NCBI GenBank assembly: GCA_014729775.1
Contig: WJJJ01000007.1
Location: forward strand, 30,302 to 94,301
Direction of reading: 5' to 3'
Source of the DNA: Candidatus Omnitrophota bacterium
GTDB taxonomy: Bacteria > Omnitrophota > Gorgyraeia > Duberdicusellales > 4484-171
DNA: 64,000 bases
The notes beneath the pieces are model-generated. The model was not told where the DNA came from. It searched no databases and worked only from the letters and a program-made list of their open reading frames with translations. Within the stretch, counting starts at the first letter, position 1; the number at the start of each line of letters is the position of its first letter. Both the position numbers and the translations under genes were made by a program. Below, one piece after another: positions 1-64,000 of this stretch.

Positions 1-210
1 GTTCGACAGAACGAAGCCGATATCGAACTTTATCAATATGCCCGAAAGATGTTCCGACAGCAGCTTGCCGCCCTTGTGCCGTCTCTGACGGCCGAACTCC
101 GCCGGTTTAAGCTGTCCCAATTTGCGTATGAAACAGTGTATGGGGGGGCGCTTTGGGGTGCACGCAAGTTTATTCAAGCCCTGTCGCGGCAGAGATCTCG
201 ACCGGAATGA
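1..210 (+). CDS. 3' end of an upstream gene (partial, no start in window); product unknown
   Basis: Frame +1 is open from the window edge to TGA at 208-210 (69 codons ending ...FIQALSRQRSRPE*). I recognise no family from this fragment. Confidence 0.3.
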   Translation, partial: VRQNEADIELYQYARKMFRQQLAALVPSLTAELRRFKLSQFAYETVYGGALWGARKFIQALSRQRSRPE

Positions 211-364
211 ATTCCCAGGGATGCGGGAAGGGGGCCAACGAGTTGAATTATCAATTTTTAACAGGAATACACAAAGATATAATCTAAAGTGTTTTTTTAA
301 ACTTCCGTTGACTCTTTTTAGGAAATATGATATCACTATTTTTGATGGGATATTGAGGACAGTT

Positions 365-628
365 ATGCCGTACGACCTTCCTAAACAACCAAATCAAGAC
401 CGGCCACAGATTATGACCCCTAAAGAAACTGCGCAGTATCTCGGGGTGCATTTGATGACGGTATATCGGCTGATTCATAAGGGGGAGCTTCCCGGATTTA
501 AGATCGGCGGACAATGGAGGATCAAAAAAGACGTGCTGGACACCTGGATTCTGGATCAAACCCCCAGAAAGGCTGAGAAAAGGGATCCGGTGGAGGGGGA
601 TGACCGACAATCGACGGATGCCGGATGA
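365..628 (+). CDS. Excisionase-family helix-turn-helix DNA-binding protein (MerR-superfamily HTH_17-like)
   Basis: Internal ATG at 365 in ORF 122-628. The sequence TPKETAQYLGVHLMTVYRLIHKGELPGFKIGGQWRIKKDVLDTWI is the classic excisionase/Xis-type HTH signature. The 5' extension from a TTG start carries no recognisable domain. Confidence 0.7.
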   Translation: MPYDLPKQPNQDRPQIMTPKETAQYLGVHLMTVYRLIHKGELPGFKIGGQWRIKKDVLDTWILDQTPRKAEKRDPVEGDDRQSTDAG

Positions 629-1116
629 ATATGCGGCGGCAATTCAGTATTCTGTTGGGCGTATGGTGTCTCGGCATTGCCGCGTGCGTTCCACCCCAGG
701 AGCAGCGGGTGAGGATTGGCGATGCGGTGTTTGTCGTGCAGACCGCTGCGTCTCCGCGTGCCCGGCGAACCGGGTTGATGGGAAGGCGGTCGCTGGATGA
801 CAATGAAGGGATGCTGTTTGTATTCGAGCGCTCGGGGCGGTATCCGTTCTGGATGAAGAATATGAAAATTCCGCTGGATATTCTGTGGATTGATGCGCAG
901 TTTCGCATCGTCCACATTGAACCGTCTGTTCCGCCTTGCACCATGGAGCCCTGCCCGGGATATCATCCTGCGCTGGCAGCGCGCTATGTCCTGGAACTGC
1001 CCGCAGGTTCGGTTGTGCGTCACCGGATCGGTAGGGGAGATACAGTGGAGTTTTTAGAAAAGCGAGATCCGCCGAAGACAGTGTTTCCCCGGGGATCTGC
1101 CGGAGTGATTCTGTGA
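625..1116 (+). CDS. DUF192 (COG1430) family lipoprotein
   Basis: Signal peptide with lipobox (LGIAAC). The conserved DUF192 core is present (GLMGR...EGMLFVF...FWMKNMKIPLDILWID...). The start overlaps the upstream stop in an ATGA junction. Confidence 0.7.
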   Translation: MNMRRQFSILLGVWCLGIAACVPPQEQRVRIGDAVFVVQTAASPRARRTGLMGRRSLDDNEGMLFVFERSGRYPFWMKNMKIPLDILWIDAQFRIVHIEPSVPPCTMEPCPGYHPALAARYVLELPAGSVVRHRIGRGDTVEFLEKRDPPKTVFPRGSAGVIL

Positions 1117-1179
1117 CGGAGCGCCGCACCTGCGTTCGGCGGCTCCAAGGGGGGAAGGAAAAGTAAAAAAAAAGATCCA

Positions 1180-3033
1180 ATGAGTATACGGGTGAGAACA
1201 AAAAATCAGGAACCGCGAGGGGTTCGGGGGGTCAGGAAATACTGGTATTTCCTGAAGATGATGCAGGTTTCCCCGTGGTATTTTCTGATACAGATCGTCT
1301 CTTCTTTGTGCGTGGCAGGGTTTGACGGATTGAGTTTGGGGTTGCTCGCCCCGTTACTCAAGGGAATTATTGAGAAAGATTTTTCGTTCCTGGGCAATAT
1401 CACTGGGGTTCCCTGGCTGATGCGCGTGACCGGGATTCATATTCAGGACGTGCCCAGCCGGTTCCTTTTCCTGGGACTTGTGGGGGTTATTTTTGTTTCC
1501 GCGTTGCTCAAGAACGTGGTGTTTTATTTGTCTCAGGTATATATGGTGAAGCAGCGGGAAGGGTCCGCCTTTTATCTGAAGAATTTCGTGTTCCAGCGGT
1601 ATTTGACCTTCGGGAAATTATACCTGGATAAAATCAGCCAGGGGTATATCCAATCGGATCTCCTTTTCGCGGATCGGGTGGTCCGTCTCCTGGATGCGTT
1701 AGGGAAATTGCTGATCGCCGGGTTTACGCTGGTCGTCTATTTTTCGATCATGGTCTTTGTCGAATGGCGGCTGGCGCTGTTTGCGGTGGTAGTGTTGCCG
1801 GCACTCCATTTTTCGTTGCGGTGGTTAATTAAGAAGATCAGGCGAACGGCGCAACTTCAATCCAGAGTCGCGCTGAAGATGGGACGGCAAGTGTTCGATA
1901 TCCTTTCCGGGATCACGGTAGTGCACGCGTACAACAAGGAAGAGCCGATGTTCCGGAGATTCCGACAGATCAACGATGATATCAAACGGCATAATATCAG
2001 TCAGGATAAAAAGTTGCGAATGATCCAGCCCTTTCAGGAAGTGCTGACGATGATCGCGATCCTCTTTTTCGTTTCAGCGGTGGCGTTTATTTTTGTGACG
2101 GGCCGGGCAGGGCAGGTGTCGGAATATTTTCTGTTTCTCATTTTGGTCCGGCGGTGCGCCCCGGTGTTGATTCAGCTCAACCGGGTGAAATCAGATGTGG
2201 CGCAGCTTGACGGTCCGATGAATCGTTTGCTGAAGGTTGCGGAGGAAAAAGATAAACATGTCGTATCTTCCGGAGAAGAAGAGTTCAGCGGGATCAATTC
2301 CCACATTGAGATCCGAAATCTGAATTTTCAATACCGTCAGCATCTGCCGGTGGTCCGGGGAGTGAGCTTTACGATCCCCAAAGGGCAGATGACCGCGATC
2401 GTGGGGCCGACTGGTTCCGGGAAAACGACGTTGATCAATTTGATTATGCGGTTTTATGAGTGTCCGCCGGGGACGATTTTCCTTGACGGGAAAGATATTC
2501 GAGAGTATTCGATAGAGTCGTTGCGACGAAGTATTTCATTGGTCTCACAGGAGGTTACGTTATTTAACGATACTTTGAAAAACAATGTGCTCTTTGGGAG
2601 CCGACGGGATCAACGGCCCGGAAACGAGGAAGTACTCAGCGTATTTAAAAAAGCCCGGTTGGATGAGTTCGTCGCGAAGCTGCCGCAGGGGATACACACC
2701 GAGATCGGGGACAGGGGGGTGCGTCTCTCCGGCGGCGAGAAACAGCGGGTATCGATTGCGCGGGCGTTGCTGCGCCAGCCGGACATTATGATCTTGGATG
2801 AGGCGACCAGTTCTCTGGATACGACGACTGAACGGTTGGTTCAGGAAGCGATCGAGGAAGCGGTGAAAGGGCGTACCGCGATTGTGATCGCCCACCGGTT
2901 ATCCACCGTGAAAAACGCGGATAAGATAGTGGTCATTGAGGAAGGACGAAAGATAGAAGAAGGGCATTTGTCGGAGTTGATCGAAAGACGGGGAGCGTTT
3001 TATCATTACTGGCAGGCCCAGCGGTTTGAATAA
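1180..3033 (+). CDS. ABC transporter permease/ATP-binding fusion protein (MsbA/lipid-exporter-like)
   Basis: N-terminal 6-TM exporter domain followed by an NBD. Walker A is GPTGSGKTT, the ABC signature is LSGGEKQR and Walker B is IMILDEAT. An alternative ATG start lies at 1255/1258. Confidence 0.9.
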   Translation: MSIRVRTKNQEPRGVRGVRKYWYFLKMMQVSPWYFLIQIVSSLCVAGFDGLSLGLLAPLLKGIIEKDFSFLGNITGVPWLMRVTGIHIQDVPSRFLFLGLVGVIFVSALLKNVVFYLSQVYMVKQREGSAFYLKNFVFQRYLTFGKLYLDKISQGYIQSDLLFADRVVRLLDALGKLLIAGFTLVVYFSIMVFVEWRLALFAVVVLPALHFSLRWLIKKIRRTAQLQSRVALKMGRQVFDILSGITVVHAYNKEEPMFRRFRQINDDIKRHNISQDKKLRMIQPFQEVLTMIAILFFVSAVAFIFVTGRAGQVSEYFLFLILVRRCAPVLIQLNRVKSDVAQLDGPMNRLLKVAEEKDKHVVSSGEEEFSGINSHIEIRNLNFQYRQHLPVVRGVSFTIPKGQMTAIVGPTGSGKTTLINLIMRFYECPPGTIFLDGKDIREYSIESLRRSISLVSQEVTLFNDTLKNNVLFGSRRDQRPGNEEVLSVFKKARLDEFVAKLPQGIHTEIGDRGVRLSGGEKQRVSIARALLRQPDIMILDEATSSLDTTTERLVQEAIEEAVKGRTAIVIAHRLSTVKNADKIVVIEEGRKIEEGHLSELIERRGAFYHYWQAQRFE

Positions 3034-3052
3034 ACGGAAAGGAGAAACAGAG

Positions 3053-4771
3053 ATGGAAACGCAGCAGGGAACCAATATTATTGCGCCGTACGGAGAGACG
3101 CTCGTTGATCTGGTGGCTGCCGGCGGGGAGCGGGATGAATTGCTCGCCCGGTCGCGGGAAATGCCTTCATTGCAAGTGTCATTCCGGTCGCTTTGTGATC
3201 TGGAATTATTAGCTACTGGAGCTTTTTCGCCGGTCGATCGATTTATGAGCAGTAAAGATTATCTTCGCGTAAAAGAAGAAATGCGTCTGGCCGACGGCAC
3301 GTTCTTTCCCATCCCGGTCACGCTTCCCGCCGAAGATGTCAGCAGTTTCAAAACGGGCCGTCCGGTATGTATCCGCGGACCTCACAACGATGTCTTGGCC
3401 GTTTTGGAAGTAGAAGAAATCTATAAGTGGGACCGTGAGGACGAAGCCAGGAAGGTGTTCGGCACGACCGATTCCTACCATCCCCTCGTTGCCGAAATGG
3501 CAAGCTGGGGGAAGTACTATCTTTCGGGACCGATGAAAGTAGTGAACTTGCCGTGTCACTATGATTTTGCCGGGTTGCGCCGTACTCCCGCGCAGGTGAG
3601 AGCGTTTCTTTCGGAAATGGATGTGGCAAATGTCGTCGCATTTCAAACGAGAAATCCTCTGCACCGGGCGCACGAAGAACTTACCAAACGCGCCGCAGAG
3701 AAAATTAACGGGGCGCTCCTGCTTCATCCGGTCGTCGGGGCAACGCGTCCCGGAGATATCGATCACTTTATCCGAGTGCAGACGTACAAAGCGCTGGTGG
3801 AGAAGTATTACGACCCGCGGAAAACAGTGCTCAGCCTGCTGCCGCTGGCCATGCGGATGGCCGGTCCCCGGGAAGCGGTGTGGCACGCGATTATCCGCCG
3901 GAACTACGGAGCAAATCATTTTATCGTCGGCCGGGGGCATGCAGGCCCGGGAAAAGACTCTCATGGCCGCCCTTTTTACGGGCCTTACGACGCACAGGAG
4001 TTGATGCAGAAGGCAGAGCCCGAAATAGCGGTAAAGATGGTTGCCTTTCAGGAAATGGTGTATCTTCCGGACGAAGAACGTTTTGAAGAGCGGGCAAAAC
4101 TGGATCCTTCGGTTCGGATTCAGACCTTATCCGGCACGCAGGTAAGGAATGAATACCTGGCAAAAGGAAAATCTCTGCCGGAATGGTTTACCCGGCCGGA
4201 AGTTGCCCGGATTCTGGCGCACGCCTATCCTCCCTGTGAAGAAAAAGGGTTTTGTTTGTGGTTTACGGGCTGTCCGAGTGCGGGCAAGTCTACCATTGCT
4301 CAGATCGTGCAGGTACTGTTGAAAGAAAAAGGCAAGGAAGTGAGCATGCTTGACGGCGACGTGGTACGGACGCATCTTTCCAAGGGGCTCGGCTTTTCCC
4401 GCGAGGACCGGGATACCAATATCCTGAGGATTGGATTTGTGGCGTCGGAAATCGTCCGGCATCGCGGTACCGTGATCTGTGCCGCGGTCAGTCCGTACGA
4501 AGAAACCAGGAATCAGGTGCGGAGCATGGTCGGCGACGACCGGTTCGTGCTGGTGTTTGTCGATACTCCCCTCGAAGTCTGTGAACAGCGGGATATCAAA
4601 GGATTGTATGCCCAGGCCCGGTCGGGAAAGATTAAGGGGTTTACCGGAATCGATGATCCCTATGAACGTCCCGAAGCGCCGGATTTGCGGTTTACTACGA
4701 CCGAACAGAGTCCCGAGGAATGTGCGCGCGAAATTGTGCGGTATCTTGTCCAAAACGGATTTGTACGGTAA
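3053..4771 (+). CDS. sat: Bifunctional sulfate adenylyltransferase (ATP sulfurylase) / adenylyl-sulfate kinase (PAPS synthesis)
   Basis: The N-terminal ATP-sulfurylase motifs are QTRNPLHRAHE and GRGHAGPG. The C-terminal APS-kinase domain has the P-loop GCPSAGKST. The RBS is aaaggag 9 nt upstream of ATG 3053; the ORF tracker began at an upstream TTG (3026). Confidence 0.9.
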   Translation: METQQGTNIIAPYGETLVDLVAAGGERDELLARSREMPSLQVSFRSLCDLELLATGAFSPVDRFMSSKDYLRVKEEMRLADGTFFPIPVTLPAEDVSSFKTGRPVCIRGPHNDVLAVLEVEEIYKWDREDEARKVFGTTDSYHPLVAEMASWGKYYLSGPMKVVNLPCHYDFAGLRRTPAQVRAFLSEMDVANVVAFQTRNPLHRAHEELTKRAAEKINGALLLHPVVGATRPGDIDHFIRVQTYKALVEKYYDPRKTVLSLLPLAMRMAGPREAVWHAIIRRNYGANHFIVGRGHAGPGKDSHGRPFYGPYDAQELMQKAEPEIAVKMVAFQEMVYLPDEERFEERAKLDPSVRIQTLSGTQVRNEYLAKGKSLPEWFTRPEVARILAHAYPPCEEKGFCLWFTGCPSAGKSTIAQIVQVLLKEKGKEVSMLDGDVVRTHLSKGLGFSREDRDTNILRIGFVASEIVRHRGTVICAAVSPYEETRNQVRSMVGDDRFVLVFVDTPLEVCEQRDIKGLYAQARSGKIKGFTGIDDPYERPEAPDLRFTTTEQSPEECAREIVRYLVQNGFVR

Positions 4772-4811
4772 GAACAGAATGGCCAGGAGTTCGTGAAACC
4801 GGGAGCGGGAT

Positions 4812-7647
<2,836 letters not shown>

Positions 7648-7677
7648 GCGAACGAGGCACCGAAGAGGACAGCGGTA

Positions 7678-9444
7678 ATGAGCGGTACAAAGATGTTGAC
7701 CGATGAGATTCCGCGGTATCCCGATACGCTTCCCGGAAGCGTGTGGGGGCTTACCACGTACTATAATCCGGCTCAATACCGGAACAAACTAGCGAATTAT
7801 CGAATATTTAGAGAACGGGTTAAACGGCAGGGATTATCTCTGATCACGGTGGAAATCGCGTTCGGCCGGCGGCCGTTCGAGTTAGAGAACAGTGACGCCG
7901 AAGTCCTGATTCAGCGGCGGACACGCGGAGTGTTGTGGCAAAAAGAACGAGCGTTGAACATCGCCCTGCAGGCTCTGCCGGATGAGTGCGATAAAATTAT
8001 CTGGCTAGACGCGGATGTGCTGTTTTATGATGACCGGTGGATCGTGCGGACGTGTCGCGCGTTGCAGGAATACGTCGTTGTCCAGCCGTTTTCCTTTTTC
8101 TTCCGGCTGCCGAAAGGGTTCGAGGATTTGGAGGAATATACGCGGAGATATCCGGATGCCTGCCGCCGGATTACCGCCGGATATGGGATCGGGTACGGGA
8201 TCGCGCATTTAGGACGGGAATTTTTACGGGAAGTTTCGGTGCGGGAAGCCGGAACGGTAGGTTTTGCCTGGGCGGCGCGGCGGAGCGTATTTTCGTCCGT
8301 TGGGTTTTATGACGCTTCTCCGGTCGGAGTTGCGGATGCCGTTATGGCCTATGGATTTTACGGTGCCCAGTGCCGGCCATACCAACGCTATTGGACGGAG
8401 TCAATGAGGAGAGACCAAGCCCTTTGGACGGAGGAGATTTATCGCCGGGTGCGGGGCAGTGTGTTTTGGGTCGATGGGCGGCTGGGACATCTTTGGCACG
8501 GGGATGTAGCTTCACGGATGTACGTACGCCGGCAATCGATTGAGAAGAAATGCCGGTTCAACCCGCGTACGGATATCAAAAAAGATGCGCAAGACTGCTG
8601 GATATGGGCGACGCGTAAAAAGAAACGGTTGCGGTTCTGGGTTCGTTGGTATTTCTGGATGAGGAACGAAGAATGCAACGCGGCGGTACGGTGTCTGCGC
8701 GGGGTTACGCAGATGGGTACGTATCTGGCGAGAGTTCTGTGGGCGGCGTTTCCCCGGAGGATAAAAACGAGGTATTGGCAGGCAAAGGAACGTGTACTTT
8801 TGCGCAGAGGGAAGTTCCCCGTGCAGACCGCCGGACTGGTGTCCGGACGGTATCGGTGTCTCTATGTGGGGGTTCCGACCAGCTCCGGTTCATCGTGGAC
8901 ACAGCGTCTAGCCGGAGATCTGGGGATGAAGTTTGAACTTTTTCCGGGCTGTTCGCGGTTTTGGGCCGTGACGGATATACGTGCGCGTGAATTCCACCGG
9001 TATTTCAAATTTTGTTTCGTCCGGAATCCGTGGGAACGGGCAGCTGCCGGGTATGTGGAAAATATTCGACCATTGCCGGGGGGGCCGTACGGCCGCGGCG
9101 GTGGCGGCCGGGCATTTCCGTTTTTCCGGCCGGGGATGAGCTTCGAGGAGTTCATCAGGGTCATCCACCGTATTCCTGATTATGCCGCTGAACGATGGTT
9201 CCGTTCAAATTACGCCTGTATTTGCGATCCGCAGGGAAGGAAGGTAGTCGATTTCGTGGGCCGGTATGAACACTGGGAACGGGATTGGGCAACGGTGTAT
9301 GCGCGGCTGGGGTTGGTGAATAGGTCTGCTCCCGGTAAGGACGTCCGGTGTCCGGAGTACCGGCACTATTATAATGAAACGACCAAAGCGTTAGTGGAAC
9401 AGCGCTATCGCCGGGATATCGAGTTGTTTGGGTATGAGTTTTGA
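7678..9444 (+). CDS. Two-domain protein: N-terminal GT-A-like putative glycosyltransferase fused to a C-terminal carbohydrate sulfotransferase (Sulfotransfer_2-like) domain
   Basis: N-terminal half: WLDADVLF (DxD-like) and GHLWHGD. Middle: a Trp/Arg-rich linker. C-terminal half: a 5'-PSB-like YVGVPTSSGSSW, a 3'-PB motif FVRNPWERAAAGY, and the C-terminal Y..D..LFGYEF typical of CHST-type sulfotransferases. Confidence 0.7.
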   Translation: MSGTKMLTDEIPRYPDTLPGSVWGLTTYYNPAQYRNKLANYRIFRERVKRQGLSLITVEIAFGRRPFELENSDAEVLIQRRTRGVLWQKERALNIALQALPDECDKIIWLDADVLFYDDRWIVRTCRALQEYVVVQPFSFFFRLPKGFEDLEEYTRRYPDACRRITAGYGIGYGIAHLGREFLREVSVREAGTVGFAWAARRSVFSSVGFYDASPVGVADAVMAYGFYGAQCRPYQRYWTESMRRDQALWTEEIYRRVRGSVFWVDGRLGHLWHGDVASRMYVRRQSIEKKCRFNPRTDIKKDAQDCWIWATRKKKRLRFWVRWYFWMRNEECNAAVRCLRGVTQMGTYLARVLWAAFPRRIKTRYWQAKERVLLRRGKFPVQTAGLVSGRYRCLYVGVPTSSGSSWTQRLAGDLGMKFELFPGCSRFWAVTDIRAREFHRYFKFCFVRNPWERAAAGYVENIRPLPGGPYGRGGGGRAFPFFRPGMSFEEFIRVIHRIPDYAAERWFRSNYACICDPQGRKVVDFVGRYEHWERDWATVYARLGLVNRSAPGKDVRCPEYRHYYNETTKALVEQRYRRDIELFGYEF

Positions 9445-9476
9445 CCCGCGGCAGGCGTGAGTTTCCGGGGAAACGA

Positions 9477-10364
9477 ATGAAGAAGATGAAAGTATCGGTA
9501 GTGATCCGCAACCGTAATGAGGCGAGGTATCTCGAGAAAATCTTATATGCACTTTCTTTGCAGCGTGTGCCCCCTGATGAAATCATCGTGGTTGATAATG
9601 CCTCCGAAGACAACAGTGCCGAAGTGGCCGCGCGCGCGCAGGCGAAGCTCGTTTCGATCGACACAAAAACGTTTACCTATGGCAGAGCGTTGAATAGGGG
9701 GATTCGGGAAGCGAGCGGCGAAATTTGTGTCGTGCTGAGCGCGCACACGCTGCCGGTGGGCAGGAATTTCATCGAAGAATGCCTAGTTCCGTTTGAAGAT
9801 GAACGCATTGCAGGGGTTCGCTGTGTTCACGGCGCCAAGCAGCGTGATCTGGAAGAATGGATTAGCCCGCAAGTGCTGCGTTCTCCCGTTGATCCTGAAA
9901 AAGTAATTGCGTACGGACCTGGATGCGGATACGCGATTCGCCGAAGCGTATGGCAGGAGATTCCGTTTGAGGAAGATCTGGAAATGATCGAGGACAAGGC
10001 CTGGGCTTGGGAAGTGCTGCGTAACGGGTATCATATCTATTCTGCGTGTCCCGCGGTGTACACTCATATTCGGCCGCGCCGAACCCTGGAAAAAATATGG
10101 CGAACGAATCAGGAAGGGCGGGCGGTATACCGGAGATTCGCCCGGCGGTTCCCGGTGCGATCCCCGATGCAAGCGATCGGGGGTATCGTTGCGGCCGTCT
10201 GCTGGCGGGCTCCCCGGGCGGCGGTGTCGGTACTCGTCACAACGATAGGGACACACATTTTTTCCTTGATGTTGCCGATTATAGCCAGGAAAAAAGCATC
10301 ACAGGGGTCGCGTCCGTTTTTCGAAGTGTCACGGAGCTGGAAGGGGAGCAAGAAGAATGAGTGA
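9477..10364 (+). CDS. Family 2 glycosyltransferase
   Basis: ATG at 9477 (the tracker began at TTG 9441). KVSVVIRNRNEARYLEKILYALSLQRVPPDEIIVVDNASEDNS is a canonical GT2 N-terminus. Confidence 0.8.
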   Translation: MKKMKVSVVIRNRNEARYLEKILYALSLQRVPPDEIIVVDNASEDNSAEVAARAQAKLVSIDTKTFTYGRALNRGIREASGEICVVLSAHTLPVGRNFIEECLVPFEDERIAGVRCVHGAKQRDLEEWISPQVLRSPVDPEKVIAYGPGCGYAIRRSVWQEIPFEEDLEMIEDKAWAWEVLRNGYHIYSACPAVYTHIRPRRTLEKIWRTNQEGRAVYRRFARRFPVRSPMQAIGGIVAAVCWRAPRAAVSVLVTTIGTHIFSLMLPIIARKKASQGSRPFFEVSRSWKGSKKNE

Positions 10365-11085
10365 CACGAAGTACCGGTGTGTCGCGATTATCCCGGCCAG
10401 AGGAGGATCGAAAGGGATCCCGCAGAAGAACCTTGTAAAATTACATCGCCGTCCGCTACTGGCCTACACGATCGAAGCCGCTCGACAGAGCGGTTTGTTC
10501 GAGAAGGTACTCGTGTCGACCGAGAATGAAAAAATCAGGCAAACGGCGCATCGCTACGGTGCGCAATCCATCTGTCGCCCGGCGAACCTTTCCGGCGACC
10601 GCGCCGCTACCGAGCCGGTGGTTCTCCATGCGCTGAACCGGCTGCGCAAAACCGAAAGATACCGGCCCGATGTCGTATTCCTTTTACAGGCGACGTCGCC
10701 GTTGCGGGACGAGGACGATATTCGCGCGGCGTATCGGCAGTTTTTGCGGCAGAAGGTCGATTCGCTCCTTTCCGTGGAAAAAAACACCGATTTCCTGTGG
10801 AAAGAGTCCCGCAGGGGACTGGCTCCGATCAATTATTCGTATTCTCGACGGCCTCGCCGACAGGATATGCCGGTGCAATTCAAGGAAAACGGGGCAATTT
10901 ACATCACGAAATACGAGATATGGATGCGGCACGGAAATCGGTTAGGCGGAAGGATCGGGTATTCGCTGATGGATCCGATGAACTCGATCGAGATCGATGT
11001 TCCGTTTGATGTCATTGTTGCCGCGGCAGCGGTGCGCCGCCGGGGAAAAATACGCAAGAAGAAAGGGGGGAGTCATGACAGATAA
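10357..11085 (+). CDS. neuA: Acylneuraminate (nonulosonate) cytidylyltransferase, CMP-sugar synthetase
   Basis: CVAIIPARGGSKGIPQKNLVKLHRRPLLAYTIEAARQS matches the CMP-NeuAc/CMP-Kdn synthetase family N-terminus. It overlaps the upstream GT2 by 8 nt. Confidence 0.85.
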   Translation: MSDTKYRCVAIIPARGGSKGIPQKNLVKLHRRPLLAYTIEAARQSGLFEKVLVSTENEKIRQTAHRYGAQSICRPANLSGDRAATEPVVLHALNRLRKTERYRPDVVFLLQATSPLRDEDDIRAAYRQFLRQKVDSLLSVEKNTDFLWKESRRGLAPINYSYSRRPRRQDMPVQFKENGAIYITKYEIWMRHGNRLGGRIGYSLMDPMNSIEIDVPFDVIVAAAAVRRRGKIRKKKGGSHDR

Positions 11086-11947
11086 AGTACAGATCGCAGA
11101 CCGATTGGTGGGGAACGGCGAATCTTGTTTTGTAGTAGCCGAGATCGGCATCAATCACAACGGAGATCTGGATGTCGCCCGGAAGCTTATCTCCGCGGCG
11201 AATCTGGCGGGATGTGATGCGGTGAAATTTCAGAAAAGAACTGTGGAAACGGTATATACCCAGGAAGAACTCGCCAAGCCGAGGGAAAATCCCTTTGGGC
11301 CGACCAACGGAGATTTGAAACGAGGGTTGGAGTTTGACCGGGAGGAGTATGCACAGATCGCCGAATATTGCAAGACAAACAATCTTGTATGGTATGCGTC
11401 TTGCTGGGACGAAGGGTCGGTTGATTTTATGGAACAATTTAATCCGCCGTGCTACAAAATAGCTTCTCCGTTGTTAACCGACGATAAATTGTTGCGGTAT
11501 CATCGGCGGTACAAACGGCCGGTGATTCTTTCTACCGGGATGAGCACAATGGATCAGATCGATCACGCTGTCGAGGTGCTGGGAACGGAAAGGCTGATTT
11601 TGCTGCATTGTACCAGCACGTATCCGGCGCAGGTAGGGGAGCTCAATCTTCGCATGATTCCGGTATTGAAACAACGGTACCGGGTGCCGGTGGGCTATTC
11701 CGGGCATGAGGTTGGACTTGCGACCAGTATCGCCGCCGTTGCGTTGGGTGCATGCATGGTAGAGAGGCATATCACGCTGGACCGGGCGATGTGGGGAAGC
11801 GATCAGGCGGCGTCGGTCGAGCCGCACGGCTTCAGCCGACTGGTGCGCGACGCGCATGTAGTTGAGCAGGCTATGGGAGACGGGCAGAAGAGGGTATACG
11901 AGAGCGAAGTCCCCATCATTAAGAAGCTGCGGCGCGTGGGGAAGTAG
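11075..11947 (+). CDS. neuB: N-acetylneuraminate synthase family protein (NeuB-like nonulosonate / 9-phosphate synthase), lacks C-terminal SAF domain
   Basis: The NeuB TIM-barrel signature CFVVAEIGINHNGDLDVARKLI...CDAVKFQK is present. The RBS is ggggggag before ATG 11075. At 290 aa it has no antifreeze-like SAF domain. Confidence 0.85.
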   Translation: MTDKVQIADRLVGNGESCFVVAEIGINHNGDLDVARKLISAANLAGCDAVKFQKRTVETVYTQEELAKPRENPFGPTNGDLKRGLEFDREEYAQIAEYCKTNNLVWYASCWDEGSVDFMEQFNPPCYKIASPLLTDDKLLRYHRRYKRPVILSTGMSTMDQIDHAVEVLGTERLILLHCTSTYPAQVGELNLRMIPVLKQRYRVPVGYSGHEVGLATSIAAVALGACMVERHITLDRAMWGSDQAASVEPHGFSRLVRDAHVVEQAMGDGQKRVYESEVPIIKKLRRVGK

Positions 11948-11967
11948 TGCAAGCGAAGCGAGGCGGG

Positions 11968-12471
11968 ATGATGGAGCAGGAAAAAAAGAAAATTCGGTTC
12001 TCCGAGGTCAAACTGTTGGTCCTGGATTTCGACGGGGTGCTTACCGATAATAATGTCTATGTATCCGAGGACGGAAAAGAATCGGTGTGTTGTTCCCGGA
12101 GCGACGGTCTGGGAATAGAAATGGTGCAGAGCCGCGGGATACCCGTGGTGGTTTTATCCAAGGAAAAGAACAAGGTCGTAAAGGCCCGGTGCCGGAAGTT
12201 ACGCGTCCGGGTCACACAGGGGATCGACGAAAAACTCAGTGAACTAAAGCGAATTGCCGCGAACGCGAATGTTTCTCCCCGGCAAGTTTGTTATTTGGGT
12301 AACGACGTTAATGACCTGGAATGCGTAGAGTTTGCGGGGGCTGGCTGTGCGGTAAATGACGCCCATCCCGCGTTGCGCAATGCGGCCGATTATGTGACCA
12401 GGAACACCGGCGGGCACGGGGCTGTCAGAGAGATTTGTGAGTGTATCCTTGAAAGAGCAGATGAGCGGTAA
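11968..12471 (+). CDS. HAD-superfamily subfamily IIIA phosphatase (KdsC / Kdn-9-phosphate phosphatase family)
   Basis: VKLLVLDFDGVLTDNNVY...LGNDVNDLECVEFAGAGCAVNDA is the YrbI/KdsC family signature. The RBS gaggcggg precedes ATG 11968; the tracker began at GTG 11947. Confidence 0.8.
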   Translation: MMEQEKKKIRFSEVKLLVLDFDGVLTDNNVYVSEDGKESVCCSRSDGLGIEMVQSRGIPVVVLSKEKNKVVKARCRKLRVRVTQGIDEKLSELKRIAANANVSPRQVCYLGNDVNDLECVEFAGAGCAVNDAHPALRNAADYVTRNTGGHGAVREICECILERADER

Positions 12472-13906
12472 TTCTTTCGACATCCCGAATATCATTCTTA
12501 TTATTCCCCGAGGGGAGGCGGTACGAAATTTCCTGTACTCCGATACCCTTGCGGTACTGAGCGCGCATGCCCGGGTTACGCTGCTCTCGATTATCGACGA
12601 TGCGCGGTTCCTTGCCCGGTTCCGTCCGGCCGCGGAAAAGATCGTGCCGTTGGTGTCTTTCCATGAGCACCGTGCCCTTGCCTATCTTCGGGGAGTCATC
12701 CAGGAAGCGCATTTTCGCTGGATGTGGAGTAAGGTTGCGCAAAACCACTGGGAAACAAAGGATGCGAGGGCTGTACGTCCGGGCGAACGGCTTAAGTGGA
12801 CTGCGCTTAAAGCGGCTGCCCGGCTGGCGGCCAATTCTCCGTCGCTCACCGCCCTTACCAGATTGGAAAATTTCCTTACCTGGGCGATGCGACCCGATGA
12901 TGCATATCGCCGGGTGTTCGAGGCGGTGAAGCCGGATATCGTGTTTAATACCTCGCAAATCCATGGTCCGGCCGGAGATCTTCCGGTGAAGATCGCTCAT
13001 CGCTGCGGGATCCCTACGGCGTGTTTTATCTTTTCCTGGGATAATCCGACGTCGCGCAGCCGTATTACCGCTCCTTATGATTACTTCTTCGTGTGGAACC
13101 GGCACATGTGCGGGCAGATTCTTTCTTTGTATCCCCAGGTGCACCGTTCACAGGTGTTCGTTACCGGAACTCCCCAGTTTGATTTTCATTTTAAGCCGGA
13201 ATTCTGGCTGGAACGCAGAGACTTGTGCCGCCGGATCGGGGCCGATCCCGACCGGCCGTTCATCCTCTATACTACGGGAATGGATCGGGATTTCCCCGAA
13301 GAACATCGTACCGTCGAATATATCGCCCGGATCTTGCATACGATCGATGTATCCCCTCGGCCGCAGTTGATTGTGCGGACATACGTGAAAGGAACGAGTC
13401 CGCAGATGAATGCTCTGGCCGGACGGCGTCTGCCCGGCGTAATTTTCCCTCCTCAGCTGTGGGATGAAAAGTGGCTGTATACGCCGCGGTATGAGGATTT
13501 AGCGGTATACACCAGTCTTTTGCGGGAGTGCAGTGCGGGCATAAATGCGGCATCAACGGTTTCCCTGGAATTGATGATGCATGATAAGCCGGTGATCAAT
13601 TTAGCATTTAATCCGCCGGGGAGTACTCTGCCGCATCATTTACGGTGGAGGCGGCACATCGAGTACGACCATTACCGGCCTGTAGCGGAAAGCGGGGCGG
13701 TTGATGTTGCACGGTTTCCGGAAGATCTGCCTGGAATGATCCGGCGGAGTATATTACATCCTGAAGCGGGGCGTGAGCAGCGGGAGCAGTTTGTCCGCCG
13801 GATGTTTGCCGATACGCTGGACGGCAAATCCGGCATACGCGTGGCGCAAAAGTTGATCTCCGTCGCCGGATCCGCACATGGGTCCAGCCGGCATGACGAT
13901 ACGTAG
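12461..13906 (+). CDS. Hypothetical soluble protein, possible GT-B-like (capsule-synthesis/CDP-glycerol-transferase-like) glycosyltransferase
   Basis: 482 aa with no TM segments and an alternating alpha/beta pattern (PDIVFNTSQIHGPAGD...FILYTTGMDRDF...). Its position directly after the CMP-nonulosonate genes suggests a transferase role. I recognise no confident motif. Confidence 0.4.
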   Translation: MSGNSFDIPNIILIIPRGEAVRNFLYSDTLAVLSAHARVTLLSIIDDARFLARFRPAAEKIVPLVSFHEHRALAYLRGVIQEAHFRWMWSKVAQNHWETKDARAVRPGERLKWTALKAAARLAANSPSLTALTRLENFLTWAMRPDDAYRRVFEAVKPDIVFNTSQIHGPAGDLPVKIAHRCGIPTACFIFSWDNPTSRSRITAPYDYFFVWNRHMCGQILSLYPQVHRSQVFVTGTPQFDFHFKPEFWLERRDLCRRIGADPDRPFILYTTGMDRDFPEEHRTVEYIARILHTIDVSPRPQLIVRTYVKGTSPQMNALAGRRLPGVIFPPQLWDEKWLYTPRYEDLAVYTSLLRECSAGINAASTVSLELMMHDKPVINLAFNPPGSTLPHHLRWRRHIEYDHYRPVAESGAVDVARFPEDLPGMIRRSILHPEAGREQREQFVRRMFADTLDGKSGIRVAQKLISVAGSAHGSSRHDDT

Positions 13907-13907
13907 T

Positions 13908-14900
13908 ATGAAGAACGGAAGCGGACTTCGTACCCGGATTTCCGTGGTGACTCCGACTCTTTTCCGTCCGGAGGAGGTCATGGGGCTGCTGGAGAACTTG
14001 TGCCGGCAGATTCTTCTGCCGGAGGAAGTGATCATCGTTGACGGCGCGCCGCAGGAGGAAAAATCTACGGAAGCGCGCGTGGTCCGGGCGCATGCGCGGC
14101 TCCCCTTTCGCTGTCATTATATCCGTGCCGGCGGCGGAACCGCGGTACAGCGGAATATCGGCATCGATGCTGCATCCGGAAACTTCCTTGCATTCATCGA
14201 CGACGATGTCCGCCTCGATCGGGATTTCTTTGAACGGATAGTGGAAGTGTTCGCAGACGATGACGGATGCCGGATCGGCGGAATTGCGGGGTATATCACA
14301 AATCAGTATTTTGATCCGCAGAGGTCTCTCCGTTGGAAGTGGTACCGGAGATTGAGGTTGTTGTCAACATATGAGCCGGGACGGTATGATTTCAATACAG
14401 GGTATCCCGTAAATAGGTATATGTATCCTCCTCATTCCGGCGTACGGAAAATCGATTTCATGGGAGCAAATTGTGCGGTGTGGCGCAAGGCGGTGTTTTC
14501 GCAAGGGTTCCGGTTCGATGAGTTCTTTGCTGATTACGGGGTGCTTGAAGACGTTCATTTTGCGCTGCGGGCCGGGAGAAAATGGGATCTGTATGAATGC
14601 GGGCGTGCCCGGTGTGTGCATTTACGCTCGCCGGGAGGACGGGTGAATTCCGGTCAAATGAATTATAAAACCGCCGTGAATTACCGGTACGTATTCGTTG
14701 ATGCCGTGCCTCGTCGTACCTGGAGGCAGGAGTGTGCCTTTTGGAGAATGCAGATTTTTGATTTGTGCCGACTGGCATACGTTGCGCTGCGTTCCGGGAA
14801 TCCGGCTGACTGGCATGCGGTCGGTGGAAAATGCGCAGGGATCAGGGACGCGGTCGGCGTAAGACCGCCGCCCCGGGGACCGGGGGAATGGCGCCGATGA
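13908..14900 (+). CDS. Family 2 glycosyltransferase
   Basis: RISVVTPTLFRPEEVMGLLENLCRQILLPEEVIIVDGAP...FIDDDV has GT2 motifs. Alternative in-frame ATGs lie at 13878 and 13893. Confidence 0.8.
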   Translation: MKNGSGLRTRISVVTPTLFRPEEVMGLLENLCRQILLPEEVIIVDGAPQEEKSTEARVVRAHARLPFRCHYIRAGGGTAVQRNIGIDAASGNFLAFIDDDVRLDRDFFERIVEVFADDDGCRIGGIAGYITNQYFDPQRSLRWKWYRRLRLLSTYEPGRYDFNTGYPVNRYMYPPHSGVRKIDFMGANCAVWRKAVFSQGFRFDEFFADYGVLEDVHFALRAGRKWDLYECGRARCVHLRSPGGRVNSGQMNYKTAVNYRYVFVDAVPRRTWRQECAFWRMQIFDLCRLAYVALRSGNPADWHAVGGKCAGIRDAVGVRPPPRGPGEWRR

Positions 14901-15667
14901 CAATTTTTGAGTGGGGGTATCTTTTTGGCGCACCGTTTTTATTGCCGTTGCACCGGACGGTGCGAAAATTGCTGCGGGAGGTGACGGCACAGTATCCGTA
15001 CCGTCCGGAGGTGCTTGATGTGGGAGGGAGACAGTCTCCCTATACGATCGGGATCCCGGCAGACATTACTATTACCGATCTTGCCCGGTACAGCGCATTG
15101 CAACACCGGCTTCGGTTGGGACTGACTCCGGAGCTCATCAATAGGATACGGAGGCGACGGAGCAACGTGCGGCGTATTTTTTTCGACGACATGACCTGCT
15201 CGTCGATTCCGGACCGCGTATATGACGGGGTTGTTGCCGTCGAGGTGCTTGAGCATGTGGGGGACGGCGAAGCATTCGTCAACGAAGTGTGCCGGGTATT
15301 GAAGCCCGGCGGGATGTTCCTCATGACGACGCCCAATGCCGAATACCTGACAAGAACCGGGGGGAAGGCGGGAATGAATCCTGATGATAAACGGGTGTAT
15401 ACACGTATGGAATTACGCATGCTCCTCTCTCCGGGGTTTGAAAAGATCAGGATCGTTCCGGTCATCAATAAAAAGAGCCGTTGGCATTCGTGGGGGCTGC
15501 GCTCGTGGTCTTTGCGTCATCCGGCCGTAACCCTCATGAGCGCGCTGGGAAATTTTTTGAATTTTATCGGATCTTCCTCTACCCGACACTGCATCCGTGT
15601 CGAGGACGCAGGGCATTTGGCCGTGATTGCGAAAAAACGTATCGAAAAAGAATGCGACTTGCGGTAA
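14897..15667 (+). CDS. Class I SAM-dependent methyltransferase
   Basis: ATGA overlap with the upstream gene. VLDVGGRQSPY (motif I)...VEVLEHVGDGEAFVNEVCRVLKPGGMFLMTTPN is typical of the Methyltransf_11/23 family. Confidence 0.8.
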   Translation: MTIFEWGYLFGAPFLLPLHRTVRKLLREVTAQYPYRPEVLDVGGRQSPYTIGIPADITITDLARYSALQHRLRLGLTPELINRIRRRRSNVRRIFFDDMTCSSIPDRVYDGVVAVEVLEHVGDGEAFVNEVCRVLKPGGMFLMTTPNAEYLTRTGGKAGMNPDDKRVYTRMELRMLLSPGFEKIRIVPVINKKSRWHSWGLRSWSLRHPAVTLMSALGNFLNFIGSSSTRHCIRVEDAGHLAVIAKKRIEKECDLR

Positions 15668-16812
15668 TTTCATACAAAACGTGTTGGATCAGCCCGCAGT
15701 CTCCTACCGGGTATGCGACCGACGGAGGGTTCCCTCTGCAAATGCAGGCGTTGGCACAGCTGTTCTCGGCAACCGAGGTTCTGGTTCCTTGTTCCGCCCG
15801 TCCGCCTGGTGCCGGAGAAATGCCGCTGAGCGGCAAAGCTCTGTCGGTAACTCCGCTTACAAGGCCGCCCGGCCGCGGCGGCGTGCGAAAAGGGTTATTG
15901 CTATACTGGCTGGTGCGCAACAGCGTCCGGCTGGTCCGGGCATTGCGCGCTGCCGATGCGGTCCATACCCCGGTGCCCGGAGATATCCCTGCAGCAGGAA
16001 TGATCATGGCTTTTCTCTTGCGTAAGCGGCTGTTCGTAAGGTACTGCGGGAATTGGTTCGTTCAGCGGACCTGGGCGGAGAAAATGATCAAGAAAGTAAT
16101 GGAGCGCACCGCGGGGGGGATTCGGGTGATGCTGGCAACCGGAGCCGGTGTGTATCCTCCGTCCGCAAACCGAGCGATACAATGGATTTTTGCGAGTACC
16201 CTCACTGAAAGAGAACTTCGGCAGGTGGGGCAACCCCGGGTGTATCCGCAGGACGGGGTCCGGCTGATCATCGTTGGGCGTCAGGAAACCACAAAAGGAA
16301 CCGACGTCCTGATCAGGAGCGTTCCGTTGCTCAAGCAGATCTATTCGCAAGTGTGCGTTGAAGTGGTAGGTGACGGCGCGGCGCTGGGTGACTTTCAGCA
16401 ATTGGCGCGGGAACTCTCTCTTGAGTCGGAGGTGCGGTTCCACGGACGGGTTGATCACGCAGGGGTACTCGCGCTGTTATCGCGGGCGACGGTGTTTTGT
16501 TGCCCGACTGTTTCGGAAGGGTTTCCCAAAAGTGTTCATGAGGCATTGGCCTGCGGTCTGCCGGTAGTCGCGACCAGGGTGGGCGCGTTGCCGTATCTGA
16601 TCGGACGCGGCAACTGCGGGGTGTTGATCGAACGGGCAGTTCCAGAAGAAGTTACGGCGGCAGTCCAGACAATCCTTGCCGATGAACAGCAATATCAGGA
16701 AATGTCAGCGCGTGCGGTGCGGACCGCTTCCGCATATTCCCTCGAGCGGTGGCGGGATCGTATCCGGGAGAGTTTAACCCAGGCCTGGGGGGCACTGAGC
16801 AAAACGGAATGA
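15652..16812 (+). CDS. Family 4 (GT-B) glycosyltransferase
   Basis: C-terminal CPTVSEGFPKSVHEALACGLPVVATRVGALP is the GT4 EX7E region. Internal ATG at 15652. Confidence 0.85.
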   Translation: MRLAVISYKTCWISPQSPTGYATDGGFPLQMQALAQLFSATEVLVPCSARPPGAGEMPLSGKALSVTPLTRPPGRGGVRKGLLLYWLVRNSVRLVRALRAADAVHTPVPGDIPAAGMIMAFLLRKRLFVRYCGNWFVQRTWAEKMIKKVMERTAGGIRVMLATGAGVYPPSANRAIQWIFASTLTERELRQVGQPRVYPQDGVRLIIVGRQETTKGTDVLIRSVPLLKQIYSQVCVEVVGDGAALGDFQQLARELSLESEVRFHGRVDHAGVLALLSRATVFCCPTVSEGFPKSVHEALACGLPVVATRVGALPYLIGRGNCGVLIERAVPEEVTAAVQTILADEQQYQEMSARAVRTASAYSLERWRDRIRESLTQAWGALSKTE

Positions 16813-17963
16813 ATATGCAGCAGGATCTGCGGGGAATAAAAATCGATTTTCTGTCCGGGACACTGGAGCGGGGCGGTGCGGAACGGCAGTTGTGGTATAT
16901 GACGCGAGTGTGCGTTCAAGCGAAGATGCGGGTGCGGGTCCTGACGTTGAACCGGGGTGGTCCCTATGAGAGGATGCTCCGGGATGAAGGGGTCCCGGTG
17001 CTTTGGGTCGGGCAACCTCGGTCGCGGTTTCATCGGTTGTGGTCGATTATCCGGCAGACCCGTGCACACCGGCCGCATTGTATCCACAGTGCACATTTTT
17101 ACTCGAACTTGTATGCGGTGTGTGCGGCCCGGCTGTGCGGTGCTGCGGATATTGGCGCAATCCGGACCGATGTGGTGCACGAAGTCTCAACAATGCCGTT
17201 TTTAGGCCGGGCCGGCGTTCATCTGCCGCGATACCTGGTGGCGAATTCCGCTCAGGCGATCGAAACGTTGCGGGCCCGCGGGTTAAGAAAAAGATCTCTA
17301 TTCCTGTTGGAGAATGGGGTCGATACCGAGAAGTTTTCGCCGGCTGAACCGAATGATGACGATCCCCGGGCGCAGACCGAAATTTGTTTCGTGTGCGCAG
17401 GGTCCTGTGCGTCACAGAAACGGATTGATCTGTTCCTGTCCGCGCTTACACAAGTACGGAAGTCAGGATACCCGCGCGTACGCGGGATCGTGGCCGGCGA
17501 CGGTCCGTTGAGAGGAGTGCTTCAGCGGCAGGCCCGGGAACTGGGGTTAGGCGAAGATGCGGTGCAGTTCCTCGGTGAAGTCGGTGATATCCAGGAGGTG
17601 TACCGCAAGGCGGACGTGTGTGTATTGACGTCCGATTATGAAGGGATGCCGAATGTGGTGTTGGAAGCGATGGCCTGCGGGTTACCGGTCGTTGCGACCG
17701 CGGTCGGCGCGGTGCCGGATTTGCTGACGGATTCAGTGAACGGCTACGTAGTTGAGCGGGGAAACGTGACGATGCTGGCGGATCGTCTACGACGGCTGGT
17801 CCAAGACCCACGGCTTTGCCGGGAGATGGGGCAAAGGGCTCGTTCTTCGGTGAAAACCCGTTTTTCTCTCGCGGCGCTCAGCGCACGTGCGATCTCGTTG
17901 TATACGAGTATTCTCGCAAGAGAAGGCTCCCGGGGCAGAAGCTGGCCGGCGTTACGCCGGTGA
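16809..17963 (+). CDS. Family 4 (GT-B) glycosyltransferase
   Basis: LTSDYEGMPNVVLEAMACGLPVVATAVGAVPDLL is the GT4 signature. ATGA overlap with the upstream gene. Confidence 0.85.
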   Translation: MNMQQDLRGIKIDFLSGTLERGGAERQLWYMTRVCVQAKMRVRVLTLNRGGPYERMLRDEGVPVLWVGQPRSRFHRLWSIIRQTRAHRPHCIHSAHFYSNLYAVCAARLCGAADIGAIRTDVVHEVSTMPFLGRAGVHLPRYLVANSAQAIETLRARGLRKRSLFLLENGVDTEKFSPAEPNDDDPRAQTEICFVCAGSCASQKRIDLFLSALTQVRKSGYPRVRGIVAGDGPLRGVLQRQARELGLGEDAVQFLGEVGDIQEVYRKADVCVLTSDYEGMPNVVLEAMACGLPVVATAVGAVPDLLTDSVNGYVVERGNVTMLADRLRRLVQDPRLCREMGQRARSSVKTRFSLAALSARAISLYTSILAREGSRGRSWPALRR

Positions 17964-17975
17964 GGAGGTGAACCT

Positions 17976-19370
17976 ATGCGTTTTCAGATAGAGAATATCG
18001 GAATTACTCCGCGGCCGACGTTGGCTTTTTTCCTCGTCCACATTGGGTTGGGATTGATGTTTGTTCTTGGGGGGCTGCCTGCTGCCGCCGCTGTCCATTC
18101 CCTTATTGTCCTTTTGCTGGGAGTTATGTGTGCCCTAAAAGGACGGGATGTGTGGGTTGCCTGTATCATAAGCTATATTATGGGTGCGGAGGTGCTTTGG
18201 CGGATGGGGGGCGGGGGGATCGTCTGGGAAATGGCAAAATACGGCGTGACGCTTATTTTGACGATCGCTCTCCTGATTAAGCCTTCCCGCATTCGATCGC
18301 CGGCCGCGCTCGTGACATATTTTCTCTTGTTACTGCCCGCGATTCTCGATGCTCCGGCGGAGTCATTTACCCAATGGAAAGAAGCGGTGAGCTTTAACCT
18401 TTCCGGTCCATTGTCGCTGCTGCTGTGCGGAATATTCTTTTCAAAAATGGAGTTTGAAACAGACGATCTCAAACGGTTTTTTTCATGGTTCCTGGCACCG
18501 GTCGCCGGGGTTGCTGCGGTTTCGGCCTTCTCTCTTACGCAGGCGGAAAATATTCAGTGGGGAAGAGCTTCGGTATACGCGGCCAGTGCGGGATTTGGAC
18601 CGAACCAGGTATCCAGTGTGTTGGGGACCGGCGCGTTTTTTTGTGTGATTGCCTATGTACTGTATACCCGGAAGCCGTTGATTAAAACGATTTTATTGGT
18701 ATCCGGAATATGGTTCATTACCCAGGCCTTCTTGACGTTTTCGAGGGGAGGGGTTATTCAGTCCATCCTGGCGGTCGGCCTGTTTTTTGTTTATTTAATA
18801 CGGGCCCGGGGCGGACGCTATTTTATTCCGATCACGATGTTAGCAGTTTCCCTGGTGTGTTTTGGGATATATTACCTGATCCCAAAATTGGATGAATTCA
18901 CTCAAGGGGGGCTTACGCAACGATACCAGGAACGTGAACAGGTCGGCGGCGTGGAATTACTTGATACTACCGGACGGTGGGAACTCGTCCAGGCCGATTT
19001 GCAGATTTTCCTTACGCATCCAATGGGGAGCGGGGTCGGGCGCTTGCGCTCGCTGCATAAAAAGATCCTGGGAACTCGTAAAGCGGCGCATACCGAATGG
19101 ACCAGGATGCTGGCCGAGCACGGCTGGCCTGGATTACTGGCGATTATCGCGCTCGCGGTGTGGGCATGGAAGCAGTATCGGGCAACCCGGGATCCGTTTT
19201 TGAAAGCCGTTAAAGCGTCATTCTTCTTCTCTGCGGCGGTGTTTATGGGGCATGCGGCGATGCGCCTGGTCCTTCCCGGTGTGCTCATTGGATTTCTAGG
19301 CGGGTGCAGGCGCGCGGAGGACGGTGTGCATGCTGAAAGAATATCGGAAGGGAGAACCCGCCGTTTATGA
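17976..19370 (+). CDS. O-antigen ligase / polymerase (Wzy_C) family integral membrane protein
   Basis: About 10-12 TM segments with a large periplasmic loop carrying the Wzy_C-type motif (LTFSRGGVIQS...HPMGSGVG). A strong RBS (aggagg) is present. Confidence 0.75.
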   Translation: MRFQIENIGITPRPTLAFFLVHIGLGLMFVLGGLPAAAAVHSLIVLLLGVMCALKGRDVWVACIISYIMGAEVLWRMGGGGIVWEMAKYGVTLILTIALLIKPSRIRSPAALVTYFLLLLPAILDAPAESFTQWKEAVSFNLSGPLSLLLCGIFFSKMEFETDDLKRFFSWFLAPVAGVAAVSAFSLTQAENIQWGRASVYAASAGFGPNQVSSVLGTGAFFCVIAYVLYTRKPLIKTILLVSGIWFITQAFLTFSRGGVIQSILAVGLFFVYLIRARGGRYFIPITMLAVSLVCFGIYYLIPKLDEFTQGGLTQRYQEREQVGGVELLDTTGRWELVQADLQIFLTHPMGSGVGRLRSLHKKILGTRKAAHTEWTRMLAEHGWPGLLAIIALAVWAWKQYRATRDPFLKAVKASFFFSAAVFMGHAAMRLVLPGVLIGFLGGCRRAEDGVHAERISEGRTRRL

Positions 19371-20359
19371 AGATTCTCACGGTGACCAGTGAATGGCCTA
19401 CCCCGACATCTCCGGGGCGCGTGCCGTTTCTCGTCCAGCGGATCAAGTACTTGCGGCGGGAAGGGGTGGAAACAAAAGTGTTCTTCTTCCGCGGAAATAA
19501 AAACCCGTTGAATTACCTTGCCGCTCATCGATGTTTGCGGCGGAAGTATGATCTCAGGCAGTTCGATGTGGTCCATGCTCATTTTGGACAGAGCGGGCTG
19601 GTCACGCTGCCGTCTCCGCGGCCGGTGGTGGTGACTTTTTACGGCAGTGACCTGCAGGGAATCGTCACACCGTCCGGAAGCTATTCATGGAAAGGAATCG
19701 CGAGCCGGGAATTGGGACGGATGATCGCCAGACAGGCGACGAAAGTAGTGGTCGTGGCGCGAAGGCTGGCTGAATATCTGCCTTCGGAAGTATCCCCGGA
19801 GGTCATCCCCTGCGGCGTGGATCGTGAATTGTTTTTTCCCGTTCCTCGGACAGAGGCGCGGGCCCGCTTAGGATGGTCTCAAGAAAAGCGCGTAGTACTA
19901 TTTGCGGCAGATCCGCGGCGGCCAGTCAAACGGTATAAGCTGGCCCAGGAGTCGATTTCCCGTGTGCCGGCGCTCGGCGAGGTAGAGCTGTGTGTGTTGG
20001 CTGACGTGCCGCATGAGCAGGTTCCGTGGTATATGAATGCGAGCGATGCCCTTGTGCTTACTTCGCGGCATGAAGGGTCTCCTACCGTTGTGCGTGAAGC
20101 TCTGGCGTGCGATCTGCCCGTGGTTTCGGTTGATGTCGGCGACGTGCGGGAATCTGTTCACGGGATCGACGGGTGCCATGTTTGTGAAGAGGCCTCTCCC
20201 GGATGCATTGCGCGTGCGTTATCCCGCGTTCTTGGCCCGCGACGGCGGGTGGACGGTCGGCCCGCGGCCGCAGTGTATGACGAAAAACGCTTGGCGCAGA
20301 AACTCATTTCGCTCTACCGTGCGGCGCAGAGTGTAACGAGGAGGCCTGAGGACGCATGA
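19367..20359 (+). CDS. Family 4 (GT-B) glycosyltransferase
   Basis: LTSRHEGSPTVVREALACDLPVVSVDVGDV is the GT4 signature. ATGA overlap. Confidence 0.85.
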   Translation: MKILTVTSEWPTPTSPGRVPFLVQRIKYLRREGVETKVFFFRGNKNPLNYLAAHRCLRRKYDLRQFDVVHAHFGQSGLVTLPSPRPVVVTFYGSDLQGIVTPSGSYSWKGIASRELGRMIARQATKVVVVARRLAEYLPSEVSPEVIPCGVDRELFFPVPRTEARARLGWSQEKRVVLFAADPRRPVKRYKLAQESISRVPALGEVELCVLADVPHEQVPWYMNASDALVLTSRHEGSPTVVREALACDLPVVSVDVGDVRESVHGIDGCHVCEEASPGCIARALSRVLGPRRRVDGRPAAAVYDEKRLAQKLISLYRAAQSVTRRPEDA

Positions 20360-21408
20360 ATCAGCCGTTTGTATCGGTGGTGATGCCTTGTGCAAATGAA
20401 ATAGATTTTATTTCTAAGTCTCTCGGTTCGCTGTTGCGGACCGAGTATCCGATGCACCGGTTGGAAATATTAGTTGTGCTCGACAGCTACAGCGACGACG
20501 GGACAAGAGCCGTGGTAAAGCAGCTGCACGAAGTTCATTCGCAAATACGACTGGTTGAAAATCCGTATCGGATTGTTCCTGTTGCGATGAACATCGGGAT
20601 TCGTGCGGCAAAAGGAGAAATTATCGTGCGGGTCGATGCTCATACTGAGTATCCGCCGGAGTATATTTGTAAATGCGTGGAATATCTTGAGAAGACCGAT
20701 GCCTGGTGTGTGGGCGGGCCGTTTTATAACGTTCCCGCCACGAATACATTGATGGCCAAGGTGATCTCCGCGGTGCTCTCTTGTCCGTTCCTTGTCGCCG
20801 ACGCCCGGTTCCGGACGAAGCAGAAACCGATGTATGTGGAGACGGTTCCCTACGGCGCATTTCGTAGGGAAGTGTTTGATCGTGTAGGATTTTACGACGA
20901 GCGCCTGACCCGGCATCAGGATTTTGAATTATGCCGCAGGATTTCACGGGCCGGAGGTAAGATTTTTCTTACACCGGAAATAAAAAATTATTATTATCCC
21001 CGCAAGACCCTCCGCGCGTTTCTGCGTATGGCGGTCCAAAACGGGTATTGGGATGCGGTGAGCACCGGGTTGTGTCCCCACTCCTTTGCCTGGCGGCACT
21101 TTGTGCCCGGGCCGTTTTTTTTGGGAACGGTTGCGGGAATCGGATGTGTGGTGATTGGCGCAGCCACCGGGGACCCGGTGTGGTTCCTCGGCGCGGCACC
21201 GGTAGCTCTTTACTTCGGGTTGGCGTGCTTTTTTTCCGCTTCTCTTTGCAGAATGCATCGATTCGGCGTTGCGGCGTTTTCCCTGATCCCGTTCGTGTGT
21301 TTTCTCTTTCATTTTTGGTTTGGTTTCGGACTGATCAAAGGGCTGGCGCAGTGGCTTTGTATCCGATGGCCGCGGGAACGCAGTGAAAGGGGAACGAATA
21401 CAGATTGA
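20356..21408 (+). CDS. Family 2 glycosyltransferase with C-terminal transmembrane anchor (possibly polyprenyl-phosphate sugar transferase, GtrB/DPM1-like)
   Basis: GT2 N-terminus (FVSVVMPCANEIDFI...VVLDSYSDDGT...RVDAHTEYP) followed by 3-4 C-terminal TM helices. ATGA overlap. Confidence 0.75.
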   Translation: MNQPFVSVVMPCANEIDFISKSLGSLLRTEYPMHRLEILVVLDSYSDDGTRAVVKQLHEVHSQIRLVENPYRIVPVAMNIGIRAAKGEIIVRVDAHTEYPPEYICKCVEYLEKTDAWCVGGPFYNVPATNTLMAKVISAVLSCPFLVADARFRTKQKPMYVETVPYGAFRREVFDRVGFYDERLTRHQDFELCRRISRAGGKIFLTPEIKNYYYPRKTLRAFLRMAVQNGYWDAVSTGLCPHSFAWRHFVPGPFFLGTVAGIGCVVIGAATGDPVWFLGAAPVALYFGLACFFSASLCRMHRFGVAAFSLIPFVCFLFHFWFGFGLIKGLAQWLCIRWPRERSERGTNTD

Positions 21409-22031
21409 TGAGTGATGTGCAGAGAGAATATCGTCTCAAGCGACCGGTTGATTTTTTTCTGGGGGTCCTCGCAGTTTTTCTCTCTCTGCCCCTATGGGGG
21501 TTGTGTGCCTACGCGGTGCTGGCGGAGGACGGCCGCCCGGTATTTTACGGACAATATCGGATTGGGCGAGCCGGGCGAAGGTTTCGGGTATTTAAATTCC
21601 GGTCGATGATCAAAAATGCCGAAGCGCTGACCGGGCCTGTATTCGCTCAGGAGAATGATTCCCGGTTGACCAAGACCGGCCAGGTCATGCGGGCGACCGC
21701 GCTGGATGAACTTCCGCAAATATTGAGTATTCTCAAAGGAGATATGAGTTTTGTCGGACCTCGGCCGGAGCGTCCCGAATTCGTGGCGACGTTTGCGGCC
21801 GAAGTGAGAAATTATATGATGCGGCATGCCGTCCGTCCCGGGTTAACGGGAGTTGCTCAGATTTTCGGGCAATACGATACCCCACCGCGGCATAAACTCC
21901 GTTATGATCTGTTCTACATAAGGAGGCAGAGTTTACTGTTCGATTTGGTTCTCATTACTATTTCTTTGTATCTGAGCATATGCGGAAAATGGAGGTTTCG
22001 CCGGCGAAAGTTTCCTCGGCGGTATCGATAA
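21408..22031 (+). CDS. Polyprenyl-phosphate sugar phosphotransferase (small bacterial sugar transferase, PglC/WbaP-C-like)
   Basis: One N-terminal TM then FKFRSM...DELPQILSILKGDMSFVGPRPERPEFV, the Bac_transf signature of initiating phosphoglycosyltransferases. Confidence 0.85.
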   Translation: MSDVQREYRLKRPVDFFLGVLAVFLSLPLWGLCAYAVLAEDGRPVFYGQYRIGRAGRRFRVFKFRSMIKNAEALTGPVFAQENDSRLTKTGQVMRATALDELPQILSILKGDMSFVGPRPERPEFVATFAAEVRNYMMRHAVRPGLTGVAQIFGQYDTPPRHKLRYDLFYIRRQSLLFDLVLITISLYLSICGKWRFRRRKFPRRYR

Positions 22032-22088
22032 AAGGTGTTGCGTTGTTTCATCTCTCCCCGTAGAATAATATCGGGGGGAGAAAGGGTT

Positions 22089-23219
22089 ATGAAAGAAATG
22101 TCAATTGTCATCGTCGGTGCCGGTCCGATCGGGTGCTATGTGGGGCAGCTTTTGACCCGGCAGGGATACCGTGTCCGAATTATTGAGGAGCACAATGAGA
22201 TCGGGAAACCGGTGCATTGTGCGGGATTAATCGGGAAAAAGGTGCTGGATGAGATGCGAATCCCTTTCCCCAGGGAGAGCGTACTCAACCGTATTGACGG
22301 GGGGATTGTGCATCTCAATGGGGATTGTTTCCGTCTCCGGCGAGAAGAAGTTGCCTATGTGATCGACCGGGAAAAATTCGATAAAGCTATGGGGGCGGGA
22401 TTGAATGTGACCTATGGAACCCGGTGTGTCGGGATTGAGGAGAACGGAAGAGGGTATATTCTTGAAACTGACAGAGGAGAAATAAAAGCGGACGCGATCA
22501 TCGGTGCTGACGGCGCGCATTCTGCGGTCCGGGAATACGTGCATCAGAAAACCCCGGTCGAATATCTGAAAGGGGTACAGTTCCGGATGGAGCAGGCTCC
22601 TTCTGATATCAATATGGTGGAGATCTTTCTCAAAAAGCCTTATTTCTTCTGGAGCATCCCTGAAAATGAGAAAATCGTCCGGGTCGGGGTTCTTTCCCGG
22701 AATCCGTACTATGATCTTCTCGATTTTATCAAGGAAAGAGGTTTTCAGGGACGGGTGATCGAGAAATTCGCGGGACTTGTGCCCTTTTCGCATTTTTCCA
22801 CGTTTTCCAAAGGAAACGTATTTTTGGTGGGGGACAGCGCCGCACAAATAAAACCGTTGTCTTACGGCGGTGTCTATCTGGGGATGCGCGCTGCGGAACT
22901 TCTCGCGGATTGCCTGTGCAGTGAAAGGCATCAAGAATATTCTTCCCTGTGGAAGCGCCGTTTCGGCAGGGAACTCGCGATTACACTGAAGGCCCGCCGT
23001 TATTTTCATACGCTGAGCGAAGAAGATTTAGAACGAATATTTTTCTTCGTGAAAGATAATACTTCTCTTATAGAGGAAAAAGCCGATTTTGAAAATCACG
23101 CGGTGATGGTTTGGGAGTTCTTAAAACGGCCGAACGTATCAAAAGAAATATTGAGCATATTGCTGAAACTCGTGAAAAACAATTTTTTTCAGAATGAAGT
23201 CAATTACGCTACAAAGTAG
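22089..23219 (+). CDS. Geranylgeranyl reductase family FAD-dependent oxidoreductase
   Basis: MSIVIVGAGPIGCYVGQ...IIEEHNEIGKPVHCAGLIG is the GGR-type dinucleotide-binding fold with the PxCGG-like motif. ATG at 22089 (the tracker began upstream). Confidence 0.8.
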   Translation: MKEMSIVIVGAGPIGCYVGQLLTRQGYRVRIIEEHNEIGKPVHCAGLIGKKVLDEMRIPFPRESVLNRIDGGIVHLNGDCFRLRREEVAYVIDREKFDKAMGAGLNVTYGTRCVGIEENGRGYILETDRGEIKADAIIGADGAHSAVREYVHQKTPVEYLKGVQFRMEQAPSDINMVEIFLKKPYFFWSIPENEKIVRVGVLSRNPYYDLLDFIKERGFQGRVIEKFAGLVPFSHFSTFSKGNVFLVGDSAAQIKPLSYGGVYLGMRAAELLADCLCSERHQEYSSLWKRRFGRELAITLKARRYFHTLSEEDLERIFFFVKDNTSLIEEKADFENHAVMVWEFLKRPNVSKEILSILLKLVKNNFFQNEVNYATK

Positions 23220-24498
23220 AATTATTATTCTCTTTGTGATTTTTACCATTTTCACGATCGGCATTTTCGTCGTGATTCAGCTGTCGCATGAGTTGAATTC
23301 GGTTAACCAGGAGATTGAGTACCGGGCCCGCGCGAATTCAAATGAAGTAGAGGAGGAATTCCGGGAGATTCTTCTCCGGTTCCCGGACCGCGCGGAGGCG
23401 ATCGAAGTGATGGGTGAAAAACTCCAGGCGCTGAAAACCTCCGGGTTTCTCGAGCGTGCCTATGTGCTTGATTCTTCGGGTGAAATTGTATTCTCTACCG
23501 AGGGCTGGTTTGGAGGACAAAAGGGGAGTTTTACCGATTTTAATATACTGCAAAAATTTTTCGCGGAGGATTCGAGACGGAGAGAGGCTGTTACCGATAA
23601 AAAGAGCCGGTTACTCTCGGTGTATATCCCTCTTGACCAGGAAGATGAGTTGCGTTATTTGGTGCGGTTGTTTTTCCCTCTGGGCGATATTTGGACGGCG
23701 ATGCGGCAGGTCTATCAGCCGGCGTTTGCGGTCGGGCTGTTGTTTATCGTATTGAATGTATTGTTCGGGATATCTCTTTCCCGGGCGATTATCGGTCCGA
23801 TTAAGGTGGTAAGCGAGGCGGCAAAAAAAATCGCCGCGGGAAATCTTGATTTACGCGTACGAATGTCCACGAACGACGAGCTGGAGGAGTTGGCCAATAC
23901 GTTTAATGTGATGACAGTTGAATTAGACAAGATGAAACGACAAGCTGAGGATGCCAATCCTCTGACAAAACTTCCAGGGAACGTATTGATTCGCGAAGAG
24001 ATCGAGATGCGAATTCAAAACAAGGAAAAATTCGCGGTCGTATATTGCGACTTGGATAATTTCAAAGCGTTCAATGACAAATACGGAATCGGTAAAGGAG
24101 ATGAGGCAATCAAGCTTACCGGGGAGATTTTCAAACGGGCCGTAGAGCACAAAGGGGAATCAGATGATTTTATCGGACATGAAGGCGGGGACGATTTTTT
24201 ATTGGTATGCCGGCTTTCCCGGGTGGAAGAGGTGGCCAATTACATAATTGAAGAATTCGATGTGCGCATACGGGATTTATACGACAAAGAAGACAAAGCG
24301 CAGGGCTATATTATCGCAACGGGACGGGACGGGGTAAAGCGGCAGTTTTCCATTATGACCATTTCTCTGGCGGGAATTACGAACGGCCGCCGGGAGCTGC
24401 ACAGCTACGGTGAAATCACCAATATTGCGGCCGAAGTGAAAAAGAAAGCAAAAAACCAGGAGCGCAGCTGTTTGGTGTTTGACGAACGGACCGGGTAG
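23194..24498 (+). CDS. Membrane-bound HAMP-GGDEF domain protein (diguanylate-cyclase family; signature motif is GGDDF)
   Basis: Two TM segments flank a ~150-aa periplasmic region, then HAMP (IGPIKVVSEAAKKIAAGNLDLRV). The GGDEF domain has LTKLPGN, YCDLDNFKAFND, and GGDDF at 24184-24198 in place of GG(D/E)EF. Confidence 0.8.
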   Translation: MKSITLQSRIIILFVIFTIFTIGIFVVIQLSHELNSVNQEIEYRARANSNEVEEEFREILLRFPDRAEAIEVMGEKLQALKTSGFLERAYVLDSSGEIVFSTEGWFGGQKGSFTDFNILQKFFAEDSRRREAVTDKKSRLLSVYIPLDQEDELRYLVRLFFPLGDIWTAMRQVYQPAFAVGLLFIVLNVLFGISLSRAIIGPIKVVSEAAKKIAAGNLDLRVRMSTNDELEELANTFNVMTVELDKMKRQAEDANPLTKLPGNVLIREEIEMRIQNKEKFAVVYCDLDNFKAFNDKYGIGKGDEAIKLTGEIFKRAVEHKGESDDFIGHEGGDDFLLVCRLSRVEEVANYIIEEFDVRIRDLYDKEDKAQGYIIATGRDGVKRQFSIMTISLAGITNGRRELHSYGEITNIAAEVKKKAKNQERSCLVFDERTG

Positions 24499-24508
24499 TG
24501 TATTAGTA

Positions 24509-24835
24509 TTAGGAGAGGTTATCTAAGAGACTTTCCGTAAGATCTTTATACGGGTTCAAATACGGATGCGGCTCGTCTAATGCGAAATCCGGGATGTTTT
24601 CCTTTTCCTGGATACGAGGCGCGGGGTTGATAATGTTGGAAATAATTTGTTTCCATTTAGGGATGTCCGTCGGGGGCTGGGGATCGTTGCGGTCTGCATG
24701 GTAATCGGGCGAAGCGCTGTTGTCTTCGGGCCACTCCACCTGCGATGGTTCGGGTTGGGCGAGCGCCCAGAAACCACCGGTTCCCAATAACAGAACTACC
24801 GCACATATGAAAATCATATCTTTGTGTATGCTCAT
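24509..24835 (-). CDS. Small secreted hypothetical protein (108 aa, Pro/Asp-rich)
   Basis: This is the only convincing minus-strand gene. The Met at 24835 gives MSIHKDMIFICAVVLLLGTGGFWALA|QP, a typical Sec signal peptide. It lies in the 425-nt gap between convergent and divergent + strand genes. Confidence 0.4.
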   Translation of the reverse strand: MSIHKDMIFICAVVLLLGTGGFWALAQPEPSQVEWPEDNSASPDYHADRNDPQPPTDIPKWKQIISNIINPAPRIQEKENIPDFALDEPHPYLNPYKDLTESLLDNLS

Positions 24836-24922
24836 CTCAATTAAAGGATACCATACCCTGCCCCCCGATGTCAATAAAATCGCCGATGGCGAAAAACCAT
24901 TGAAAATAAAGGAGAATACGTT

Positions 24923-26761
24923 ATGATGCGCCGAGTTTTCCAGCGCTCCGTGCTTACTCTGATCGTGGTTGTGGTGACAATGGGGACGTTTCTTTTTATT
25001 TATAATACCTATATGTTGGATCATTCTCTCTTTAATCTGAAGGTTTCGCTCAAACATCTGGCTACCGTGGAAAATCCCAGGGAAATGGAGGAAATCCGGC
25101 AAATCCTGGACGTTGTATTGGTCCAGGAAATTGCCCGGGATTCGTCCGACTTTTTAGCGGCGGCAAAACTGGAATTTTCCGGTCAGATTGCGGGGCGGAT
25201 GAAGCAATATCAGCAGATTCAGGATATCCGGTTTCTCTTGGGGGATATCGTGGAACAACGGGAGGAGCGACGCAATCCTTTTTTTGCTCTGCTGGACAGC
25301 ATTTTGATGAAACTCTTCCCCCATGTGCGGCAGGACCAGCCGCAGAAGATACGCGCAATGATCAGCGAAATGGAAAAGAAAATTCCCCTTTACGACGGAA
25401 TTAAGCTGCAGGCGCATTTAATCCGTCTGGCACAGATGAATATGCGTCTTCGGGAGTGGCCTGTCGCATTGGAGTTGTTGCAGCGGGCGGCTTCAGCCGG
25501 GCCGGAAAGTAAGGAGGGCCGTATCGCGAAGCTATATGTGGGAATCGTATATAAATTTACCGGAGAGTATGAGCGTGCCCGGAAAGTATTCAGCGAGCTT
25601 CGTTCGGTGTTAGAGAAAGATCTGAAAAAATACGCAATATATCAGGAAGCCCAAATCTTGTATGCAGAAGGGCGAAAGGGACAGGCCTTGCAGAAGTTAG
25701 AAGAGTTCTTTGATGATTCGCCCGGAGAAGAATTCCATCAATTCTCGCAGTTCCGGGCGGCATACGAGTATCTATACACCATACACGACCACCAGAAGGC
25801 GTATCAGTCGTTTCAAAAACTGCATGAATATGCACCCCAAAGCAAGTATGACGAATATGCGGTTACCTATCTCTATCCCCGGAATGCGGAGCCGTATGTA
25901 GAAGAAGGAGCAATTTTGTTGGATGAAGGGTATAATCTGGTGCGGTTGGCACATGAAAAAGAGGCACGCGAACGATATCAGGGTGCATTGAACCTGTTCC
26001 ACCAGGCGGTAAAAATTTGTCCGCCGGAAACCAATGATACCGTGGTGTCGATTATCGCCCGCAATTATCGGGAAACCGGATTCAAACTGGTCGAACAAGG
26101 ATATTTGTCTCAACAGGCGAACCAGAAAGCGGAAGCGACGTTGTTTTTTTCCGATGCGATCGAGAAATTTGATCTTGCAACGCAATTCTTCGACCGCGAA
26201 GCGTTAGCATACAGCGGGAAAGGACTGACGTTATTGTTTCTCGGGAAGCCGCAGGAAGCGCTGGATGCCGCGCGGGAAGCCGTCCGTCTCAATCCCGAGA
26301 ATGAAGAAACACTGGCTCATTTGGGGTATGTGTATTATCGGGTGGGAATGCTTGACGAAGCGATCGATGTGTATCGAAAATCGATGTTGGTATTACGAGA
26401 TTCTCCGCTATTGCATTATAATCTGGGGACAATGTTGGTTAAAAAAGGCAACCTTGTGGGAGCGATCGAAAATTTCAAACAGGCGATTGATGCTGATCCG
26501 AAATATTCGTACGCATATAATAACCTAGGATACATTTTGTGGGTAAAGGGCGCCTATCAGGAGGCGCAGACAAATTTGGAGCGAGCCGTGAGTTTGAGCC
26601 CCGATTATGTGGATGCCAGGTATAATCTCGGAGTCTTGTTTTTTACCATCGGAAAGTACGAACAGGCCCAGGAGCAGTTCCAAGTGATCAACCGTTTGCA
26701 TCCGGGGTTCAAAAAAAGCCAACAGTTTCTGAGAGCGATTGAAAAGAGAGCTGCACAATAA
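24923..26761 (+). CDS. TPR-repeat protein with N-terminal membrane anchor
   Basis: RBS aaggag 7 nt before ATG. An N-terminal TM (LTLIVVVVTMGTFLFIY) is followed by multiple TPR-like repeats (YNLGTMLVKKGNLVGAIENFKQAIDADPKYSYAYNNLGYI...). Confidence 0.8.
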   Translation: MMRRVFQRSVLTLIVVVVTMGTFLFIYNTYMLDHSLFNLKVSLKHLATVENPREMEEIRQILDVVLVQEIARDSSDFLAAAKLEFSGQIAGRMKQYQQIQDIRFLLGDIVEQREERRNPFFALLDSILMKLFPHVRQDQPQKIRAMISEMEKKIPLYDGIKLQAHLIRLAQMNMRLREWPVALELLQRAASAGPESKEGRIAKLYVGIVYKFTGEYERARKVFSELRSVLEKDLKKYAIYQEAQILYAEGRKGQALQKLEEFFDDSPGEEFHQFSQFRAAYEYLYTIHDHQKAYQSFQKLHEYAPQSKYDEYAVTYLYPRNAEPYVEEGAILLDEGYNLVRLAHEKEARERYQGALNLFHQAVKICPPETNDTVVSIIARNYRETGFKLVEQGYLSQQANQKAEATLFFSDAIEKFDLATQFFDREALAYSGKGLTLLFLGKPQEALDAAREAVRLNPENEETLAHLGYVYYRVGMLDEAIDVYRKSMLVLRDSPLLHYNLGTMLVKKGNLVGAIENFKQAIDADPKYSYAYNNLGYILWVKGAYQEAQTNLERAVSLSPDYVDARYNLGVLFFTIGKYEQAQEQFQVINRLHPGFKKSQQFLRAIEKRAAQ

Positions 26762-26762
26762 A

Positions 26763-26791
26763 TTGACAGCAGCATGAAAATATACTAAACT
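26763..26791 (+). promoter_or_regulatory. Putative sigma70-type promoter (TTGACA-17-TAAACT) giving a near-leaderless PilZ mRNA
   Basis: TTGACA at 26763-26768 and TAAACT at 26786-26791 with a 17-nt spacer. The predicted TSS is ~3-4 nt before ATG 26802. Confidence 0.45.
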
Positions 26792-26801
26792 TATCGTTGA
26801 G

Positions 26802-27377
26802 ATGCTGAAATCATTCAAGAAACATTTCTTCCGCAAGAAAGGCCGTGACCGGAGAAAATATGTCCGGTTGCGTGCGCATCATTTGCTGAAGTATAAAATT
26901 CTTTCTCCCCAAGAACATCTGACCTTTGTCCGCGATATCAGCGGCGGCGGACTCCTCTTTTTCTCGAGAGAGGATATTCCTGTGGGGAGTGTAGTGGAAC
27001 TTGCCGTTAATTTTCCCGCATCTCCCTTGCCGATTGAAGGGGTAGCCAAGGTGATCCGGACCCGGCATCTTAAAAAGATGGGCGGCTACGAGATCGCAGT
27101 CGAATTTCTCGAGCTGGACGAAGAAAACCGGGAACGGATTCAACGGCAAATAGCGTGTGTATATGAAAAAAAAGAACAAAGAAAGGGGGAGCGAATGGGC
27201 AGAGTAGCGAAAATATTCCTGGGACTCGCGATTGTCGGCGCGCTTTTCGGGACGGCAACGCGATTCTTTGATGTGAGTGTCCCGGTTGCCCCGCTCAGTT
27301 GGGTTATGTTGACCAATATGTTTTTGCTGTTCTCTATCGCGGTCACTTTGTTGGCAATTGCTCGGAAGATCAAATAG
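26802..27377 (+). CDS. PilZ-domain c-di-GMP receptor with C-terminal two-TM anchor
   Basis: Canonical PilZ motifs RKYVRLR (RxxxR) and DISGGG (DxSxGG), followed by two hydrophobic helices at the C-terminus. Confidence 0.8.
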   Translation: MLKSFKKHFFRKKGRDRRKYVRLRAHHLLKYKILSPQEHLTFVRDISGGGLLFFSREDIPVGSVVELAVNFPASPLPIEGVAKVIRTRHLKKMGGYEIAVEFLELDEENRERIQRQIACVYEKKEQRKGERMGRVAKIFLGLAIVGALFGTATRFFDVSVPVAPLSWVMLTNMFLLFSIAVTLLAIARKIK

Positions 27378-27418
27378 GTTCTTTTGAGGATATACGGGGC
27401 AGACGGAATTTTATTCGT

Positions 27419-28747
27419 ATGGGCAGGTGGATTACCACAGGAATATGCATGGTTGCGTGTGCTGTCCTTCCCGCAGCGGGATGGGGGGAAGTGACGAGGG
27501 GAGACCTTATCGACGGATATCTTAAATATTATCAGCTGGAAGAAAAAGAACGGGAAGAAAAGGAACGGCAGGAAGAGCTCCGGCGGCAAAAGGAAGAGGC
27601 TTTGATGCGGGAGCGGGAAGCCCGGCGGGATAAAAGCGAGCAACGTGCGAGAAAAATGAAAAAAGTGCTTGAGAGAGTAAAAGAGGATCTTTTGTTTGTC
27701 GCGGAACTCGAGAGTATTTATAGCGATAACGTATTTAAAACCAGCGAAGACGAAGAATCAGATTTCGTCACTTCTCTCACCCTGGGATTGAGCTACGAAC
27801 CAGAAATTGCATGGAGGAAGGGGCATACTTCGGTAAAATTCGATCTGGAAGGCGGTCCGAACATCACCATTACGGATAATGACGAGCTGAACGCGAACCG
27901 GTTCCTTGCCGCCGGTGCGGTCCAGCATGTCCGGGGGAAATACGGTGTCGGTATTGAAGGAGGCGCGGAACGGGATTTCTCTACGGCGAGCGATTTTACC
28001 CTTACGGGAGAAAAAAAGCTCGTGGAATTCTGGCGGTATCGGTACGGAGTGGAGCTGTTCGCCGACTGGGCATATCTCCCTTCCTCGCTTCAGTACACGC
28101 ACAAAACAACCGAACACGACGGAGAGTTTTCTGCGGCGGATTTAGACGAGGACGTCATTGAATTGACGACGAAAGTGAACGTTTTCCCCAAGACCGGAAT
28201 TAAATTTGACTATCAATATGGTTCTGACGAATATCCGAACCGCGGAAATAAAGACGGTACGTATCATTCGTTTCAACTCGGGCTGTCCGGAAAGATTTCG
28301 CCGAAGATCAAAGGGGATATCCTTGGAGGCATCAAGCAGAGAGAAATCGATGACGGCAGCGATGTCGAAGAAACTACGACGACGGTGGACCTTGTGTATG
28401 ATATCTCCGAACATCTGAGCGCCGCCTTCGAAGCAAGCCGGGATGTCTCCGCGACGGCGGTCATCGGAGAATCTTGGAGCAAAGACTGGGAGATCATTCT
28501 GGGGCTGGAATACCGGCCGCCGTTCAACCGAAGGTTAACCATGTTCGCCGGAGGGGAATATAAGAGTTCAGAGTATTCTTCCGCCCGGGAAGACGAATAT
28601 CTTGAGCTGTCTTTGCGGTCACGGCTCGCGTTGAATCAATGGCTTTCCTGTGAAGGTGCATATACGTTCGAAGACAGGACCTCGAACACTGCCCTGGCCG
28701 AATACACGCAAAACGAAATTACGCTGTCACTCACCGCGGAGTTTTAA
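27419..28747 (+). CDS. Putative outer-membrane beta-barrel protein with N-terminal charged coiled-coil region
   Basis: Signal peptide (MGRWITTGICMVACAVLPAAG), a K/E/R-rich low-complexity stretch, then alternating amphipathic beta-strand pattern. The C-terminus ...ITLSLTAEF ends in Phe, the OMP signature. Confidence 0.6.
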   Translation: MGRWITTGICMVACAVLPAAGWGEVTRGDLIDGYLKYYQLEEKEREEKERQEELRRQKEEALMREREARRDKSEQRARKMKKVLERVKEDLLFVAELESIYSDNVFKTSEDEESDFVTSLTLGLSYEPEIAWRKGHTSVKFDLEGGPNITITDNDELNANRFLAAGAVQHVRGKYGVGIEGGAERDFSTASDFTLTGEKKLVEFWRYRYGVELFADWAYLPSSLQYTHKTTEHDGEFSAADLDEDVIELTTKVNVFPKTGIKFDYQYGSDEYPNRGNKDGTYHSFQLGLSGKISPKIKGDILGGIKQREIDDGSDVEETTTTVDLVYDISEHLSAAFEASRDVSATAVIGESWSKDWEIILGLEYRPPFNRRLTMFAGGEYKSSEYSSAREDEYLELSLRSRLALNQWLSCEGAYTFEDRTSNTALAEYTQNEITLSLTAEF

Positions 28748-30088
28748 ATGAAGATGCGAACAAAAATCATAGGTGTGCTTCTCGTTTGCTTCCCGCTGGC
28801 TGTTTCCGCACAACAGGAGGAGGAGAACATTGCCGCAGGGGATATTCTCCATATTACCGTATACGGGGAGCCGGGGCTTGATCAAAAGGTCCAGGTGTCT
28901 GGTACGGGGGATGTCGAATTCGTTCCTCTCGGACAGGTTCCCGTGGCCGGGCTCTCTCCGGTCGGGGCGGGAGAGAAAATCGAACGGGAACTGAAAAATG
29001 AGTTTTATTTGGATGCGGAAGTAAGCGTGATCCGGAACCGGTCCGCCGGGGAGTCGACGCAGGAGCCTCTTCCTTATTTTTCCGGTGAGGATTCCGGAAT
29101 TCCCTCTGCGGAAGACGATTTGTTTTACCGGGTTGGTCCGTACGATACAATTGAGATATCCGTTTACGGAGAGCCGGATTTAAGTAAAACCGTCAAAGTT
29201 TCCGAGGTAGGAAATATCCGTTTTCCGCTGCTGGGAGACGTGCAAGTCGAAGGACTGACTGCTGAAGAAATCGCCAGAAAAATTGAAGAATTGCTTGAGG
29301 ACGAATATTTAGTGAATCCACAGGTGAGTGTGATGATCGAGGAATACGGAAAAGTCTATGTGTTCGGCGCGGTGAATCAGCCGGGGGAATACGAGTTAAA
29401 AGGGCCTCTTACGCTCGTTGATATCCTCGTGCTAGCCGGCGGGGCCCAAGAAAACGCCAATCTTTCAAAAGTAAAAGTGGTGCGAAGGACCGGAGGCGAC
29501 CGGGGGTACGTGGTGGACGTAGACGATGTGGGCAACCGTTTCTACCTGAAACCCTTAGATAAGGTGATTGTGGAAGAATACGGGGAGATATATATCGTTG
29601 GCGCCGTCGAGAATCCTGGAGCTTATAATCTCGAAACGAGCGACTTGACGCCGTTGGATGCAATCATATTTCTGGCCGGAGGAGCTGCGGAAAATGCGAA
29701 CCTTACCGCGGTGACCGTGATCCGGTCGGCCGAAGATGGGAAAGAAGAGATCGTCGTTGACACTTCCCGGCCCGATCAGGAGTTTTATCTTCAGGAAGGC
29801 GACCGGGTGGTGGTAACGCTGTACGAGGATGTTTCGGTGTTTGGTGAAGTGCGGGAACCGGGTAATTACCCGTACAAAAAGGGGATAACGGTGATTGATG
29901 CCATTAGCCAGGCTGGCGGATTTACCGAGGTCGCGAGTAAAAACGGCGTACGAGTTATTCGGCAGCAGGGAGGGGAAAAGAAAATTATCAAAGTGCCTGT
30001 CGGATATATTTTAAAAACCGGAGATAAAGAGAGAGACATAGAGCTCCAGGAGGGCGATGCGGTAGTCGTCCCGGAATCGTGGTTTTGA
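28748..30088 (+). CDS. wza: Polysaccharide export protein (Wza/GumB/EpsA-like; Poly_export + SLBB domains)
   Basis: Signal peptide and repeated SLBB motifs (VYVFGAVNQPGEYELKGPLTLVDILVLAGG; IYIVGAVENPGAYNL...LDAIIFLAGG). Confidence 0.85.
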   Translation: MKMRTKIIGVLLVCFPLAVSAQQEEENIAAGDILHITVYGEPGLDQKVQVSGTGDVEFVPLGQVPVAGLSPVGAGEKIERELKNEFYLDAEVSVIRNRSAGESTQEPLPYFSGEDSGIPSAEDDLFYRVGPYDTIEISVYGEPDLSKTVKVSEVGNIRFPLLGDVQVEGLTAEEIARKIEELLEDEYLVNPQVSVMIEEYGKVYVFGAVNQPGEYELKGPLTLVDILVLAGGAQENANLSKVKVVRRTGGDRGYVVDVDDVGNRFYLKPLDKVIVEEYGEIYIVGAVENPGAYNLETSDLTPLDAIIFLAGGAAENANLTAVTVIRSAEDGKEEIVVDTSRPDQEFYLQEGDRVVVTLYEDVSVFGEVREPGNYPYKKGITVIDAISQAGGFTEVASKNGVRVIRQQGGEKKIIKVPVGYILKTGDKERDIELQEGDAVVVPESWF

Positions 30089-30094
30089 GGAACG

Positions 30095-31933
30095 ATGATA
30101 CCTTCACCGGAAGTTAAAGAACTGACGCTCAAGGATTACGTCGACATATTGCTGCGGCGGGTGTGGATACTTATGCTTTTTTTGGTCGTTATCCCCTCGA
30201 TCGTCGCAATCCGCGATCTGCGCATGGAGAAAGTGTATGAAGTAGAGACGAAGATCCTGTTAAAAAGCGAGATGCCGCAGATTTCCGGTAAAGAAGGGTT
30301 ATTATACCGTCAGGGAATGCCTGCGAAAGAGGACCAGGTTAATCTGCTTCAATCCCGGGCGCTTGCCGAGCGAGTGATCAAAACCTTGAATTTATCAAGC
30401 GAAGAAGAGTTTTCCGGAGCTTCCGATCCGGCGAGGTCTTTGCTTGAGAGGGTGACCGTAGAACAGGAGGACCAGCGCCGAAGCAATGTGGTATGGCTGC
30501 GGGTGGAGGGGAGTGATCCTCTGAAAATTACTAATATCGCCAATACCTGGGCCCAAGAGTTCATCGAACTGGATGTCGAACAAAGGATTTCTACGGCAAA
30601 ATACGGGGTAGCTTGGCTGAAGGAGCAGCTCGACCAAACACTCCAGAATCTTCAGGCGGCCGAAAAGAATCTCAATGCGTTTATTAAGAAAAACAAGATC
30701 GTGGCCATCCCTGACGTGGGAGAGCAGAAAGAGACTTTGATCGAACGGTTGAAAGAGCAAAAAGTTGATCTCGAAAAAGAATTGTTCGAGATGTCGAAAA
30801 AATATAAACTGAATCATCCCGATATGCTCGCCCTTCGTTCTCAGCTGGAGGCCGTCGAGAAATCTTTGGCAAAAGAAAAAAAGGCGGTGTTCGAATTGCA
30901 GGAGAAATCGCTCGAATACAGGATCCTTAAGCGGAATGTCGCTGCGCATAAATCGTTGTATGACGATTTTCTAAGGCGCATCAATGAACTTGAAGTGACC
31001 AAAGAGATGGTCAATTCGAACATCATGGTCGTTGAAGAAGCGCATATCCCTTCGGTTCCGATCAGGCCCCGGTTTGCCAGCGACATGGTCAAGGCGATTC
31101 TCATAAGTTTGGCGCTTGGCGCCGGGCTGTGCTATTTTCTCGAATACACCGATACTTCGCTCAAGACTTCGGAAGACGTCGAATTCTACACCCGGCTGCC
31201 ATTTCTCGGCTATGTACCTTCGGCAAAAAAAGGAGGGAAACGGGGAGATCCCAGTGTGCTCATCTCTTCTGCCGAGCCGTATTCTCAGGTGGCCGAAGCA
31301 TTAAGGAATCTGCGCGTATCTTTGATTTTTTCCTTTCCGGAGGATCATCCTTTGCGGTCGGTCATGGTGACGAGTGCCGTTCCCCGAGAAGGGAAAAGCT
31401 TTATCGCCGCCAATCTTGCGGTGATTTTTGCTCAGGCGAACGAAGAAACACTCTTGATCGAGACCGACATGCGCAAGGGGAAGCTTTCAAAGATATTTGA
31501 GATTGACGCAAAACACGGGCTCAGCAGTGTGTTAGCCGGACTTTGCCCCCTTGAAGATGCGGTGTCGCCTACTTCCATTCCCCATCTTTCCGTGATGCTT
31601 GCCGGGCCGTACACTCCGAATCCCGCGGAATTGTTGAGCTCGCATAAACTTGTCGAAATTATGGAAGAAGCAAAAAAGAAATATAAGCGAATCGTAGTGG
31701 ACGCGCCGCCGGTATTGGGGGTTGCCGATACGGTATTGGTCGGCGATAAATGCGACGGTGTTGTGTTCGTGGTGAAAACCGCCAGTACTTCCCTGAAGCT
31801 TGTAGAAGAGGCAAAAAAAATGATCACCGATAAAATGAAGGTGATCGGGGCGACATTGAATAATGTCGAAATGGAACGCGACCGGTATTACTACTACCAC
31901 TACTATTCTTATGCACCCGAGAAAAAAGGTTGA
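30095..31933 (+). CDS. wzc: Polysaccharide co-polymerase / BY-kinase (Wzc/EpsB-like tyrosine autokinase)
   Basis: N-terminal TM plus periplasmic coiled-coil (Wzz/GNVR-like), a second TM, a cytoplasmic P-loop ATPase (VTSAVPREGKSFIAANLA; VVDAPPVLGVADT), and the terminal Tyr cluster RDRYYYYHYYSY. Confidence 0.9.
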   Translation: MIPSPEVKELTLKDYVDILLRRVWILMLFLVVIPSIVAIRDLRMEKVYEVETKILLKSEMPQISGKEGLLYRQGMPAKEDQVNLLQSRALAERVIKTLNLSSEEEFSGASDPARSLLERVTVEQEDQRRSNVVWLRVEGSDPLKITNIANTWAQEFIELDVEQRISTAKYGVAWLKEQLDQTLQNLQAAEKNLNAFIKKNKIVAIPDVGEQKETLIERLKEQKVDLEKELFEMSKKYKLNHPDMLALRSQLEAVEKSLAKEKKAVFELQEKSLEYRILKRNVAAHKSLYDDFLRRINELEVTKEMVNSNIMVVEEAHIPSVPIRPRFASDMVKAILISLALGAGLCYFLEYTDTSLKTSEDVEFYTRLPFLGYVPSAKKGGKRGDPSVLISSAEPYSQVAEALRNLRVSLIFSFPEDHPLRSVMVTSAVPREGKSFIAANLAVIFAQANEETLLIETDMRKGKLSKIFEIDAKHGLSSVLAGLCPLEDAVSPTSIPHLSVMLAGPYTPNPAELLSSHKLVEIMEEAKKKYKRIVVDAPPVLGVADTVLVGDKCDGVVFVVKTASTSLKLVEEAKKMITDKMKVIGATLNNVEMERDRYYYYHYYSYAPEKKG

Positions 31934-33231
31934 TGAGAAGAAACGGATCAGAGATTTTCTTTGAGGGTGTGATTTGGTTCCTTATCTTTTTCCCGCCTCT
32001 TTTCTCCGGGGGGCTTCCCTTTCTGCCCAGGGTAATCCTTTTCACCGTAATTTTTAGTTTAGTCCCGCTCGTATTGTTGCGCGCCGCAGTGCGGTCTGAG
32101 TGGAGTGTTTGTTTTCCCCGAGAAATTTGGATATTGGGGGGTTTTTTTGCGGTGTTGGTGTTCCAGCTCATTCCTTTACCTGAGGGAATGCTTGGATTTT
32201 TTTCTCCGGCAACGGCGGCTATTTACCGGACCTATGCAGCCGAAGTTTCCCCGCGGGTATTCAGCATAAGCATTTATCCGTATGTGACTCTTCTTGAACT
32301 GGTGTATTGGGCCGGGTATGCGGGGCTTTTCCTGGTGGCGGTCAATTTGTTCAATACGCGCAGACGTATGATGCGTGTGGTGTACGTGATGATTCTTTGG
32401 GCGTTTGTGCTCGGAGCGTACGGAGTGATTGAAAAGTATATCCTTGGGTGGAGTGCGGGGAGATTAACGTTCAGCACATTCGGGAATAAGAATCACTTTG
32501 CCGGGTACATGGTGCTTATCTCGCCATTGGCATTTTCATTTGCATTTTACGAAAAAGATCGGGCAAAAAAATTGGTGCTTGGGTTTCTGGGCGGACTGTT
32601 ATCCCTGATGGTATTTTTATCGTTTTCCCGGGCAGGGACGATCGCGCTTCTTGGCGCACTGGGTTTTATGGGGCTGTTGGTATGGCAGCAGTCCAAAACA
32701 GCCAAAGCAGTGGGCGGGGTGGTGGCTGCGGTTTTGCTGGTCGCGGGGTTGCTGTCGCTGGCCGGTATCGATCAATTTATTCAGCGTTTTTCGTCCCTTC
32801 CTTCCGGGTTATACACCCGAACGATGCTGTTCCAGGATGCCTTAGAAATTATCGGAGACTTTCCGCTTTTCGGAACGGGTGAAGGAACTTTCCGCTATAT
32901 TTATCCGATGTATAAGGATATTATTACTACGAGGTTTACTTACCATCTTCTGAATGATCATCTGGAATTGCTCTTGGAAACGGGTCTCGCGGGTGCCTGT
33001 GCGTATTTTGGGTTTTTGAGTGCGGTATTCGTCCGAATCGTCCGGAAGCTGTCCGAACGGAAAGATCCTTTTGCGAAGTATCTCGTGATCGGCGGCCTGA
33101 GCGGAACCGCGGGGCTTCTGTTCCATAGTTTTTTTGAATTCAATTTTTTTGTGCCGGCGGTGGCCTGTATGTTTTGGCTGATTCTGGGGATTACTTATAA
33201 AGGAGTGCATACGAGGTTCGCGAGGCAATGA
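31933..33231 (+). CDS. O-antigen ligase / polymerase (Wzy_C) family integral membrane protein (second copy)
   Basis: A >=10-TM protein with the Wzy_C-like loop (LSFSRAGTIALLGALGF...LFGTGEGTF). The TGATG junction overlaps the wzc stop. Confidence 0.75.
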   Translation: MRRNGSEIFFEGVIWFLIFFPPLFSGGLPFLPRVILFTVIFSLVPLVLLRAAVRSEWSVCFPREIWILGGFFAVLVFQLIPLPEGMLGFFSPATAAIYRTYAAEVSPRVFSISIYPYVTLLELVYWAGYAGLFLVAVNLFNTRRRMMRVVYVMILWAFVLGAYGVIEKYILGWSAGRLTFSTFGNKNHFAGYMVLISPLAFSFAFYEKDRAKKLVLGFLGGLLSLMVFLSFSRAGTIALLGALGFMGLLVWQQSKTAKAVGGVVAAVLLVAGLLSLAGIDQFIQRFSSLPSGLYTRTMLFQDALEIIGDFPLFGTGEGTFRYIYPMYKDIITTRFTYHLLNDHLELLLETGLAGACAYFGFLSAVFVRIVRKLSERKDPFAKYLVIGGLSGTAGLLFHSFFEFNFFVPAVACMFWLILGITYKGVHTRFARQ

Positions 33232-34202
33232 AGTGGAACGCGCAGCATAGGTGTGGGATCTGGGCTGCAGCCGCGTTTCTGTGTGCGGTATCCGCGGTGA
33301 CTTTTCTTGTTTCCTCTTACCGTGCCGCAGCGCTGTATGCACGGATCGACCGGGCGACCGTGCCGCAATTGGAACGGGAAAGGGTGCGGTACTATGCGAA
33401 ACTGGGGCAGTTGTTCGTCAGGGCAACCACGCTTCAGCCGTTGAATGCCGACCTGTTGGCCCGGCGTGCCGATTTTATTCTCCGTGCTGGGGTTTGGCTG
33501 AATGATCAGCGGCCGGAGGCCCGGCGTCTGCTGAGACGTGCCGTGGAGGAAAATCCCACCAATTTTGTGTATCATCTTAAATTGGGGATGCTGGCCGAAG
33601 AACAGGGCCGTTATGAGGCAGCCGAACGTTTTTACCGGCAGGCGATGTCGTTACACCCAACCGATTATCAGGGGTATTTTCGTCAAAGCGTATTGGCACT
33701 TAAACAGGGACGGCAGGAGGCTGCCTTTCGCAATTTTTTTACGGCGATGTATTGCGTCGGCGGCAGGCGAAAAAAACTGTTTATGATGTTTGATGAGCTC
33801 TCTGCGGCAAATCCGGAGAGGTCACGGTTATCGTTTCGGGAGGAAATCCGCCGCCGGTGGATAGAGTACCGGGTTGTGCCGCTCAAGGTGGCATATCATT
33901 TTGGCGCACACGGGTTTCCGTCCATCCGGCACTACGAGCGACCGGACCCGCAGTATCGCTATCTTTCGTTTGATGTGGATATCCAGGCGCAGGGAAGCGA
34001 AGCTGTCCACCGGATTACTTTTGAGAATCAGGATTCATTTGAACGGGAATTCTTGAGCCGGGATGACCGCTGGTACGAAGTCCGGCTCGATGAATTCCCG
34101 GCACGAACACCATTGAGTCAAAATGCGATTAAAACGTATCCCCCCGGGCTTATCGAAGAACTCGTTTTTGAAATCCGGTTTGAATATAAACTGCTAAAGT
34201 AG
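33228..34202 (+). CDS. TPR-like repeat protein, probably exported
   Basis: ATGA overlap with the upstream Wzy-like gene. N-terminal hydrophobic segment (WAAAAFLCAVSAVTFLV) and TPR-like helical repeats (YHLKLGMLAEEQGRYEAAERFYRQAMSLHP...). Confidence 0.6.
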   Translation: MKWNAQHRCGIWAAAAFLCAVSAVTFLVSSYRAAALYARIDRATVPQLERERVRYYAKLGQLFVRATTLQPLNADLLARRADFILRAGVWLNDQRPEARRLLRRAVEENPTNFVYHLKLGMLAEEQGRYEAAERFYRQAMSLHPTDYQGYFRQSVLALKQGRQEAAFRNFFTAMYCVGGRRKKLFMMFDELSAANPERSRLSFREEIRRRWIEYRVVPLKVAYHFGAHGFPSIRHYERPDPQYRYLSFDVDIQAQGSEAVHRITFENQDSFEREFLSRDDRWYEVRLDEFPARTPLSQNAIKTYPPGLIEELVFEIRFEYKLLK

Positions 34203-34205
34203 TTA

Positions 34206-34233
34206 TTGAATTTAGTCCAGAAATTGTTACAAT
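34206..34233 (+). promoter_or_regulatory. Putative sigma70-type promoter TTGAAT-16-TACAAT
   Basis: TTGAAT at 34206-34211 and TACAAT at 34228-34233. The TSS is predicted ~10 nt before ATG 34251. Confidence 0.45.
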
Positions 34234-34250
34234 AACTGCGCGGAGCGTAT

Positions 34251-34571
34251 ATGATCACATTTGAAGATTTTTCCAAGGTGAATCTGCGAACCGGACGCAT
34301 CGATGATGTGCGCAGCCACCCGCAGGCGGAACAGCTGTATTTGCTGACGGTTGATCTGGGAGAAAAAACGATCCAGCTCGTGGCCGGGCTGAAGAAATAT
34401 TATTCGCCGGATGAGCTTCGGGAGAAAAATATCGTCGTGGTCACTAATCTTGCCCCCCGAAAGATCAGGGGGGAATTGTCTGAAGGGATGCTGCTCGCGG
34501 CCCAATCGGGAGATACCGCGAGCATTCTCGCCCCGGAAAAACCGCTCCCGCCGGGAAGTTTGATACGGTAA
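34251..34571 (+). CDS. csaA: tRNA-binding protein (CsaA/Trbp111/EMAP-like OB-fold)
   Basis: FSKVNLRTGRIDDVRSHPQAEQLYLLTVDLGEKTIQLVAGLKKYY...RKIRGELSEGMLLAA matches the tRNA_bind domain family. Confidence 0.8.
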   Translation: MITFEDFSKVNLRTGRIDDVRSHPQAEQLYLLTVDLGEKTIQLVAGLKKYYSPDELREKNIVVVTNLAPRKIRGELSEGMLLAAQSGDTASILAPEKPLPPGSLIR

Positions 34572-34573
34572 CA

Positions 34574-34984
34574 GTGAATACGAGAGTAATTGAATTTAGT
34601 ACCAAGGGGAACACGCATATTTTGAATATCACTCCCGAGCTTGATCGAATTCTGCGGGAAGAAAACGTGCGGGACGGGATCCTGTTTCTTTCGGCCATCG
34701 GGTCGACCGGGGGAATTACTACTATGGAATACGAGCCGGGTTTGGAAAAAGACCTGCGCCAGACCTTTGAGCAGTTATTCCCTTACAAAACCAACTATGC
34801 GCACAACTCCACGTGGGCGGATGACAACGGTCATTCCCATTTGCGGAGTTCTTTCCTTAAAACCAGCAGTTTTGTGTCTGTGACCGGAGGGAAGCTCGAT
34901 CTCGGCACCTGGCAGCAGGTAGTTTTTATTGATTTTGATACGAGACCCAGAGACCGCAGGATCCTAGTGAAGATCGTGACTTGA
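34574..34984 (+). CDS. YjbQ/UPF0047 family protein (secondary thiamin-phosphate synthase-like)
   Basis: GTG start 2 nt after the csaA stop. The conserved HLRSSFL...GKLDLGTWQQVVFIDFD motif of the YjbQ family is present. Confidence 0.8.
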   Translation: MNTRVIEFSTKGNTHILNITPELDRILREENVRDGILFLSAIGSTGGITTMEYEPGLEKDLRQTFEQLFPYKTNYAHNSTWADDNGHSHLRSSFLKTSSFVSVTGGKLDLGTWQQVVFIDFDTRPRDRRILVKIVT

Positions 34985-35020
34985 AGCAGCTCTTACCCCG
35001 TCGCACACTTCTTTGTATGC

Positions 35021-35866
35021 ATGAATCTTGCGCAGACAATTGAACGCACGCCCCTAGTCTTCCTTGACCTGGAAACAACCGGATTGGATGCAGAAAAGGG
35101 GGAATGTGTCTGTGAGATCGGAGCACTTCGCATCCGGGAAAGTTCCGTGAGCGAAACATTCCATACCCTGGTAAATCCGGGGAAAAAAATGCCCGAAGAG
35201 GCGTTTCGTATTCATAATATTTCGGATGAAGATCTCCGATCCGCTCCTTTTTTTCCGGATGTCGCCGGCAAACTTAAAGCTTTTTTGGACGGGGTGATCC
35301 TTTGCGCGTATAATGCCAGATTTGACGTCGGATTCCTGGATGCCGAATTCCGGAAGATCGGACTGCCTCTCTTATCATTGCCCATACTGGATGTCTATCG
35401 GATGGCCCGCCAGACGCTTTTGCTCGACAGATACACGCTTGCGGCGGTCGCGACTCATTTTCACATTGAGCCCTCCGGTGCGCACCGCGCGGTGGAAGAC
35501 GCGTCGGTGACGTTTCAGGTGTTTGAGAAAATGAGGGAAGCGCTTGCGCTGCAGGGGGTATGGTCATTGAAAGATTTTCTCACGCTGTTCGGTCTGCCCA
35601 ACAGCGTGTTCTTTGCGCTTCAGGAAAAAAAAGTAGCCTGCATGGCCGAATGCATAGAAAAAGATCAACCGGCGAAGGTCCGCTGGTTTTCCCGAAAGGC
35701 GGGAGTGAAAACCGAGGTCATGATACCATCACGCATTACGAAAGAGGAATGCGCTTTTATTTTCTTGTTCCGCGCCGCGGGCGGGAAAGAGAGCCGGATT
35801 TCCTGTGCCTATGTGTTGGATATCGAAAAAGTGCATTCTGCCGAAGACCGGGAAAATACGCTATGA
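35021..35866 (+). CDS. DEDDh 3'-5' exonuclease (DnaQ/Pol III epsilon-like) with extra C-terminal domain
   Basis: Exo motif I VFLDLETTGLD, motif II YNARFDVGFL, motif III HRAVEDA. About 110 aa of uncharacterised C-terminal extension follows. Confidence 0.8.
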   Translation: MNLAQTIERTPLVFLDLETTGLDAEKGECVCEIGALRIRESSVSETFHTLVNPGKKMPEEAFRIHNISDEDLRSAPFFPDVAGKLKAFLDGVILCAYNARFDVGFLDAEFRKIGLPLLSLPILDVYRMARQTLLLDRYTLAAVATHFHIEPSGAHRAVEDASVTFQVFEKMREALALQGVWSLKDFLTLFGLPNSVFFALQEKKVACMAECIEKDQPAKVRWFSRKAGVKTEVMIPSRITKEECAFIFLFRAAGGKESRISCAYVLDIEKVHSAEDRENTL

Positions 35867-35954
35867 AGGAAGAATGTAATTTGGTACAATAAAAAGCGGA
35901 ATAATCGATGCAGAGGGCTAACGTCGCGCACGTGAGTGAAAAAGAGGAGGGAAG

Positions 35955-36437
35955 ATGGATGATATTTTGGAAATTCTGGAAACAAATGCCCGGGTTTCTC
36001 TCGAAGAGCTTGAGAGGCTCACCGGAAAAAAGAAAAAGGATATTTCCCGGGCGCTGAAAAAGTACGAAAAGCAGGGGGTTATTGTAAAGTACAAGACCCT
36101 GCTGAATAAAGAAAAACTGAAAGAAGAAAAAAGCGTAATGGCGATCATAGAGGTGCAGGTAAGTCCGCAGAAAGATGTGGGGTTTGACCGGGTCGCTGAA
36201 AGGATTTACCGGTTTCCCGAGGTGAAGTATTGCTATTTACTGTCGGGGACCTATGATTTGCTGTTGATCGTAGAAGGGAAAGATATACATACCGTGGCCC
36301 GGTTTGTGTCCGAGAAGCTGGCACCGCTCAGTTCAGTGAAAGGAACCGTGTCGCATTTCCTTTTGAAAAAATACAAGGAAGACGGCGTCACCCTGGTGAA
36401 GAATGAAAAGAATCAACGGCTGGCGATAACCTACTAG
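35955..36437 (+). CDS. Lrp/AsnC family transcriptional regulator
   Basis: RBS aggaggg. N-terminal HTH (ILEILETNARVSLEELERLTG) plus a C-terminal RAM domain. At 160 aa it is the typical Lrp size. Confidence 0.85.
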   Translation: MDDILEILETNARVSLEELERLTGKKKKDISRALKKYEKQGVIVKYKTLLNKEKLKEEKSVMAIIEVQVSPQKDVGFDRVAERIYRFPEVKYCYLLSGTYDLLLIVEGKDIHTVARFVSEKLAPLSSVKGTVSHFLLKKYKEDGVTLVKNEKNQRLAITY

Positions 36438-36445
36438 GAGAAAGA

Positions 36446-37612
36446 ATGATTGCTGATCGCGTAAAAAATACTCCTCCCTCGGGAATCCGGGAGTTTTTTG
36501 ATTTAGTGCTGGGAATGCCGGAAGTGATCTCTCTCGGCGTAGGGGAACCCGATTTTATCACTCCCTGGCGGATCAGGGAAAAGGCGATTACCGCGCTGGA
36601 AGAAGGGTATACTTCCTATACATCCAATAAGGGGCTTCGGGTATTGCGGGAGGGGATCTCCCGGCGGATAAAGAAGAGGTATGATATCTCTTATGATCCG
36701 GACGAAGAAGTTTTGATTACCGTGGGGGTGAGTGAAGGGCTTGATCTGGCATTGCGCGCGGTGCTCAATCCGGGAGATGCGGTGGTTGTGGTCAGCCCGC
36801 ACTATGTCGCATACCCGGCATTAGTGGCGATGAATCACGGAAAAGTGCTGCCGTTGATTACCACCGAACAGGAACAGTTTAAAATAAATCCGGACCGGCT
36901 TGAACGGCTGCTGAAAAAGAATCCCAAAGCCATTATTCTAAATTATCCTTCGAATCCCACCGGCGCAACCTATCGGAGAGATGAGTTGCGCACACTATGG
37001 AAATACCTCCGAAGAAAAGATACCGTGGTCATTACCGACGAGGCCTACGAGGATATTTCTTTTGATGTCGCGCACACTCCTTTTGCGGTCCTGGATTCCC
37101 GGGCCAGAGATCGGACGATTCATCTGAGTGGATTTTCAAAAGGGTGTGCGATGACCGGTTTCCGGGTAGGCTACGCCTGCGCTTCTCAAAAGTTTATCGG
37201 TGCGATGACCAAAATTCATTCGTTTTCCATGCTGTGCGGGCCAATTGTATCCCAATTGGCGGGGATTGAAGCGTTGCGGACCGAAAAGGAGATCGCCCAA
37301 ATGACCAAAGCCTACCGCCGTCGCCGGGAATTTATGGTGAAGGAACTGAACCGGATCGGTTTGCCCGCACACATGCCCCAAGGCACGTTTTACTGTTTTC
37401 CTTCGGTATCGGCAACCGGACTCACCGCGATGGAGTTCGCCAAACGCTTGTTGTTCGAAGAGAAGGTTGCCGTGGTGCCGGGAACCGCGTTCGGGCAGGA
37501 ATTCGGAGAATATGTGCGAATGTCCTGTGCCAATACATTGGACAGTCTTAAGGAAGCGGCGATTAGGATAGAACGGTTCGTGGGAAGGGTATGCTGCGAA
37601 GGAAAAAGATAA
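36446..37612 (+). CDS. Pyridoxal-phosphate-dependent aminotransferase, class I (aspartate/aromatic aminotransferase family)
   Basis: NYPSNPTGATY and the SGFSKGCAMTGFRVGY PLP-lysine motif are present. RBS taggag. Confidence 0.9.
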   Translation: MIADRVKNTPPSGIREFFDLVLGMPEVISLGVGEPDFITPWRIREKAITALEEGYTSYTSNKGLRVLREGISRRIKKRYDISYDPDEEVLITVGVSEGLDLALRAVLNPGDAVVVVSPHYVAYPALVAMNHGKVLPLITTEQEQFKINPDRLERLLKKNPKAIILNYPSNPTGATYRRDELRTLWKYLRRKDTVVITDEAYEDISFDVAHTPFAVLDSRARDRTIHLSGFSKGCAMTGFRVGYACASQKFIGAMTKIHSFSMLCGPIVSQLAGIEALRTEKEIAQMTKAYRRRREFMVKELNRIGLPAHMPQGTFYCFPSVSATGLTAMEFAKRLLFEEKVAVVPGTAFGQEFGEYVRMSCANTLDSLKEAAIRIERFVGRVCCEGKR

Positions 37613-37881
37613 AAATAGGGAAAAAATACATCCAAGGGTATCTTATCCCCCTGCAGAAAAACGTGTGTATCGTGTTGCGGGGATCGAACGGATACGTGAT
37701 GTGCGGTTACCTGGATATCCGTACGGCGAACAAGAGCCGAGAATGCGCCGTGAGGATATCGGGCGTCACTACCTTTGAGGAGGCGTTGAATGCGCGGGCT
37801 GAGTCGGTTTCCCGTGCCGCTGAATCAAGAGGGGTGAAGAAAAATCAGAGAATTCGCGAGATCCTGCCGCGCATCGTGTGA
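37591..37881 (+). CDS. Small conserved hypothetical protein (possibly DUF1805/YunC-like)
   Basis: ATG at 37591 with RBS ggaagg; it overlaps the aminotransferase 3' end by 22 nt. The motif VLRGSNGYVMCGYLDI...VRISGVTTFEEALNA resembles the YunC-like family, but the assignment comes from memory only. Confidence 0.4.
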   Translation: MLRRKKIKIGKKYIQGYLIPLQKNVCIVLRGSNGYVMCGYLDIRTANKSRECAVRISGVTTFEEALNARAESVSRAAESRGVKKNQRIREILPRIV

Positions 37882-37902
37882 GAAACCTGCATCCCCGGAA
37901 TA

Positions 37903-40269
37903 ATGAAACGAAGAGTCGACAAGACGCTGTGGTTTGCGGTCTGCGGGATTGTGCTTCTGCAGGGATGCCGCCAATTCGGATTACTCGACAAGATCACCCA
38001 CGCCTATCGAACGGTCACTTCCCGGTACGAAGCCCGTCTCGAACGGAATCCCCGGAATGATTCTCTCCGTTACGAACTTGCACAGTTCTATTACGCTTTT
38101 CGTGATTACGACCGTGTCAAAACGCTTTTGCGGGGATTCGCGAAGGAGGACGCGCAGCGGCTGCTCGCGAACGCGCACGTCCGTACCGGGGAACATACTT
38201 GCGCGCTGGCGCTGTATGAGCGGTCTGGTGCCGGGAGCGACGACGAAACTTTATACTTGTACGCGCGCGCCTGCGAGGAAAAAAATTTATTCTCCCGCGC
38301 GCTGGCGCTGTATGAGAAAACCGGAGGAAAGTTCCGCGCAAAAGCCCGGGAACGGATTCTGAGGATCAGGTCTAAAACGGAAGATCATCCGCCGGAGAAC
38401 GTGATCGATCTTCTGGAACGCGAAAAAGAGTTTATTGACCGGTACCGAGAGCATCCGGTGATCGTTTTGTATTCCGATGAATCGATGACCGTTTCCTCCG
38501 ACGGCCGTTCCACGTTCATGATTCACCGGATTCAAAAGATCATGAACGAAAAGGGGAAAAACGAAGCCGAAATACGGATTGGATACGATTCCACGTACGA
38601 AACCGTTGAGTTAGAGTACGCGCGGACCGTTACTCCGGAGGGACGGGTGATTTATGCCGGAGAGGAACACCGGAGAGATACCGCCAAATATGCGCATTAT
38701 CCGTTGTACAGCAATGCCCGCGCGCTGATCGTGTCAATGCCCGCGGTAGAAATCGGCGCGGTGATCGAATACAAGGTGAAAATACGCGCCTCAAAACTTA
38801 TCGCCGGCGGAAATTTTTCTTTGTTTTACCGTCTCTATGAAGCGTTCCCGGTCGCGCAGGCGCGGTTTACTCTTTCTGTGCCTCCGGCGTTCTCTGTTTT
38901 TTTTGACCCGTGTCACGAACCGGCCGCCGCCGGCCGGTCCCTTCTTCCAGAAAAAACTCCTCAGCCGGGCGGGGTGCGCTATCGCTGGGAGTACCGTTGT
39001 CTTCCCCCCCTCCTGCCGGAAGAACGGATGCCACCGCTGGCGGACGTGGTTCCGGCAGTGCATATATCGACTTTTTCTTCCTGGGAACAGATATACCAAT
39101 GGTGGAGCGGACTGATAGAAGGGAAGTTCTCGCTTACTCCCGAAATGGAGCGGCTGGTGAGCGAACGCGCTCCGGCCACCCTCCCTCCCCGCGAGCGGGT
39201 GAAAGCTCTGTATGAGTTCTGCGCCCGGCAGATACGGTATGTTGGCGTTGAATACGGGGAGAGCGGATATGAACCTCACGCCGCTGCGGAAGTGTTTGAG
39301 AACCGGTACGGTGACTGTAAAGATAAAGCGGTGCTGCTGACGGCACTGCTGCGCGAAGCGGGATTCGAAGCGGCGCCGGTGCTTATCCCCACAAGAGAAC
39401 AGTACCCTCTCAACCGAGAATTTCCCTCGGTAGATTTTAACCACGCGATCGCGCTCGTCCGGATAGACGGGAAGGAGATCTATATGGATCCTACCGCGTC
39501 CACCGTTTCCTGGGGCGATCTGCCCCTGGATGATCAAAACCGCAACGTGTTGATTTGCGCCCGGGATTCCTATAGGTTTGGAAAAACCCCGCTCAGAAGT
39601 GAAAACCGCATGAGGTATAGAACGGAAATCATGTTCACTCCCGAGGAGCAGGCGCGATTTACCCGTGCCCTGACCGCGACCGGAAATTTCGCCGCCTACC
39701 AGCGGTTTTATCTCGAATACACCCATCCTCAGAAAGTCGAGGAGGACATCCGGAAACAAATATTGGAACTGAGTCCGTTCGCTACGCTGACCGGATATAC
39801 CGTCGAAAATAAAGAAAATTTGTCAAAGCCCCCCGTCATAAGGTATTCTTTTTATGCGCCGGCCGTATTGCAAAGTGCGGGACGGATGAGAATTCTCTCT
39901 CTCCCCGACGATATTAAAATCGACACGGGATTCGCGGGGAAAGAAGCGCGGCGGTTCCCGGTGGAGTTTAAAGGATTGTTCCGGAAATTTTCGGAAGTGT
40001 CAGTTTCTCTTTCCGACGGGATGAAAGTTCTGTCTGCGCCGAAAAACGTCCGGGTAGACACGCCGTGGTTCGTGTTTGCCTCCGAAACTGAACGGAGCGG
40101 AAAAGTGTTCCGTATTGTCCGGGAGTTTCGCGTCAAAACGACGCATGTACCGGTGGACCGGTATAAGGAATTCAAGCAGCGCCTCGCGGAAGTGTATGCG
40201 TTCCTTCGCGCCGGGATTATTTTGGAAAAAACGGAAAAAGATGGCGGGGAGAAAAAAGAAAAATTTTGA
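37903..40269 (+). CDS. Lipoprotein with TPR repeats, DUF3857-like region and transglutaminase-like cysteine-protease core
   Basis: Lipobox LLQGC. N-terminal TPR-like repeats. Transglutaminase core motif YGDCKDKAVLLTALLREAGFEAAPVLI (Cys nucleophile), with downstream FNHAIALV...YMDPT (His/Asp). Confidence 0.75.
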   Translation: MKRRVDKTLWFAVCGIVLLQGCRQFGLLDKITHAYRTVTSRYEARLERNPRNDSLRYELAQFYYAFRDYDRVKTLLRGFAKEDAQRLLANAHVRTGEHTCALALYERSGAGSDDETLYLYARACEEKNLFSRALALYEKTGGKFRAKARERILRIRSKTEDHPPENVIDLLEREKEFIDRYREHPVIVLYSDESMTVSSDGRSTFMIHRIQKIMNEKGKNEAEIRIGYDSTYETVELEYARTVTPEGRVIYAGEEHRRDTAKYAHYPLYSNARALIVSMPAVEIGAVIEYKVKIRASKLIAGGNFSLFYRLYEAFPVAQARFTLSVPPAFSVFFDPCHEPAAAGRSLLPEKTPQPGGVRYRWEYRCLPPLLPEERMPPLADVVPAVHISTFSSWEQIYQWWSGLIEGKFSLTPEMERLVSERAPATLPPRERVKALYEFCARQIRYVGVEYGESGYEPHAAAEVFENRYGDCKDKAVLLTALLREAGFEAAPVLIPTREQYPLNREFPSVDFNHAIALVRIDGKEIYMDPTASTVSWGDLPLDDQNRNVLICARDSYRFGKTPLRSENRMRYRTEIMFTPEEQARFTRALTATGNFAAYQRFYLEYTHPQKVEEDIRKQILELSPFATLTGYTVENKENLSKPPVIRYSFYAPAVLQSAGRMRILSLPDDIKIDTGFAGKEARRFPVEFKGLFRKFSEVSVSLSDGMKVLSAPKNVRVDTPWFVFASETERSGKVFRIVREFRVKTTHVPVDRYKEFKQRLAEVYAFLRAGIILEKTEKDGGEKKEKF

Positions 40270-40633
40270 ACTGCGTTTTTACGAGGAACTCGCGGAAAAA
40301 ATTCCGCGGTTCCCCCACGTGCTTGTCTGTTTGGGCGAACTTTACACGCGGCAGGGATTTTACAGGGAAGGTCTTCGCGTAGATAAGCGGCTGGTGCGTC
40401 TCCGTCCGCGGGATCCGACGGTGCGCTACAATCTTGCCTGTTCCCATGCGCTGATGGGAAACATACCGGAATCATTTACGGAGCTGCGCCGGGCGGTGTT
40501 GTGCGGATATGAGGATTTCTCCCTGTTGCGGGAGGATCCCGATCTCGAGCGCCTCCGCGCATATCCGCCCTTCCGCGAATATATTACCCGGGCGTCGGTG
40601 TTGCTGGAAAGAGAAAAAAAGGGAAGCGATTGA
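40241..40633 (+). CDS. Small TPR-like repeat protein
   Basis: Internal ATG at 40241 (MAGRKKKNFELRFYEELAEKIP...). Helical TPR-like repeats (LGELYTRQGFYREGLRVDKRLVRLRPRDPTVRYNLACSHALMGN). It overlaps the upstream stop. Confidence 0.5.
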   Translation: MAGRKKKNFELRFYEELAEKIPRFPHVLVCLGELYTRQGFYREGLRVDKRLVRLRPRDPTVRYNLACSHALMGNIPESFTELRRAVLCGYEDFSLLREDPDLERLRAYPPFREYITRASVLLEREKKGSD

Positions 40634-42651
40634 TGAGCGAGAAGCGAAAATATATCCGTATCGCAGGGGTGCTGCCGGTTGAATTTTACGTGATCGACGA
40701 GTTCGGCAAGCGGATCACGCCCTGGCTCCAGGGGTTTACTCAGGATATCGGCAGAGGCGGCGTCTGTTTGTGCGTGAACGATCTATGGTGGGGGTTCTGG
40801 GATCGATTCCATCCCAGGGGCGTGAAACTGGTAGTGAAGATCGATCTTCCGTTTCGGACGGAGCCTCTGTACGCGCACGCGAAAGTCGCCTGGTCCGCGC
40901 AGCGTTCGCTCGCGGATTTCGTGCAGTACCGGTTTGGAGTGGAGTTTACCGGCGCCGCCGTCAAGAACGCGCAGGCACTGTTCCGTTACGCGGTCATAAA
41001 AAAGACGATGCCCGCGGCAGCGGGTATTCTTCTTTTCGCTCTCGTAGCCATCGCGGGATTTTCTTTTGTGCAGATGCGCATGGCTGCCCAGAAAAACAGA
41101 GAGATGGTGGGTGCCTACGCGCGGACAATAGACCGCCTTTCGGCTCTGAAGGATTCCATGGAAGAGGCGGAGGAAAGCGGCGTGTATTTTGCCCGCCGCC
41201 GTCAGGCGGTCGAAGAGAGTATCGGGGTATTCGAGCAGGAATTGGAACGTCTGCAAAACGTATATCTGGAGATAAGACGGGATCGTGCGCCCACGGCACG
41301 CGAGGAACAAACGCGGCTGGAGAAGCAAATACACACGCTTTCGACACGATTGGACGCGATGCAGCGCGAGAACCGTTTTTTAAAGCAAAAACAGCGCCGG
41401 CGGGCTTTATTATCGGAAGAGCTGAGAACAGAGGCGCGAGAATTGCGTCAGCAAAAGCGGCAGTCTTCTTCACGTATTATCGATGGGCTTTACCGCTGGA
41501 TCGCCAACCGGCAGAATTTAGTGAGCGGACTGGTGCTCAGTTACGAAGGGGACCGGAATCTTGACCGGGTATGTTTTACCTATGACCAGTCGCTGGCGGC
41601 GATCGTTTTTCTGCTGTTCGACGAGCAGGAGAAAGCGAAAAAAATCATGGATTTTTATTTGGGCCAAGTCCGGAAAGAGGGGAAGATTTACAACGCGTAT
41701 CATACCCGGGGACATGTGTACGAATATGTCAGGCATTCCGGACCGTATGCGTGGATTGGGATCGCGGCGCTGACCTACGTAAAAAAAACAGGGGACCGCA
41801 CCTATTTGCCGGTTGCCGAACATGTGGCGGAGTTCCTGTGGGCGATGATGGATGAAGAGGGCGGAATCAAAGGGGGGCCGCAGGTTGACTGGTATTCGAC
41901 CGAACATAACCTCGACGCTTACGCGTTTTTTCGGATGTACCGCGCGATTGCTCCGCAGGCGCGCTACCGTGGCGCAGCCGACAAGGTGAAAACCTGGATG
42001 AGCACCTACGCTTACAGCTCATACGGTCCGCCGGTAAAGCGCGGCAAGGGGGATTCTACGATCGCGACCGATACCTACTCCTGGTCGCTCACCGCGATCG
42101 GTCCGGCGCAGCTGCGGTCGCTGCAGATGAATCCGGAACGGATTATGGAGTTCGCGGTGAAGAACTGTGAAGTGGAAACGACCTTTTCTTTTGGCGGACG
42201 TCAGCACCGGGTGCGCGGGTTTGATTTTGCGAAATTCCGCAATTCGGCGCGCGGCGGGGTGATTTCCTGCGAGTGGACCGCGCAGATGATTCTCGCCTTT
42301 GAAATCCTCGCCGATTACTATCGGGAGCGCAGCGAAAGAAAATACCGCTACTATTATGAAAAAGCTGAAAGGTATCTCACCGAACTGCAGAAGATGATTA
42401 TTACTTCTCTGTCCCGTGTGGGAAGAGAAGAACCCTGTTTCCCTTACGCTTCGGCGGCAGCGGTTGATACGGGTCACGGGTGGCGGACGCCCAAGGGAGA
42501 CCGTACCGGGTCCCTGGCGGCTACCGCGTATTTTTTAATCGCATACCACGGTTATAATCCCCTTACCGGCGAATATTTGGGCGTGTCGTTTCTCACTCAA
42601 GACACGAACGAGATTCCGACTGTTCGCGAGGACCTGGGCGATGCCCGATGA
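40633..42651 (+). CDS. PilZ domain - TM - coiled coil - large C-terminal (alpha/alpha)-barrel glycoside-hydrolase-like domain fusion protein
   Basis: N-terminal PilZ motifs KRKYIRI (RxxxR) and DIGRGG (DxSxGG). One TM (AAAGILLFALVAIAGFSFV). A ~150-aa coiled coil (LERLQNVYLEIRRDR...). Then a ~380-aa soluble domain with aromatic-rich repeats (YDQSLAAIVFLLFDEQ...AWIGIAALTYVKK...) suggesting an alpha/alpha toroid; the fold is unverified. Confidence 0.7.
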   Translation: MSEKRKYIRIAGVLPVEFYVIDEFGKRITPWLQGFTQDIGRGGVCLCVNDLWWGFWDRFHPRGVKLVVKIDLPFRTEPLYAHAKVAWSAQRSLADFVQYRFGVEFTGAAVKNAQALFRYAVIKKTMPAAAGILLFALVAIAGFSFVQMRMAAQKNREMVGAYARTIDRLSALKDSMEEAEESGVYFARRRQAVEESIGVFEQELERLQNVYLEIRRDRAPTAREEQTRLEKQIHTLSTRLDAMQRENRFLKQKQRRRALLSEELRTEARELRQQKRQSSSRIIDGLYRWIANRQNLVSGLVLSYEGDRNLDRVCFTYDQSLAAIVFLLFDEQEKAKKIMDFYLGQVRKEGKIYNAYHTRGHVYEYVRHSGPYAWIGIAALTYVKKTGDRTYLPVAEHVAEFLWAMMDEEGGIKGGPQVDWYSTEHNLDAYAFFRMYRAIAPQARYRGAADKVKTWMSTYAYSSYGPPVKRGKGDSTIATDTYSWSLTAIGPAQLRSLQMNPERIMEFAVKNCEVETTFSFGGRQHRVRGFDFAKFRNSARGGVISCEWTAQMILAFEILADYYRERSERKYRYYYEKAERYLTELQKMIITSLSRVGREEPCFPYASAAAVDTGHGWRTPKGDRTGSLAATAYFLIAYHGYNPLTGEYLGVSFLTQDTNEIPTVREDLGDAR

Positions 42652-42752
42652 TCGATTTTTTTGTAAGACGGGTGCGGTCGGTTCGGATTGTGTTCATTTT
42701 GCGGGAGAGATCCGCGGCCAGAGGAAACAATATTGCTCCTCGTGCGAATCTT

Positions 42753-42761
42753 TGATAGAAT
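42753..42761 (+). promoter_or_regulatory. Putative extended -10 promoter element (TGaTAGAAT) for pyrK, leaderless arrangement
   Basis: TG-n-TAGAAT at 42753-42761, ending 9 nt before ATG 42771. The predicted TSS is within ~3 nt of the start codon. Confidence 0.35.
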
Positions 42762-42770
42762 AGCTGTTTC

Positions 42771-43589
42771 ATGAAAGAACGAGCAGTTGAAATTCGCCGG
42801 ATCACCCAGAAGAGGCCGGATATCTTTTTGCTTACCGTCCGTTCTGCCGCGCTGGCAAATCAGGCGCGGCCCGGTCAGTTCCTGCACGTCAAGACGGACG
42901 AGTGCACCACGATCTTACGACGCCCGCTCAGTATTCATCGACGGGAAAAACAGGACCTCTCGCTACTGGTAAAAGTAAGAGGAAGAGGGACCCGCGCGCT
43001 TCTGCGGCGCGCGCCGGGCGAACGCCTGAACGTCATCGGCCCGCTGGGTAACGGGTTTACCCTTTCTCCGTTTCCCGATGGGGGGACCACGATGCTCATT
43101 GCCGGAGGGATCGGGGTGGCGCCGCTGGTGTTTCTCGCCCAGCGGCTCACGGGGACCGCGAAAAGACCGAGTACGGGCCGAAAAATTGCCCTGATCGGAG
43201 CGCGCACCCGGGGAGAGGTGCTCTGCGCGCCGGAGTTTCGCCGGAGGGGATTTACCGTGAAAAAGGCGACCGAAGACGGCAGCGCCGGCCGAAAGGGAAG
43301 TGTCATTGAGCTGGCCCGCGACCTGCTCGCCGCTCGCGGCGATGCCCGGCCGTTACGGATTTTCGCCTGCGGTCCGGAACAGATGTTTTTTCGCCTCCGC
43401 GCCGCGATAAATGAATTATGTCCCGAGCCCGAACGGGTTCGCTGTCAGGTTTCTTTTGAACAATTTATGGGCTGCGGGGTCGGCGTGTGCTGTGCCTGCG
43501 CCATTCCCACGCGGCAGGGATACAAAAAGGTGTGTAAAGACGGACCGGTATTTTCCCTTCACGAATTGAAGGAACGCGGGACGGAATGA
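42771..43589 (+). CDS. pyrK: Dihydroorotate dehydrogenase electron-transfer subunit
   Basis: FNR-like FAD/NAD fold (RPLSIH...; GGIGVAPL) and a C-terminal 2Fe-2S cysteine cluster (CQVSFEQFMGCGVGVCCACA). Confidence 0.85.
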   Translation: MKERAVEIRRITQKRPDIFLLTVRSAALANQARPGQFLHVKTDECTTILRRPLSIHRREKQDLSLLVKVRGRGTRALLRRAPGERLNVIGPLGNGFTLSPFPDGGTTMLIAGGIGVAPLVFLAQRLTGTAKRPSTGRKIALIGARTRGEVLCAPEFRRRGFTVKKATEDGSAGRKGSVIELARDLLAARGDARPLRIFACGPEQMFFRLRAAINELCPEPERVRCQVSFEQFMGCGVGVCCACAIPTRQGYKKVCKDGPVFSLHELKERGTE

Positions 43590-44415
43590 GTACGCGGAGC
43601 GCTTTTGGTGCTTCACGGAAACCGTGCGGGATCAAGCACTGGCCGCACGAAGACCGGCCGCGCGAGAAACTTCTGCGGCGCAAAGAACACCGCTTGACCG
43701 ACGCGGAATTGCTGGCGGTGCTTCTGGGTACCGGGGTACCGGGAAAGAACGCGGTGGATTTGGCCCGGGAGGTCTTACGGACGTTCAAGACCTTTCGAAA
43801 CATGGCGCATTCGGCGCCGTCCCGGTGGAAACAGCTGAAAGGGCTTGGTCCGGCAAAGCTGGCCCATATCCGTGCCGCGTTGGAAATCGGCCGTCGGTTC
43901 CAGGAGGAGCCGTCTTCCCGCCGCCGCTGCATCCGTTCTTCCGCGGACGTGGCGAGGCGGTTCATGGCCAGGCTGAGAGATTTAAAAAAGGAAGTTTTTT
44001 CGTGGTGCTGGTGAATTCCCGCAATATGATTCTGTCGTGCGAAGAGGTGGGCCAGGGGACGGTGGATTGCGTGAGTCTGTTTTTGAGAGAGATCTTTCAG
44101 AAAGCATTCGAACAGTTCGCATCCGGCGTGCTGTGCGTGCATAATCATCCCTCCGGGGATCCGCATCCCAGCCGGCCGGACAGAGAATTCACCCGTCAGC
44201 TGAACCAGTGCGCGCAGGTGCTGCAGCTGCGATTTTTGGATCACGTGATTATCGGAGATAACACCTATTTCAGCTTTGCCGACGAAGGACTTCTTGTTCC
44301 GGATGCGGCGCAGCAGCGCGGCGCCGCGCCGCGCGCGGGATACCGTTCGCTTCGGCGGCGGTGCTCTCCGGTGCGGCCGGATCAGCTGCGAAAACGGAGG
44401 CGAGTATGTGGATAG
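43586..44415 (+). pseudogene. radC: radC (JAMM-motif DNA repair protein RadC family) interrupted by a 1-nt frameshift in an A6T6 homopolymer (or sequencing error)
   Basis: The N-terminal HhH part (EKLLRRKEHRLTDAELLAVLLGTG...) is in the frame of ORF 43586-44014. The JAMM part (FFVVLVNSRNMIL...LCVHNHPSGDPHPSRPD) is in the frame of ORF 43624-44415. The two frames meet at aaaaaaggaagtttttt (43983-43999), and one extra T would restore ...LRDLKKEVFFVVLVNS.... Confidence 0.6.
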
Positions 44416-44762
44416 GATATGTGACCGCGGGGCTTGCCGCGGGAATCGCGAGCGGTTTCTTCGGTATCGGCGGAGGTACGCTGCTCATTCCGGTGATGGT
44501 GTATTTGTTCGGTTTGACCCAGCATCAGGCCCAGGGAACGACGCTGGCGCTGATGGTTCCTCCGATCGGACTGCTCGCGGCCTGGCGGTATTACGTTGAA
44601 GGGAACGTGAATATTTCCATGGCCTTATGTATTTGCGCGGGGTTTTTCCTGGGAGGGCTCATCGGGGCCCATTACGTGCAGGAAGTGCCTGATCCGGTGT
44701 TAAAAAGAGTGTTCGGGGGATATTTATTAGTGGTTGCCGTAAAAATGATTATCGGGAAATGA
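44406..44762 (+). CDS. Half-size TauE/SafE (TSUP) family membrane protein (4 TM)
   Basis: RBS ggagg 5 nt before ATG 44406. The sequence GFFGIGGGTLLIPVMVYLFG...GTTLALMVPPIGLLAAW is one TSUP 4-TM repeat. Family members are usually ~250 aa with two repeats. Confidence 0.6.
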   Translation: MWIGYVTAGLAAGIASGFFGIGGGTLLIPVMVYLFGLTQHQAQGTTLALMVPPIGLLAAWRYYVEGNVNISMALCICAGFFLGGLIGAHYVQEVPDPVLKRVFGGYLLVVAVKMIIGK

Positions 44763-45697
44763 ACAGGCGCGGGCCGTCGATGAATGTGCGGGTGGGGAGA
44801 TGCAGATATCGGTCTCCCGTGATCTGCGCCTCTGGGACGTTCGGCTACGGGACTGAACTGGGTGCGCTTGCCGATTATTCCGCGATCGGCGCGGTCACGA
44901 CCAAGACCGTGACGCTCGATCCCAGGGAGGGGAATCGTCCTCCCCGTATTTTTGAAACAGCGCATGGCGTGCTGAATTCAATCGGTCTGGAGAACCCGGG
45001 AATTGAACGGTTCTGCCGCGAAATCGTGCCCGCCCTGCGGAGGATGAAAATTCCCTTTATCGTGAGTATCGGCGGGACTACCCAAAGCGAATACGAAGAA
45101 TTGGCGCGTATCCTGGACCGCGTTGCCGGCGTGAAGGCGGTCGAACTCAATCTTTCCTGTCCCAACCTGCGGCTTAAAAAGATGGTTTCTCAGGAAAAAG
45201 TATTGACCAAAAAACTTGTAGCCGGCGTTCGCCGCCGTACGACAAAAACGGTGATCGCCAAGCTGACCCCGGAAGTGACCGATATTACCGAAATTGCCCG
45301 CGCCGCTGAAGCGGGCGGGGCGGACGCGCTTTCGTTGGTGAACACCTATTACGGGATGGCGCTGAATGTGGAAACCGGCGTTCCCCGGCTGGGCAGCGTC
45401 TACGGCGGTTATTCAGGACGGGCGATCAAGCCGTTGAGCCTCTACCGGGTGTGGAGAGTATACCAAGCCGTTTCAATCCCGGTCATCGGCGGGGGAGGGA
45501 TTGAAACCGCGGATGACGCGATTGAATTTTTTCTGGCCGGCGCCTCAGCGGTGAGTCTGGGGACGGTCAATATGGTGTATCCGAAATGCGCCGCGGGGAT
45601 AAAGAAAGGGCTCCAGGCGTATCTGCGGCGGCGGGGGATCCCGCGAATCGCGCGGTTGACCGGAGAGGGACATGAGCGAGCAAAACGTGTGGGATAA
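44759..45697 (+). CDS. pyrD: Dihydroorotate dehydrogenase catalytic subunit (class 1B)
   Basis: SPVICASGTFGYG...NLSCPN...IGGGGIETADDAIEFFLAGASAV is the PyrD 1B signature. ATGA overlap with the TSUP gene. Confidence 0.9.
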   Translation: MNRRGPSMNVRVGRCRYRSPVICASGTFGYGTELGALADYSAIGAVTTKTVTLDPREGNRPPRIFETAHGVLNSIGLENPGIERFCREIVPALRRMKIPFIVSIGGTTQSEYEELARILDRVAGVKAVELNLSCPNLRLKKMVSQEKVLTKKLVAGVRRRTTKTVIAKLTPEVTDITEIARAAEAGGADALSLVNTYYGMALNVETGVPRLGSVYGGYSGRAIKPLSLYRVWRVYQAVSIPVIGGGGIETADDAIEFFLAGASAVSLGTVNMVYPKCAAGIKKGLQAYLRRRGIPRIARLTGEGHERAKRVG

Positions 45698-46364
45698 ATT
45701 AATCGTCGCGCTGGATATCGGACAGCGGGAAAGAATCACCGCGATCGTCAACGCGCTTGGTTCACGGGTGCAGAAGTATAAAATCGGCCTGTTTCCCTTC
45801 ACGCTGTTTGGCCCGGATCTGGTACGGGATCTTATCGCCGACGGCCGTGAGATTTTTCTTGATTTGAAAATGCATGACATTCCCCATACCATGCGCAATA
45901 CCGCCGCGGCGGTCACGGAAATGGGCTGTTGGGCCTATACCGTGCACATTAAGGCCGGACCGGAGGCCCTGCGCGCGGTCGTGGAGGAAACGCGCCTCGT
46001 GTCCGCGCGGCTCAACCGCCGGCCGCCGCTGATTTTGGGGGTGACTGAGCTGACCAGCACGGCGGCGGCACAGGCGCAGGTGCTCGATCTGGTCGGGCAG
46101 GCGGTGGATACCGGGATAAACGGGGTCGTCGCTTCGGCGCAGGAGGCGGCCGCAGTGCGCGCGTTGATGCAGCAGGCGGGGGCGGATATGAAAATCGTCA
46201 CGCCGGGCATTCGGGGAGCCTCGGACGCGGCCGGAGATCAAAAACGGGTTGCCACGGCCCGCTACGCGTGCGCGCACGGATCGGATTATATTGTGGTGGG
46301 GCGGCCCATTATCGAAGCTTCCGATCCTTCGGCCGCTGCCCGGAGAATATTGTACGAAGAGTAA
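45672..46364 (+). CDS. pyrF: Orotidine 5'-phosphate decarboxylase
   Basis: KLIVALDIGQRERITAIVNALGSRVQKYKIGLFPF (active-site DxK...K) and the C-terminal GSDYIVVGRPI. Confidence 0.85.
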   Translation: MSEQNVWDKLIVALDIGQRERITAIVNALGSRVQKYKIGLFPFTLFGPDLVRDLIADGREIFLDLKMHDIPHTMRNTAAAVTEMGCWAYTVHIKAGPEALRAVVEETRLVSARLNRRPPLILGVTELTSTAAAQAQVLDLVGQAVDTGINGVVASAQEAAAVRALMQQAGADMKIVTPGIRGASDAAGDQKRVATARYACAHGSDYIVVGRPIIEASDPSAAARRILYEE

Positions 46365-46383
46365 CAAGAAAAGGGAGGAAAAT

Positions 46384-46986
46384 ATGGATGTGAAGATCGA
46401 TCAGTTGATAGAACAGATCCGCCGGGAAGGGGTGGATGAAGCCCAGGCCAAGGCCGAGCAGATTCTCGCCCGGGCGGAGTCGGACGCGGAGGAAATCGTG
46501 CGCCGGGCGCGCGAGCAGGCCCGGCAGGAACGGGAAGAGGCGAAAAATCAGGCGGTACAGTTTGAACGGAGCGCGCAGGCGTCTCTCCGGCATGCCGCGC
46601 GAGATCTAGTGTTAGTGTTAAAGGAAAAACTGGAAAGTTTATGCGCCGGCGTATTCACCCGGCAGATCGGGGAAAGCTTTACTCCTGAGTTTTTGCAGGA
46701 AATGATCCGGAAAGTCGTGGACGGCTGGGCGAAAGGAGAATCGGTGGAGGCTCTCCTCAGCGAGCAGGATGCCGCTCGGTTAAAGGAGCATCTCCTCCTG
46801 GCCGTACAAGGCAAGACTTCATTTCCGGTGGAGATTAAAGTCGATAACCGGATCGAACACGGGTTCCGGATCGGAAAGAAAAACGAATCGGTATATTTCG
46901 ACTTTACCGAAGAAGGGATTTTTGAAGCGTTGCAGCAGTATGTCAGCCCCGCGTTGCGGGAAATCTTAAACCGGACCGATGGGTAA
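46384..46986 (+). CDS. atpE: V/A-type ATP synthase subunit E
   Basis: RBS aagggagg. The highly charged coiled-coil N-terminus (KIDQLIEQIRREGVDEAQAKAEQILARAESDAEEIVRRAREQARQE) is typical of subunit E. It is the first gene of the V-ATPase operon. Confidence 0.8.
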   Translation: MDVKIDQLIEQIRREGVDEAQAKAEQILARAESDAEEIVRRAREQARQEREEAKNQAVQFERSAQASLRHAARDLVLVLKEKLESLCAGVFTRQIGESFTPEFLQEMIRKVVDGWAKGESVEALLSEQDAARLKEHLLLAVQGKTSFPVEIKVDNRIEHGFRIGKKNESVYFDFTEEGIFEALQQYVSPALREILNRTDG

Positions 46987-47482
46987 TTATTACTACCTGA
47001 CCGCGCAGCTGCCGCTCCTGCAGTTTGCCCAGCAGCGGGAGGTGCCCTCCCGGGAGGAATTTCTTGAGGAGGCGCGGAAATGGCTCACCCCGCGGGATTT
47101 TTCGGTGCTGGAAAAAGTCGCGCCGGAGGAAACGCGTCTTTTTCCCGGGGAGCCCGGCGTGCTTCGGCAATGGAAACGCATGCGTGAACACATGCGGGAT
47201 GAGATCGGACGCTGGCGCCGGAGTAAACGGGAAGGGCGGGCATACAGGGAGGGCTTCCTGCCGCTGGGAAAGATCACGGCGCAGAATCCGCTTGCGCAGG
47301 AACAGGCGCTGCTGAAATTTCAATGGGAATGGATCGATGAGCGGTTAAGCGGGCACGTGTTTGATCTTGGGTTCGTGATCCTGTATTTTTTGCAGCTGCA
47401 GATTTTACTGCGGCTGAAGTCTTTTACACAGGAAGAAGGCATGAAAATCTTTGAAAAAGTCTGCGAGGTAAACCATGAATAA
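46979..47482 (+). CDS. Hypothetical protein conserved in minimal V-ATPase operons (between E and A; DUF2764-like)
   Basis: Its position and size match the uncharacterised ORF found between atpE and atpA in chlamydial and spirochaetal V-ATPase operons. Both ends overlap the neighbouring genes. Confidence 0.5.
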   Translation: MGNYYYLTAQLPLLQFAQQREVPSREEFLEEARKWLTPRDFSVLEKVAPEETRLFPGEPGVLRQWKRMREHMRDEIGRWRRSKREGRAYREGFLPLGKITAQNPLAQEQALLKFQWEWIDERLSGHVFDLGFVILYFLQLQILLRLKSFTQEEGMKIFEKVCEVNHE

Positions 47483-49220
47483 TCCACAGGGAAGCGTACG
47501 GTCGATCAACGGGAATTTGCTGGCGGTAGAGTTTGAAGAGAACATTCTACAGAACGAAGTCGGGTATGTGGTCTGCGGAGAGGAACGGCTGAAGTCGGAA
47601 GTGATCCGCATTCAGGACACTACCGCGTTTATGCAGGTATTCGAAAGCACCAAGGGACTGAAAGTCGGGGATCCTGTGGCGTTTTCCCGGGAGATGCTTT
47701 CGGTTCAGCTGGGGCCGGGTCTGCTGGGACAGATTTACGACGGCCTGCAGAATCCTCTCCCGGAGCTCGCCTCCCGGCACGGGCATTTCCTTCCCCGGGG
47801 CGTGACGCTGGATGCGCTGGACGCGGAATCAAAATGGGAATTCACGCCGCTGGTGGAACCGGGCGCGACCGTGCGGGCCGGTATTCCGCTCGGCCGGGTT
47901 CCCGAAGGGATTTTTACTCATTATATCATGGTTCCTTTTTCGCTGGCGGGGGAGTACCGGGTTGAAGAGATTGTTCCCGCGGGAGAGCGCCGGCTGACTG
48001 ATACAATCGCGAAGCTGAAAGATGCGCGGGGCAATATCCATGAGATTTCCATGGTGTTTGAATGGCCGGTGAAGGTGCCGATTCAGACGTACCGCCAGCG
48101 CTACGCGCCGGTGGAGCCGCTTACGACCAAGGTGCGGATTATTGATACTTTTTTCCCGGTTGCCAAAGGAGGTACTTACTGTATCCCTGGCCCGTTCGGC
48201 GCGGGGAAAACGGTACTCCAGCAAATTACCAGCCGCTACGCCGAAGTGGATATCGTGATTATTGCGGCCTGCGGCGAGCGCGCCGGGGAAGTAGTGGAAA
48301 CGCTGCGGGAGTTTCCGGAAATTACCGATCCCCGGACCGGGAAATCTTTGATGGAACGGACGATCATTATCTGTAATACCAGTTCCATGCCGGTGGCCGC
48401 CCGGGAGGCCTCAGTGTATACCGCGGCAACGTTAGGCGAATATTACCGGCAGATGGGGTTGCATGTGCTGTTGCTGGCCGATTCTACTTCCCGCTGGGCG
48501 CAGGCGATGCGGGAGGTTTCAGGGCGGCTGGAGGAAATCCCGGGAGAAGAAGCGTTTCCCGCCTATCTTGAATCGCGCATTGCCGAATTCTATGAACGCG
48601 CCGGATTGGTTGAACTGCCGTTCGGCGAAAAGGGAAGTCTGACCATCGGCGGGACCGTGTCCCCCGCCGGAGGAAATTTTGAAGAGCCGGTGACGCAGTC
48701 AACGCTCAAAGTGGTCGGCGCGTTTCTCGGATTGTCCCGCGACCGGGCCAACGCGCGGAAATTCCCCTCGATCCATCCGCTGGAGAGCTGGTCAAAGTAT
48801 CCCACGCTGGTGGAGTCAGCGCAGGTAAGCCGGGCCAAAAATATTCTTTTCCAGGGAAACGAAGTGGATCAGATGATGAAAGTAGTGGGGGAGGAAGGCA
48901 CTTCGCTTGACGACTTCACGGTATATTTGAAAGCGGAGTTCCTCGACGGAGTATACCTGCAGCAGAATGGGTTCGATGAGGTGGATGCGGTGACCTCCCC
49001 CCAGCGGCAGCAGTATGTGTTCGGCAAGGTGTTCGAAGTGCTCACCGCTGCGTTCCGGTTTGACGGCAAAGAAGACGCGCGGAAGTTTTTTTACGAACTC
49101 AGACAGCGGTTTATTGACTGGAACTACGCTCCCTGGGAGTCGGACGAATTCCGGGCTCAGGAGCAAAAGATTGAAGAGTTCTTGAGAGAAAGGATTGTCC
49201 ATGAAGAAAGTGTACAATAA
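47475..49220 (+). CDS. atpA: V/A-type ATP synthase catalytic subunit A
   Basis: Walker [10 protein letters not shown] and the non-homologous insert region typical of V/A-type A subunits. Confidence 0.95.
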
Positions 49221-50511
49221 AATTAAAAGTATCGCCGGGAACGTGATCACCGTCCAGGCTGAAGGGGTCAGTTACGAGGAGCTGGCGGAAATTTCTTCCC
49301 GGCGGGGGAAATCCCTGGCGCAGGTGATCAAGATCGAGAACGACCTGGTCTCTCTGCAGGTCTTCGCCGGCAGCCGCGGGATTTCGACCAATGACGAGGT
49401 GCGGTTTTTAGGCCGTCCGATGCAGGTGGCCTTTTCGGAAAAAATGGTCGGCCGGATCTTTGACGGTAGCGGCGCGCCGCGGGATAACGGCCCGGACCTG
49501 ACAGAGAATCTGGTGCCGATTGCCGGACCGTCGGTGAATCCGACCAAACGGATTATTCCCCGGAAGATGATCCGCACCAATATCCCGATGATCGACGTGT
49601 TTAATTCGCTGGTCGTCTCCCAGAAGCTTCCGATCTTTTCGGTATCGGGCGAACCGTATAATGAGCTCCTGGCGCGTATCGCACTGCAGGCCGAAGTGGA
49701 CATGATCGTGCTGGGAGGAATCGGGCTGAAACACGACGAGTATCTCTTCTTCCGGGACACGCTGGAGAAAGGCGGAGCGCTGCAGCGCAGTATCTTTTTC
49801 ATTCATACCGCGTCCGATCCGGTAGTGGAAGGACTGATGGTTCCGGATCTTTCGCTGGCGGTGGCGGAGAAATTCGCCCTGCAGGGGAAGAGTGTGCTGG
49901 TGCTGCTCACTGACATGACCAATTTTGCCGACGCGTTGAAGGAAATTTCCATTACCATGGAACAGGTTCCTTCCAACCGCGGGTATCCGGGCGATCTGTA
50001 CAGTCAGCTTGCCGCGCGGTACGAGAAAGCGGTGGATTTTGATGATGCCGGTTCGATCACGGTGCTGGCGGTAACGAGTATGCCCGGTGACGACGTGACG
50101 CATCCCGTGCCGGATAATACCGGATACATCACGGAAGGGCAGTTTTATCTGCGCAACGGCCGGATTGAACCGTTTGGTTCGCTCAGCCGTCTCAAGCAGC
50201 TGGTGAACAAAAAAACGCGTAAAGATCACCGGGCGATTATGGACGGGATGATCCAGCTCTACGCGGAGTACAAGGAAACCGAAGAAAAAAGGGCTATGGG
50301 ATTCCGGATGAATCCCTGGGATCAGAAGCTGTTACGCTACGGGGAACTGTTTGAACGCAATATGATGGATTTGTCGGTGAATATCCCGCTGGAGGCCGCG
50401 CTGGACAAGGGCTGGGAGATTCTTGCCGAGTGTTTTGAGCCCCAGGAGACCAGTTTCCGTTCGGATCTCACCGAGGAGTTCTGGCCGAAGACGGAGGCGG
50501 CATCGGAATAA
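49195..50511 (+). CDS. atpB: V/A-type ATP synthase subunit B
   Basis: High similarity to the regulatory B subunit ([19 protein letters not shown]...[22 protein letters not shown]). Confidence 0.95.
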
Positions 50512-50521
50512 AGAGACCGCG

Positions 50522-51136
50522 ATGGCGAAGGTACGGTTTACCAAAAACGAACTGAAACGGCAGAAAGACGGGCTGAAACGGTTCAGCCGTTACCTGCCGA
50601 CGCTGAAGCTCAAAAAACAGCAGCTCCAGTCGGAAATAATGAAGATCCGCCGTCAGGAAGAAGAGCAGCGGTCGGCGATCCGTGCGTTTGGGGAACGCGT
50701 CCGGGCATGGGCGGGGATCTATGCCGATACGCGGGTGCGGATCGCCGAGCAGGTCAAGGTGGAGCAGGTGTCCGTCGGCCGCGGCAACATCGCCGGGATC
50801 GATATCCCGGTGTTTGAGCGGATACGGTTCGGCCCGGCCGAATACGACGAGCGGACGACACCGCTTTGGGTGGATGCCGGCCGGGAGGCCTGCGAGGAGA
50901 TGATCACCTTGAGGGCCAAGGCGGAGGTGCTGCGCCGCCAGCGGGAAAAACTCCAGGAAGAACTGAGGGTTACCGTCCAGCGGGTGAATTTGTTCGAAAA
51001 GGTGAAAATACCCGAAACCAGGGAAAACATCCGCAAGATCAACATATATCTCGGCGATTTACAGACCGCGGCAGTTGTCCGCGGGAAAATCGCCAAGGCC
51101 AAGATCGAAAAAAAGAAAGCAGGCGCGCCGCGATGA
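50522..51136 (+). CDS. atpD: V/A-type ATP synthase subunit D
   Basis: MAKVRFTKNELKRQKDGLKRFSRYLPTLKLKKQQLQ is the canonical subunit D N-terminus. Internal ATG at 50522. Confidence 0.85.
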   Translation: MAKVRFTKNELKRQKDGLKRFSRYLPTLKLKKQQLQSEIMKIRRQEEEQRSAIRAFGERVRAWAGIYADTRVRIAEQVKVEQVSVGRGNIAGIDIPVFERIRFGPAEYDERTTPLWVDAGREACEEMITLRAKAEVLRRQREKLQEELRVTVQRVNLFEKVKIPETRENIRKINIYLGDLQTAAVVRGKIAKAKIEKKKAGAPR

Positions 51137-52929
51137 TTGTGCCGATGGAACAGGTCTATTTGATCGTGACCGAACGAGCCAAAGATGACGCTCTGCGGAA
51201 ACTGCGGTCTTTGGGCGTGGTCCACGTGTCTTCTCTGGCCGAGACGTCTTCGGCGCCGCTTGCCGAATACCGGCAGCGCAGGGAGCGGGTGAAGGAAGCG
51301 CTGCGTCTCCTTCCTCCGGAGTCTTCTCACCCGGAGAAAAAAACTTCCGTTGCCGACGGTGATACCGCGGCGGCAAAAGTCCTCGATGTTGAAAATGCCC
51401 TGCGGCAGGCGCAGAAGAGTCTCAGTGATTTGGTGCGGCAGAGTCAATGGTACCGGGAGTGGGGACGGGTTTCCCTTGAGTCTCTGCGGCGGCTGGCGGA
51501 CCGGAGCATTTTCGTGAAATTTTACCGGATCCCGGTGAAGAAATTCCCGGCACTTTCCGGAGCCGTGCCGGTATATAGAGCAAAAGAGGAAAGAGGGACC
51601 GTGTATGCGGTATTGATCACCCGGGATTCCGACCATGTCCTGGAGTTCCCCGAAGATCCTCCGCCGGGGGAAACCGCGCAGGAGCTTAGCCGCCGCAGCG
51701 ATCGGCTCCGTCAGCGGATCGCACAGCTTCAAAAAGAGAAACAGGCCTGCGCCTCGTGGCGGGACATTTTGACGGAGGCCGACCGTGCGATGGAGAAACA
51801 GATTGAATTTGCCCGGGTGCGCCAGGGGATGATGCAGGCAGCGGCAGTAGCCTATCTGACCGGGTATTGCCCAAAAGAGGCGGTCGCCCGTTTGCAGGAA
51901 GCCGCGGAGAAAGAACGGTGGGGATACGCCGGCAGTGAGCCGGCGAATCCCCAGGAGGTCCCGACGTTGCTGCGCAATCCCCGATGGCTTCGGATCGTCA
52001 ATCCGGTGTTTCACTTCATGGGGACCCTGCCCGGGTACCGGGAATTTGACGTGAGTCTGTGGTTTCTGGTATTTTTCAGCCTGTTTTTCGCCATGCTCAT
52101 CGGCGATGCCGGATACGGAGTGCTGTTTTTGGCCGCGGGGATCTGGGCGCGGCATAAATTCCGTTCCGCGCCAAAAGAGCCGTTCCAACTGCTCTACGTC
52201 CTCGCCGGCAGTACTATTTTCTGGGGCGCGATCAGCGGGACCTGGTTCGGGTACGAGGGGTTCGCCCGCCTGCCGTTGCTGGAGGCGGTGGTGATCGAAC
52301 GGATTGACAGTTTTGTGAGCGGGAATGAAGAGTTCCTGATGTATTTTTGTTTTGTGATCGGCGCGGTCCATTTGTCTATCGCCCATGCGCTGCGGGCGGC
52401 CGCCATGCTCAATTCTTTGCGGGCAGTGGCGCAGTTGGGGTGGATATTCATTGTCTGGGGGGTCTTTTTTGCGGCCAATGCGTTGGTGTTGGCGCAGCCG
52501 TTTCCCCGGGCCGGAGGATTTTTGCTGGCCGCGGGGGCGGGGCTGGCCGTGCTTTGTTCCTCGCCGCAGAAGAATATGCTCAAAGGCGTCGGTCTCGCGC
52601 TGGCCGATCTGCCGCTGAAGGTGATCAACGCTTTTGCCGATGTAGTGTCCTATTTGCGGCTGTTCGCGGTGGGATACGCCTCGGTGATCGTGGCCTCCAG
52701 CTTTAATCAGATGGCGCTGGGAACCGGGATGCATCCGGTTGCGGCCGGGTTCATTGCGCCGCTCATTTTGTTCCTGGGGCATTCGCTCAATATTATCCTG
52801 GGACTGATGGCGGTGATCGTGCACGGAGTGCGGCTGAATATGCTCGAGTTTTCCAGCCATCTGGACATGCAGTGGTCGGGCAAGCCCTACCGGCCGTTCG
52901 CTGAAGAGCAAGGCGCGAAAATAAAATAA
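51133..52929 (+). CDS. atpI: V/A-type ATP synthase subunit I (a-subunit, proton channel)
   Basis: ATGA overlap with atpD. A soluble N-terminal half and a 7-8-TM C-terminal half containing the conserved Arg region (VSYLRLFAVGYA). Confidence 0.85.
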   Translation: MIVPMEQVYLIVTERAKDDALRKLRSLGVVHVSSLAETSSAPLAEYRQRRERVKEALRLLPPESSHPEKKTSVADGDTAAAKVLDVENALRQAQKSLSDLVRQSQWYREWGRVSLESLRRLADRSIFVKFYRIPVKKFPALSGAVPVYRAKEERGTVYAVLITRDSDHVLEFPEDPPPGETAQELSRRSDRLRQRIAQLQKEKQACASWRDILTEADRAMEKQIEFARVRQGMMQAAAVAYLTGYCPKEAVARLQEAAEKERWGYAGSEPANPQEVPTLLRNPRWLRIVNPVFHFMGTLPGYREFDVSLWFLVFFSLFFAMLIGDAGYGVLFLAAGIWARHKFRSAPKEPFQLLYVLAGSTIFWGAISGTWFGYEGFARLPLLEAVVIERIDSFVSGNEEFLMYFCFVIGAVHLSIAHALRAAAMLNSLRAVAQLGWIFIVWGVFFAANALVLAQPFPRAGGFLLAAGAGLAVLCSSPQKNMLKGVGLALADLPLKVINAFADVVSYLRLFAVGYASVIVASSFNQMALGTGMHPVAAGFIAPLILFLGHSLNIILGLMAVIVHGVRLNMLEFSSHLDMQWSGKPYRPFAEEQGAKIK

Positions 52930-52958
52930 GTGAACTTTTACAACGAAAAGGAGGGAAT

Positions 52959-53411
52959 ATGTTTGAAGGGATGATTGCAGGGTTCGGCGACATGAAAGCG
53001 TCGCTGGTATTGGCGGCGATCGGCTCGGCATTCGGCACCGGGATCGCGGGCATGGCGGCGATCGGGGCCTGGAAAAAAGCGTTCGCCCAGAACAAGGACG
53101 CGCCGTTTATTCTGATCGCGTTTGTGGGCGCGCCGTTGTCCCAGACCATCTATGGAATGATTTTGATGAACGCGATCCGCAATGCGAATTTACCGCCATC
53201 GACGTATCTCTTGCAGCTGCTGGTGGGCGTTTTCGCGGGAGCGGCCATGGGGTTTTCGGCCTATTTTCAGGGCAAGGCCGGCGCCCGGGCGGCCGACGCG
53301 CTGGCGGAGACCGGCAAGGGGTTTGGAAATTACATTATGGTCGTCGGCGTTATCGAAACCGTGGCCCTGTTTGTGATGGTCTTCAGCATGACCACCCTGC
53401 CGCAGGGATAA
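52959..53411 (+). CDS. atpK: V/A-type ATP synthase proteolipid subunit K (c-ring)
   Basis: RBS aaaggaggg. A 150-aa four-helix proteolipid with Gly-rich helices (AAIGSAFGTGIAGMAAIGA) and the conserved acidic residue in the final helix. Confidence 0.85.
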   Translation: MFEGMIAGFGDMKASLVLAAIGSAFGTGIAGMAAIGAWKKAFAQNKDAPFILIAFVGAPLSQTIYGMILMNAIRNANLPPSTYLLQLLVGVFAGAAMGFSAYFQGKAGARAADALAETGKGFGNYIMVVGVIETVALFVMVFSMTTLPQG

Positions 53412-53572
53412 TTCTTTCGTGTATCCGCGCGTGCTTTTTTGAAAAAGGGTGGAGGGCTTGATTTTTTTTCAATATTTAGTAAGATAAGGTCTTTTCCCGT
53501 CCGGGAAGGCGTGTCAAGAAAGAATTTGAAAACACTGGTCATTCTTGATAGACTAATGTACGTTTATCCGGT

Positions 53573-53644
53573 GGGCGGTTGGCGCAGCGGAAGCGCATCT
53601 CGCTTACAACGAGAGGGTCAGAGGTTCGAATCCTCTACCGCCCA
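53573..53644 (+). tRNA. tRNA-Val (anticodon UAC)
   Basis: Manual fold: acceptor GGGCGGT/ACCGCCC, D-arm GCGC-AGCGGAA-GCGC, anticodon arm TCTCG-CT[TAC]AA-CGAGA, variable loop GGGTC, T-arm AGAGG-TTCGAAT-CCTCT, discriminator A. CCA is not encoded. Confidence 0.85.
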
Positions 53645-53685
53645 TTTTATTCCATTTCGAAGGAGGGTGATCCTGTGCGAGGGGA

Positions 53686-55473
53686 ATGGTGCGCGCGGGA
53701 GGGAAAACGGAGAAAAACGAGAACGGTATGGAAACATCGCAGGAAAAATTGCACTCATTGCGTCATTCGTGTGCGCATTTGCTGGCGTCATCGGTGAAAA
53801 AACTGTATCCGCAGGCAAAACTGGGAATCGGGCCGGCGATTGAAGACGGGTTTTATTATGATTTTGACGTGCCGGAACCGTTTACCGACGAGGATTTGGC
53901 CCGGATCGAGGAAAAGATGCACGAAGAGAGCCGGGAAAACCTGCCGTTTGAGCGGAAGGAAATGGACGCCGCAGACGCGGTGTCTTTTTTCCGTGAACGG
54001 AATGAGCCTTATAAAGTAGAACTTATCCAGGACTTGGGCCAAGAGCGGGTGTCGCTCTACCGGCATAACGGATTTATCGATCTATGTAAGGGCCCGCACG
54101 TGGCCCGGTCCGGAGAAATAGCCCATTTCAAACTGTTATCGACCTCCGGCGCGTATTGGCGTGGCGATGAGCGGAATCCCCAGCTGTTCCGCATTTACGG
54201 GACGGTGTTCCCCGGCAAAGACGAGCTGGATGCGTATCTCAACAAGCTTGAGGAAATCAAAAAACGGGATCACCGGGTGCTGGGCCGGACACTAGGGCTG
54301 TTCGAAATGTACCCGGAGCAAGCCGGCGCGGGACTGGTGTTTTATCTGCCCCGCGGCGCGCAGCTGCGGCGGACGATCGAAGAATGGGAACGCGCCGAAC
54401 ATCGGCGCCGCGGATATCAGGAAGTCATGACTCCGCATATTATGGATCAAAAGCTCTGGGAGAAAAGCGGGCATTTGGAGTTTTACCGGGAGTACATGTA
54501 TCCGATTGAGAAGGAGCATCAGGGATTCGTGCTGAAACCGATGAATTGTCCCGGGCATATTCTCCTGTATAAATCACAGCTTCGCAGCTGGCGAGATTTG
54601 CCGCTGCGTTTGTTCGAGCTGGGAACGGTATACCGGTATGAAAAAAGCGGGGTGCTCCATGGATTGCTGCGTGTGCGGGGGTTTACCCAGGATGACGCGC
54701 ATATTTTCTGCCGCAAGGAAGATTTGGAAGCGGAAATCGACGGGGTCCTGCAGTTCGTGCAGGACACCATGCAGAAATTCGGGTTTTGTGATTTCGACGC
54801 CGAAATCAGCACCCGGCCCGGGGAGTATATCGGTGAAGCGCAAGATTGGGATCTGGCGGAGAAGGTTTTGGAGGAAGTGCTCAAACGAAAGAGAATCTCC
54901 TACCGCGTCAATCCCGGAGACGGGGCTTTTTACGGGCCCAAGATCGACATAAAACTGAACGACGCGCTTGGCCGGCAATGGCAGTGCGCGACGGTCCAGC
55001 TGGACTATAATATCCCGAAGCGGTTTGATCTCACCTACCGATCGTCCTCCGGGGAAGACCTGCGGGTAGTGATGATTCACCGGGTACTGCTGGGGAGCGT
55101 GGAGCGGTTCATCGCCACGCTTATCGAACATTACGGAGGCCGTTTCCCGTTCTGGCTGGCGCCTGTGCAGGCAGTAGTGTTAAGCGTGAGCGAGGATACC
55201 CGGGAGTATGCCGGCCGCGTGAGGGCGGCGTTGACTGCGCAGGGCATCCGTGCCGAAGCCGACGTGCGGGACGAAACGCTCCAGAAAAAAATACGGGAGA
55301 ATGAACTGCAGAAAATTCCGTATTTATTAATCGTGGGCCGCCGCGAACAGGACGCGGAAAAAGTGTCGGTGCGGCGGCGGGGAGGGAAAAATATTGGGAC
55401 GATGACCCCAGAAGAATTTGTGCAACGGATAAACAAGGAGGAAAACGCGAGTGAAGTATGTGAGAGTCAATGA
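53686..55473 (+). CDS. thrS: Threonine--tRNA ligase lacking the N-terminal TGS domain
   Basis: It starts at the second N-terminal domain (LRHSCAHLLASSVKKLYP). Class II motifs and the anticodon-binding domain are present (FELGTVYRYEKSGVLHGLLRVRGFTQDDAHIF...). An alternative start lies at ATG 53728. Confidence 0.9.
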   Translation: MVRAGGKTEKNENGMETSQEKLHSLRHSCAHLLASSVKKLYPQAKLGIGPAIEDGFYYDFDVPEPFTDEDLARIEEKMHEESRENLPFERKEMDAADAVSFFRERNEPYKVELIQDLGQERVSLYRHNGFIDLCKGPHVARSGEIAHFKLLSTSGAYWRGDERNPQLFRIYGTVFPGKDELDAYLNKLEEIKKRDHRVLGRTLGLFEMYPEQAGAGLVFYLPRGAQLRRTIEEWERAEHRRRGYQEVMTPHIMDQKLWEKSGHLEFYREYMYPIEKEHQGFVLKPMNCPGHILLYKSQLRSWRDLPLRLFELGTVYRYEKSGVLHGLLRVRGFTQDDAHIFCRKEDLEAEIDGVLQFVQDTMQKFGFCDFDAEISTRPGEYIGEAQDWDLAEKVLEEVLKRKRISYRVNPGDGAFYGPKIDIKLNDALGRQWQCATVQLDYNIPKRFDLTYRSSSGEDLRVVMIHRVLLGSVERFIATLIEHYGGRFPFWLAPVQAVVLSVSEDTREYAGRVRAALTAQGIRAEADVRDETLQKKIRENELQKIPYLLIVGRREQDAEKVSVRRRGGKNIGTMTPEEFVQRINKEENASEVCESQ

Positions 55474-55954
55474 ACGGATTCTTGCCCCTACCGTGAGATT
55501 GATCGGTCCTGACGGGAGCCAGATGGGGATTTTCCCTCAGAAGAAGGCCCTGCAGAAAGCGGAAGAGGCTGATCTCGATCTGGTGGAGGTGGCCCCTCAA
55601 GCCAAACCTCCGGTCTGCCGGATTATGGATTTCGCTAAGTACCGGTATGAACAGGAGAAACGTGAGCGGGAATTGAAACGCCACAAGCGTCATTCGCAAT
55701 TGAAAGAAATCCGTATGCGTCCCAATATCGAAAGTCATGATTATGAGGTGAAGCTGAAGCATATCAAGGAATTCCTGTCAAAGGGACACAAGGTCCGCAT
55801 CCGTATGTTTTTCCGCGGACGGGAAATTACCCATAAAGAGATCGGGAAGCGGGTGCTGGAAAAAATCGTGCAGGATACCGAGAAAATAGGAAAAGTCGAC
55901 CGAGATTCTCAGATGATGGGAAAAGCGATGATCATGACGCTCGGGCCCAAGTAG
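55451..55954 (+). CDS. infC: Translation initiation factor IF-3
   Basis: GTG start 8 nt after the RBS aaggagg. VRLIGPDGSQMGI...DLVEVAPQAKPPVCRIMDF is the IF3 signature. It overlaps the thrS 3' end. Confidence 0.9.
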   Translation: MKYVRVNERILAPTVRLIGPDGSQMGIFPQKKALQKAEEADLDLVEVAPQAKPPVCRIMDFAKYRYEQEKRERELKRHKRHSQLKEIRMRPNIESHDYEVKLKHIKEFLSKGHKVRIRMFFRGREITHKEIGKRVLEKIVQDTEKIGKVDRDSQMMGKAMIMTLGPK

Positions 55955-55992
55955 GTGCCGGGCGATCTTTTGAGTAAAGGAGGGCGGACAAA

Positions 55993-56190
55993 ATGCCGAA
56001 AGTAAAAACAAGAAAAGCTTTAGCAAAGCGGGTACGGATCACGAAAAACGGGAAGGTGGTCCGGAAGAAAGCGGGTACCCGCCATTTGTTGAGCGGAAAG
56101 AACCGGAAACGAAAACGGAGACTGAAACAGCGGGATGTCGTTGCCCCGCAGGACGCAAAGATGATCAAAAGAGCGATGCCCTATGATTGA
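55993..56190 (+). CDS. rpmI: 50S ribosomal protein L35
   Basis: MPKVKTRKALAKRVRITKNGKVVRKKAGTRHLL is the L35 signature; RBS aggagg. Confidence 0.9.
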   Translation: MPKVKTRKALAKRVRITKNGKVVRKKAGTRHLLSGKNRKRKRRLKQRDVVAPQDAKMIKRAMPYD

Positions 56191-56230
56191 GGCGCGGCGT
56201 CGTATCAGGAAGAAAACGAAAGGAGAATAA

Positions 56231-56575
56231 ATGAAAACGTCGCATTCGCCGGCACGGCGGCGCAAGAAAAAGAAGGTGTTGCATTCAGCGAAAGGATACT
56301 GGGGCGACAGGTCGAAACAGTACCGCCGGGCAGTCGAAACCGTGCGCAGGGCGCTGGCCTATGCCTATCGCGACCGCCGGGTCAAAAAAAGAGAATTCCG
56401 GTCATTATGGATCACCCGGATCAATGCCGCGGCGCGGGCCGAAGGGCTCAGTTATCGGGAATTGATGCACGTGCTGAAGAAAAAAAATGTGCTGCTGTCC
56501 AGAGATATGCTGGCGAAGATCGCCGCGGAACAGCCGGACGCTTTCCAGCAGCTCGTACAGCAGGTCACCCAGTAA
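56231..56575 (+). CDS. rplT: 50S ribosomal protein L20
   Basis: RRRKKKKVLHSAKGYWGDRSKQYRRAVETVRRALAYAYRDRRVKKREFRSLWITRINAAAR is the L20 signature. Confidence 0.9.
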   Translation: MKTSHSPARRRKKKKVLHSAKGYWGDRSKQYRRAVETVRRALAYAYRDRRVKKREFRSLWITRINAAARAEGLSYRELMHVLKKKNVLLSRDMLAKIAAEQPDAFQQLVQQVTQ

Positions 56576-56590
56576 TACTATTCACACACG

Positions 56591-56986
56591 ATGAAGTACA
56601 TTGTAATCGTCGGCTGCGGGAGAACGGGGGCGGAACTTGCCCGCGATCTTTCTCCTTCCGCGAATGTGGTGATTATCGACAAGAACCTCAAAGCGCTTGA
56701 TAGTCTCGGGGAGGATTTTAACGGGAAAAAAGTGTGGGGCGATGGTCTTGATCTGCACACATTGGAAGAGGCCGAAATTAAACAGGCTCACGCATTATTC
56801 CTTTTGACCGGCAATGATAATCTGAATCTGGTAGTCGGGAAAGTGGTAAAACGCAGGTACCAGGTGCCGAGGGTGATCTTGCAGGTGAATGACGTGGTAA
56901 AGGAGAAGATTTTCCGGGAAGCAGGATTGACGATTGTCAACCGCACTTCGCTGTTAATTGATGTGCTGAAAAAGTACATTACGTAA
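56591..56986 (+). CDS. TrkA-N (NAD-binding) domain protein, K+ transport regulatory subunit
   Basis: MKYIVIVGCGRTGAELARDL is a Rossmann GxGxxG. It is a short (131 aa) TrkA-N-only protein. Confidence 0.8.
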   Translation: MKYIVIVGCGRTGAELARDLSPSANVVIIDKNLKALDSLGEDFNGKKVWGDGLDLHTLEEAEIKQAHALFLLTGNDNLNLVVGKVVKRRYQVPRVILQVNDVVKEKIFREAGLTIVNRTSLLIDVLKKYIT

Positions 56987-56996
56987 GGACATCGAT

Positions 56997-57662
56997 ATGT
57001 ATATTGTAATTGCCGGCGCCGGACGGTTAGGGCTGGTTCTCGCAAAGAAATTAAAAGAGGATCGCCATCAGGTGTGTCTGATCGACAAGCATGAAGGCTT
57101 GTGTAACAGGCTCGCCAGAGAACTCAAGGATATCCTTATTATCTGGGGAGACGCGACCTATCCGGAGATTCTCAAAGAGGCCAAGATTCACAAAGCGCGC
57201 GTCTGTGTGAGCGCGACCTCCAGTGACGAAGACAATATTATTATCGCCAACCTCGCCAAAGAACTGTTCGGGACCAAGCGCACGGTCGCGCGGGTAAACG
57301 ATCCGAAACATCTTTCCCTGTATAAATATATGGACGTGGATAATCCCGTTGATTCCACTTCAATTATCGCCCGGGTAGTCGAAGAAGAAGCGTCTTTTAC
57401 CGACGTGATGACATTGCTTTCGATCAAAAAAGGGAGGCTGTCGATCGTCCGCGTGGATATTCCGCCCGATTCTCCGGTAGTGAACAAAACGCTGACGGAA
57501 GTCCAGCTTCCGCCCAATTCCGTTCTGGTTTCGATCTTGCGCGGCCCCGATATTATTATTCCGTCGGGAAGCACGAAGATTTATCCGGACGATGAAATTA
57601 TTGCCGCGACCCTGATAGACGCGGAAAAAGATTTGATCAAAGCTTTGATAGGGAAGATATAA
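56997..57662 (+). CDS. trkA: Trk system potassium uptake protein TrkA (TrkA-N + TrkA-C)
   Basis: MYIVIAGAGRLGLVLAKKL Rossmann motif plus a C-terminal TrkA-C/RCK_C domain (RLSIVRVDIPPDSPVVNKTLTEVQLPPNSVLVSILRG). Confidence 0.85.
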   Translation: MYIVIAGAGRLGLVLAKKLKEDRHQVCLIDKHEGLCNRLARELKDILIIWGDATYPEILKEAKIHKARVCVSATSSDEDNIIIANLAKELFGTKRTVARVNDPKHLSLYKYMDVDNPVDSTSIIARVVEEEASFTDVMTLLSIKKGRLSIVRVDIPPDSPVVNKTLTEVQLPPNSVLVSILRGPDIIIPSGSTKIYPDDEIIAATLIDAEKDLIKALIGKI

Positions 57663-57692
57663 GGCCGGACTCCAAAACCATGATGAGGCGTA

Positions 57693-57779
57693 ATGAAAAG
57701 TATCGGCGGCATTCTTGTTGAGCTGTGCTTTTGCCTGCTTTGTCTGCTCGTAGGCTACGCGCTCACCTTCCTCTTTTAA
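57693..57779 (+). CDS. Candidate 28-aa hydrophobic micro-protein (KdpF-like single-TM peptide) upstream of trkH
   Basis: ATG at 57693 preceded by gagg 5 nt upstream. It encodes MKSIGGILVELCFCLLCLLVGYALTFLF*, a single TM helix. It was not in the ORF track because of the length cut-off. Confidence 0.3.
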   Translation: MKSIGGILVELCFCLLCLLVGYALTFLF

Positions 57780-57791
57780 CGAACACACACG

Positions 57792-59276
57792 ATGATCATA
57801 TCGCCGGAACGCAGCGATTTTTCTACGATTTTTAACATTTTGGGCAAACTTTTGCTCGCCCTCGCGGGATTTATGCTCTTGCCTTTGGCCGTCGCCTGGG
57901 GGCACGGAGAGATTTCACCTTTCTGGGATTTTCTGCTCAGTTTTTTCCTTGCCGCCTCGGCGGGGTTGGCACTGGTGATCCTGTTCCCTCTTCGGGAAGA
58001 GATCAGCTGGATCCACGCGTTTTTCACGGTGAGTATGGGATGGCTGGTGTTTTCTCTGTTCGGGGCCGTTCCCCTTTATCTTTCCGGTCATTTCCTCTGT
58101 TTTTTAGACGCGTGGTTTGAATCGATGAGCGGGTTCGCCACCACTGGACTGGTATTGATTCAGGATTTGGATCATCTCTCTTACGCGCACAACATGTGGC
58201 GGCACCTTACCATGTTTATCGGCGGCCAGGGGATCATCCTCGCCAGCCTTTCTATCCTGACCAAGGCCCGGCCGGTCGCGGTGGGGTTTTACATGGGAGA
58301 AGGGCGGCAGGAAAAGATTCTGCCCAACGTGATCGGTACCGCCCGGTTTATCTGGAAAGTGAGCTTCGTTTATCTTCTCCTGGGTGTCACCGTGTTCAGC
58401 GCAATTTTGATGGGAAAGGGGCTTGATCCGCTGAAAGCCGTATATCATGGTTTGTGGCTTTTTTTCGCCGCGTTTGATACCGGAGGGTTCGCGCCGCAAG
58501 CGCAAAATATCGCCTACTACCACAGTCCGGTGCTGGAAGCGGCAACCGTGGTATTTATGATGCTCGGCGCGTTCAATTTTAATCTTCATTTCTGGGTGTG
58601 GTTAAAGAACAAGCGGGAGATATACCGCAACTTTGAAGTGCGGATATTTCTGCTCACCCTGTTTTCACTTGCCGCATTGCTTTATTTTTCGCTGAAAGGA
58701 ATGAGCAATTTAGGGCTGTTCCGCACGGGTTTCTACCAGCTGATTTCGGCGCATACCGGATGCGGCTTTACCAACGTGTCTTCCGCGGAGCTTCCTTTAT
58801 TCCCGTCGCTGGGGCTGATCGCGGTGATTTTCGCGATGATGATCGGAGGCGGAGTCTGTTCGACCACCGGGGCGATCAAAATCATGAGGGTCGGTATTAT
58901 TCTGAAATCTCTTCTGAGCGAAATAAAACGGTGGATGATGCCTTTTAAATCAGTATACCGGGATCGGATCCACCACTTGCAGGATGTGATCCTTTCCGAT
59001 AAGCGGGTCCGGGAAGCATACGTGTATTTTTCGCTTTTTTTGATGTCATATATCGGCGGGGCGGTGGTAGGCGTTATGAACGGATATCCGTTGGTGTTAT
59101 CGCTGTTTGAATCGGTGTCCGCCGCCGCCAACGTGGGGCTTTCGGTGGGGATCACGGCACCTTCGATGCCGGCGGTGATGAAGGTGGTATACATTCTGCA
59201 GATGTGGACCGGCAGATTGGAATTTTTGTCGATTTTTGTGGCGATCGGATTTCTTGTATCCTATTTTAAACGATGA
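57792..59276 (+). CDS. trkH: TrkH/KtrB family potassium transporter membrane subunit
   Basis: A 494-aa polytopic protein with repeated M-P-M pore motifs (FATTGLVLI; FAAFDTGGF; NVGLSVG), typical of the Trk/Ktr/HKT family. Confidence 0.9.
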   Translation: MIISPERSDFSTIFNILGKLLLALAGFMLLPLAVAWGHGEISPFWDFLLSFFLAASAGLALVILFPLREEISWIHAFFTVSMGWLVFSLFGAVPLYLSGHFLCFLDAWFESMSGFATTGLVLIQDLDHLSYAHNMWRHLTMFIGGQGIILASLSILTKARPVAVGFYMGEGRQEKILPNVIGTARFIWKVSFVYLLLGVTVFSAILMGKGLDPLKAVYHGLWLFFAAFDTGGFAPQAQNIAYYHSPVLEAATVVFMMLGAFNFNLHFWVWLKNKREIYRNFEVRIFLLTLFSLAALLYFSLKGMSNLGLFRTGFYQLISAHTGCGFTNVSSAELPLFPSLGLIAVIFAMMIGGGVCSTTGAIKIMRVGIILKSLLSEIKRWMMPFKSVYRDRIHHLQDVILSDKRVREAYVYFSLFLMSYIGGAVVGVMNGYPLVLSLFESVSAAANVGLSVGITAPSMPAVMKVVYILQMWTGRLEFLSIFVAIGFLVSYFKR

Positions 59277-59797
59277 ATATGAGAGGACAGAGAGGAAAAT
59301 GGGTTATTCTGATCGCGGCCGCCGGAGTGCTCTGGGGGGTACCCCGGTGCGAGGCGGGACGTTCTCTGCGCAATGTATCCGCCGCTCCCGAGGAGTTTCA
59401 CCGCACTCAGGTGACGATTCAGGGAGAAGCGATCGGAGAACCGCTCAAAACAGTTGAAGGATTCTGGGTGAATCTGTCGTCCGAAGGAGCGCATCTCTCG
59501 GCGTGGGTCAAAGACCGGGAAGCCGTCGATAAAATTGTGCACTGGGGCCGGTATGGAATGCGGGGAGATAGGGTAGAGGTGACCGGGGTTTTTTATCGAA
59601 AATGCCCGGTACACCATACCAGCGGAATTCACGTCCAATCCTTGCGGGTGCGCGAGCGCGGGGGGCGCGTTTTTCATCCCGTGTCCGCGCGAAAAAAGAC
59701 GGGTACCCGCGCGGCGGCAATAATCTGTTTGACATTTTTTTTGATTTATCTTATAAAGGAAAGAAATCGCCGCCGGCAAGCGAAGGACATGTCATGA
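59273..59797 (+). CDS. Hypothetical exported protein with C-terminal membrane anchor (possible OB-fold/BOF-like)
   Basis: ATGA overlap with trkH. Signal peptide (WVILIAAAGVLWGVPRCEA), a ~110-aa beta-rich domain, and a C-terminal TM (AAAIICLTFFLIYLI). Confidence 0.5.
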   Translation: MNMRGQRGKWVILIAAAGVLWGVPRCEAGRSLRNVSAAPEEFHRTQVTIQGEAIGEPLKTVEGFWVNLSSEGAHLSAWVKDREAVDKIVHWGRYGMRGDRVEVTGVFYRKCPVHHTSGIHVQSLRVRERGGRVFHPVSARKKTGTRAAAIICLTFFLIYLIKERNRRRQAKDMS

Positions 59798-60834
59798 TCG
59801 CCCGGGAAGAAATCGCACAAATCGTTCAGGAATTTGAAACCGATCTTGCTCAGGCCGGGTCTGCTGAAGCCCTGGAGAAGATACGGATCAAGTATTTAGG
59901 ACGAAAATCCCGTCTTTCTCGGATGTTTGCGAAGATCCCTTCCTTGCCTCCCCGGGAAAAGGGGGTTTTGGGCAAGGAACTGAACGTGACCAAGCAGAAA
60001 ATCGCGGCAAAACTGGAAGAAAAGTCGCAGCAGAACGCGCAGGCGGAAGAAGGCATGGATCTTACCTTCCCCGGAGAAAAGATATCCCACGGCGGCAGGC
60101 ACTTGCTGAGCCGGGTGTTAGAGGATATTTGTACCACGTTTGAGAATTTGGGGTTCAGCGTCAAGGAAGGGGCGGAAATAGACGACGAGTGGCATAATTT
60201 CAGCGCGTTGAACATTCCGCTGGAACATCCTTCCAGAGACGTCTTTGACACGTTTTATCTGAATCTTCCCGCACAGGGAAAAGGGAAGCTGCTGCTGCGC
60301 AGCCACACGTCTCCTTCACAAATCCATTTTATGGAGGAGGCGTCCCCTCCTTTTGCGATCGTATCTCCGGGCAGAGTGTACCGGCCCGATCAAGTCGATG
60401 CGACCCACTCATTCATGTTTCATCAGGTGGAAGGCTTTGCCGTGAGCGAACATATCCGGTTTTCCGATCTGAAAGGAGTGCTTCTGCGATTTGCGAAAAC
60501 CTATTTCGGGCCCGGGGTGGAATTAAGGTTCAGGCCCCATTTTTTTCCGTTTACCGAGCCTTCGGCGGAGGTGGATATCTCGTGTTTCTCCTGTGCCGCT
60601 CGTGATTCGGATGAAAAATGCAGTATATGCAAGGGGTCCCGCTGGATTGAAATCCTCGGCTGCGGAATGATCCATCCCCACGTGCTGTCCGCGTGTAAAA
60701 TAGACCCGCAGCGATACCGCGGATTTGCTTTCGGCATGGGCGTGGAGCGGATCGCCATGCTTCGCTATCGGATTCCCGATATCCGTCTTTTTTACGAAAA
60801 TGATGTCCGTTTTTTGGAGCAGTTCCGTTCCTGA
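59794..60834 (+). CDS. pheS: Phenylalanine--tRNA ligase alpha subunit
   Basis: ATGA overlap with the upstream gene. Class II motifs are present (FRPHFFPFTEPSAEVD; GFAFGMGVERIAML). Confidence 0.9.
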   Translation: MIAREEIAQIVQEFETDLAQAGSAEALEKIRIKYLGRKSRLSRMFAKIPSLPPREKGVLGKELNVTKQKIAAKLEEKSQQNAQAEEGMDLTFPGEKISHGGRHLLSRVLEDICTTFENLGFSVKEGAEIDDEWHNFSALNIPLEHPSRDVFDTFYLNLPAQGKGKLLLRSHTSPSQIHFMEEASPPFAIVSPGRVYRPDQVDATHSFMFHQVEGFAVSEHIRFSDLKGVLLRFAKTYFGPGVELRFRPHFFPFTEPSAEVDISCFSCAARDSDEKCSICKGSRWIEILGCGMIHPHVLSACKIDPQRYRGFAFGMGVERIAMLRYRIPDIRLFYENDVRFLEQFRS

Positions 60835-60887
60835 TCCGGGGATTTTCGCCGGCGGGAAATATTTTCAAAATCCGAAGAGGCAGAACG

Positions 60888-62873
60888 ATGCGATTTAGTT
60901 TGAACTTTATTCGAGAAATGGTGCCGGTTTCTTGCGAGCCCCGGGAACTCGCCCGAAAGATTACCCTGCTCGGTTTGGAGGTGGAGAATCTGGAACCGGT
61001 GGGGGATGACTGGGTGTATGAGGTGGAGGTCACCTCAAACCGTTATGACTGGCTTTCTATGGTGGGATTATCACGGGAAGTCGCCGCGGCGCTGGGGACA
61101 CGGATCTCGCTTGAGTATCCCGAGATCCGTACCTCTCCGTCACTGGAAGGTTTTATCCTTCGGATTGATGCCCCCGACGATTGTCCCTGGTATCTGGGCC
61201 GACGGATCACGAACGTGCGGGTAAAGGAATCATCCGCCCGGCTGAAAGAACGGCTTCTGCATTCAGGTCTTCCGGCAGTCAATAACGTTGTGGACGCGAC
61301 GAATTACTGCATGTTGAAATGGGGGACGCCGCTCCATGCGTTCGACGCTGATAAAATACAGGGGAACGTGACGGTACGCTATGCCCGTGACCGGGAATCG
61401 TTCGTGGGGATTGACGGAAAAACAAGAACACTCTCGTCTCAGAACCTGGTGATTGCCGATGCGGAACGGGTAATCGCGCTCGCGGGCGTAATGGGAGCGC
61501 AGAATACGGAGGTGACCGGGGAGACCAAGAATGTATTTTTGGAAGCGGCCCTGTTCGCGCCGGTTCGTGTCCGCCGGTCCCGCCGGGCGGCCGGGATCGA
61601 GAGCGAGTCTTCATACCGGTTTGAACGTTCGGTGTTTCCCGATTATATCGAATACGCGTCGGAAGAGGCAGCGCGGATTATTGAACGGGATGCGCAGGGT
61701 GAATTTGCCGGCTGTGTCTGCGCGGGCCGCAAGCCCGAAGAAGGGAAAAAAGAAGTCATCCTTGCCGGAGAGGACCTTCGCCGGACTCTTGGCGTCCAGG
61801 TACCGGAAGAAGAGGTTGAAGGGATTCTTTCGTCGCTCGGATTTTCCTGCCGGCGCAATACCCCCGGTACGTTGACCGTAACTGTGCCGGCGTTTCGTCT
61901 CGACGTGGACAGGGAAGAGGATCTCTACGAGGAAATTATCCGGGTGTACGGGTATGAACGGATTCCCGCGACTCTTCCACCGATCCAGCCCGGGACGGGA
62001 AAAGAGTCCCTGTATTCATTTAAGCAAAAAATCCGTGTGATGTGTGCGCAGCTCGGATTTCAGGAAGTGGTGACCTACAGCATCGGTGAAGAAGATTCTC
62101 TGCGCGCGGTATGCGAACGGGATCCGGTGACGCTGGTGAATCCGTTGCGCGCCCAGGAAACCGCTTTGCGCACTACGTTGTTTCCCGCATTACTCCAGGT
62201 GCTGCGATATAACCGCAACCGTTCCCGGCCGGATCTCTCGATATTCGAACTCGCCGACCGTTACGGAGTGGAAAAAACGGGATTTTCCGAAATTCCGACG
62301 TTAGCGTTTCTCGTGAGCGGACAGCGTGAGGAGTTTTTTACGCTGAAAGGTGCGCTCCGGGAAATATGCGGGCGGTTGAATATCGCCGATGTTGAATTCC
62401 GGGAAATCACCCGTGCGCATTTTTCCAGTGCCCTGGAATTACGCGGGGGAGGTACTGTATTGGGATGGGCCGGGAAAGCGGGGAGAAAAGAGTGCGATGC
62501 ACAAGGAGTATCCGGACATGTGTTTTACGGCGAAGTTGATGTTGAGGCGCTTCAGGCCCGGCAACGTCCCCTGCGCTTTGTCCCCTTTAGTCAGTATCCG
62601 GCCGTGTCCCGGGATGTCAGTCTTATCATCCGTCCTCCGGCGAGATTTCAGCAGGTGCGCGTGCTGATCGAACGACGCGCGGGGTCCTATCTCGAAGGAC
62701 TTCTGGTCGTGGACCGTTACACAGGAAAAGAAATTCCGGCCGACGCCCAGGCGGTCACGGTCCGGATTTCTTATCAGTCACGCGAAAAAACCCTGACCTC
62801 CGAAGAAGTTGATGCTCTCCATACCGGCGTTCGAGAGGAACTGCAAAATCAAACCGGCATTCTTGTGCGGTAG
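60888..62873 (+). CDS. pheT: Phenylalanine--tRNA ligase beta subunit (short form lacking the B2 tRNA-binding domain)
   Basis: B1 (MRFSLNFIREMVP...ITLLGLEVENLEP) runs directly into B3/B4 (YEVEVTSNRYDWLSMVGLSREVA). B5, the catalytic-like core and the C-terminal anticodon-binding domain are present. 661 aa versus ~795 aa in E. coli. Confidence 0.9.
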   Translation: MRFSLNFIREMVPVSCEPRELARKITLLGLEVENLEPVGDDWVYEVEVTSNRYDWLSMVGLSREVAAALGTRISLEYPEIRTSPSLEGFILRIDAPDDCPWYLGRRITNVRVKESSARLKERLLHSGLPAVNNVVDATNYCMLKWGTPLHAFDADKIQGNVTVRYARDRESFVGIDGKTRTLSSQNLVIADAERVIALAGVMGAQNTEVTGETKNVFLEAALFAPVRVRRSRRAAGIESESSYRFERSVFPDYIEYASEEAARIIERDAQGEFAGCVCAGRKPEEGKKEVILAGEDLRRTLGVQVPEEEVEGILSSLGFSCRRNTPGTLTVTVPAFRLDVDREEDLYEEIIRVYGYERIPATLPPIQPGTGKESLYSFKQKIRVMCAQLGFQEVVTYSIGEEDSLRAVCERDPVTLVNPLRAQETALRTTLFPALLQVLRYNRNRSRPDLSIFELADRYGVEKTGFSEIPTLAFLVSGQREEFFTLKGALREICGRLNIADVEFREITRAHFSSALELRGGGTVLGWAGKAGRKECDAQGVSGHVFYGEVDVEALQARQRPLRFVPFSQYPAVSRDVSLIIRPPARFQQVRVLIERRAGSYLEGLLVVDRYTGKEIPADAQAVTVRISYQSREKTLTSEEVDALHTGVREELQNQTGILVR

Positions 62874-62881
62874 TACCCGCC

Positions 62882-62910
62882 TTGAAAATGCCCGGTGAGA
62901 ATGGTATAAT
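62882..62910 (+). promoter_or_regulatory. Near-consensus sigma70 promoter TTGAAA-17-TATAAT
   Basis: TTGAAA at 62882-62887, a 17-nt spacer, and TATAAT at 62905-62910, directly after the pheT stop. The predicted TSS is ~62917. Confidence 0.55.
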
Positions 62911-62916
62911 CGTAAC

Positions 62917-63082
62917 ACAAAAAACCCTGCTGGTCTCGTTGACAGGCATAAGTGCTACAGACAACACCTTTTCGAAGGGAGCCAAATCTTCCTTGTGCTT
63001 TGGCGGAAGGAACGCGGCGCCCACGTGTATGAGGAGAGGACTGATAGCAGCGGCCTGGGACGGACTCACAGCAGGGTTTTTT
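62917..63082 (+). ncRNA. Candidate ~165-nt structured small RNA (family unknown; end-to-end closing helix plus U-tract)
   Basis: Downstream of the consensus promoter, 5' CCCTGCTG (62925-62932) is the exact reverse complement of CAGCAGGG (63069-63076), which is followed at once by TTTTTT (63077-63082). There is no convincing ORF; a further 200 nt precede the rarA start. Confidence 0.4.
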
Positions 63083-63284
63083 ATTTCTTCCCTGTTCCCC
63101 CGTTTGCCGGAAGCGGTCCAAAGGGAATCCCTCTCTCATCACGGAGGGAGCGGAGAAAGGCTCTTCTTTTTCCCTCCAAGGAAAAAAGAGGGAGAAGCGA
63201 AGATTCGTTGCGCAGAGGTTTTGCAAAAGGTCCACACCCGGACTTCGGGGCCAGCACAGCCGTTTCTTTGCACGCATATAGGAA

Positions 63285-64000
63285 AAACAGATGAAAAAAG
63301 AGATTCCTTTAGCCGTACGCATGCGCCCCGTGACGCTGGATGAATTTATCGGCCAGGAACATATTCTGGGAAAAGAGCAGCTTCTGCGGCGGGCGATAGA
63401 GTCAAAAAAGATTCCGTCGGTGATCCTTTCCGGTCCACCCGGGTGCGGGAAGACGACCCTGGGAACGATCATTGCCCGGGAGCTCAGCGCGGCGTTCGTC
63501 CATTTGAACGCGGCGTTCAGTTCCGTGGCGGATCTGCGGAAGGTCGTCCGGGAGGCCCGCCGGAAAGAAGAAGAGCGGGGCGAAAAGACCGTGCTTTTCA
63601 TCGATGAGATTCATCGGTTCAATAAAACCCAGCAGGAGGCACTGATCCCCGATACCGAAAACGGCACGTTGGTGGTAGTGGGAGCGACAATTTATCAACC
63701 GACTTTTTATCTTATCCCTTCGCTGATTTCCCGTTCGATTGTCGCCGCGTTCCGGCCGTTGGGTTCGGCCGAGGTGGAGCAAATTCTGAAACGGGCCCTG
63801 CGCGACAGGGAACGCGGGGTGGGAAAGGAACCGGTCAATATTACCAATAAAGCGATTTCTTTTCTCGCCGAAGTATCCTCAGGGGACGCCCGCGCCGCGC
63901 TTACTGCGCTGGAAATCGGGGTGGCAAGTACTCCGCCGGGGAAAGACGGAAAGATTCTTTTCGATCTTAAGACGGCGCAGAACTGCATGCAGAAAAATGT
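63285..64000 (+). CDS. rarA: Replication-associated recombination protein A (AAA+ ATPase RarA/MgsA), 3' end outside the window
   Basis: VRMRPVTLDEFIGQEHILGKEQLLRRAIESKKIPSVILSGPPGCGKTTLGTIIA...VLFIDEIHRFNKTQQEALIP shows co-linear identity to the RarA N-terminus, with Walker A and B present. The reading frame runs open to the window edge. Confidence 0.85.

Follow-up and report, generated by a model that had tools for sequence, protein, structure and literature searches.

A geranylgeranyl reductase-family flavoprotein linked to exopolysaccharide genes in Omnitrophota, and its possible role in reduction of the polyprenyl carrier

Introduction

What is a flavoprotein of the geranylgeranyl reductase (GGR) family doing in a bacterial exopolysaccharide (EPS) locus? 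The question is raised by a stretch of 64,000 nucleotides (hereafter, the window) from a Candidatus Omnitrophota MAG. Genes for a membrane GT2 glycosyltransferase, a small PglC-type phosphoglycosyltransferase (PGT) and such a flavoprotein are co-directional at 20356–23219. That the three stand in a row had been proposed in a sequence-only reading, and the open reading frames and their Pfam and TIGR matches bear this out.

Results

Organization of the locus

The features of the locus are as follows.

1180..20359, + strand: variable part, with ABC exporter, PAPS synthesis, GDP-fucose enzymes, sulfotransferase, CMP-sugar and NeuB enzymes, methyltransferase, GT2 and GT4 transferases and Wzy (Pfam scans)
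20356..21408, + strand: membrane GT2 glycosyltransferase, GT-A domain and four C-terminal helices (PF00535, E 1.6e-25)
21405..22031, + strand: small monotopic PGT of the PglC type, priming enzyme on polyprenyl phosphate (PF02397 Bac_transf, E 3e-56)
22089..23219, + strand: GGR-family FAD flavoprotein, predicted prenyl-chain reductase (TIGR02032, motifs, predicted fold)
23194..24498, + strand: membrane HAMP and GGDEF-type cyclase with a GGDDF motif (PF00672, PF00990)
24923..26761, + strand: TPR-repeat protein of the conserved export/regulation module (TPR models PrsT, PilW and Tgl; position conserved across loci)
26802..27377, + strand: PilZ-type protein, cyclic-di-GMP receptor domain (TIGR02266, partial; orthologues with PF07238 PilZ)
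27299..28747, + strand: outer-membrane beta-barrel protein (OMP), BBP2_2/EpsL-like (TIGR03014/TIGR03016, partial; orthologues with PF10082); true start probably downstream of that of this mechanical ORF
28748..30088, + strand: Wza-type polysaccharide export protein (TIGR03027, 206.3 bits; cut-off 180)
30095..31933, + strand: Wzc-type chain-length determinant/tyrosine autokinase (PF13807, PF02706; TIGR01007, 158.6 bits; cut-off 108)
31930..33231, + strand: second Wzy_C (O-antigen ligase/polymerase-like) membrane protein (PF04932, E 5.6e-18)

The gene content of the part corresponding to 1180..20359 varies among related loci. The second Wzy_C gene is the last conserved one in the module, and its position after Wzc is kept across loci.

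The mechanical ORF of the flavoprotein begins at a GTG (22035–23219, + strand, 394 aa). Judged from the sequence, the true start is most likely the ATG at 22089, which has GGGGGGAGAAAGGG just upstream and fits the N-termini of 20 homologues. The PGT and reductase genes are therefore separated by a 57-nt gap, and the earlier description of the reductase as following the priming transferase directly has to be amended; the 26-nt overlap with the HAMP-GGDEF-type gene (start 23194), part of the same description, was found as described. The gap contains only marginal hairpins, no better than those in shuffled controls.

Assignment of the flavoprotein

The flavoprotein is a true member of the GGR family. 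Its match to TIGR02032 (‘geranylgeranyl reductase family’) scores 170.3 bits, above the cut-off of 158.8, and the lipid GGR of Thermoplasma (3oz2; E 3.8e-20, next best 1e-6) is its only strong sequence match in the PDB. In Foldseek searches with the predicted model (pLDDT 84.6), 3oz2 and the Sulfolobus GGR (3atq/4opt) ranked highest by TM score (0.75–0.78; 3oz2 at 0.75, 3atq/4opt at 0.77). The motifs that define GGRs are GxGxxG, a catalytic Cys47, PxxYxWxFP, RxxFD and LxGD (PMC10821996); the flavoprotein has GxGxxG, Cys44, R94xxF97D98, F186xW188xI190P191 and L246xG248D249, and these vary little or not at all among 21 Omnitrophota sequences and in the wider clade. It had been suggested that the protein might prove to belong to a halogenase- or monooxygenase-like clade. 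That candidate was rejected on the HMM score, the motifs (catalytic Cys included) and the fold, TM scores against monooxygenases, hydroxylases and halogenases being about 0.6.

The position within the family is less familiar. A comparison with ChlP, archaeal GGR and polyprenol reductase clades had been proposed; archaeal GGR structures proved closest, and the closest non-bacterial relatives are archaeal, but the HMM scan reached no characterized equivalog (ChlP/BchP, lipid GGR or MenJ). Scores fell far under the cut-offs (64.5 against 780, 56 against 580 and, for MenJ, 38 against 700 bits), and the protein thus represents a separate GGR sub-clade. The archaeal proteins 3oz2 (Thermoplasma acidophilum) and 3atq/4opt (Sulfolobus acidocaldarius) are digeranylgeranylglycerophospholipid reductases, and share with the window protein GxGxxG, the catalytic Cys, RxxFD, LxGD and an aromatic-x-W-x-hydrophobic-P cavity motif. 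Identity in structural alignments is only 15–22 %, however, and there is no indication of ether lipids in the host of the window, in contrast to the archaeal hosts. The cavity motif itself reads FxWxIP in place of YxWxFP; the substrate pocket may therefore be shaped differently, which counts against a prenyl carrier as the substrate.

The GT2 and PGT proteins

The whole of the PGT (208 aa) aligns with PglC (8g1n; E 2e-28); it also matches WbaP (8t53) at E 6e-29 and, in part, TIGR03025 (243.7 bits). Its size, DE dyad (LDELPQ) and PRP motif (GPRPE) resemble those of the priming enzyme in PglC/PglA-type pairs, in which priming is followed by a second-step glycosyltransferase. The stop codon of the GT2 gene overlaps the PGT start (TTGATGA), which makes translational coupling of the two genes probable.

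For the GT2 protein (350 aa), a resemblance to GtrB/DPM1-type synthases had been put forward and was not borne out. In the predicted model, which is confident (pLDDT 94.3), four long C-terminal helices (residues 219–335) come after a GT-A domain. The best PDB sequence match was PcManGT (6yv7; E 2.6e-12), which has the same minimal cellulose-synthase-like membrane GT2 architecture, at an identity of only 21 %; GtrB (5ekp) gave only E 2.9e-4, over 100 residues. The top Foldseek match was again 6yv7 (TM 0.60), with hyaluronan synthases at 0.61–0.67; neither GtrB nor DPMS was present among the 50 matches listed. In one relative, P0128, the GT2 is fused to the PGT (Bac_transf), which points to a second transfer step on Und-PP-sugar; the likely role of the GT2 is to attach the second sugar to what the PGT has made.

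Linkage of the reductase to EPS genes

Linkage was counted in 36 non-redundant related Omnitrophota loci. Core EPS genes (PGT, OMP, Wza, Wzc or Wzy_C) were found within 10 kb of the reductase gene in 30 of these; each of the remaining six either is cut off on one side or has GT, TPR or GGDEF genes only. At least four different gene orders were observed. The order PGT-GGR-GGDDF-TPR-PilZ-OMP-Wza-Wzc-WzyC is accompanied by WzyC-x-GGR-GT4, TPR-GGR with a convergent GGDDF gene, Wza-GGR and GT2-PGT-GGR-methyltransferase. A PGT gene lies within 3 kb in 15/36 loci, and ends less than 200 nt upstream of the reductase gene, or overlaps it by 4–8 nt, in the window and in L006, L007, L010, L011, L020, L041 and L085. 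As it recurs across the phylum at only 45–61 % protein identity, the arrangement is far beyond chance. The association of the reductase with EPS biosynthesis is evidently conserved rather than fortuitous. Neither a cis-prenyltransferase nor any other isoprenoid gene was found among the recurrent neighbours of these loci, which counts against carrier reduction.

The sugar chemistry beside the reductase differs from genome to genome: sulfate, NeuB and fucose genes in the window, and aminotransferase, carbamoyltransferase, radical SAM or Asn synthase genes elsewhere. That the reductase is constant while these neighbours vary fits a substrate common to all of the polymers. It also bears on the idea that the GGR scaffold has acquired new chemistry and acts on a compound of the pathway that is not an isoprenoid, for instance a sugar with an unsaturated acyl or enol-type substituent. 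Unusual tailoring enzymes are abundant in EPS loci, and both the altered cavity motif and the lack of a characterized equivalog agree with this idea, but the catalytic motifs are fully retained, and the characterized GGR-family enzymes found in the literature all reduce isoprenoid-derived C=C bonds, a sterol C-24 reductase included (PMC10821996, PMC12004948). A non-isoprenoid substrate is considered unlikely.

The overlap between the reductase and GGDDF genes, seen as a feature of the locus in the earlier reading, occurs in the window and in 16/36 loci and is not universal; in other loci the two genes are convergent, and in L023, L025–27, L042, L078 and L085 the reductase has no GGDDF neighbour. 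Viewed from the GGDDF side, a flavoprotein gene is adjacent in 43 of the 67 loci with enough flank. No reductase gene is nearby in the other 24, among them L089 with its complete export module; in those genomes the reductase must therefore be located elsewhere or be dispensable, a point against carrier reduction. The orthologues of the HAMP-GGDEF-type protein are of equal length (434 aa), their genes overlap the reductase gene by 4 nt, and HEGGDDF was found in 23/23. Enzymes with GGDDF may be active (PMC8835794), and the protein is a probable cyclic-dinucleotide regulator of the EPS locus. The overlap and adjacency could be taken to mean that the flavoprotein is its redox-sensing partner, signalling redox state to the EPS switch and modifying no lipid. 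The loci with a reductase and no GGDDF neighbour, and the fact that the catalytic Cys and the substrate-cavity residues are conserved without exception, which argues for an enzyme, make this very improbable, as does the absence of a GGDDF neighbour for the homologues in Atribacterota, Aerophobetes and archaea.

Homologues in other phyla

In Atribacterota, a sugar-1-phosphate nucleotidyltransferase gene follows the homologue in seven loci and PGM/PMM does so in five, and a polyprenyl-phosphate transferase of the WecA/MraY/AglH type (PF00953) is adjacent or within 7 kb in seven. The family is thus tied, independently of the Omnitrophota loci, to polyprenyl-phosphate priming transferases of a second class, which is not homologous to the first. 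The neighbours of the archaeal members of the sub-clade were uninformative, which counts against the carrier as substrate.

Some Omnitrophota encode quinone pathways, with UbiA-type or menaquinone genes in some classes (PMC10066038), so another prenylated substrate is present in the phylum, and this too weighs against the carrier. The enzyme could act on the side chain of menaquinone or ubiquinone and saturate one isoprene unit there, as do MenJ and the menaquinone reductase of Archaeoglobus, both from the GGR family (PMC10821996), its EPS location being historical. The MenJ score given above speaks against this, as do the glycan-priming and sugar-activation genes in Atribacterota, an EPS linkage that survives several rearrangements, and the lack of any quinone biosynthesis gene in the neighbourhoods examined, 36 or more loci in all. 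A quinone side chain is thus a decidedly unlikely substrate.

Discussion

Taken together, GGR-family membership, the conserved EPS link and the second priming-transferase class in Atribacterota make reduction of the carrier lipid the best-supported reading. By analogy with known enzymes, it is somewhat more probable than an even chance that the reductase saturates omega and E isoprene units of the polyprenyl-phosphate carrier of the EPS pathway.

The product of gene 22089–23219 would be a cytoplasmic, FAD-dependent prenyl-chain reductase and a fixed part of the Wzy-type EPS system in Omnitrophota. Reduced FAD and the conserved Cys44 would hydrogenate C=C bonds of polyprenyl (undecaprenyl-type) phosphate or diphosphate, the same carrier on which the PGT, and then the membrane GT2, would assemble the repeat unit. 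We infer the substrate and regiochemistry by comparison with HVO_1799 from archaea and HepR from mycobacteria: saturation should affect omega-terminal and E-configured units and spare the alpha unit, so that bacterial enzymes would still accept the carrier, which would fall short of a true dolichol (PMC10821996).

One archaeal GGR, HVO_1799 of Haloferax volcanii, has dolichyl phosphate as a substrate (Naparstek et al. 2012, cited in PMC5088576 and PMC10821996). It has the protein family and motif set of the window reductase and saturates isoprene units of a glycan-assembly carrier. It doubles as the GGR for membrane lipids in its host, and the literature found places it in no glycosylation cluster, whereas the window protein is bacterial, from a separate sub-clade and within a Wzy/Wza/Wzc EPS locus. 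HepR of Mycolicibacterium (Abe et al. 2022, as cited in PMC10821996) is a bacterial GGR-family reductase of Z,E-mixed heptaprenyl diphosphate; as described there, it saturates the omega and E units and yields a partly saturated sugar carrier. In Mycobacterium smegmatis the carrier is a C35 octahydroheptaprenyl-P-mannose (PMC3229680). A GGR in the service of a bacterial glycan carrier thus has a precedent, although none had been expected in a bacterial EPS operon. HepR, compared here by description, differs in phylum, chain length and pathway served, and the sources found do not report it from an EPS export locus.

The same family evidence would equally suit another isoprenoid lipid tied to the polymer and distinct from the recycling carrier, either a prenyl-type anchor at the EPS reducing end or a membrane lipid for the export machinery. 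The conserved second Wzy_C/ligase-like gene could move the polymer onto such a final acceptor, and the closest relatives outside bacteria are archaeal. Such a lipid is nevertheless rather unlikely: no lipid-making gene (GGGP/DGGGP synthase-like or prenyltransferase) was found in the loci, and closeness to priming transferases favours the carrier. To our knowledge, no isoprenoid anchor is known for Wzy-type polymers.

If the carrier is indeed reduced, the EPS pathway would run on a partly saturated lipid, which may keep the EPS carrier pool apart from the peptidoglycan pool, or may stabilize the lipid. The presence of the reductase in an EPS cluster across the uncultured phylum Omnitrophota suggests a sugar polymer made on a partly saturated carrier, as in archaea and mycobacteria.

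Gene content and organization of the locus

The polysaccharide locus extends over ~33 kb of the window (1180-34202), and the remainder of the window is occupied by housekeeping genes. In the middle of the locus, at 20356-23219, lie three co-directional ORFs, which ORF coordinates and domain searches place exactly as the sequence-only reading had described them. These ORFs, encoding a membrane glycosyltransferase (GT2), a PglC-type phosphoglycosyltransferase (PGT) and a flavoprotein (the reductase), are as follows, together with the next gene:

20356-21408 (+): GT2, 350 aa, PF00535 (E 1.6e-25)
21405-22031 (+): PGT, small Bac_transf protein, 208 aa, PF02397 (E 3e-56)
22035-23219 (+): flavoprotein ORF, TIGR02032 above the curated cut-off
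23194-24498 (+): HAMP-GGDEF-type gene

The most likely start of the reductase is ATG 22089, which is preceded by a strong Shine-Dalgarno sequence and agrees with the N-termini of the homologues. That start would leave a gap of 57 nt after the PGT gene. The reductase gene, which had been said to follow the PGT gene directly, is thus the next gene on the same strand, but probably does not abut it. The 26-nt overlap between the reductase gene and the gene downstream is real. Promoter and terminator scans of the PGT-reductase gap gave consensus matches no more often than in shuffled controls. An RNA hairpin at 22043-22097 (+), TCTCTCCCC...GGGGGGAGA, could mask the reductase's Shine-Dalgarno sequence; it folds at -22 kcal/mol, and its z value of -2.25 against shuffled sequences is marginal. 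A separate transcription unit for the reductase was considered and rejected, as neither the gap scans nor this hairpin gave grounds for one.

Upstream of the trio, the locus encodes an ABC exporter, a methyltransferase, several GT2 and GT4 glycosyltransferases and Wzy. The segment at 3026-11947 (+) contributes a bifunctional ATP sulfurylase/APS kinase, a 588-aa sulfotransferase-domain protein, GDP-mannose dehydratase, a GDP-fucose-synthase-like epimerase, CMP-sugar cytidylyltransferase and NeuB. The genes of this segment predict a sulfated polymer with fucose and nonulosonic acid, which would be unusual for a non-marine-type uncultured bacterium. Downstream of the trio are the HAMP-GGDEF-type gene and genes for TPR and PilZ proteins, a β-barrel outer-membrane protein (OMP), Wza, Wzc, a second Wzy_C protein and another TPR protein. 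No Wzx/MOP flippase was recognisable in the locus, and either of two genes could supply the function:

1180-3033 (+): ABC_membrane and ABC_tran fusion of PglK/MsbA-like architecture, 617 aa, first gene of the locus
12437-13906 (+): protein without a Pfam family, 489 aa, with a weak match to the BFO_1060 glycosyltransferase domain

The G+C content of the glycosyltransferase block (14000-22000) is about 0.55-0.59 and drops to about 0.45-0.50 from the reductase through the export module (22000-34000). The step near 22000 marks the boundary between the variable and the conserved parts of the locus. Since the low-G+C stretch is the conserved export module present in all relatives, a lone horizontal insertion of the reductase gene is not indicated, and that explanation was set aside.

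Elsewhere in the window, no Pfam family was matched at E <= 1e-5 by four sizeable ORFs: 40630-42651 (+), 673 aa; 46249-46986 (+), 245 aa; 50719-53031 (-), 770 aa; and 62849-63601 (-), 250 aa. The 770-aa ORF is among the few minus-strand genes of a window that is nearly all plus-strand. Genes for V/A-type ATPase A and B subunits with an ATP-synt_VA_C domain are situated at 47475-50511 (+) in this bacterial genome.

Family membership of the flavoprotein

The reductase scored 170.3 bits against TIGR02032 (GG-red-SF; cut-off 158.8) over profile positions 3-295 of 297, and distant members of its clade scored 152-213 bits. A 2024 review of geranylgeranyl reductase (GGR) paralogues gives the family motifs as GxGxxG, the catalytic Cys47, PxxYxWxFP, RxxFD and LxGD (PMC10821996). 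These were sought in alignments of 21 Omnitrophota sequences and of 22 sequences that included Atribacterota, Aerophobetes and archaeal relatives, and, in the form they take in the window protein, were invariant or nearly so in both. The N-terminal G10-A-G12-P-I-G15 is invariant throughout the clade, as are R94, D98, G248 and D249 of the FAD-interaction motifs R94-E-K-F97-D98 (RxxFD) and L246-V-G248-D249 (LxGD). Cys44, in PVHCAG, is invariant in both alignments and aligns with the cysteine in PVRCGE of the Thermoplasma lipid GGR (3oz2); in the archaeal enzymes, the conserved catalytic cysteine beside the flavin is Cys47 (PMC10821996). In the cavity motif, P184-Y-F186-F-W188-S-I190-P191 gives FxWxIP in place of PxxYxWxFP, with the Trp and Pro retained and conservative substitutions at the Tyr (now Phe) and the Phe (now Ile). 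Among GGR paralogues, conservation of the complete motif is not strict (PMC10821996).

The sole strong sequence match among solved structures was 3oz2 (E 3.8e-20), the next being a monooxygenase (1e-6). An AlphaFold model of the reductase (pLDDT 84.6) was searched with Foldseek, giving 3oz2 at E 4.6e-24 and TM 0.75, the Sulfolobus GGR structures 3atq, 4opt and 4opl at TM 0.77-0.78, and monooxygenases or hydroxylases, tetracycline destructases and halogenases at TM 0.55-0.70. As modelled, the protein is nearer to the GGR fold than to other PHBH-fold flavoproteins. HMM, motifs, and sequence and fold matches thus uphold the GGR-family identity first proposed and argue against membership in a generic halogenase/monooxygenase clade; judged by its sequence, the flavoprotein is a true GGR at the family level. 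Action on a non-isoprenoid substrate is considered less likely than action on a prenyl chain.

The reductase fell below the cut-offs of the lipid GGR equivalogs NF041160 (64.5 bits vs 780) and NF041080 (56 bits vs 580), of the BchP/ChlP geranylgeranyl diphosphate reductase TIGR02023 (56.3 bits vs 343.3) and of the menaquinone reductase MenJ, NF045655 (38 bits vs 700). Its distant relatives likewise fell below all characterised equivalog cut-offs. By these curated HMM cut-offs, the reductase is set apart as a separate, uncharacterised sub-clade. Caution is due in genome annotation with the label 'digeranylgeranylglycerophospholipid reductase', which is found in some source annotations.

The priming and putative second-step transferases

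Monotopic phosphoglycosyltransferases are recognised by a Bac_transf domain, a length of about 200 aa, an Asp-Glu dyad and a PRP motif. The PGT of the window matches PF02397 over profile positions 1-171 of 179 and PglC (8g1n) with E 2.3e-28 over residues 11-189, and its translation contains LDELPQ (the Asp-Glu dyad) and GPRPE (the PRP motif). By these sequence features it is a monotopic, PglC-like enzyme.

The GT2 had been likened to polyprenyl-phosphate sugar synthases of the GtrB/DPM1 type. The general architecture, a GT-A domain with C-terminal helices, bears this out (model pLDDT 94.3), but sequence, fold and a gene fusion do not. Its best solved relative by sequence is PcManGT (6yv7, E 2.6e-12, residues 3-209), whereas GtrB (5ekp) matches with E 2.9e-4 over about 100 residues (6-109). 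PcManGT also leads the Foldseek results, in which the highest TM scores (0.61-0.67, membrane helices included) belong to hyaluronan synthases; neither GtrB nor DPMS is among the 50 matches listed. The ArnC profile gave 23.9 bits vs 529. In one homologous locus (L004, 3223-4824), a GT2 orthologue is fused to a Bac_transf PGT in a single 533-aa protein (P0128), encoded immediately 5' of the reductase gene, which argues that the GT2 works on the PGT product. The simplest reading of sequence and model is that the GT2 would be a membrane-embedded second-step transferase acting on that product, rather than a polyprenyl-phosphate monosaccharide synthase.

Conservation of the neighbourhood in Omnitrophota

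The nearest homologues of the reductase (45-61% identity) are almost all from Omnitrophota; next are those of Atribacterota and Aerophobetes (35-44%), and archaeal relatives of Methanofastidiosa, Theionarchaea and Thermoplasmata types share 30-40% identity. ORFs of 83 loci were searched with the window's own proteins, and representative loci were checked against precomputed Pfam annotation. Core EPS genes (PGT, OMP, Wza, Wzc or Wzy_C), one or more per locus, were found in 30 of the 36 non-redundant Omnitrophota-type loci. The other six are truncated on one side or still have some of the module's GGDEF, TPR or glycosyltransferase genes. Several gene orders were observed.

Gene orders around the reductase gene
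PGT-reductase-GGDDF-TPR-PilZ-OMP-Wza-Wzc-WzyC: the window and about 17 loci
PilZ-OMP-Wza-Wzc-WzyC-x-reductase-GT4: 6 loci, with 4-nt overlaps on both sides in L084
TPR-reductase, the GGDDF gene being convergent, or Wza-reductase: about 6 loci
GT2-PGT-reductase-methyltransferase, with no export module: L085

It is apparent that the linkage of the reductase to EPS genes outlasts rearrangement. By a rough estimate, the chance that a gene comes to lie 10 kb or less from a 30 kb locus is ~3% in a genome of 1.3-1.8 Mb, so several independent retentions are very unlikely to be accidental. The remaining, variable neighbours are sugar-tailoring genes: radical SAM proteins, PglF-like dehydratases, asparagine synthase, methyltransferases, aminotransferases and carbamoyltransferases. 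Sugar chemistry varies between loci; the reductase is constant. No isoprenoid-synthesis gene such as UppS was found in the 25 commonest families of the 129 unassigned flanking ORFs.

In L085, three tandem B12-binding radical-SAM genes (4352-8602) lie within a glycosyltransferase block, just 5' of GT2-PGT-reductase, with more radical-SAM, PqqD and Mur-ligase-like genes further downstream. Several loci labelled Planctomycetia/Planctomycetales (L009, L021, L022, L024, L026, L027, L041 and L042) have an Omnitrophota-type reductase (46-55% identity) and EPS module. Either their taxonomic assignment is imprecise or mistaken, or the module reaches related PVC lineages.

The gene downstream of the reductase encodes HEGGDDF in place of the canonical [G/A/S]G[D/E]E[F/Y], and all 23 of the orthologues examined share this substitution. 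The protein thus departs from the canonical diguanylate cyclase active-site motif; its Pfam GGDEF match covers the first 94 of 161 profile positions, with a faint Cas10 palm match. One enzyme with GGDDF, GSU1937 of Geobacter, is reportedly active and makes both cGAMP and c-di-GMP (PMC8835794). Orthologues of the gene were located in loci L001-L041 and L086-L165. Viewed from this gene, the reductase adjoins in 43 of the 67 metagenome loci with enough flank and does not in 24. The pairing is common, not obligatory, and in some genomes the reductase may be elsewhere or absent. That the reductase serves as a redox sensor for the adjacent cyclase is thought less likely than a role in prenyl-chain reduction.

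Homologues outside Omnitrophota

In Atribacterota, the reductase homologue has a sugar-1-phosphate nucleotidyltransferase gene immediately downstream in seven loci and a PGM/PMM gene in five. A PF00953 transferase is encoded immediately 5' or within 7 kb in seven loci. PF00953 is the WecA/MraY/AglH class, which uses polyprenyl phosphate and is unrelated to PglC. Across L060 (8935-13053), L072 (8299-11152), L033, L036, L037, L045, L055, L063 and L069, the Atribacterota homologue lies between the PF00953 transferase gene and the PGM/PMM or sugar-1-phosphate nucleotidyltransferase gene, and in Aerophobetes-type contigs the homologue comes after an HD-domain gene. Two non-homologous classes of polyprenyl-phosphate priming enzyme thus stand beside one reductase sub-clade in two phyla, which points to the lipid carrier as the shared substrate. 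Archaeal neighbourhoods were discarded as a functional clue, as they contained housekeeping genes only (e.g. phosphoglycerate mutase, ZnuA and AAA ATPases).

Proposed function of the reductase

We somewhat favour, at a little better than even confidence, a prenyl-chain reductase that saturates the polyprenyl carrier of EPS synthesis, and infer its substrate, regiochemistry, electron donor and benefit alike. The protein has no signal peptide or TM segment, its Rossmann strand starts at residue 5, and it is predicted to be cytoplasmic. Reduced FAD and Cys44 would hydrogenate isoprene units of polyprenyl phosphate or diphosphate, and the PGT, followed by the GT2, would begin the repeat unit on that partly saturated lipid. 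As described in two reviews, the Haloferax GGR is required for ω saturation of dolichyl phosphate, with α saturation persisting without it (PMC10821996, PMC5088576), and the mycobacterial HepR acts on Z,E-mixed heptaprenyl diphosphate, whose ω and E units it reduces (PMC10821996). Mycobacterium smegmatis has C35 octahydroheptaprenyl-P-mannose in use (PMC3229680). From these precedents, saturation of the ω/E units is predicted; the α unit would stay allylic, and a true dolichol would not be formed.

Genes of UbiA-type or menaquinone pathways occur in some Omnitrophota classes (PMC10066038). An argument by elimination, with the carrier as the cell's sole long isoprenoid, was therefore dropped; a global quinone survey yielded no statement specific to the phylum. 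The quinone genes would also furnish a substrate for a quinone side-chain reductase, but neither gene context nor HMMs support that function, and it is regarded as improbable. Reduction of some other isoprenoid lipid tied to the polymer is likewise placed behind reduction of the carrier.

In the textbook view, bacterial glycan carriers are fully unsaturated and saturation is an archaeal and eukaryotic trait, mycobacteria being the known exception. The subject is treated in the same way in a review (PMC5088576). A literature search that covered few subscription journals found no paper that tied GGR-family enzymes to Omnitrophota or to bacterial loci for EPS, O-antigen or capsule. The proposed chemistry has precedents in archaea and mycobacteria; the novelty lies in a distinct GGR sub-clade that is a fixed part of a Wzy/Wza/Wzc-type EPS locus throughout a candidate phylum and has a parallel gene association in Atribacterota.

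A broader reading is offered tentatively, as rather doubtful in its entirety: that surface glycans of Omnitrophota, and probably of Atribacterota, are built on an ω-saturated carrier of the archaeal type; that the reductase, of a sub-clade common to these phyla and Methanofastidiosa-type archaea, is a core part of EPS synthesis; and that the chemically distinct carrier pool it creates keeps EPS apart from peptidoglycan synthesis. A sub-clade so shared would imply inter-domain gene transfer.

Many GGR paralogues are uncharacterised, as discussed for archaea in PMC10821996, and these results supply a functional hypothesis for one of them. If that hypothesis is correct, carrier-lipid saturation would extend to more of the bacterial tree, and a clonable gene would be at hand for probing the effects of carrier chemistry on priming, flipping and polymerisation, and for asking whether cells keep carrier pools separate between pathways.

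Follow-up and report, generated by a model that had tools for sequence, protein, structure and literature searches.

In older reviews, the fourth residue of the GGDEF signature is called a metal ligand. According to PMC6456294, the Glu at this position is instead a general base acting across the dimer, the metal ligand being the third residue, and a Glu-to-Gln change kills GacA. The same study finds the Arg of LPNR(R), which stacks on guanine across the dimer, in 94% of cyclases, and the Arg before the two glycines (R366 in PleD) is among the PleD substrate contacts (PMC7186502). The canonical A-site definition, as quoted in PMC8835794, is [G/A/S]G[D/E]E[F/Y], and GGDDF falls outside it by having Asp at position 4. 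Data on GGDDF proteins come from two systems. GSU1937 of Geobacter sulfurreducens, a TM-HAMP-GGDDF protein, makes cGAMP and c-di-GMP in vivo and is dead as a GADDF mutant; a fusion of it gave signals on both c-di-GMP and cGAMP biosensors, and in E. coli neither the full-length protein nor three of its four fusion constructs had activity (PMC8835794). PA3258 of P. aeruginosa showed apparent cyclase activity once its EAL domain was inactivated, as judged in 2026 from an indirect phenotype in a heterologous host (PMC12900916), and a screen of P. aeruginosa in 2006 gave no cyclase phenotype for it (cited by both PMC8835794 and PMC12900916).

PA3258 and RapA of P. fluorescens, with which Bordetella DdpB is listed, have a GGDDF domain like that of the protein studied here (in the P. 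aeruginosa protein with ANPLTLLPGN, GHIGGDDF, a divergent C-terminal half and no I-site Arg), and differ in being cytoplasmic EAL-CBS-CBS-GGDDF proteins whose GGDDF domain sits behind an active EAL phosphodiesterase and a CBS pair. The net role of RapA is c-di-GMP degradation, unlike the role that we propose below. On the side of polysaccharide synthesis, Alg44 (alginate) and BcsA (cellulose) belong to exopolysaccharide machines under PilZ control. Our literature searches found nothing for LPGN together with GGDEF, and nothing relevant for Omnitrophota together with c-di-GMP. Here, we describe a GGDDF protein encoded in an exopolysaccharide locus of a Candidatus Omnitrophota bacterium.

Results

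The window, that is, the whole stretch analysed, comprises 64,000 nt of assembly GCA_014729775.1 (contig WJJJ01000007.1, positions 30,302-94,301, forward strand), and all coordinates are given within it (Table 1). The motif lies at 24184..24198 (+), where ggc ggg gac gat ttt encodes G331, G332, D333, D334 and F335 in frame. The product of this 434-aa ORF is 100% identical to an NCBI entry, [quoted passage not shown]. Pfam GGDEF (PF00990) matches aa 256-345 with an E-value of 2.9e-14 and 53.6 bits (gathering cutoff 23.8), covering only profile positions 5-94 of 161, and the NCBIfam model TIGR00254 scores 47.8 bits against a cutoff of 37.4. In phmmer comparisons with solved cyclases, GHEGGDDF aligns with GRxGGEEF or RYGGDEF, and hhalign against PleD, whose sequence was checked against PDB entries 1w25, 2v0n and 2wb4, places D333-D334 on E370-E371. 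GGDDF sits where this significant domain match has its motif column, and is therefore not there by chance. An earlier sequence-only reading had reported this motif on the GG(D/E)EF column of a membrane HAMP-GGDEF protein, and its position, its register and the architecture all hold.

Table 1. Genes, domains and active-site elements of the GGDDF protein and its neighbourhood (window coordinates)
Feature	Position	Strand	Basis
Priming polyprenyl-phosphate sugar transferase (Bac_transf)	21405..22031	+	Pfam E 3.2e-56; syntenic in relatives
Geranylgeranyl-reductase-family FAD protein; 26-nt overlap with start of GGDDF gene	22035..23219	+	TIGR02032, 170 bits vs cutoff 158.8
Gene for 434-aa TM-sensor-HAMP-GGDDF protein	23194..24498	+	ORF list, Pfam, NCBI match
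TM helix 1, about aa 10-30	23221..23283	+	Hydrophobic run IIILFVIFTIFTIGIFVVIQL within model helix 6-62; ends placed by eye
Extracytoplasmic alpha/beta sensor, about aa 31-176	23284..23721	+	Model: helices and five-strand sheet
TM helix 2, about aa 177-196	23722..23781	+	Hydrophobic run AFAVGLLFIVLNVLFGISLS within model helix 166-214; ends placed by eye
HAMP domain, aa 195-244	23776..23925	+	Pfam PF00672, E 1.3e-13
Complete GGDEF-fold domain (predicted), LPGN/GHxGGDDF subfamily, about aa 253-430	23950..24483	+	Model strand/helix order, Foldseek, subfamily profile
NPLTKLPGN, aa 255-263, in place of canonical DxLTGLPNR(R); N263 on PleD R300 (cross-dimer Arg)	23956..23982	+	Alignments to LPNRR of solved cyclases
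DLDNFKAFND, aa 286-295; D286 = PleD D327 (metal), K291 = K332, N294 = N335 (guanine)	24049..24078	+	hhalign vs PleD; family-invariant
D303 = PleD D344, guanine-specifying Asp (Ser in Hypr enzymes)	24100..24102	+	hhalign vs PleD
ESDD, aa 322-325, at position of RxxD inhibitory site, without Arg	24157..24168	+	hhalign: E322 = R359, D325 = D362
GHEGGDDF, aa 328-335; H329 on PleD R366, D333 on E370 (metal), D334 on E371 (proposed general base)	24175..24198	+	phmmer, hhalign
R378, subfamily-invariant Arg, beta-hairpin after helix 3	24325..24327	+	Invariant in two family alignments, nearly so in third
KKKAK, K416-K420; K420 = PleD K442 (phosphate contact)	24439..24453	+	Register from model (where helix 405-420 ends, strand 426-429); aligned by eye
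Small ORF, about 108 aa from Met at 24835, N-terminal hydrophobic segment	24509..24835	-	ORF list
612-aa TPR protein	24923..26761	+	Pfam TPR families; syntenic
PilZ protein, 191 aa, two C-terminal hydrophobic helices (predicted membrane helices)	26802..27377	+	Pfam PilZ E 8.6e-13
Outer-membrane beta-barrel (BBP2_2 / EpsL-like)	27299..28747	+	Pfam PF10082 E 2.2e-13; weak TIGR03014/03016
Wza-like polysaccharide export protein with two stretches of Poly_export and three of SLBB	28748..30088	+	Pfam; TIGR03027, 206 bits vs cutoff 180
Wzc-like chain-length determinant / tyrosine autokinase	30095..31933	+	Pfam Wzz, GNVR, AAA_31; TIGR01007, 158.6 bits vs cutoff 108

The AF2 model of the protein has a mean pLDDT of 84.6, and of about 90 over aa 270-430. 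Its GGDDF domain has strands and helices in the canonical GGDEF order, and Foldseek comparisons with isolated GGDEF domains, active ones included, gave TM scores of 0.6-0.74 (about 0.7); the domain is predicted, with confidence, to have a complete GGDEF fold. The best Foldseek match of the whole model is a WalK sensor kinase model (9a5d_A). A Pfam scan of the sensor domain (aa 31-176) gave no family match, and NCBIfam shows weak similarity of the sensor protein to WalK and to the N-terminal part of DgcN/YfiN. The PDB sequence matches were all canonical, with no solved structure from the LPGN/GHxGGDDF subfamily among them, and span only positions 13-117 of 193, the C-terminal half of the domain being too divergent for alignment.

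The motif is strongly conserved among relatives, a point left for checking by the sequence-only reading. GHEGGDDF is present in all 120 full-length homologues (46-62% identity), and GGDDF in 112 of 114 profile matches and at least 141 of 146 diverse representatives of 50%-identity clusters. The subfamily is defined by NPLTxLPGN ... D[LIV]DxFKxxND ... GHxGGDDF ... K..AK....S and by similarity that extends through the entire domain, C-terminal half included, and comprises about 730 clusters at 50% identity (E≤1e-30) from Omnitrophota, Fibrobacterota, Spirochaetota, Clostridia, Desulfuromonadia, Sericytochromatia and Proteobacteria. All of these motifs are present in the window domain, which scores 296 bits on the subfamily profile, itself being among the 18 sequences that built it, against 24.5 for PleD. 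Domains from P. aeruginosa, S. meliloti and Acetoanaerobium score 151, 134 and 184 bits, the first of them over profile positions 7-184. This P. aeruginosa protein, WP_003091594.1 from a plasmid record, was taken as PA3258 by species, architecture and a neighbouring Prc-type peptidase gene, and is found by tblastn with the window domain (E 1e-24; 32% identity, 90% of the domain covered). The window protein is thus a further member of a known, under-studied subfamily, and GGDDF is a fixed character of a large and ancient group of c-di-GMP cyclase-like domains that occurs in many phyla.

Among 101 sampled representatives, the domain is fused to REC in 40, to HAMP in 27 and to EAL in 21, about 80% of the sampled members having no EAL partner. 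A Ser-type TM-HAMP-GGDDF clade (Geoalkalibacter, Desulfuromonas) lies inside the subfamily, with DASPLTRLPGN, GHIGGDDF and Ser at the specificity position, so the nucleotide choice has changed within it. Three distant members have generic signalling neighbourhoods in which the link to EPS and PilZ genes was not seen.

Compared with canonical cyclases, the window protein retains the metal Asp (D286), a third-position carboxylate (D333) and the guanine readers (N294 and D303), and has N263 for the cross-dimer Arg, H329 for the Arg before GG and D334 for the fourth-position Glu. With PleD, WspR and YfiN (TpbB, DgcN) it shares the fold, the metal Asp, the guanine readers, Lys332 and, in a register set by eye, Lys442, and with YfiN also the TM-sensor-HAMP-GGDEF layout; relative to PleD, R300, R366 and E371 have become N263, H329 and D334, and the RxxD product-inhibition site is gone. 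Residues D286, K291, N294, G331, G332, D333, D334 and K420 are invariant across phyla and D303 is mostly kept, with GD in 124 of 139 scored representatives and GS in eight. LPGN is invariant in the family alignments, His is invariant at the H329 column across the phyla of the subfamily, and replacements of the N263, H329 and D334 type co-occur throughout. Further invariant residues of the subfamily (R378, K416, F355/D356 and D367) lack a counterpart in canonical cyclases, K416 being invariant in two family alignments and nearly so in the third. By a register set by eye from the secondary structure of the model, the equivalent of PleD R446 is R424, a position held by Gly, Lys or Val in most relatives. 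At the I-site column, Arg occurs in only two of 232 family proteins, and the window protein has no RxxD.

Two statements of the sequence-only reading about the active site change as a result. It had called LPGN intact, whereas canonical enzymes have LPNR(R), whose cross-dimer Arg, carried by 94% of cyclases, is lost in LPGN. It had also described the fourth-position Glu as a metal-coordinating residue needed for catalysis; the need stands for canonical enzymes, but the residue is a general base in the assignment of PMC6456294, which gives the metal to the third position.

The order of genes (sugar transferase, reductase, GGDDF, TPR, PilZ, barrel, Wza, Wzc) is kept in close orthologues. The comparison covered the 64-kb window and, for relatives, flanks of 10 kb. 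The reductase gene is found within the examined flanks of 21 of 85 loci, immediately upstream in the colinear ones. As first described, the PilZ and export genes are found downstream; they have the same orientation but are not immediately adjacent: a gap of ~425 bp with a small opposite-strand ORF and the 612-aa TPR gene intervene. Positionally conserved ORFs of 69-80 aa, weakly alike (23-32% identity), occupy the place of this small ORF at three related loci. The listed barrel ORF overlaps the PilZ gene, and its true start is therefore probably downstream of 27299. A promoter and terminator scan of 21300-27500 gave counts equal to the shuffled expectation and is uninformative on operon structure.

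The PilZ protein carries R18xxxR22 and D45xSxxG50, the arginines being invariant in four orthologues and DxSxxG present in three of the four, and by motif criteria (RxxxR, [D/N]xSxxG) it is a predicted c-di-GMP receptor. A PilZ gene is found downstream on the same strand in 13 of 14 loci with at least 49% identity and at least 4.5 kb of downstream sequence (some of these are duplicate assemblies), and in only five of 44 more distant members. It tells only that c-di-GMP is read at the locus, not which protein makes it. No other c-di-GMP genes were found in the window by regular expressions, supplemented by Pfam on 30 large ORFs over about 1.2-43.6 kb, the part beyond about 43.6 kb being covered by regular expressions alone.

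Discussion

We propose, at a probability of roughly 0.55, that the window protein is a nucleotide cyclase under signal control, in all likelihood one that makes c-di-GMP, and that it feeds the adjacent PilZ protein to control exopolysaccharide export. The state of the extracytoplasmic alpha/beta sensor would be relayed through HAMP and a coiled coil and so determine how the two GGDDF domains of a dimer are oriented to each other. Both would bind GTP, with N294 and D303 reading the guanine, D286 and D333 holding the metal, and K291, K420 and K416 contacting the phosphates. D334, in the position of the canonical Glu, would supply the carboxylate for activation of the 3'-OH, and H329 and N263 would replace the two canonical arginines in a co-evolved variant active site. 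The c-di-GMP produced would be read by the small membrane PilZ protein, two genes downstream in the conserved order, which may then switch the Wza/Wzc-type polymerisation and export machinery for the exopolysaccharide of the cluster. Alg44 and BcsA offer a parallel, in that a c-di-GMP receptor domain is encoded inside a polysaccharide locus that also has a dedicated cyclase-type gene; here, the PilZ is a separate protein rather than a domain of a synthase or co-polymerase, and the cluster is of the Wzx/Wzy-Wza-Wzc type and PEP-CTERM-like.

The sequence-only reading had passed from GGDDF to a domain that is inactive (a receptor or scaffold), weakly active or of altered specificity, and the step to inactivity is the one that finds no support here. 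Since GGDDF is fixed across the subfamily, it is not evidence that this membrane sensor is a dead enzyme: the motif goes with the guanine readers, the metal Asp and the Lys442 equivalent in several phyla, without an I-site and, in about four of five sampled members, without EAL, and in vivo data indicate cyclase activity for GSU1937 (PMC8835794) and PA3258 (PMC12900916). The REC- and HAMP-rich architectures of the subfamily are those of output enzymes. GSU1937 resembles the window protein in its transmembrane HAMP input, its GGDDF and its lack of an EAL or HD-GYP partner, and differs in having Ser at the D303 position, in taking ATP as well as GTP to make cGAMP, and in not being reported in an EPS/PilZ locus. 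With Asp at D303, the window protein should be GTP-specific. GSU1937 very probably belongs to the LPGN/GHxGGDDF subfamily, as the Ser-type clade matches its description; no named G. sulfurreducens protein was found among the relatives of that clade. Against a cyclase, three nearly universal residues of active cyclases (PleD R300, R366 and E371) are replaced and the R446 equivalent is not conserved. The silence of PA3258 in the 2006 screen and the inactive GSU1937 constructs count on the same side.

Two alternatives were weighed. The domain could be catalytically silent, binding GTP, or a cyclic dinucleotide at its half of the active site, without cyclising it, and serving as a sensor-controlled scaffold or allosteric switch for export partners. 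In C. crescentus CC3396 (PdeA), by analogy, a GTP-sensing GEDEF domain regulates its own EAL domain. Binding residues would be conserved in a non-catalytic GTP sensor just as in an enzyme, the absent fourth-position Glu is required in tested enzymes (PMC6456294), and both canonical arginines are gone; further, 21 of the 101 representatives have EAL beside the domain, as in RapA and PA3258, which behave mainly as phosphodiesterases, and PA3258 was silent in the 2006 screen. However, about 80% of the sampled members lack any catalytic partner, EAL or other, that the domain could regulate, and D333 and D334 are both near-invariant, which a pure binder need not retain. The missing I-site removes a place for binding c-di-GMP, a sensor-HAMP-coiled-coil arrangement is the standard control of dimeric catalytic output, and cyclase-like phenotypes have been obtained with EAL-inactivated PA3258 and activity with the GGDDF domain of GSU1937. 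We consider a silent module unlikely.

The other alternative, which we likewise judge improbable, is an active enzyme of altered chemistry, in which the N263/H329/D334 set, with a variable R446 position, reshapes the dimeric site and leads to another metal or pH dependence, a stop at linear pppGpG, or a product other than 3',3'-c-di-GMP. The three residues that are replaced together throughout the subfamily are the proposed cross-dimer general base and the cross-dimer guanine-stacking Arg (PMC6456294) and a substrate-contact Arg of PleD (PMC7186502). The subfamily has invariant residues of its own, a C-terminal half beyond the reach of Pfam and PDB sequence alignment, and a Ser-type branch, and the window protein gives a faint match to the GGDD motif of Cas10 cyclases, whose palm fold is homologous and carries GGDD at the equivalent hairpin. 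On the other hand, the guanine readers of the window protein are canonical, the neighbouring PilZ protein is of the ordinary kind and carries motifs for binding c-di-GMP, the biosensor signals of the GSU1937 fusion were for known products, and the Cas10 match (PF22335) stays below threshold at 17.4 bits against a cutoff of 27. With such a score and no Cas10 in the 50 best Foldseek PDB matches, a Cas10-like cyclase was rejected; nor is there a CRISPR context.

A broader form of this idea can be put forward tentatively, as a possibility about which we remain doubtful: LPGN/GHxGGDDF domains may constitute a mechanistically distinct class of GGDEF enzymes, in which Glu, Arg and Arg were jointly swapped for Asp, Asn and His and R378 and K416 were recruited, implying a different dimer geometry, metal or pH dependence, or product.

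Two further candidates were set aside. Degenerate GGDEF domains such as those of PelD and PopA are c-di-GMP receptors that bind at the I-site. In the window protein, ESDD replaces RxxD, which argues against such a receptor role, and the catalytic and binding residues are conserved rather than decayed. A Hypr cGAMP synthase would have Ser or Thr at the position of PleD D344 and GacA S348, where the window protein has Asp (D303), and the Ser-type branch is another clade. Finally, although one transversion turns GAT into GAA or GAG and the source is a metagenome-assembled genome, a single-base assembly error, the option named by the sequence-only reading, and a decaying gene are both refuted by the same residue in every full-length homologue, a fourth-position codon that alternates between GAT and GAC and is never GAA or GAG in 90 distinct copies of the locus, and an intact, full-length ORF with a confident model.

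Annotation and c-di-GMP censuses usually judge a GGDEF domain active or degenerate by its five-residue motif, and GGDDF proteins are thereby discarded. Our analysis shows GGDDF to be the stable mark of a large, selectively maintained subfamily with co-varying active-site residues, found mostly on ordinary signal inputs. The locus itself is otherwise ordinary, with a sensor cyclase, as we read it, and a PilZ receptor placed over polysaccharide export. If these proteins are cyclases, several poorly known phyla, Omnitrophota among them, can make more c-di-GMP than has been estimated, and the accepted need for the fourth-position Glu would require qualifying. If they should also prove to be a distinct enzyme class, the "degenerate GGDDF" genes of about 730 clusters would be a hidden pool of active second-messenger synthases.

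The GGDDF motif and the fold around it

The GGDDF motif reported by the sequence-only reading is real: at window positions 24184-24198 (forward strand), ggc ggg gac gat ttt reads in frame as G331 G332 D333 D334 F335 of a 434-aa protein. Pfam identifies HAMP at aa 195-244 and GGDEF at aa 256-345 (53.6 bits vs. a cutoff of 23.8), the latter match spanning only profile positions 5-94 of 161, while a Cas10 palm match is sub-threshold. The register is confirmed by alignments with solved cyclases, where GHEGGDDF falls on GRxGGEEF or RYGGDEF, and by profile-profile equivalences to the PleD GGDEF reference sequence (identical to PDB 1w25/2v0n/2wb4). In the latter, D333 and D334 correspond to PleD E370 and E371, D286 to D327, K291 to K332, N294 to N335, D303 to D344, H329 to R366, and E322 and D325 to R359 and D362 of the product-inhibition site (I-site).

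In an AlphaFold model (mean pLDDT 84.6) built from an alignment of 88 homologues, a long N-terminal helix carries a hydrophobic membrane segment and is followed by an alpha/beta extracytoplasmic domain. The second membrane helix continues into HAMP and a coiled coil, and the GGDEF fold is complete (aa ~256-430, pLDDT about 90). In Foldseek, the C-terminal domain matches isolated active GGDEF domains (TM 0.6-0.74) and the N-terminal part matches a WalK sensor model; Cas10 was not found among the top matches.

Conservation of the variant motif

GHEGGDDF is present in all 120 of the best full-length homologues (46-62% identity), which also carry DLDNFKAFN-type motifs, and LTKLPGN is present in 117. 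In the 88-sequence alignment, NPLT.LPGN and GHEGGDDF are invariant, as are Y284, D286, L287, D288, F290, K291, N294, D295, G298, G302 and D303, and, after the motif, R378, S391, N397, Y405, K416, K420 and S425. Among 90 distinct DNA copies, both Asp residues are encoded by GAT and GAC about equally often, with no GAA or GAG, which argues that selection holds the protein residues while the DNA drifts. A sequencing artefact, by which a GAA or GAG codon would have been misread as GAT, is excluded by the same codons and by the conservation of the residue.

Kept and exchanged active-site residues

The metal-binding D286, the third-position carboxylate D333, and both lysines (K291 and K420, equivalent to Lys332 and Lys442) are kept. 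Because both guanine readers, N294 and D303, are also kept, the substrate should be GTP by the rule for Hypr enzymes, GGDEF proteins with Ser at the PleD D344 position that make cGAMP. Three canonical positions are exchanged together across the subfamily, that is, the GGDEF domains marked by NPLTxLPGN and GHxGGDDF: the fourth-motif Glu is D334, PleD R300 is N263, and PleD R366 is H329. The Glu has been proposed to act as general base, deprotonating the 3'-OH of the opposite monomer's GTP, and its change to Gln abolishes activity, with metal coordination ascribed to the third motif residue (PMC6456294). The LPNR(R) Arg (PleD R300, Idiomarina R537), which 94% of cyclases have, stacks on the guanine at the opposite site (PMC6456294). 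This Arg aligns with N263 throughout the subfamily, so LPGN, which had been considered intact, is itself part of the variant signature. PleD R366 is among the substrate contacts in a GTP-alpha-S complex (PMC7186502). The R446 equivalent is Arg in the window protein and variable in relatives (register by eye from the model). There is no RxxD inhibitory site: two of 232 family proteins have Arg at its position. In the literature that we searched, the subfamily-wide co-variation at the three canonical catalytic positions was not found; it is directly testable.

Extent and architectures of the subfamily

Scanning one genome per GTDB species for the peptides GHEGGDDF and NPLTKLPGN gave more than 600 matching stretches (568 confirmed). 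Their sources are Omnitrophota, Fibrobacterota (Chitinivibrionales, Chitinispirillaceae), Spirochaetia and Sericytochromatia/Tanganyikabacteria. An alignment of 18 multi-phylum domains (41-63% identity), including that of the window, has invariant NPLT..PGN, D..FK..ND..G...GD and GH.GGDDF, together with F112, D124, R135, K173, K177 and S182 (alignment numbering). The profile built from it retrieved at least 7035 proteins at E≤1e-10, including ~310-aa receiver-domain proteins of Clostridia, and GHxGGDDF was present in 112 of 114 new sequences. Searched exhaustively with phmmer, 1.84 billion cluster representatives yielded 24,055 matches at E≤1e-3, 2,948 at 1e-10 and 732 at 1e-30. Among 146 new top representatives, 135 have GHxGGDDF, three GGDDY, three [A/I]HIGGDDF and one GGEDF. 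The other four are unmatched: P0267 lacks the motif, and P0256, P0287 and P0368 have broken versions (AHESGDNF, GHIVGDDF and AHVAGDDF) in an otherwise kept domain. The three rare proteins with broken motifs look like truly degenerate derivatives, and could serve as natural negative controls.

Pfam domains in 101 representatives include receiver (40), HAMP (27) and EAL (21, 12 with CBS), with PAS, GAF, HD-GYP-type or kinase domains in a few. Some members have complex architectures. By eye, a single 842-aa chain (P0279) appears to unite a receiver, a GGDDF domain whose specificity position is Asn, and regions resembling a histidine kinase and HD-GYP. Several proteins of ~640-1020 aa (P0265, P0272, P0286, P0292, P0300, P0308, P0316, P0365) have two GGDEF-type stretches, which may be a canonical domain and a GGDDF domain side by side. 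No solved structure was found within the subfamily; the best PDB matches are canonical enzymes (≤48 bits), aligned only to profile positions 13-117 of 193.

Relatives in cultured bacteria

A tblastn search of a plasmid collection with the window domain found relatives in cultured bacteria matching ~90% of its length. Three were examined: Pseudomonas aeruginosa WP_003091594.1, whose gene adjoins a C-terminal processing peptidase gene, a Sinorhizobium meliloti pSymB protein and an Acetoanaerobium noterae ORF. By Pfam, each is an EAL-CBS-GGDEF protein, with (A/Q/S)NPLT(L/G)LPGN and GH(I/V)GGDDF. They match the subfamily profile over essentially its full length at 151, 134 and 184 bits, respectively, compared with 24.5 for PleD. 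The P. aeruginosa record with this PA3258-like gene and the Prc-type peptidase gene (L089; NZ_CP137508.1, "plasmid pHPA0698-2") bears the label of a 96-kb plasmid. Several "plasmid" records (Acetoanaerobium, Shinella and Sinorhizobium, 2.6-4.6 Mb) look like chromosomes or chromids, so these labels should not be taken as evidence of mobility.

WP_003091594.1 agrees with what has been published on PA3258, a GGDDF/EAL protein with EAL-CBS-GGDEF order, homologous to the phosphodiesterase RapA of P. fluorescens. A 2006 screen, as cited in PMC8835794 and PMC12900916, gave no phenotype for PA3258. In a 2026 study, the untagged protein behaved as a phosphodiesterase, and with EAL inactivated it gave phenotypes interpreted as residual cyclase activity (PMC12900916). 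GSU1937 of Geobacter sulfurreducens has a transmembrane HAMP architecture, GGDDF and the Hypr Ser; deleting it lowered cGAMP reporter output, and one fusion of its GGDDF domain in E. coli gave cGAMP and c-di-GMP biosensor signals that were lost in a GADDF mutant (PMC8835794). Ser at the specificity position accompanies LPGN and GHIGGDDF in eight of the 146 representatives and in 87 of 113 relatives of one of them, mostly TM-HAMP proteins (including Geoalkalibacter and Desulfuromonas). The G. sulfurreducens protein itself was not found among the relatives of this clade, and its matching features indicate that it probably belongs to the subfamily.

A conserved exopolysaccharide export locus

The GGDDF gene lies in a ~33-kb glycan cluster (table below) that also encodes an ABC exporter, GDP-mannose 4,6-dehydratase and epimerase, at least seven glycosyltransferases, a methyltransferase, two Wzy-type proteins, Wza and Wzc. 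For an Omnitrophota genome, such a gene content suggests a sulfated exopolysaccharide with nonulosonic acid and deoxyhexose. An exosortase was not seen in the cluster, yet several genes match XrtA/PEP-CTERM-associated models.

Features of the glycan cluster (window coordinates)
Feature	Position	Strand	Remark
Glycan cluster containing the GGDDF gene	1180-34202	+	
Bifunctional ATP sulfurylase/APS kinase	3026-4771	+	
Protein with C-terminal sulfotransferase domain	7678-9444	+	
CMP-sugar-type cytidylyltransferase and NeuB	10357-11947	+	
Geranylgeranyl-reductase-family FAD protein	22035-23219	+	TIGR02032 above cutoff
434-aa GGDDF ORF	23194-24498	+	Identical to NCBI protein, Candidatus Omnitrophica metagenome-assembled genome
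Small ORF (~108 aa) with N-terminal hydrophobic segment, right after GGDDF gene	24509-24835	-	
Wza-like exporter, two Poly_export and three SLBB stretches	28748-30088	+	

The reductase gene follows a priming sugar transferase gene and overlaps the GGDDF gene by 26 nt. A homologue is present in 21 of the 85 related loci and adjoins the GGDDF gene on its upstream side in the colinear ones; the enzyme could saturate a polyprenyl lipid carrier. Downstream of the GGDDF gene, the small opposite-strand ORF is followed by genes for a TPR protein (612 aa), a PilZ protein (191 aa, two predicted membrane helices), a BBP2_2/EpsL-like barrel, the Wza-like exporter, which scores above the TIGR03027 cutoff, a Wzc-like kinase and a Wzy_C protein. 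This order recurs in relatives at ~50-56% identity. The small ORF is conserved in position and weakly in sequence (23-32% identity; 69-80-aa counterparts at L001:11306-11548, L002:11316-11540 and L004:11500-11709). L001 and L004 have an extra plus-strand ORF of 134-138 aa before the TPR gene that was not found in the window; the Wza-like exporter is shorter in L002 (281 aa) and missing from the otherwise syntenic L004.

PilZ lies downstream on the same strand in 13 of 14 loci at ≥49% identity (those with ≥4.5 kb of downstream sequence, some being duplicate assemblies of the same organism), compared with five of 44 more distant members. Distant subfamily members (L086-L088) have unrelated signalling neighbourhoods. 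All four PilZ orthologues have the RxxxR arginines, and three have [D/N]xSxxG. EAL and HD-GYP genes were looked for in the window, with none in the parts examined, and counts from a promoter and terminator scan were uninformative. One Omnitrophota contig has two tandem subfamily genes (L043:3384-4046 and L043:4521-5237, plus strand), and a second Omnitrophota paralogue group (~45% identity; e.g., L026, L033, L060 and L084) lies near TPR, reductase and Wza/Wzc genes in divergent orientation.

Function of the window protein

The most economical reading is that the window protein is a cyclase under sensor control, from a GGDEF subfamily that is variant but functional. This reading draws on the selection acting on catalytic residues, the enzyme-type input domains, the missing I-site, the in vivo signs of cyclase activity in PA3258 and GSU1937, and the PilZ synteny. 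The earlier conclusion that the domain is "therefore inactive" is not warranted, as this evidence leans the opposite way. As both cross-dimer elements are exchanged, an active enzyme that differs in its chemistry, metal use or product is also a reasonable reading. So is a GTP-binding, non-catalytic regulatory module, a role that the GGDDF domain may play in RapA-type phosphodiesterases. Catalysis, its product, and the roles of D334, H329 and N263 are points that we infer. As a sensor-controlled cyclase, the protein would supply c-di-GMP to the co-conserved PilZ protein, which in turn would gate Wza/Wzc-type export of the cluster's polysaccharide.

The logic of the locus is ordinary. Set in a conserved Omnitrophota EPS-export locus, the window protein joins the known but under-studied GGDDF-type GGDEF domains of PA3258/RapA, and probably of GSU1937 too.

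Follow-up and report, generated by a model that had tools for sequence, protein, structure and literature searches.

A membrane-tethered PilZ protein as a candidate c-di-GMP receptor in a conserved exopolysaccharide export module of Omnitrophota

Main finding

The analysis of the window, that is, the whole 64,000-nt stretch of DNA considered here, points to a membrane-tethered PilZ protein as the putative receptor of an exopolysaccharide (EPS) module, probably made as two products and expressed from a promoter of its own. We give this overall explanation a probability of about 0.6. The comparison covered approximately 25 loci of related Omnitrophota, taken from GTDB genomes and from metagenomes, and all of these relatives are uncultured MAGs. 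The features described below lie on the plus strand of the window unless stated otherwise.

The PilZ domain and its membrane hairpin

The PilZ-hairpin ORF (26802..27377) starts with ATG and encodes a protein of 191 aa, which is 100% identical to P0001 of a Candidatus Omnitrophica MAG. Its PilZ domain (aa 16–117; 26847..27152) was recognized by Pfam, AF2, and Foldseek alike, and the match to PF07238 reached an E-value of 8.6e-13 and 48.9 bits against a cut-off of 22.5, spanning model positions 1–100 of 102. Both binding motifs are intact, namely RRxxxR as R17-R18-K-Y-V-R22 (26850-26867) and DxSxxG as D45-I-S47-G-G-G50 (26934-26951), and the canonical PilZ domain with c-di-GMP motifs that had been proposed in an earlier note on this DNA was thereby borne out. 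Among 17 family members, R18, R22, and G50 show no variation, and conservation extends to the D/N and S positions of (D/N)xSxxG. No in-frame start codon besides ATG 26802 could include the RxxxR motif, and there is no alternative upstream start for PilZ.

The AF2 model consists of a six-stranded barrel (aa 23–104) followed by a helix (aa 107–127), with a mean pLDDT of 81.6 for the whole protein and block means mostly between 87 and 97 across the barrel. The best Foldseek matches of this model were the PilZ domains of MotI, YcgR, Alg44, and BcsA, at a probability of 1.00.

The presence of two transmembrane (TM) helices on the C-terminal side of PilZ, also claimed in the note, was confirmed by hydropathy, by AF2, and by the conserved hairpin motif W..(T/V)N..LLFSIA. 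The hydrophobic segments at aa ~136–156 and ~164–187 have Kyte-Doolittle 19-residue maxima of 1.85 and 2.30, respectively, and the AF2 helices extend over aa 130–156 and 164–190, after a helix break at aa 128–129. At the nucleotide level, the hairpin is made up of TM1 (nt ~27207-27269), the loop DVSVPVA, TM2 (nt ~27291-27362), and the tail RKIK, so that the chain ends 4 residues past TM2 and the periplasmic loop of ~7 residues carries no membrane-fusion (HlyD-like) domain. These features suggest that the gene product is an inner-membrane c-di-GMP receptor, in which a cytoplasmic PilZ domain predicted to bind the ligand is mounted on a C-terminal helical hairpin.

Concerning relatives of the hairpin, a profile search with the hairpin alone against a set of 5.8 billion proteins returned a single match, the L001 paralogue P0006, and no known family. 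P0006 is a free-standing hairpin of 62 aa with its own Shine–Dalgarno (SD) sequence. As no protein of known function is homologous to the hairpin, any partner proposed for it is a guess. PilZ-only orthologues are found in the same synteny (L002, L009, L010, L024, L027, L028, and L031), and the PilZ-only loci yielded no additional copies of the hairpin. Since at least three orthologous groups have no hairpin at all, the hairpin is not essential for the role of PilZ within the module.

These PilZ-only orthologues are also what would be expected if the fusion were incidental, with the hairpin being a functional small membrane subunit to which a soluble PilZ was joined by stop-codon loss, leaving a tether without a role. 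The in-frame fusion of PilZ to the neighboring barrel gene in two independent lineages suggests that such a loss occurs easily. Nevertheless, we regard an incidental fusion as very improbable, because the in-frame PilZ/hairpin fusion has been kept, with no interrupting stop, in about 15 distinct lineages at 35–50% identity. The single exception, L036, has a frameshift within the PilZ-coding part, upstream of the PilZ/hairpin junction. A functional membrane tether is therefore the reading followed here.

Conserved gene order of the export module

The upstream part of the conserved block comprises the genes for a small phosphoglycosyl transferase (PGT, Bac_transf; 21405-22031) and a geranylgeranyl-reductase-family flavoprotein (22035-23219), then that for a membrane HAMP-GGDEF-family protein (23194..24498), and, immediately upstream of PilZ, that for a TPR protein of 612 aa with an N-terminal membrane anchor (24923..26761). 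A conserved small gene in the gap between GGDEF and TPR (24499-24922) was considered and rejected, as the other loci contain no relatives of the minus-strand ORF located there.

The position of PilZ directly before outer-membrane barrel, wza, and wzc genes, as first read from the window, held up. The outer-membrane beta-barrel (BBP2_2/EpsL-like; 27419..28747) has a signal peptide and the C-terminus ...LTAEF. It adjoins the gene for the OPX (Wza-like) export protein (28748..30088), a protein of 446 aa with Poly_export and three SLBB matches, which ends in ...VVVPESWF without a long C-terminal helix and scores 206 bits against TIGR03027 (cut-off 180). The Wzc-type PCP-2a/BY-kinase (30095..31933) contains a Wzz/GNVR domain, a Walker A motif (GKS), and the C-terminal Tyr cluster YYYYHYYSY, and scores 158.6 bits against TIGR01007 (cut-off 108). 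A Wzy_C-family membrane protein (31930-33231) and a second TPR protein of 324 aa (33228-34202) close the block; the equivalents of these two are one fused protein in L050.

A PEP-CTERM/exosortase system was also considered. The OPX passes TIGR03027, but the barrel, PCP, and TPR proteins fall far below the PEP-CTERM equivalog cut-offs, and this candidate was rejected. No exosortase was found among the subset of window ORFs scanned against Pfam.

The order PGT/FAD/HAMP-GGDEF/TPR/PilZ/BBP2/OPX/PCP/WzyC/TPR, or its core from PilZ to PCP, recurs in approximately 25 loci, including divergent members. This strongly conserved gene order indicates that PilZ belongs to the export module, and the synteny, along with the cyclase gene of the same block, strongly supports a functional link between the two, as judged from gene context. 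The same gene association suggests that c-di-GMP may gate the assembly or export of the polymer. Several GT2 genes lie upstream, none of them adjacent to PilZ or identified as a processive (Alg8/BcsA-like) synthase.

A probable second start site within the PilZ gene

A putative internal ribosome-binding site (RBS; 27183..27197) is located at the junction between PilZ and hairpin, and consists of AAGGGGG (27183-27189), a 5-nt spacer, and an in-frame ATG at 27195 (Met132), which opens a nested reading frame of 60 aa for the hairpin (27195..27377). When 320 internal in-frame ATGs were ranked by anti-SD pairing, ATG 27195 came 4th (−11.0, the mean being −3.2), and of the three ATGs with stronger pairing, two are true gene starts. 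The same element, a strong SD with an in-frame ATG about 5 nt behind it, was observed at the junction in 17/17 PilZ-hairpin loci, with anti-SD duplexes of −10.9 to −16.6 kcal/mol. Its retention in all these loci and across different codon phases argues for a nested hairpin product of 60 aa, and the PilZ gene probably makes two proteins, the full-length form from ATG 26802 and the bare hairpin from ATG 27195.

The alternative is that only the full-length PilZ-hairpin is made, and that the purine-rich junction encodes a flexible Lys/Glu/Gly linker and a helix-starting Met, which look like an SD by accident. The codons for Gly, Lys, and Glu are purine-rich, a K-[EG]-G-G-x-x-M pattern is present at the protein level in 13 of the 17 family representatives, and the AF2 helix break falls at the junction. 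The SD resemblance could thus partly reflect a linker of this composition. A single product nevertheless appears unlikely to us. The encoded residues vary among loci (KGER, KGGGV, KEDN, REGV, EGGEK, and others), as does the codon phase, whereas the spacing between the GG(A/G)GG core and the ATG is preserved, and 9/9 cases have GGA or GGG as their first Gly codon. Moreover, the junction site of the window scores like true gene starts, the equivalent SD at the 3' end of PilZ in L029 serves as the real RBS of the following cistron, and the hairpin exists as a free-standing gene in L001. We therefore retain two products as the preferred reading.

Promoter and leader of the PilZ gene

A sigma-70-type promoter sequence (26763..26791) begins 2 nt past the TPR stop codon, with the −35 box TTGACA (26763-26768), a spacer of 17 nt, and the −10 box TAAACT (26786-26791). 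It is the only perfect TTGACA-17 site at an intergenic position on the plus strand of the window, and the tRNA gene of the window carries a similar site, TTGAAA-17-TAGACT. When the whole window was scanned with Rfam, a tRNA was the only hit, and neither a c-di-GMP riboswitch nor any other RNA element was found close to the locus.

The claim of a TTGACA-17-TAAACT promoter about 10 nt before the ATG proved correct and was extended by the comparison of orthologous loci. Sites of the form TTGAC(A/T)-16/17-TA(A/T)ACT lie upstream of PilZ in L002, L009, L010, and L014, and a stringent match was obtained in 5 of ~20 distinct lineages, against 0.03 expected per locus (130 nt). TTGACA-17-TAnnnT sites were further found in L046/47 and L048, so that a consensus-like −35/−10 pair precedes PilZ in about a third of the distinct lineages. 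As this recurrence is far above chance, the promoter of the window is judged to be real, and it would be expected to be used in the cell.

That the hexamers are a chance match, with PilZ and the export genes transcribed by read-through from the TPR gene only and translated in an SD-independent or coupled manner, was weighed against these data. Under a lenient definition, 12 promoter sites were counted in 14 kb where 13 are expected, no more than in shuffled sequence, so the match in the window is not above chance when taken alone. Further, no terminator was found between TPR and PilZ, a −35 box is not recognisable in many orthologues, and in L006, L008, and L019 the start codon of PilZ shares nucleotides with the stop codon of the TPR gene (TAATG). 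We hold an unused promoter to be improbable all the same, given the near-identical hexamer pairs and TTGACA boxes in the orthologous loci, the related site at the tRNA gene, and the fact that the sites in L002 and L009 lie in true intergenic regions with no TPR gene upstream. In favoring a promoter of PilZ's own, we note that the missing −35 boxes and the TPR-stop overlaps in orthologues indicate that transcription from upstream also occurs.

With regard to the leader, the earlier note had proposed a leaderless-type promoter giving a leader of 3–4 nt. Leaderless expression is compatible with the window, where the −10 box ends 10 nt, not 6–7 nt, before the ATG, giving a predicted leader of ~2–6 nt, and where ATG 26802 has no SD (anti-SD duplex of +0.7 kcal/mol), whereas many other window genes have a recognisable one. 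The arrangement is not conserved, however, and is exact only in L010 and L014, in which the gap from −10 to ATG is exactly 6 nt. As L002 and L009 have leaders of 64–75 nt with an SD, and other orthologues have the TAATG overlap, leaderless expression is not general.

The putative cyclase of the module

The note had described the PilZ as free-standing. This description stands only in part, since it overlooks both the conserved internal SD and ATG, from which a separate hairpin is probably made, and the HAMP-GGDDF cyclase paired with PilZ. The latter carries the variant motif GGDDF, outside the GG(D/E)EF consensus of canonical cyclases, and has no RxxD I-site. Because of this departure from the consensus, the local source of c-di-GMP in the module is uncertain. 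On the other hand, HEGGDDF is present in 12/12 orthologues of the cyclase, and this invariance argues for a constrained active site. The segment FNDKYGIGKGD aligns with iNDqfGHdkGD of 6eib, and the guanine-contacting Asp is kept. A Hypr (cGAMP) GGDEF like that of GSU1937 was rejected, as the selectivity position is Asp and not Ser.

It may accordingly be asked whether the module has a switch at all, since the GGDDF protein may be dead or make another nucleotide, with PilZ acting as a constitutive structural adaptor or as a sensor of the global pool unrelated to the module. The unusual motif fits such a view, as do the report that GGDDF proteins such as PA3258 are inactive (PMC8835794) and the limited Pfam GGDEF (PF00990) match, which covers only model positions 5–94 of 161. 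We consider the absence of a switch rather improbable, considering that both binding motifs of PilZ are strongly conserved, that the guanine-specifying Asp (GKGDEAI) and the invariant HEGGDDF are retained, and that the GGDDF domain of GSU1937 was shown to have c-di-GMP and cGAMP synthase activity (PMC8835794). A module supplied by its own cyclase remains our preferred reading.

A model of polymer assembly and export

In the model that we propose, a PilZ tethered by an N-in/C-in hairpin would be a fixed component of the exopolysaccharide assembly and export module of Omnitrophota, together with the PGT, the flavoprotein, the HAMP-GGDDF cyclase, the two TPR proteins, the beta-barrel, the D4-less OPX, the Wzc-type PCP, and Wzy_C. 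The c-di-GMP may be made locally by the module's own membrane cyclase and bound by PilZ via RRxxxR/DxSxxG, and the signal would then be passed by the hairpin within the membrane to a polymerisation or export partner, for which PCP/Wzc or Wzy are the best candidates. Polymer assembly or export would presumably be licensed in this way at the post-translational level, as with Alg44 or BcsA, but on a pathway of the Wzy/PCP/OPX type. PilZ and the export genes behind it would be under their own sigma-70-type promoter, and in the genome of the window the mRNA would have no SD and almost no leader.

The full-length PilZ-hairpin and the bare hairpin of 60 aa could also co-assemble. The fullest version of the model, in which one ORF gives two proteins that co-assemble in the inner membrane and regulate, as a subunit, a Wzy/PCP/OPX-barrel polysaccharide machine with a GGDDF cyclase dedicated to supplying it, is tentative, and we think it somewhat doubtful.

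For polysaccharides of the synthase-dependent kind, among them cellulose, alginate, and Pel, it is well understood how c-di-GMP exerts its post-translational control. The occurrence of a canonical PilZ and its own cyclase in a PCP/OPX/beta-barrel module across many Omnitrophota lineages offers a testable candidate for c-di-GMP control, and, if this fullest version of the model is true, it would represent a PilZ-based post-translational switch for an export pathway of the Wzx/Wzy type, which is not synthase-dependent. Translation would then set the ratio of sensor-bearing to sensor-less subunits. The conserved internal start would make the hairpin a compact example of nested genes encoding small membrane proteins, which gene callers routinely miss, and the invariant GGDDF cyclase provides a second natural test case for the activity of this variant motif. 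As the carriers are all uncultured, further work is limited to biochemical or heterologous approaches, for which the fused, split, hairpin-less, and barrel-fused forms are natural variants for dissection.

Comparison with known systems

CheA-L/CheA-S, the IF2 isoforms, and SctQ/SctQ-C are known cases of an ORF in which translation also begins at an internal, in-frame start codon with an SD, so that the C-terminal part is made as an additional product able to assemble with the full-length protein. These systems differ from the present one in that they involve no PilZ receptor or membrane hairpin, and the short form in the window is a predicted one.

The cyclase of the window resembles GSU1937 of Geobacter sulfurreducens at the domain level, both being membrane proteins of the GGDEF family that carry a GGDDF motif and lack EAL and HD-GYP domains (PMC8835794), but GSU1937 has the Hypr Ser that favors cGAMP, where the cyclase of the window keeps Asp. 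As to the export apparatus, the window has the same type of composite translocon as EpsY/EpsX of Myxococcus xanthus and VpsN/VpsM of Vibrio cholerae, namely a barrel gene, an OPX without the C-terminal outer-membrane helix, and a PCP (PMC9601211). The OPX of the window, with its 446 aa and three SLBB matches, is longer than the 'short OPX' class of ≤280 aa, and no PilZ component is described for the EpsY/EpsX or VpsN/VpsM systems in that paper (PMC9601211).

Among the c-di-GMP receptors, PelD of the Pel system and the protein of the window, whose ligand is predicted, are both non-catalytic, inner-membrane-anchored, and encoded in EPS operons. PelD differs in that c-di-GMP binds to the I-site of its degenerate GGDEF domain, which is accompanied by a GAF domain, and in having an N-terminal anchor, so that its fold and binding mode are unlike those of the PilZ described here. 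The C-terminal PilZ of the cellulose synthase BcsA is canonical and gates synthesis and translocation post-translationally, and its structure 4p00 matches the PilZ of the window, for which gating would be expected by analogy. In BcsA, however, PilZ is part of the synthase polypeptide, whereas the PilZ of the window is a separate small protein with no adjacent processive synthase gene.

The alginate co-polymerase Alg44 of Pseudomonas aeruginosa is similar in layout, with a canonical PilZ domain that lies at the N-terminus, in the cytoplasm, and precedes a membrane anchor, and the Alg44 gene likewise lies inside a polysaccharide operon. Its PilZ structures 4rt0/4xrn were among the best Foldseek matches, with a TM-score of up to 0.80 on the target at an identity of ~18%. 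The anchor of Alg44 is a single TM helix, and the protein also possesses a large periplasmic HlyD/MFP-like domain, in contrast to the hairpin of the window protein with its short loop and no periplasmic domain. Finally, the pathway of Alg44 is synthase-dependent, with the synthase Alg8 as its partner, whereas the neighbors of the PilZ in the window are a PCP/BY-kinase, an OPX, a Wzy_C protein, and a small PGT.

Results

The ORF at 26802-27377 (forward strand) encodes a protein of 191 aa whose sequence is 100% identical to that of a hypothetical protein from a Candidatus Omnitrophica MAG. Pfam PilZ matched residues 16-117 (E = 8.6e-13; 48.9 bits, well above the cut-off of 22.5). The AlphaFold2 model, obtained from a 17-sequence family alignment (mean pLDDT 81.6), represents a six-stranded PilZ barrel followed by the usual C-terminal helix (residues 107-127), a break at 128-129, and two long helices (130-156 and 164-190), and its best Foldseek matches in the PDB were the c-di-GMP-bound PilZ domains of MotI, YcgR, Alg44, PA0012, MrkH, and BcsA. 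Both terminal helices are hydrophobic (Kyte-Doolittle maxima over 19 residues, 1.85 and 2.30). Since a loop of 7 residues joins them and each cytoplasmic flank carries basic residues, the model fits an N-in/C-in hairpin with almost nothing in the periplasm. The PilZ domain is canonical and the C-terminal membrane hairpin is present, as an earlier note had proposed from PilZ motifs and two TM helices in the sequence.

The same note had placed the gene directly before an outer-membrane beta-barrel, wza, and wzc, and this order was found: a BBP2_2 beta-barrel gene (27419-28747; signal peptide, C-terminal ...LTAEF) is followed by a Wza-like exporter (OPX) gene, whose product has Poly_export and three SLBB matches and ends in ...PESWF without the long Wza C-terminal helix, and then by a gene for a Wzc-type kinase (PCP) that carries a Walker A motif and a tyrosine cluster, YYYYHYYSY. 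The same gene arrangement is known from the composite OPX/beta-barrel translocons of Myxococcus and Vibrio (PMC9601211). In the barrel protein, a highly charged Lys/Glu/Arg-rich stretch (QLEEKEREEKERQEELRRQKEEALMREREARRDKSEQRARKMKK) occupies aa 38-90, between the signal peptide and the barrel, and similar K/E-rich stretches are present in orthologues (L006, one of the related loci described below). Further downstream, a Wzy_C protein (31930-33231) and a TPR protein (33228-34202) are encoded by separate adjoining genes; in another locus they are fused into one protein of 776 aa (L050, 12188-13539), which suggests that the two work together.

Upstream of PilZ are genes for a 612-aa TPR protein, a membrane HAMP-GGDEF-family protein (23194-24498), a geranylgeranyl-reductase-family flavoprotein (22035-23219; TIGR02032, 170 bits, above the cut-off), a small phosphoglycosyl transferase (PGT, 21405-22031), and a long sugar-modifying set. 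The flavoprotein gene is kept between the PGT and cyclase genes in every long locus, and its product may act on the pathway's polyprenyl carrier lipid by saturating it. The part at 1180-21408 encodes an ABC exporter, a bifunctional PAPS synthase, GDP-mannose dehydratase and epimerase, a sulfotransferase, NeuB, a CMP-sugar cytidylyltransferase/transferase, a HAD phosphatase, a methyltransferase, many GT2/GT4 enzymes, and a second Wzy_C protein (17976-19370). A sulfated polymer with a nonulosonic acid is the probable product. No Wzx flippase was recognisable by Pfam among the ORFs scanned in this part, and the 489-aa ORF at 12437-13906 had no Pfam match. The NeuB gene starts at ATG 11075 (strong SD), not at 10997 as given by the longest-ORF rule, which is also wrong for the gene listed as 46249-46986, starting at ATG 46384 (strong SD).

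A word-index search with the PilZ protein returned only four relatives; an exhaustive profile search returned 3124 PilZ proteins at E<=0.001, among which about 17 cluster representatives have the PilZ-plus-hairpin architecture. About 50 related loci (L001 onwards; some 25 of them distinct), obtained from GTDB genomes, from metagenomes, and by contig look-ups, were compared by tblastn with the window's proteins, and all named ones are Omnitrophota MAGs. Where the contig was long enough, the order PGT, flavoprotein, HAMP-GGDEF, 612-aa TPR, PilZ, barrel, OPX, PCP, Wzy_C, and 324-aa TPR recurred, and the PilZ-barrel-OPX-PCP core was kept even in divergent lineages without the upstream part (L002, L046, L050). 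Moreover, two independent lineages have an in-frame fusion that joins PilZ to the next gene, signal peptide and BBP2_2 barrel included (proteins P0019 and P0063), on 5 and 3 contigs from several samples (L012 8001-9719 and L013; L050 6001-7539 and L051). This order, the persistent core, and the two fusions make PilZ a fixed member of the export module, a link beyond adjacency. If the signal peptide of the fusions is cleaved (after ...SYA or ...TCA), it would anchor a cytoplasmic PilZ. A TTG preceded by a weak SD is a possible internal start in the L012 fusion, and no obvious one was found in the L050 fusion. The L002 lineage (9536-10408; also L003-L005, L016, and L017) carries two tandem hairpin-less PilZ genes (108 and 135 aa) before barrel/OPX/PCP, with ATP-sulfurylase and APS kinase genes upstream and RND efflux genes downstream.

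The promoter claimed in the earlier note was present as stated, namely TTGACA (26763-68), a 17-nt spacer, and TAAACT (26786-91), with 10 nt between its end and the ATG. For this locus by itself, chance might explain the match, because lenient criteria gave 12 promoter-like sites in the region versus 13±3.7 in shuffled sequence. Equivalent sites recur in related loci, each at most 130 nt ahead of the PilZ start codon: TTGACA-17-TAAACT in L002, TTGACT-17-TAAACT in L009, TTGACA-16-TATACT in L010, and TTGACA-16-TAAACT in L014. L046/47 and L048 have TTGACA, 17 nt, and a TAnnnT hexamer. Since only 0.03 stringent matches per locus are expected from their density in all sequence collected for comparison, we conclude that the promoter is likely real and that PilZ would head a transcription unit with the export genes. 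A separate site, TTGAAA-17-TAGACT (53526-53554), lies about 18 nt upstream of the window's only tRNA gene (53573-53644); its -10, of the same TAnACT style, hints at a local -10 preference of the organism.

The leaderless-type start proposed earlier is less certain. The PilZ ATG has no SD (duplex with the anti-SD, +0.7 kcal/mol), many other window genes having a recognisable one, and L010 and L014 show the classic leaderless geometry, with exactly 6 nt between the end of the -10 and the ATG. The 10-nt gap in the window leads us to expect a leader of 2-6 nt, and the geometry is not general across loci: SD-less leaders of roughly 8-11 nt are predicted for L046 and L048, the leaders in L002 and L009 span 64-75 nt and have an SD-like purine-rich 3' end (strong in L002, -11.9; weaker in L009, -5.9), and the PilZ ATG shares bases with the TPR stop codon (TAATG) in L006, L008, and L019, which leaves no space for an intergenic promoter. 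Given this range, leaderless or near-leaderless expression appears to be one of several solutions in the family.

The internal start at the PilZ/hairpin junction is absent from the earlier note and is added here. The junction reads AAGGGGG-agcga-ATG, with the SD at 27183-27189 and Met132 at 27195, opening a nested frame of 60 aa. By strength of anti-SD pairing, this ATG ranks fourth of the 320 in-frame internal ATGs of window genes (-11.0 kcal/mol versus a mean of -3.2), and two of the three stronger ones are real gene starts mis-called by the longest-ORF rule. The SD and ATG occur in all PilZ-hairpin loci readable as DNA (17/17; about 15 distinct lineages at 35-50% protein identity), each with a GG(A/G)GG core whose first base lies at -10 to -13, a spacer of about 5 nt, and duplexes of -10.9 to -16.6. 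Because the encoded residues vary (KGER, KGGGV, KEDN, KEAD, KKGGGA, REGV, KGGDI, EGGEK, GGGEE, and others), the core lies in differing codon phases, and the first codon of Gly-Gly pairs is GGA or GGG in 9/9, selection appears to act on the nucleotides.

Other loci point in the same direction. A free-standing 62-aa hairpin paralogue with its own strong SD (P0006; L001 10571-10759) directly follows a fused PilZ-hairpin gene in CP070807.1, a complete Omnitrophota genome, and is the only stand-alone copy among the loci examined; in L029, where PilZ ends in ...KGGI-stop, the barrel gene uses the same AAAGGAGG for its TTG start; and several PilZ orthologues lack the hairpin entirely. The fusion is in frame and stop-free in every hairpin-bearing lineage except contig L036 (4834-5400), frameshifted relative to its close relative P0010 by either a sequencing error or pseudogene formation. 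Production of both the full-length protein and the hairpin alone would be the most economical reading. Nested C-terminal products are known elsewhere, such as CheA-S, IF2 isoforms, and SctQ-C.

Discussion

This analysis established a canonical PilZ domain with a membrane hairpin, its fixed place in a PCP/OPX/barrel/Wzy module that has its own cyclase-like gene, a conserved promoter, and a conserved internal ribosome-binding site. The cyclase-like HAMP-GGDEF-family gene is as conserved in the block as PilZ. Its active site carries GGDDF, a motif that departs from the accepted GG(D/E)EF consensus, and HEGGDDF is invariant in 12/12 orthologues; the RxxD inhibitory site is missing (GESD instead), and the guanine-contacting Asp is kept in the alignment to the diguanylate cyclase 6eib. 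Owing to an insertion in the second half of the domain, the Pfam match ends at model position 94 of 161. Activity was reported for the GGDDF domain of GSU1937, a Hypr enzyme with Ser at the selectivity position (PMC8835794). The protein is therefore a plausible candidate for a dedicated local c-di-GMP source, and its orthologues could be a second natural family for asking whether GGDDF enzymes are active.

As a possible mechanism, c-di-GMP, perhaps from this local protein, would bind PilZ, and the hairpin, having no periplasmic domain, would act within the membrane or at the cytoplasmic face and link binding to a partner in the inner membrane. Obvious candidates for this partner are the PCP/BY-kinase and the Wzy_C polymerase, with the PGT as a third; a recent Myxococcus study found that a response regulator activates the PGT (PMC12802240). 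Subunits consisting of the hairpin alone could dilute those that bear the sensor, or serve as a scaffold for them. The observation in the earlier note holds, and its interpretation holds in part: synteny links PilZ to the module, and we infer the functional role from gene association in carriers that are all uncultured. The gene set is of interest for its strong synteny, its nested start, its GGDDF partner, and a natural series of fusions and fissions.

For the pathway type with PGT, Wzy_C, PCP-2a, and OPX plus barrel, post-translational control has been described as incompletely understood (PMC12802240). Within the open-access literature, the PilZ architecture survey (10.1101/814665) does not describe PilZ with a C-terminal hairpin. 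The protein is a PilZ family member and resembles Alg44, the BcsA PilZ domain, and PelD in being a predicted c-di-GMP receptor built into a polysaccharide machine; however, it is not homologous to Alg44 in architecture, since the MFP domain and an adjacent synthase are missing.
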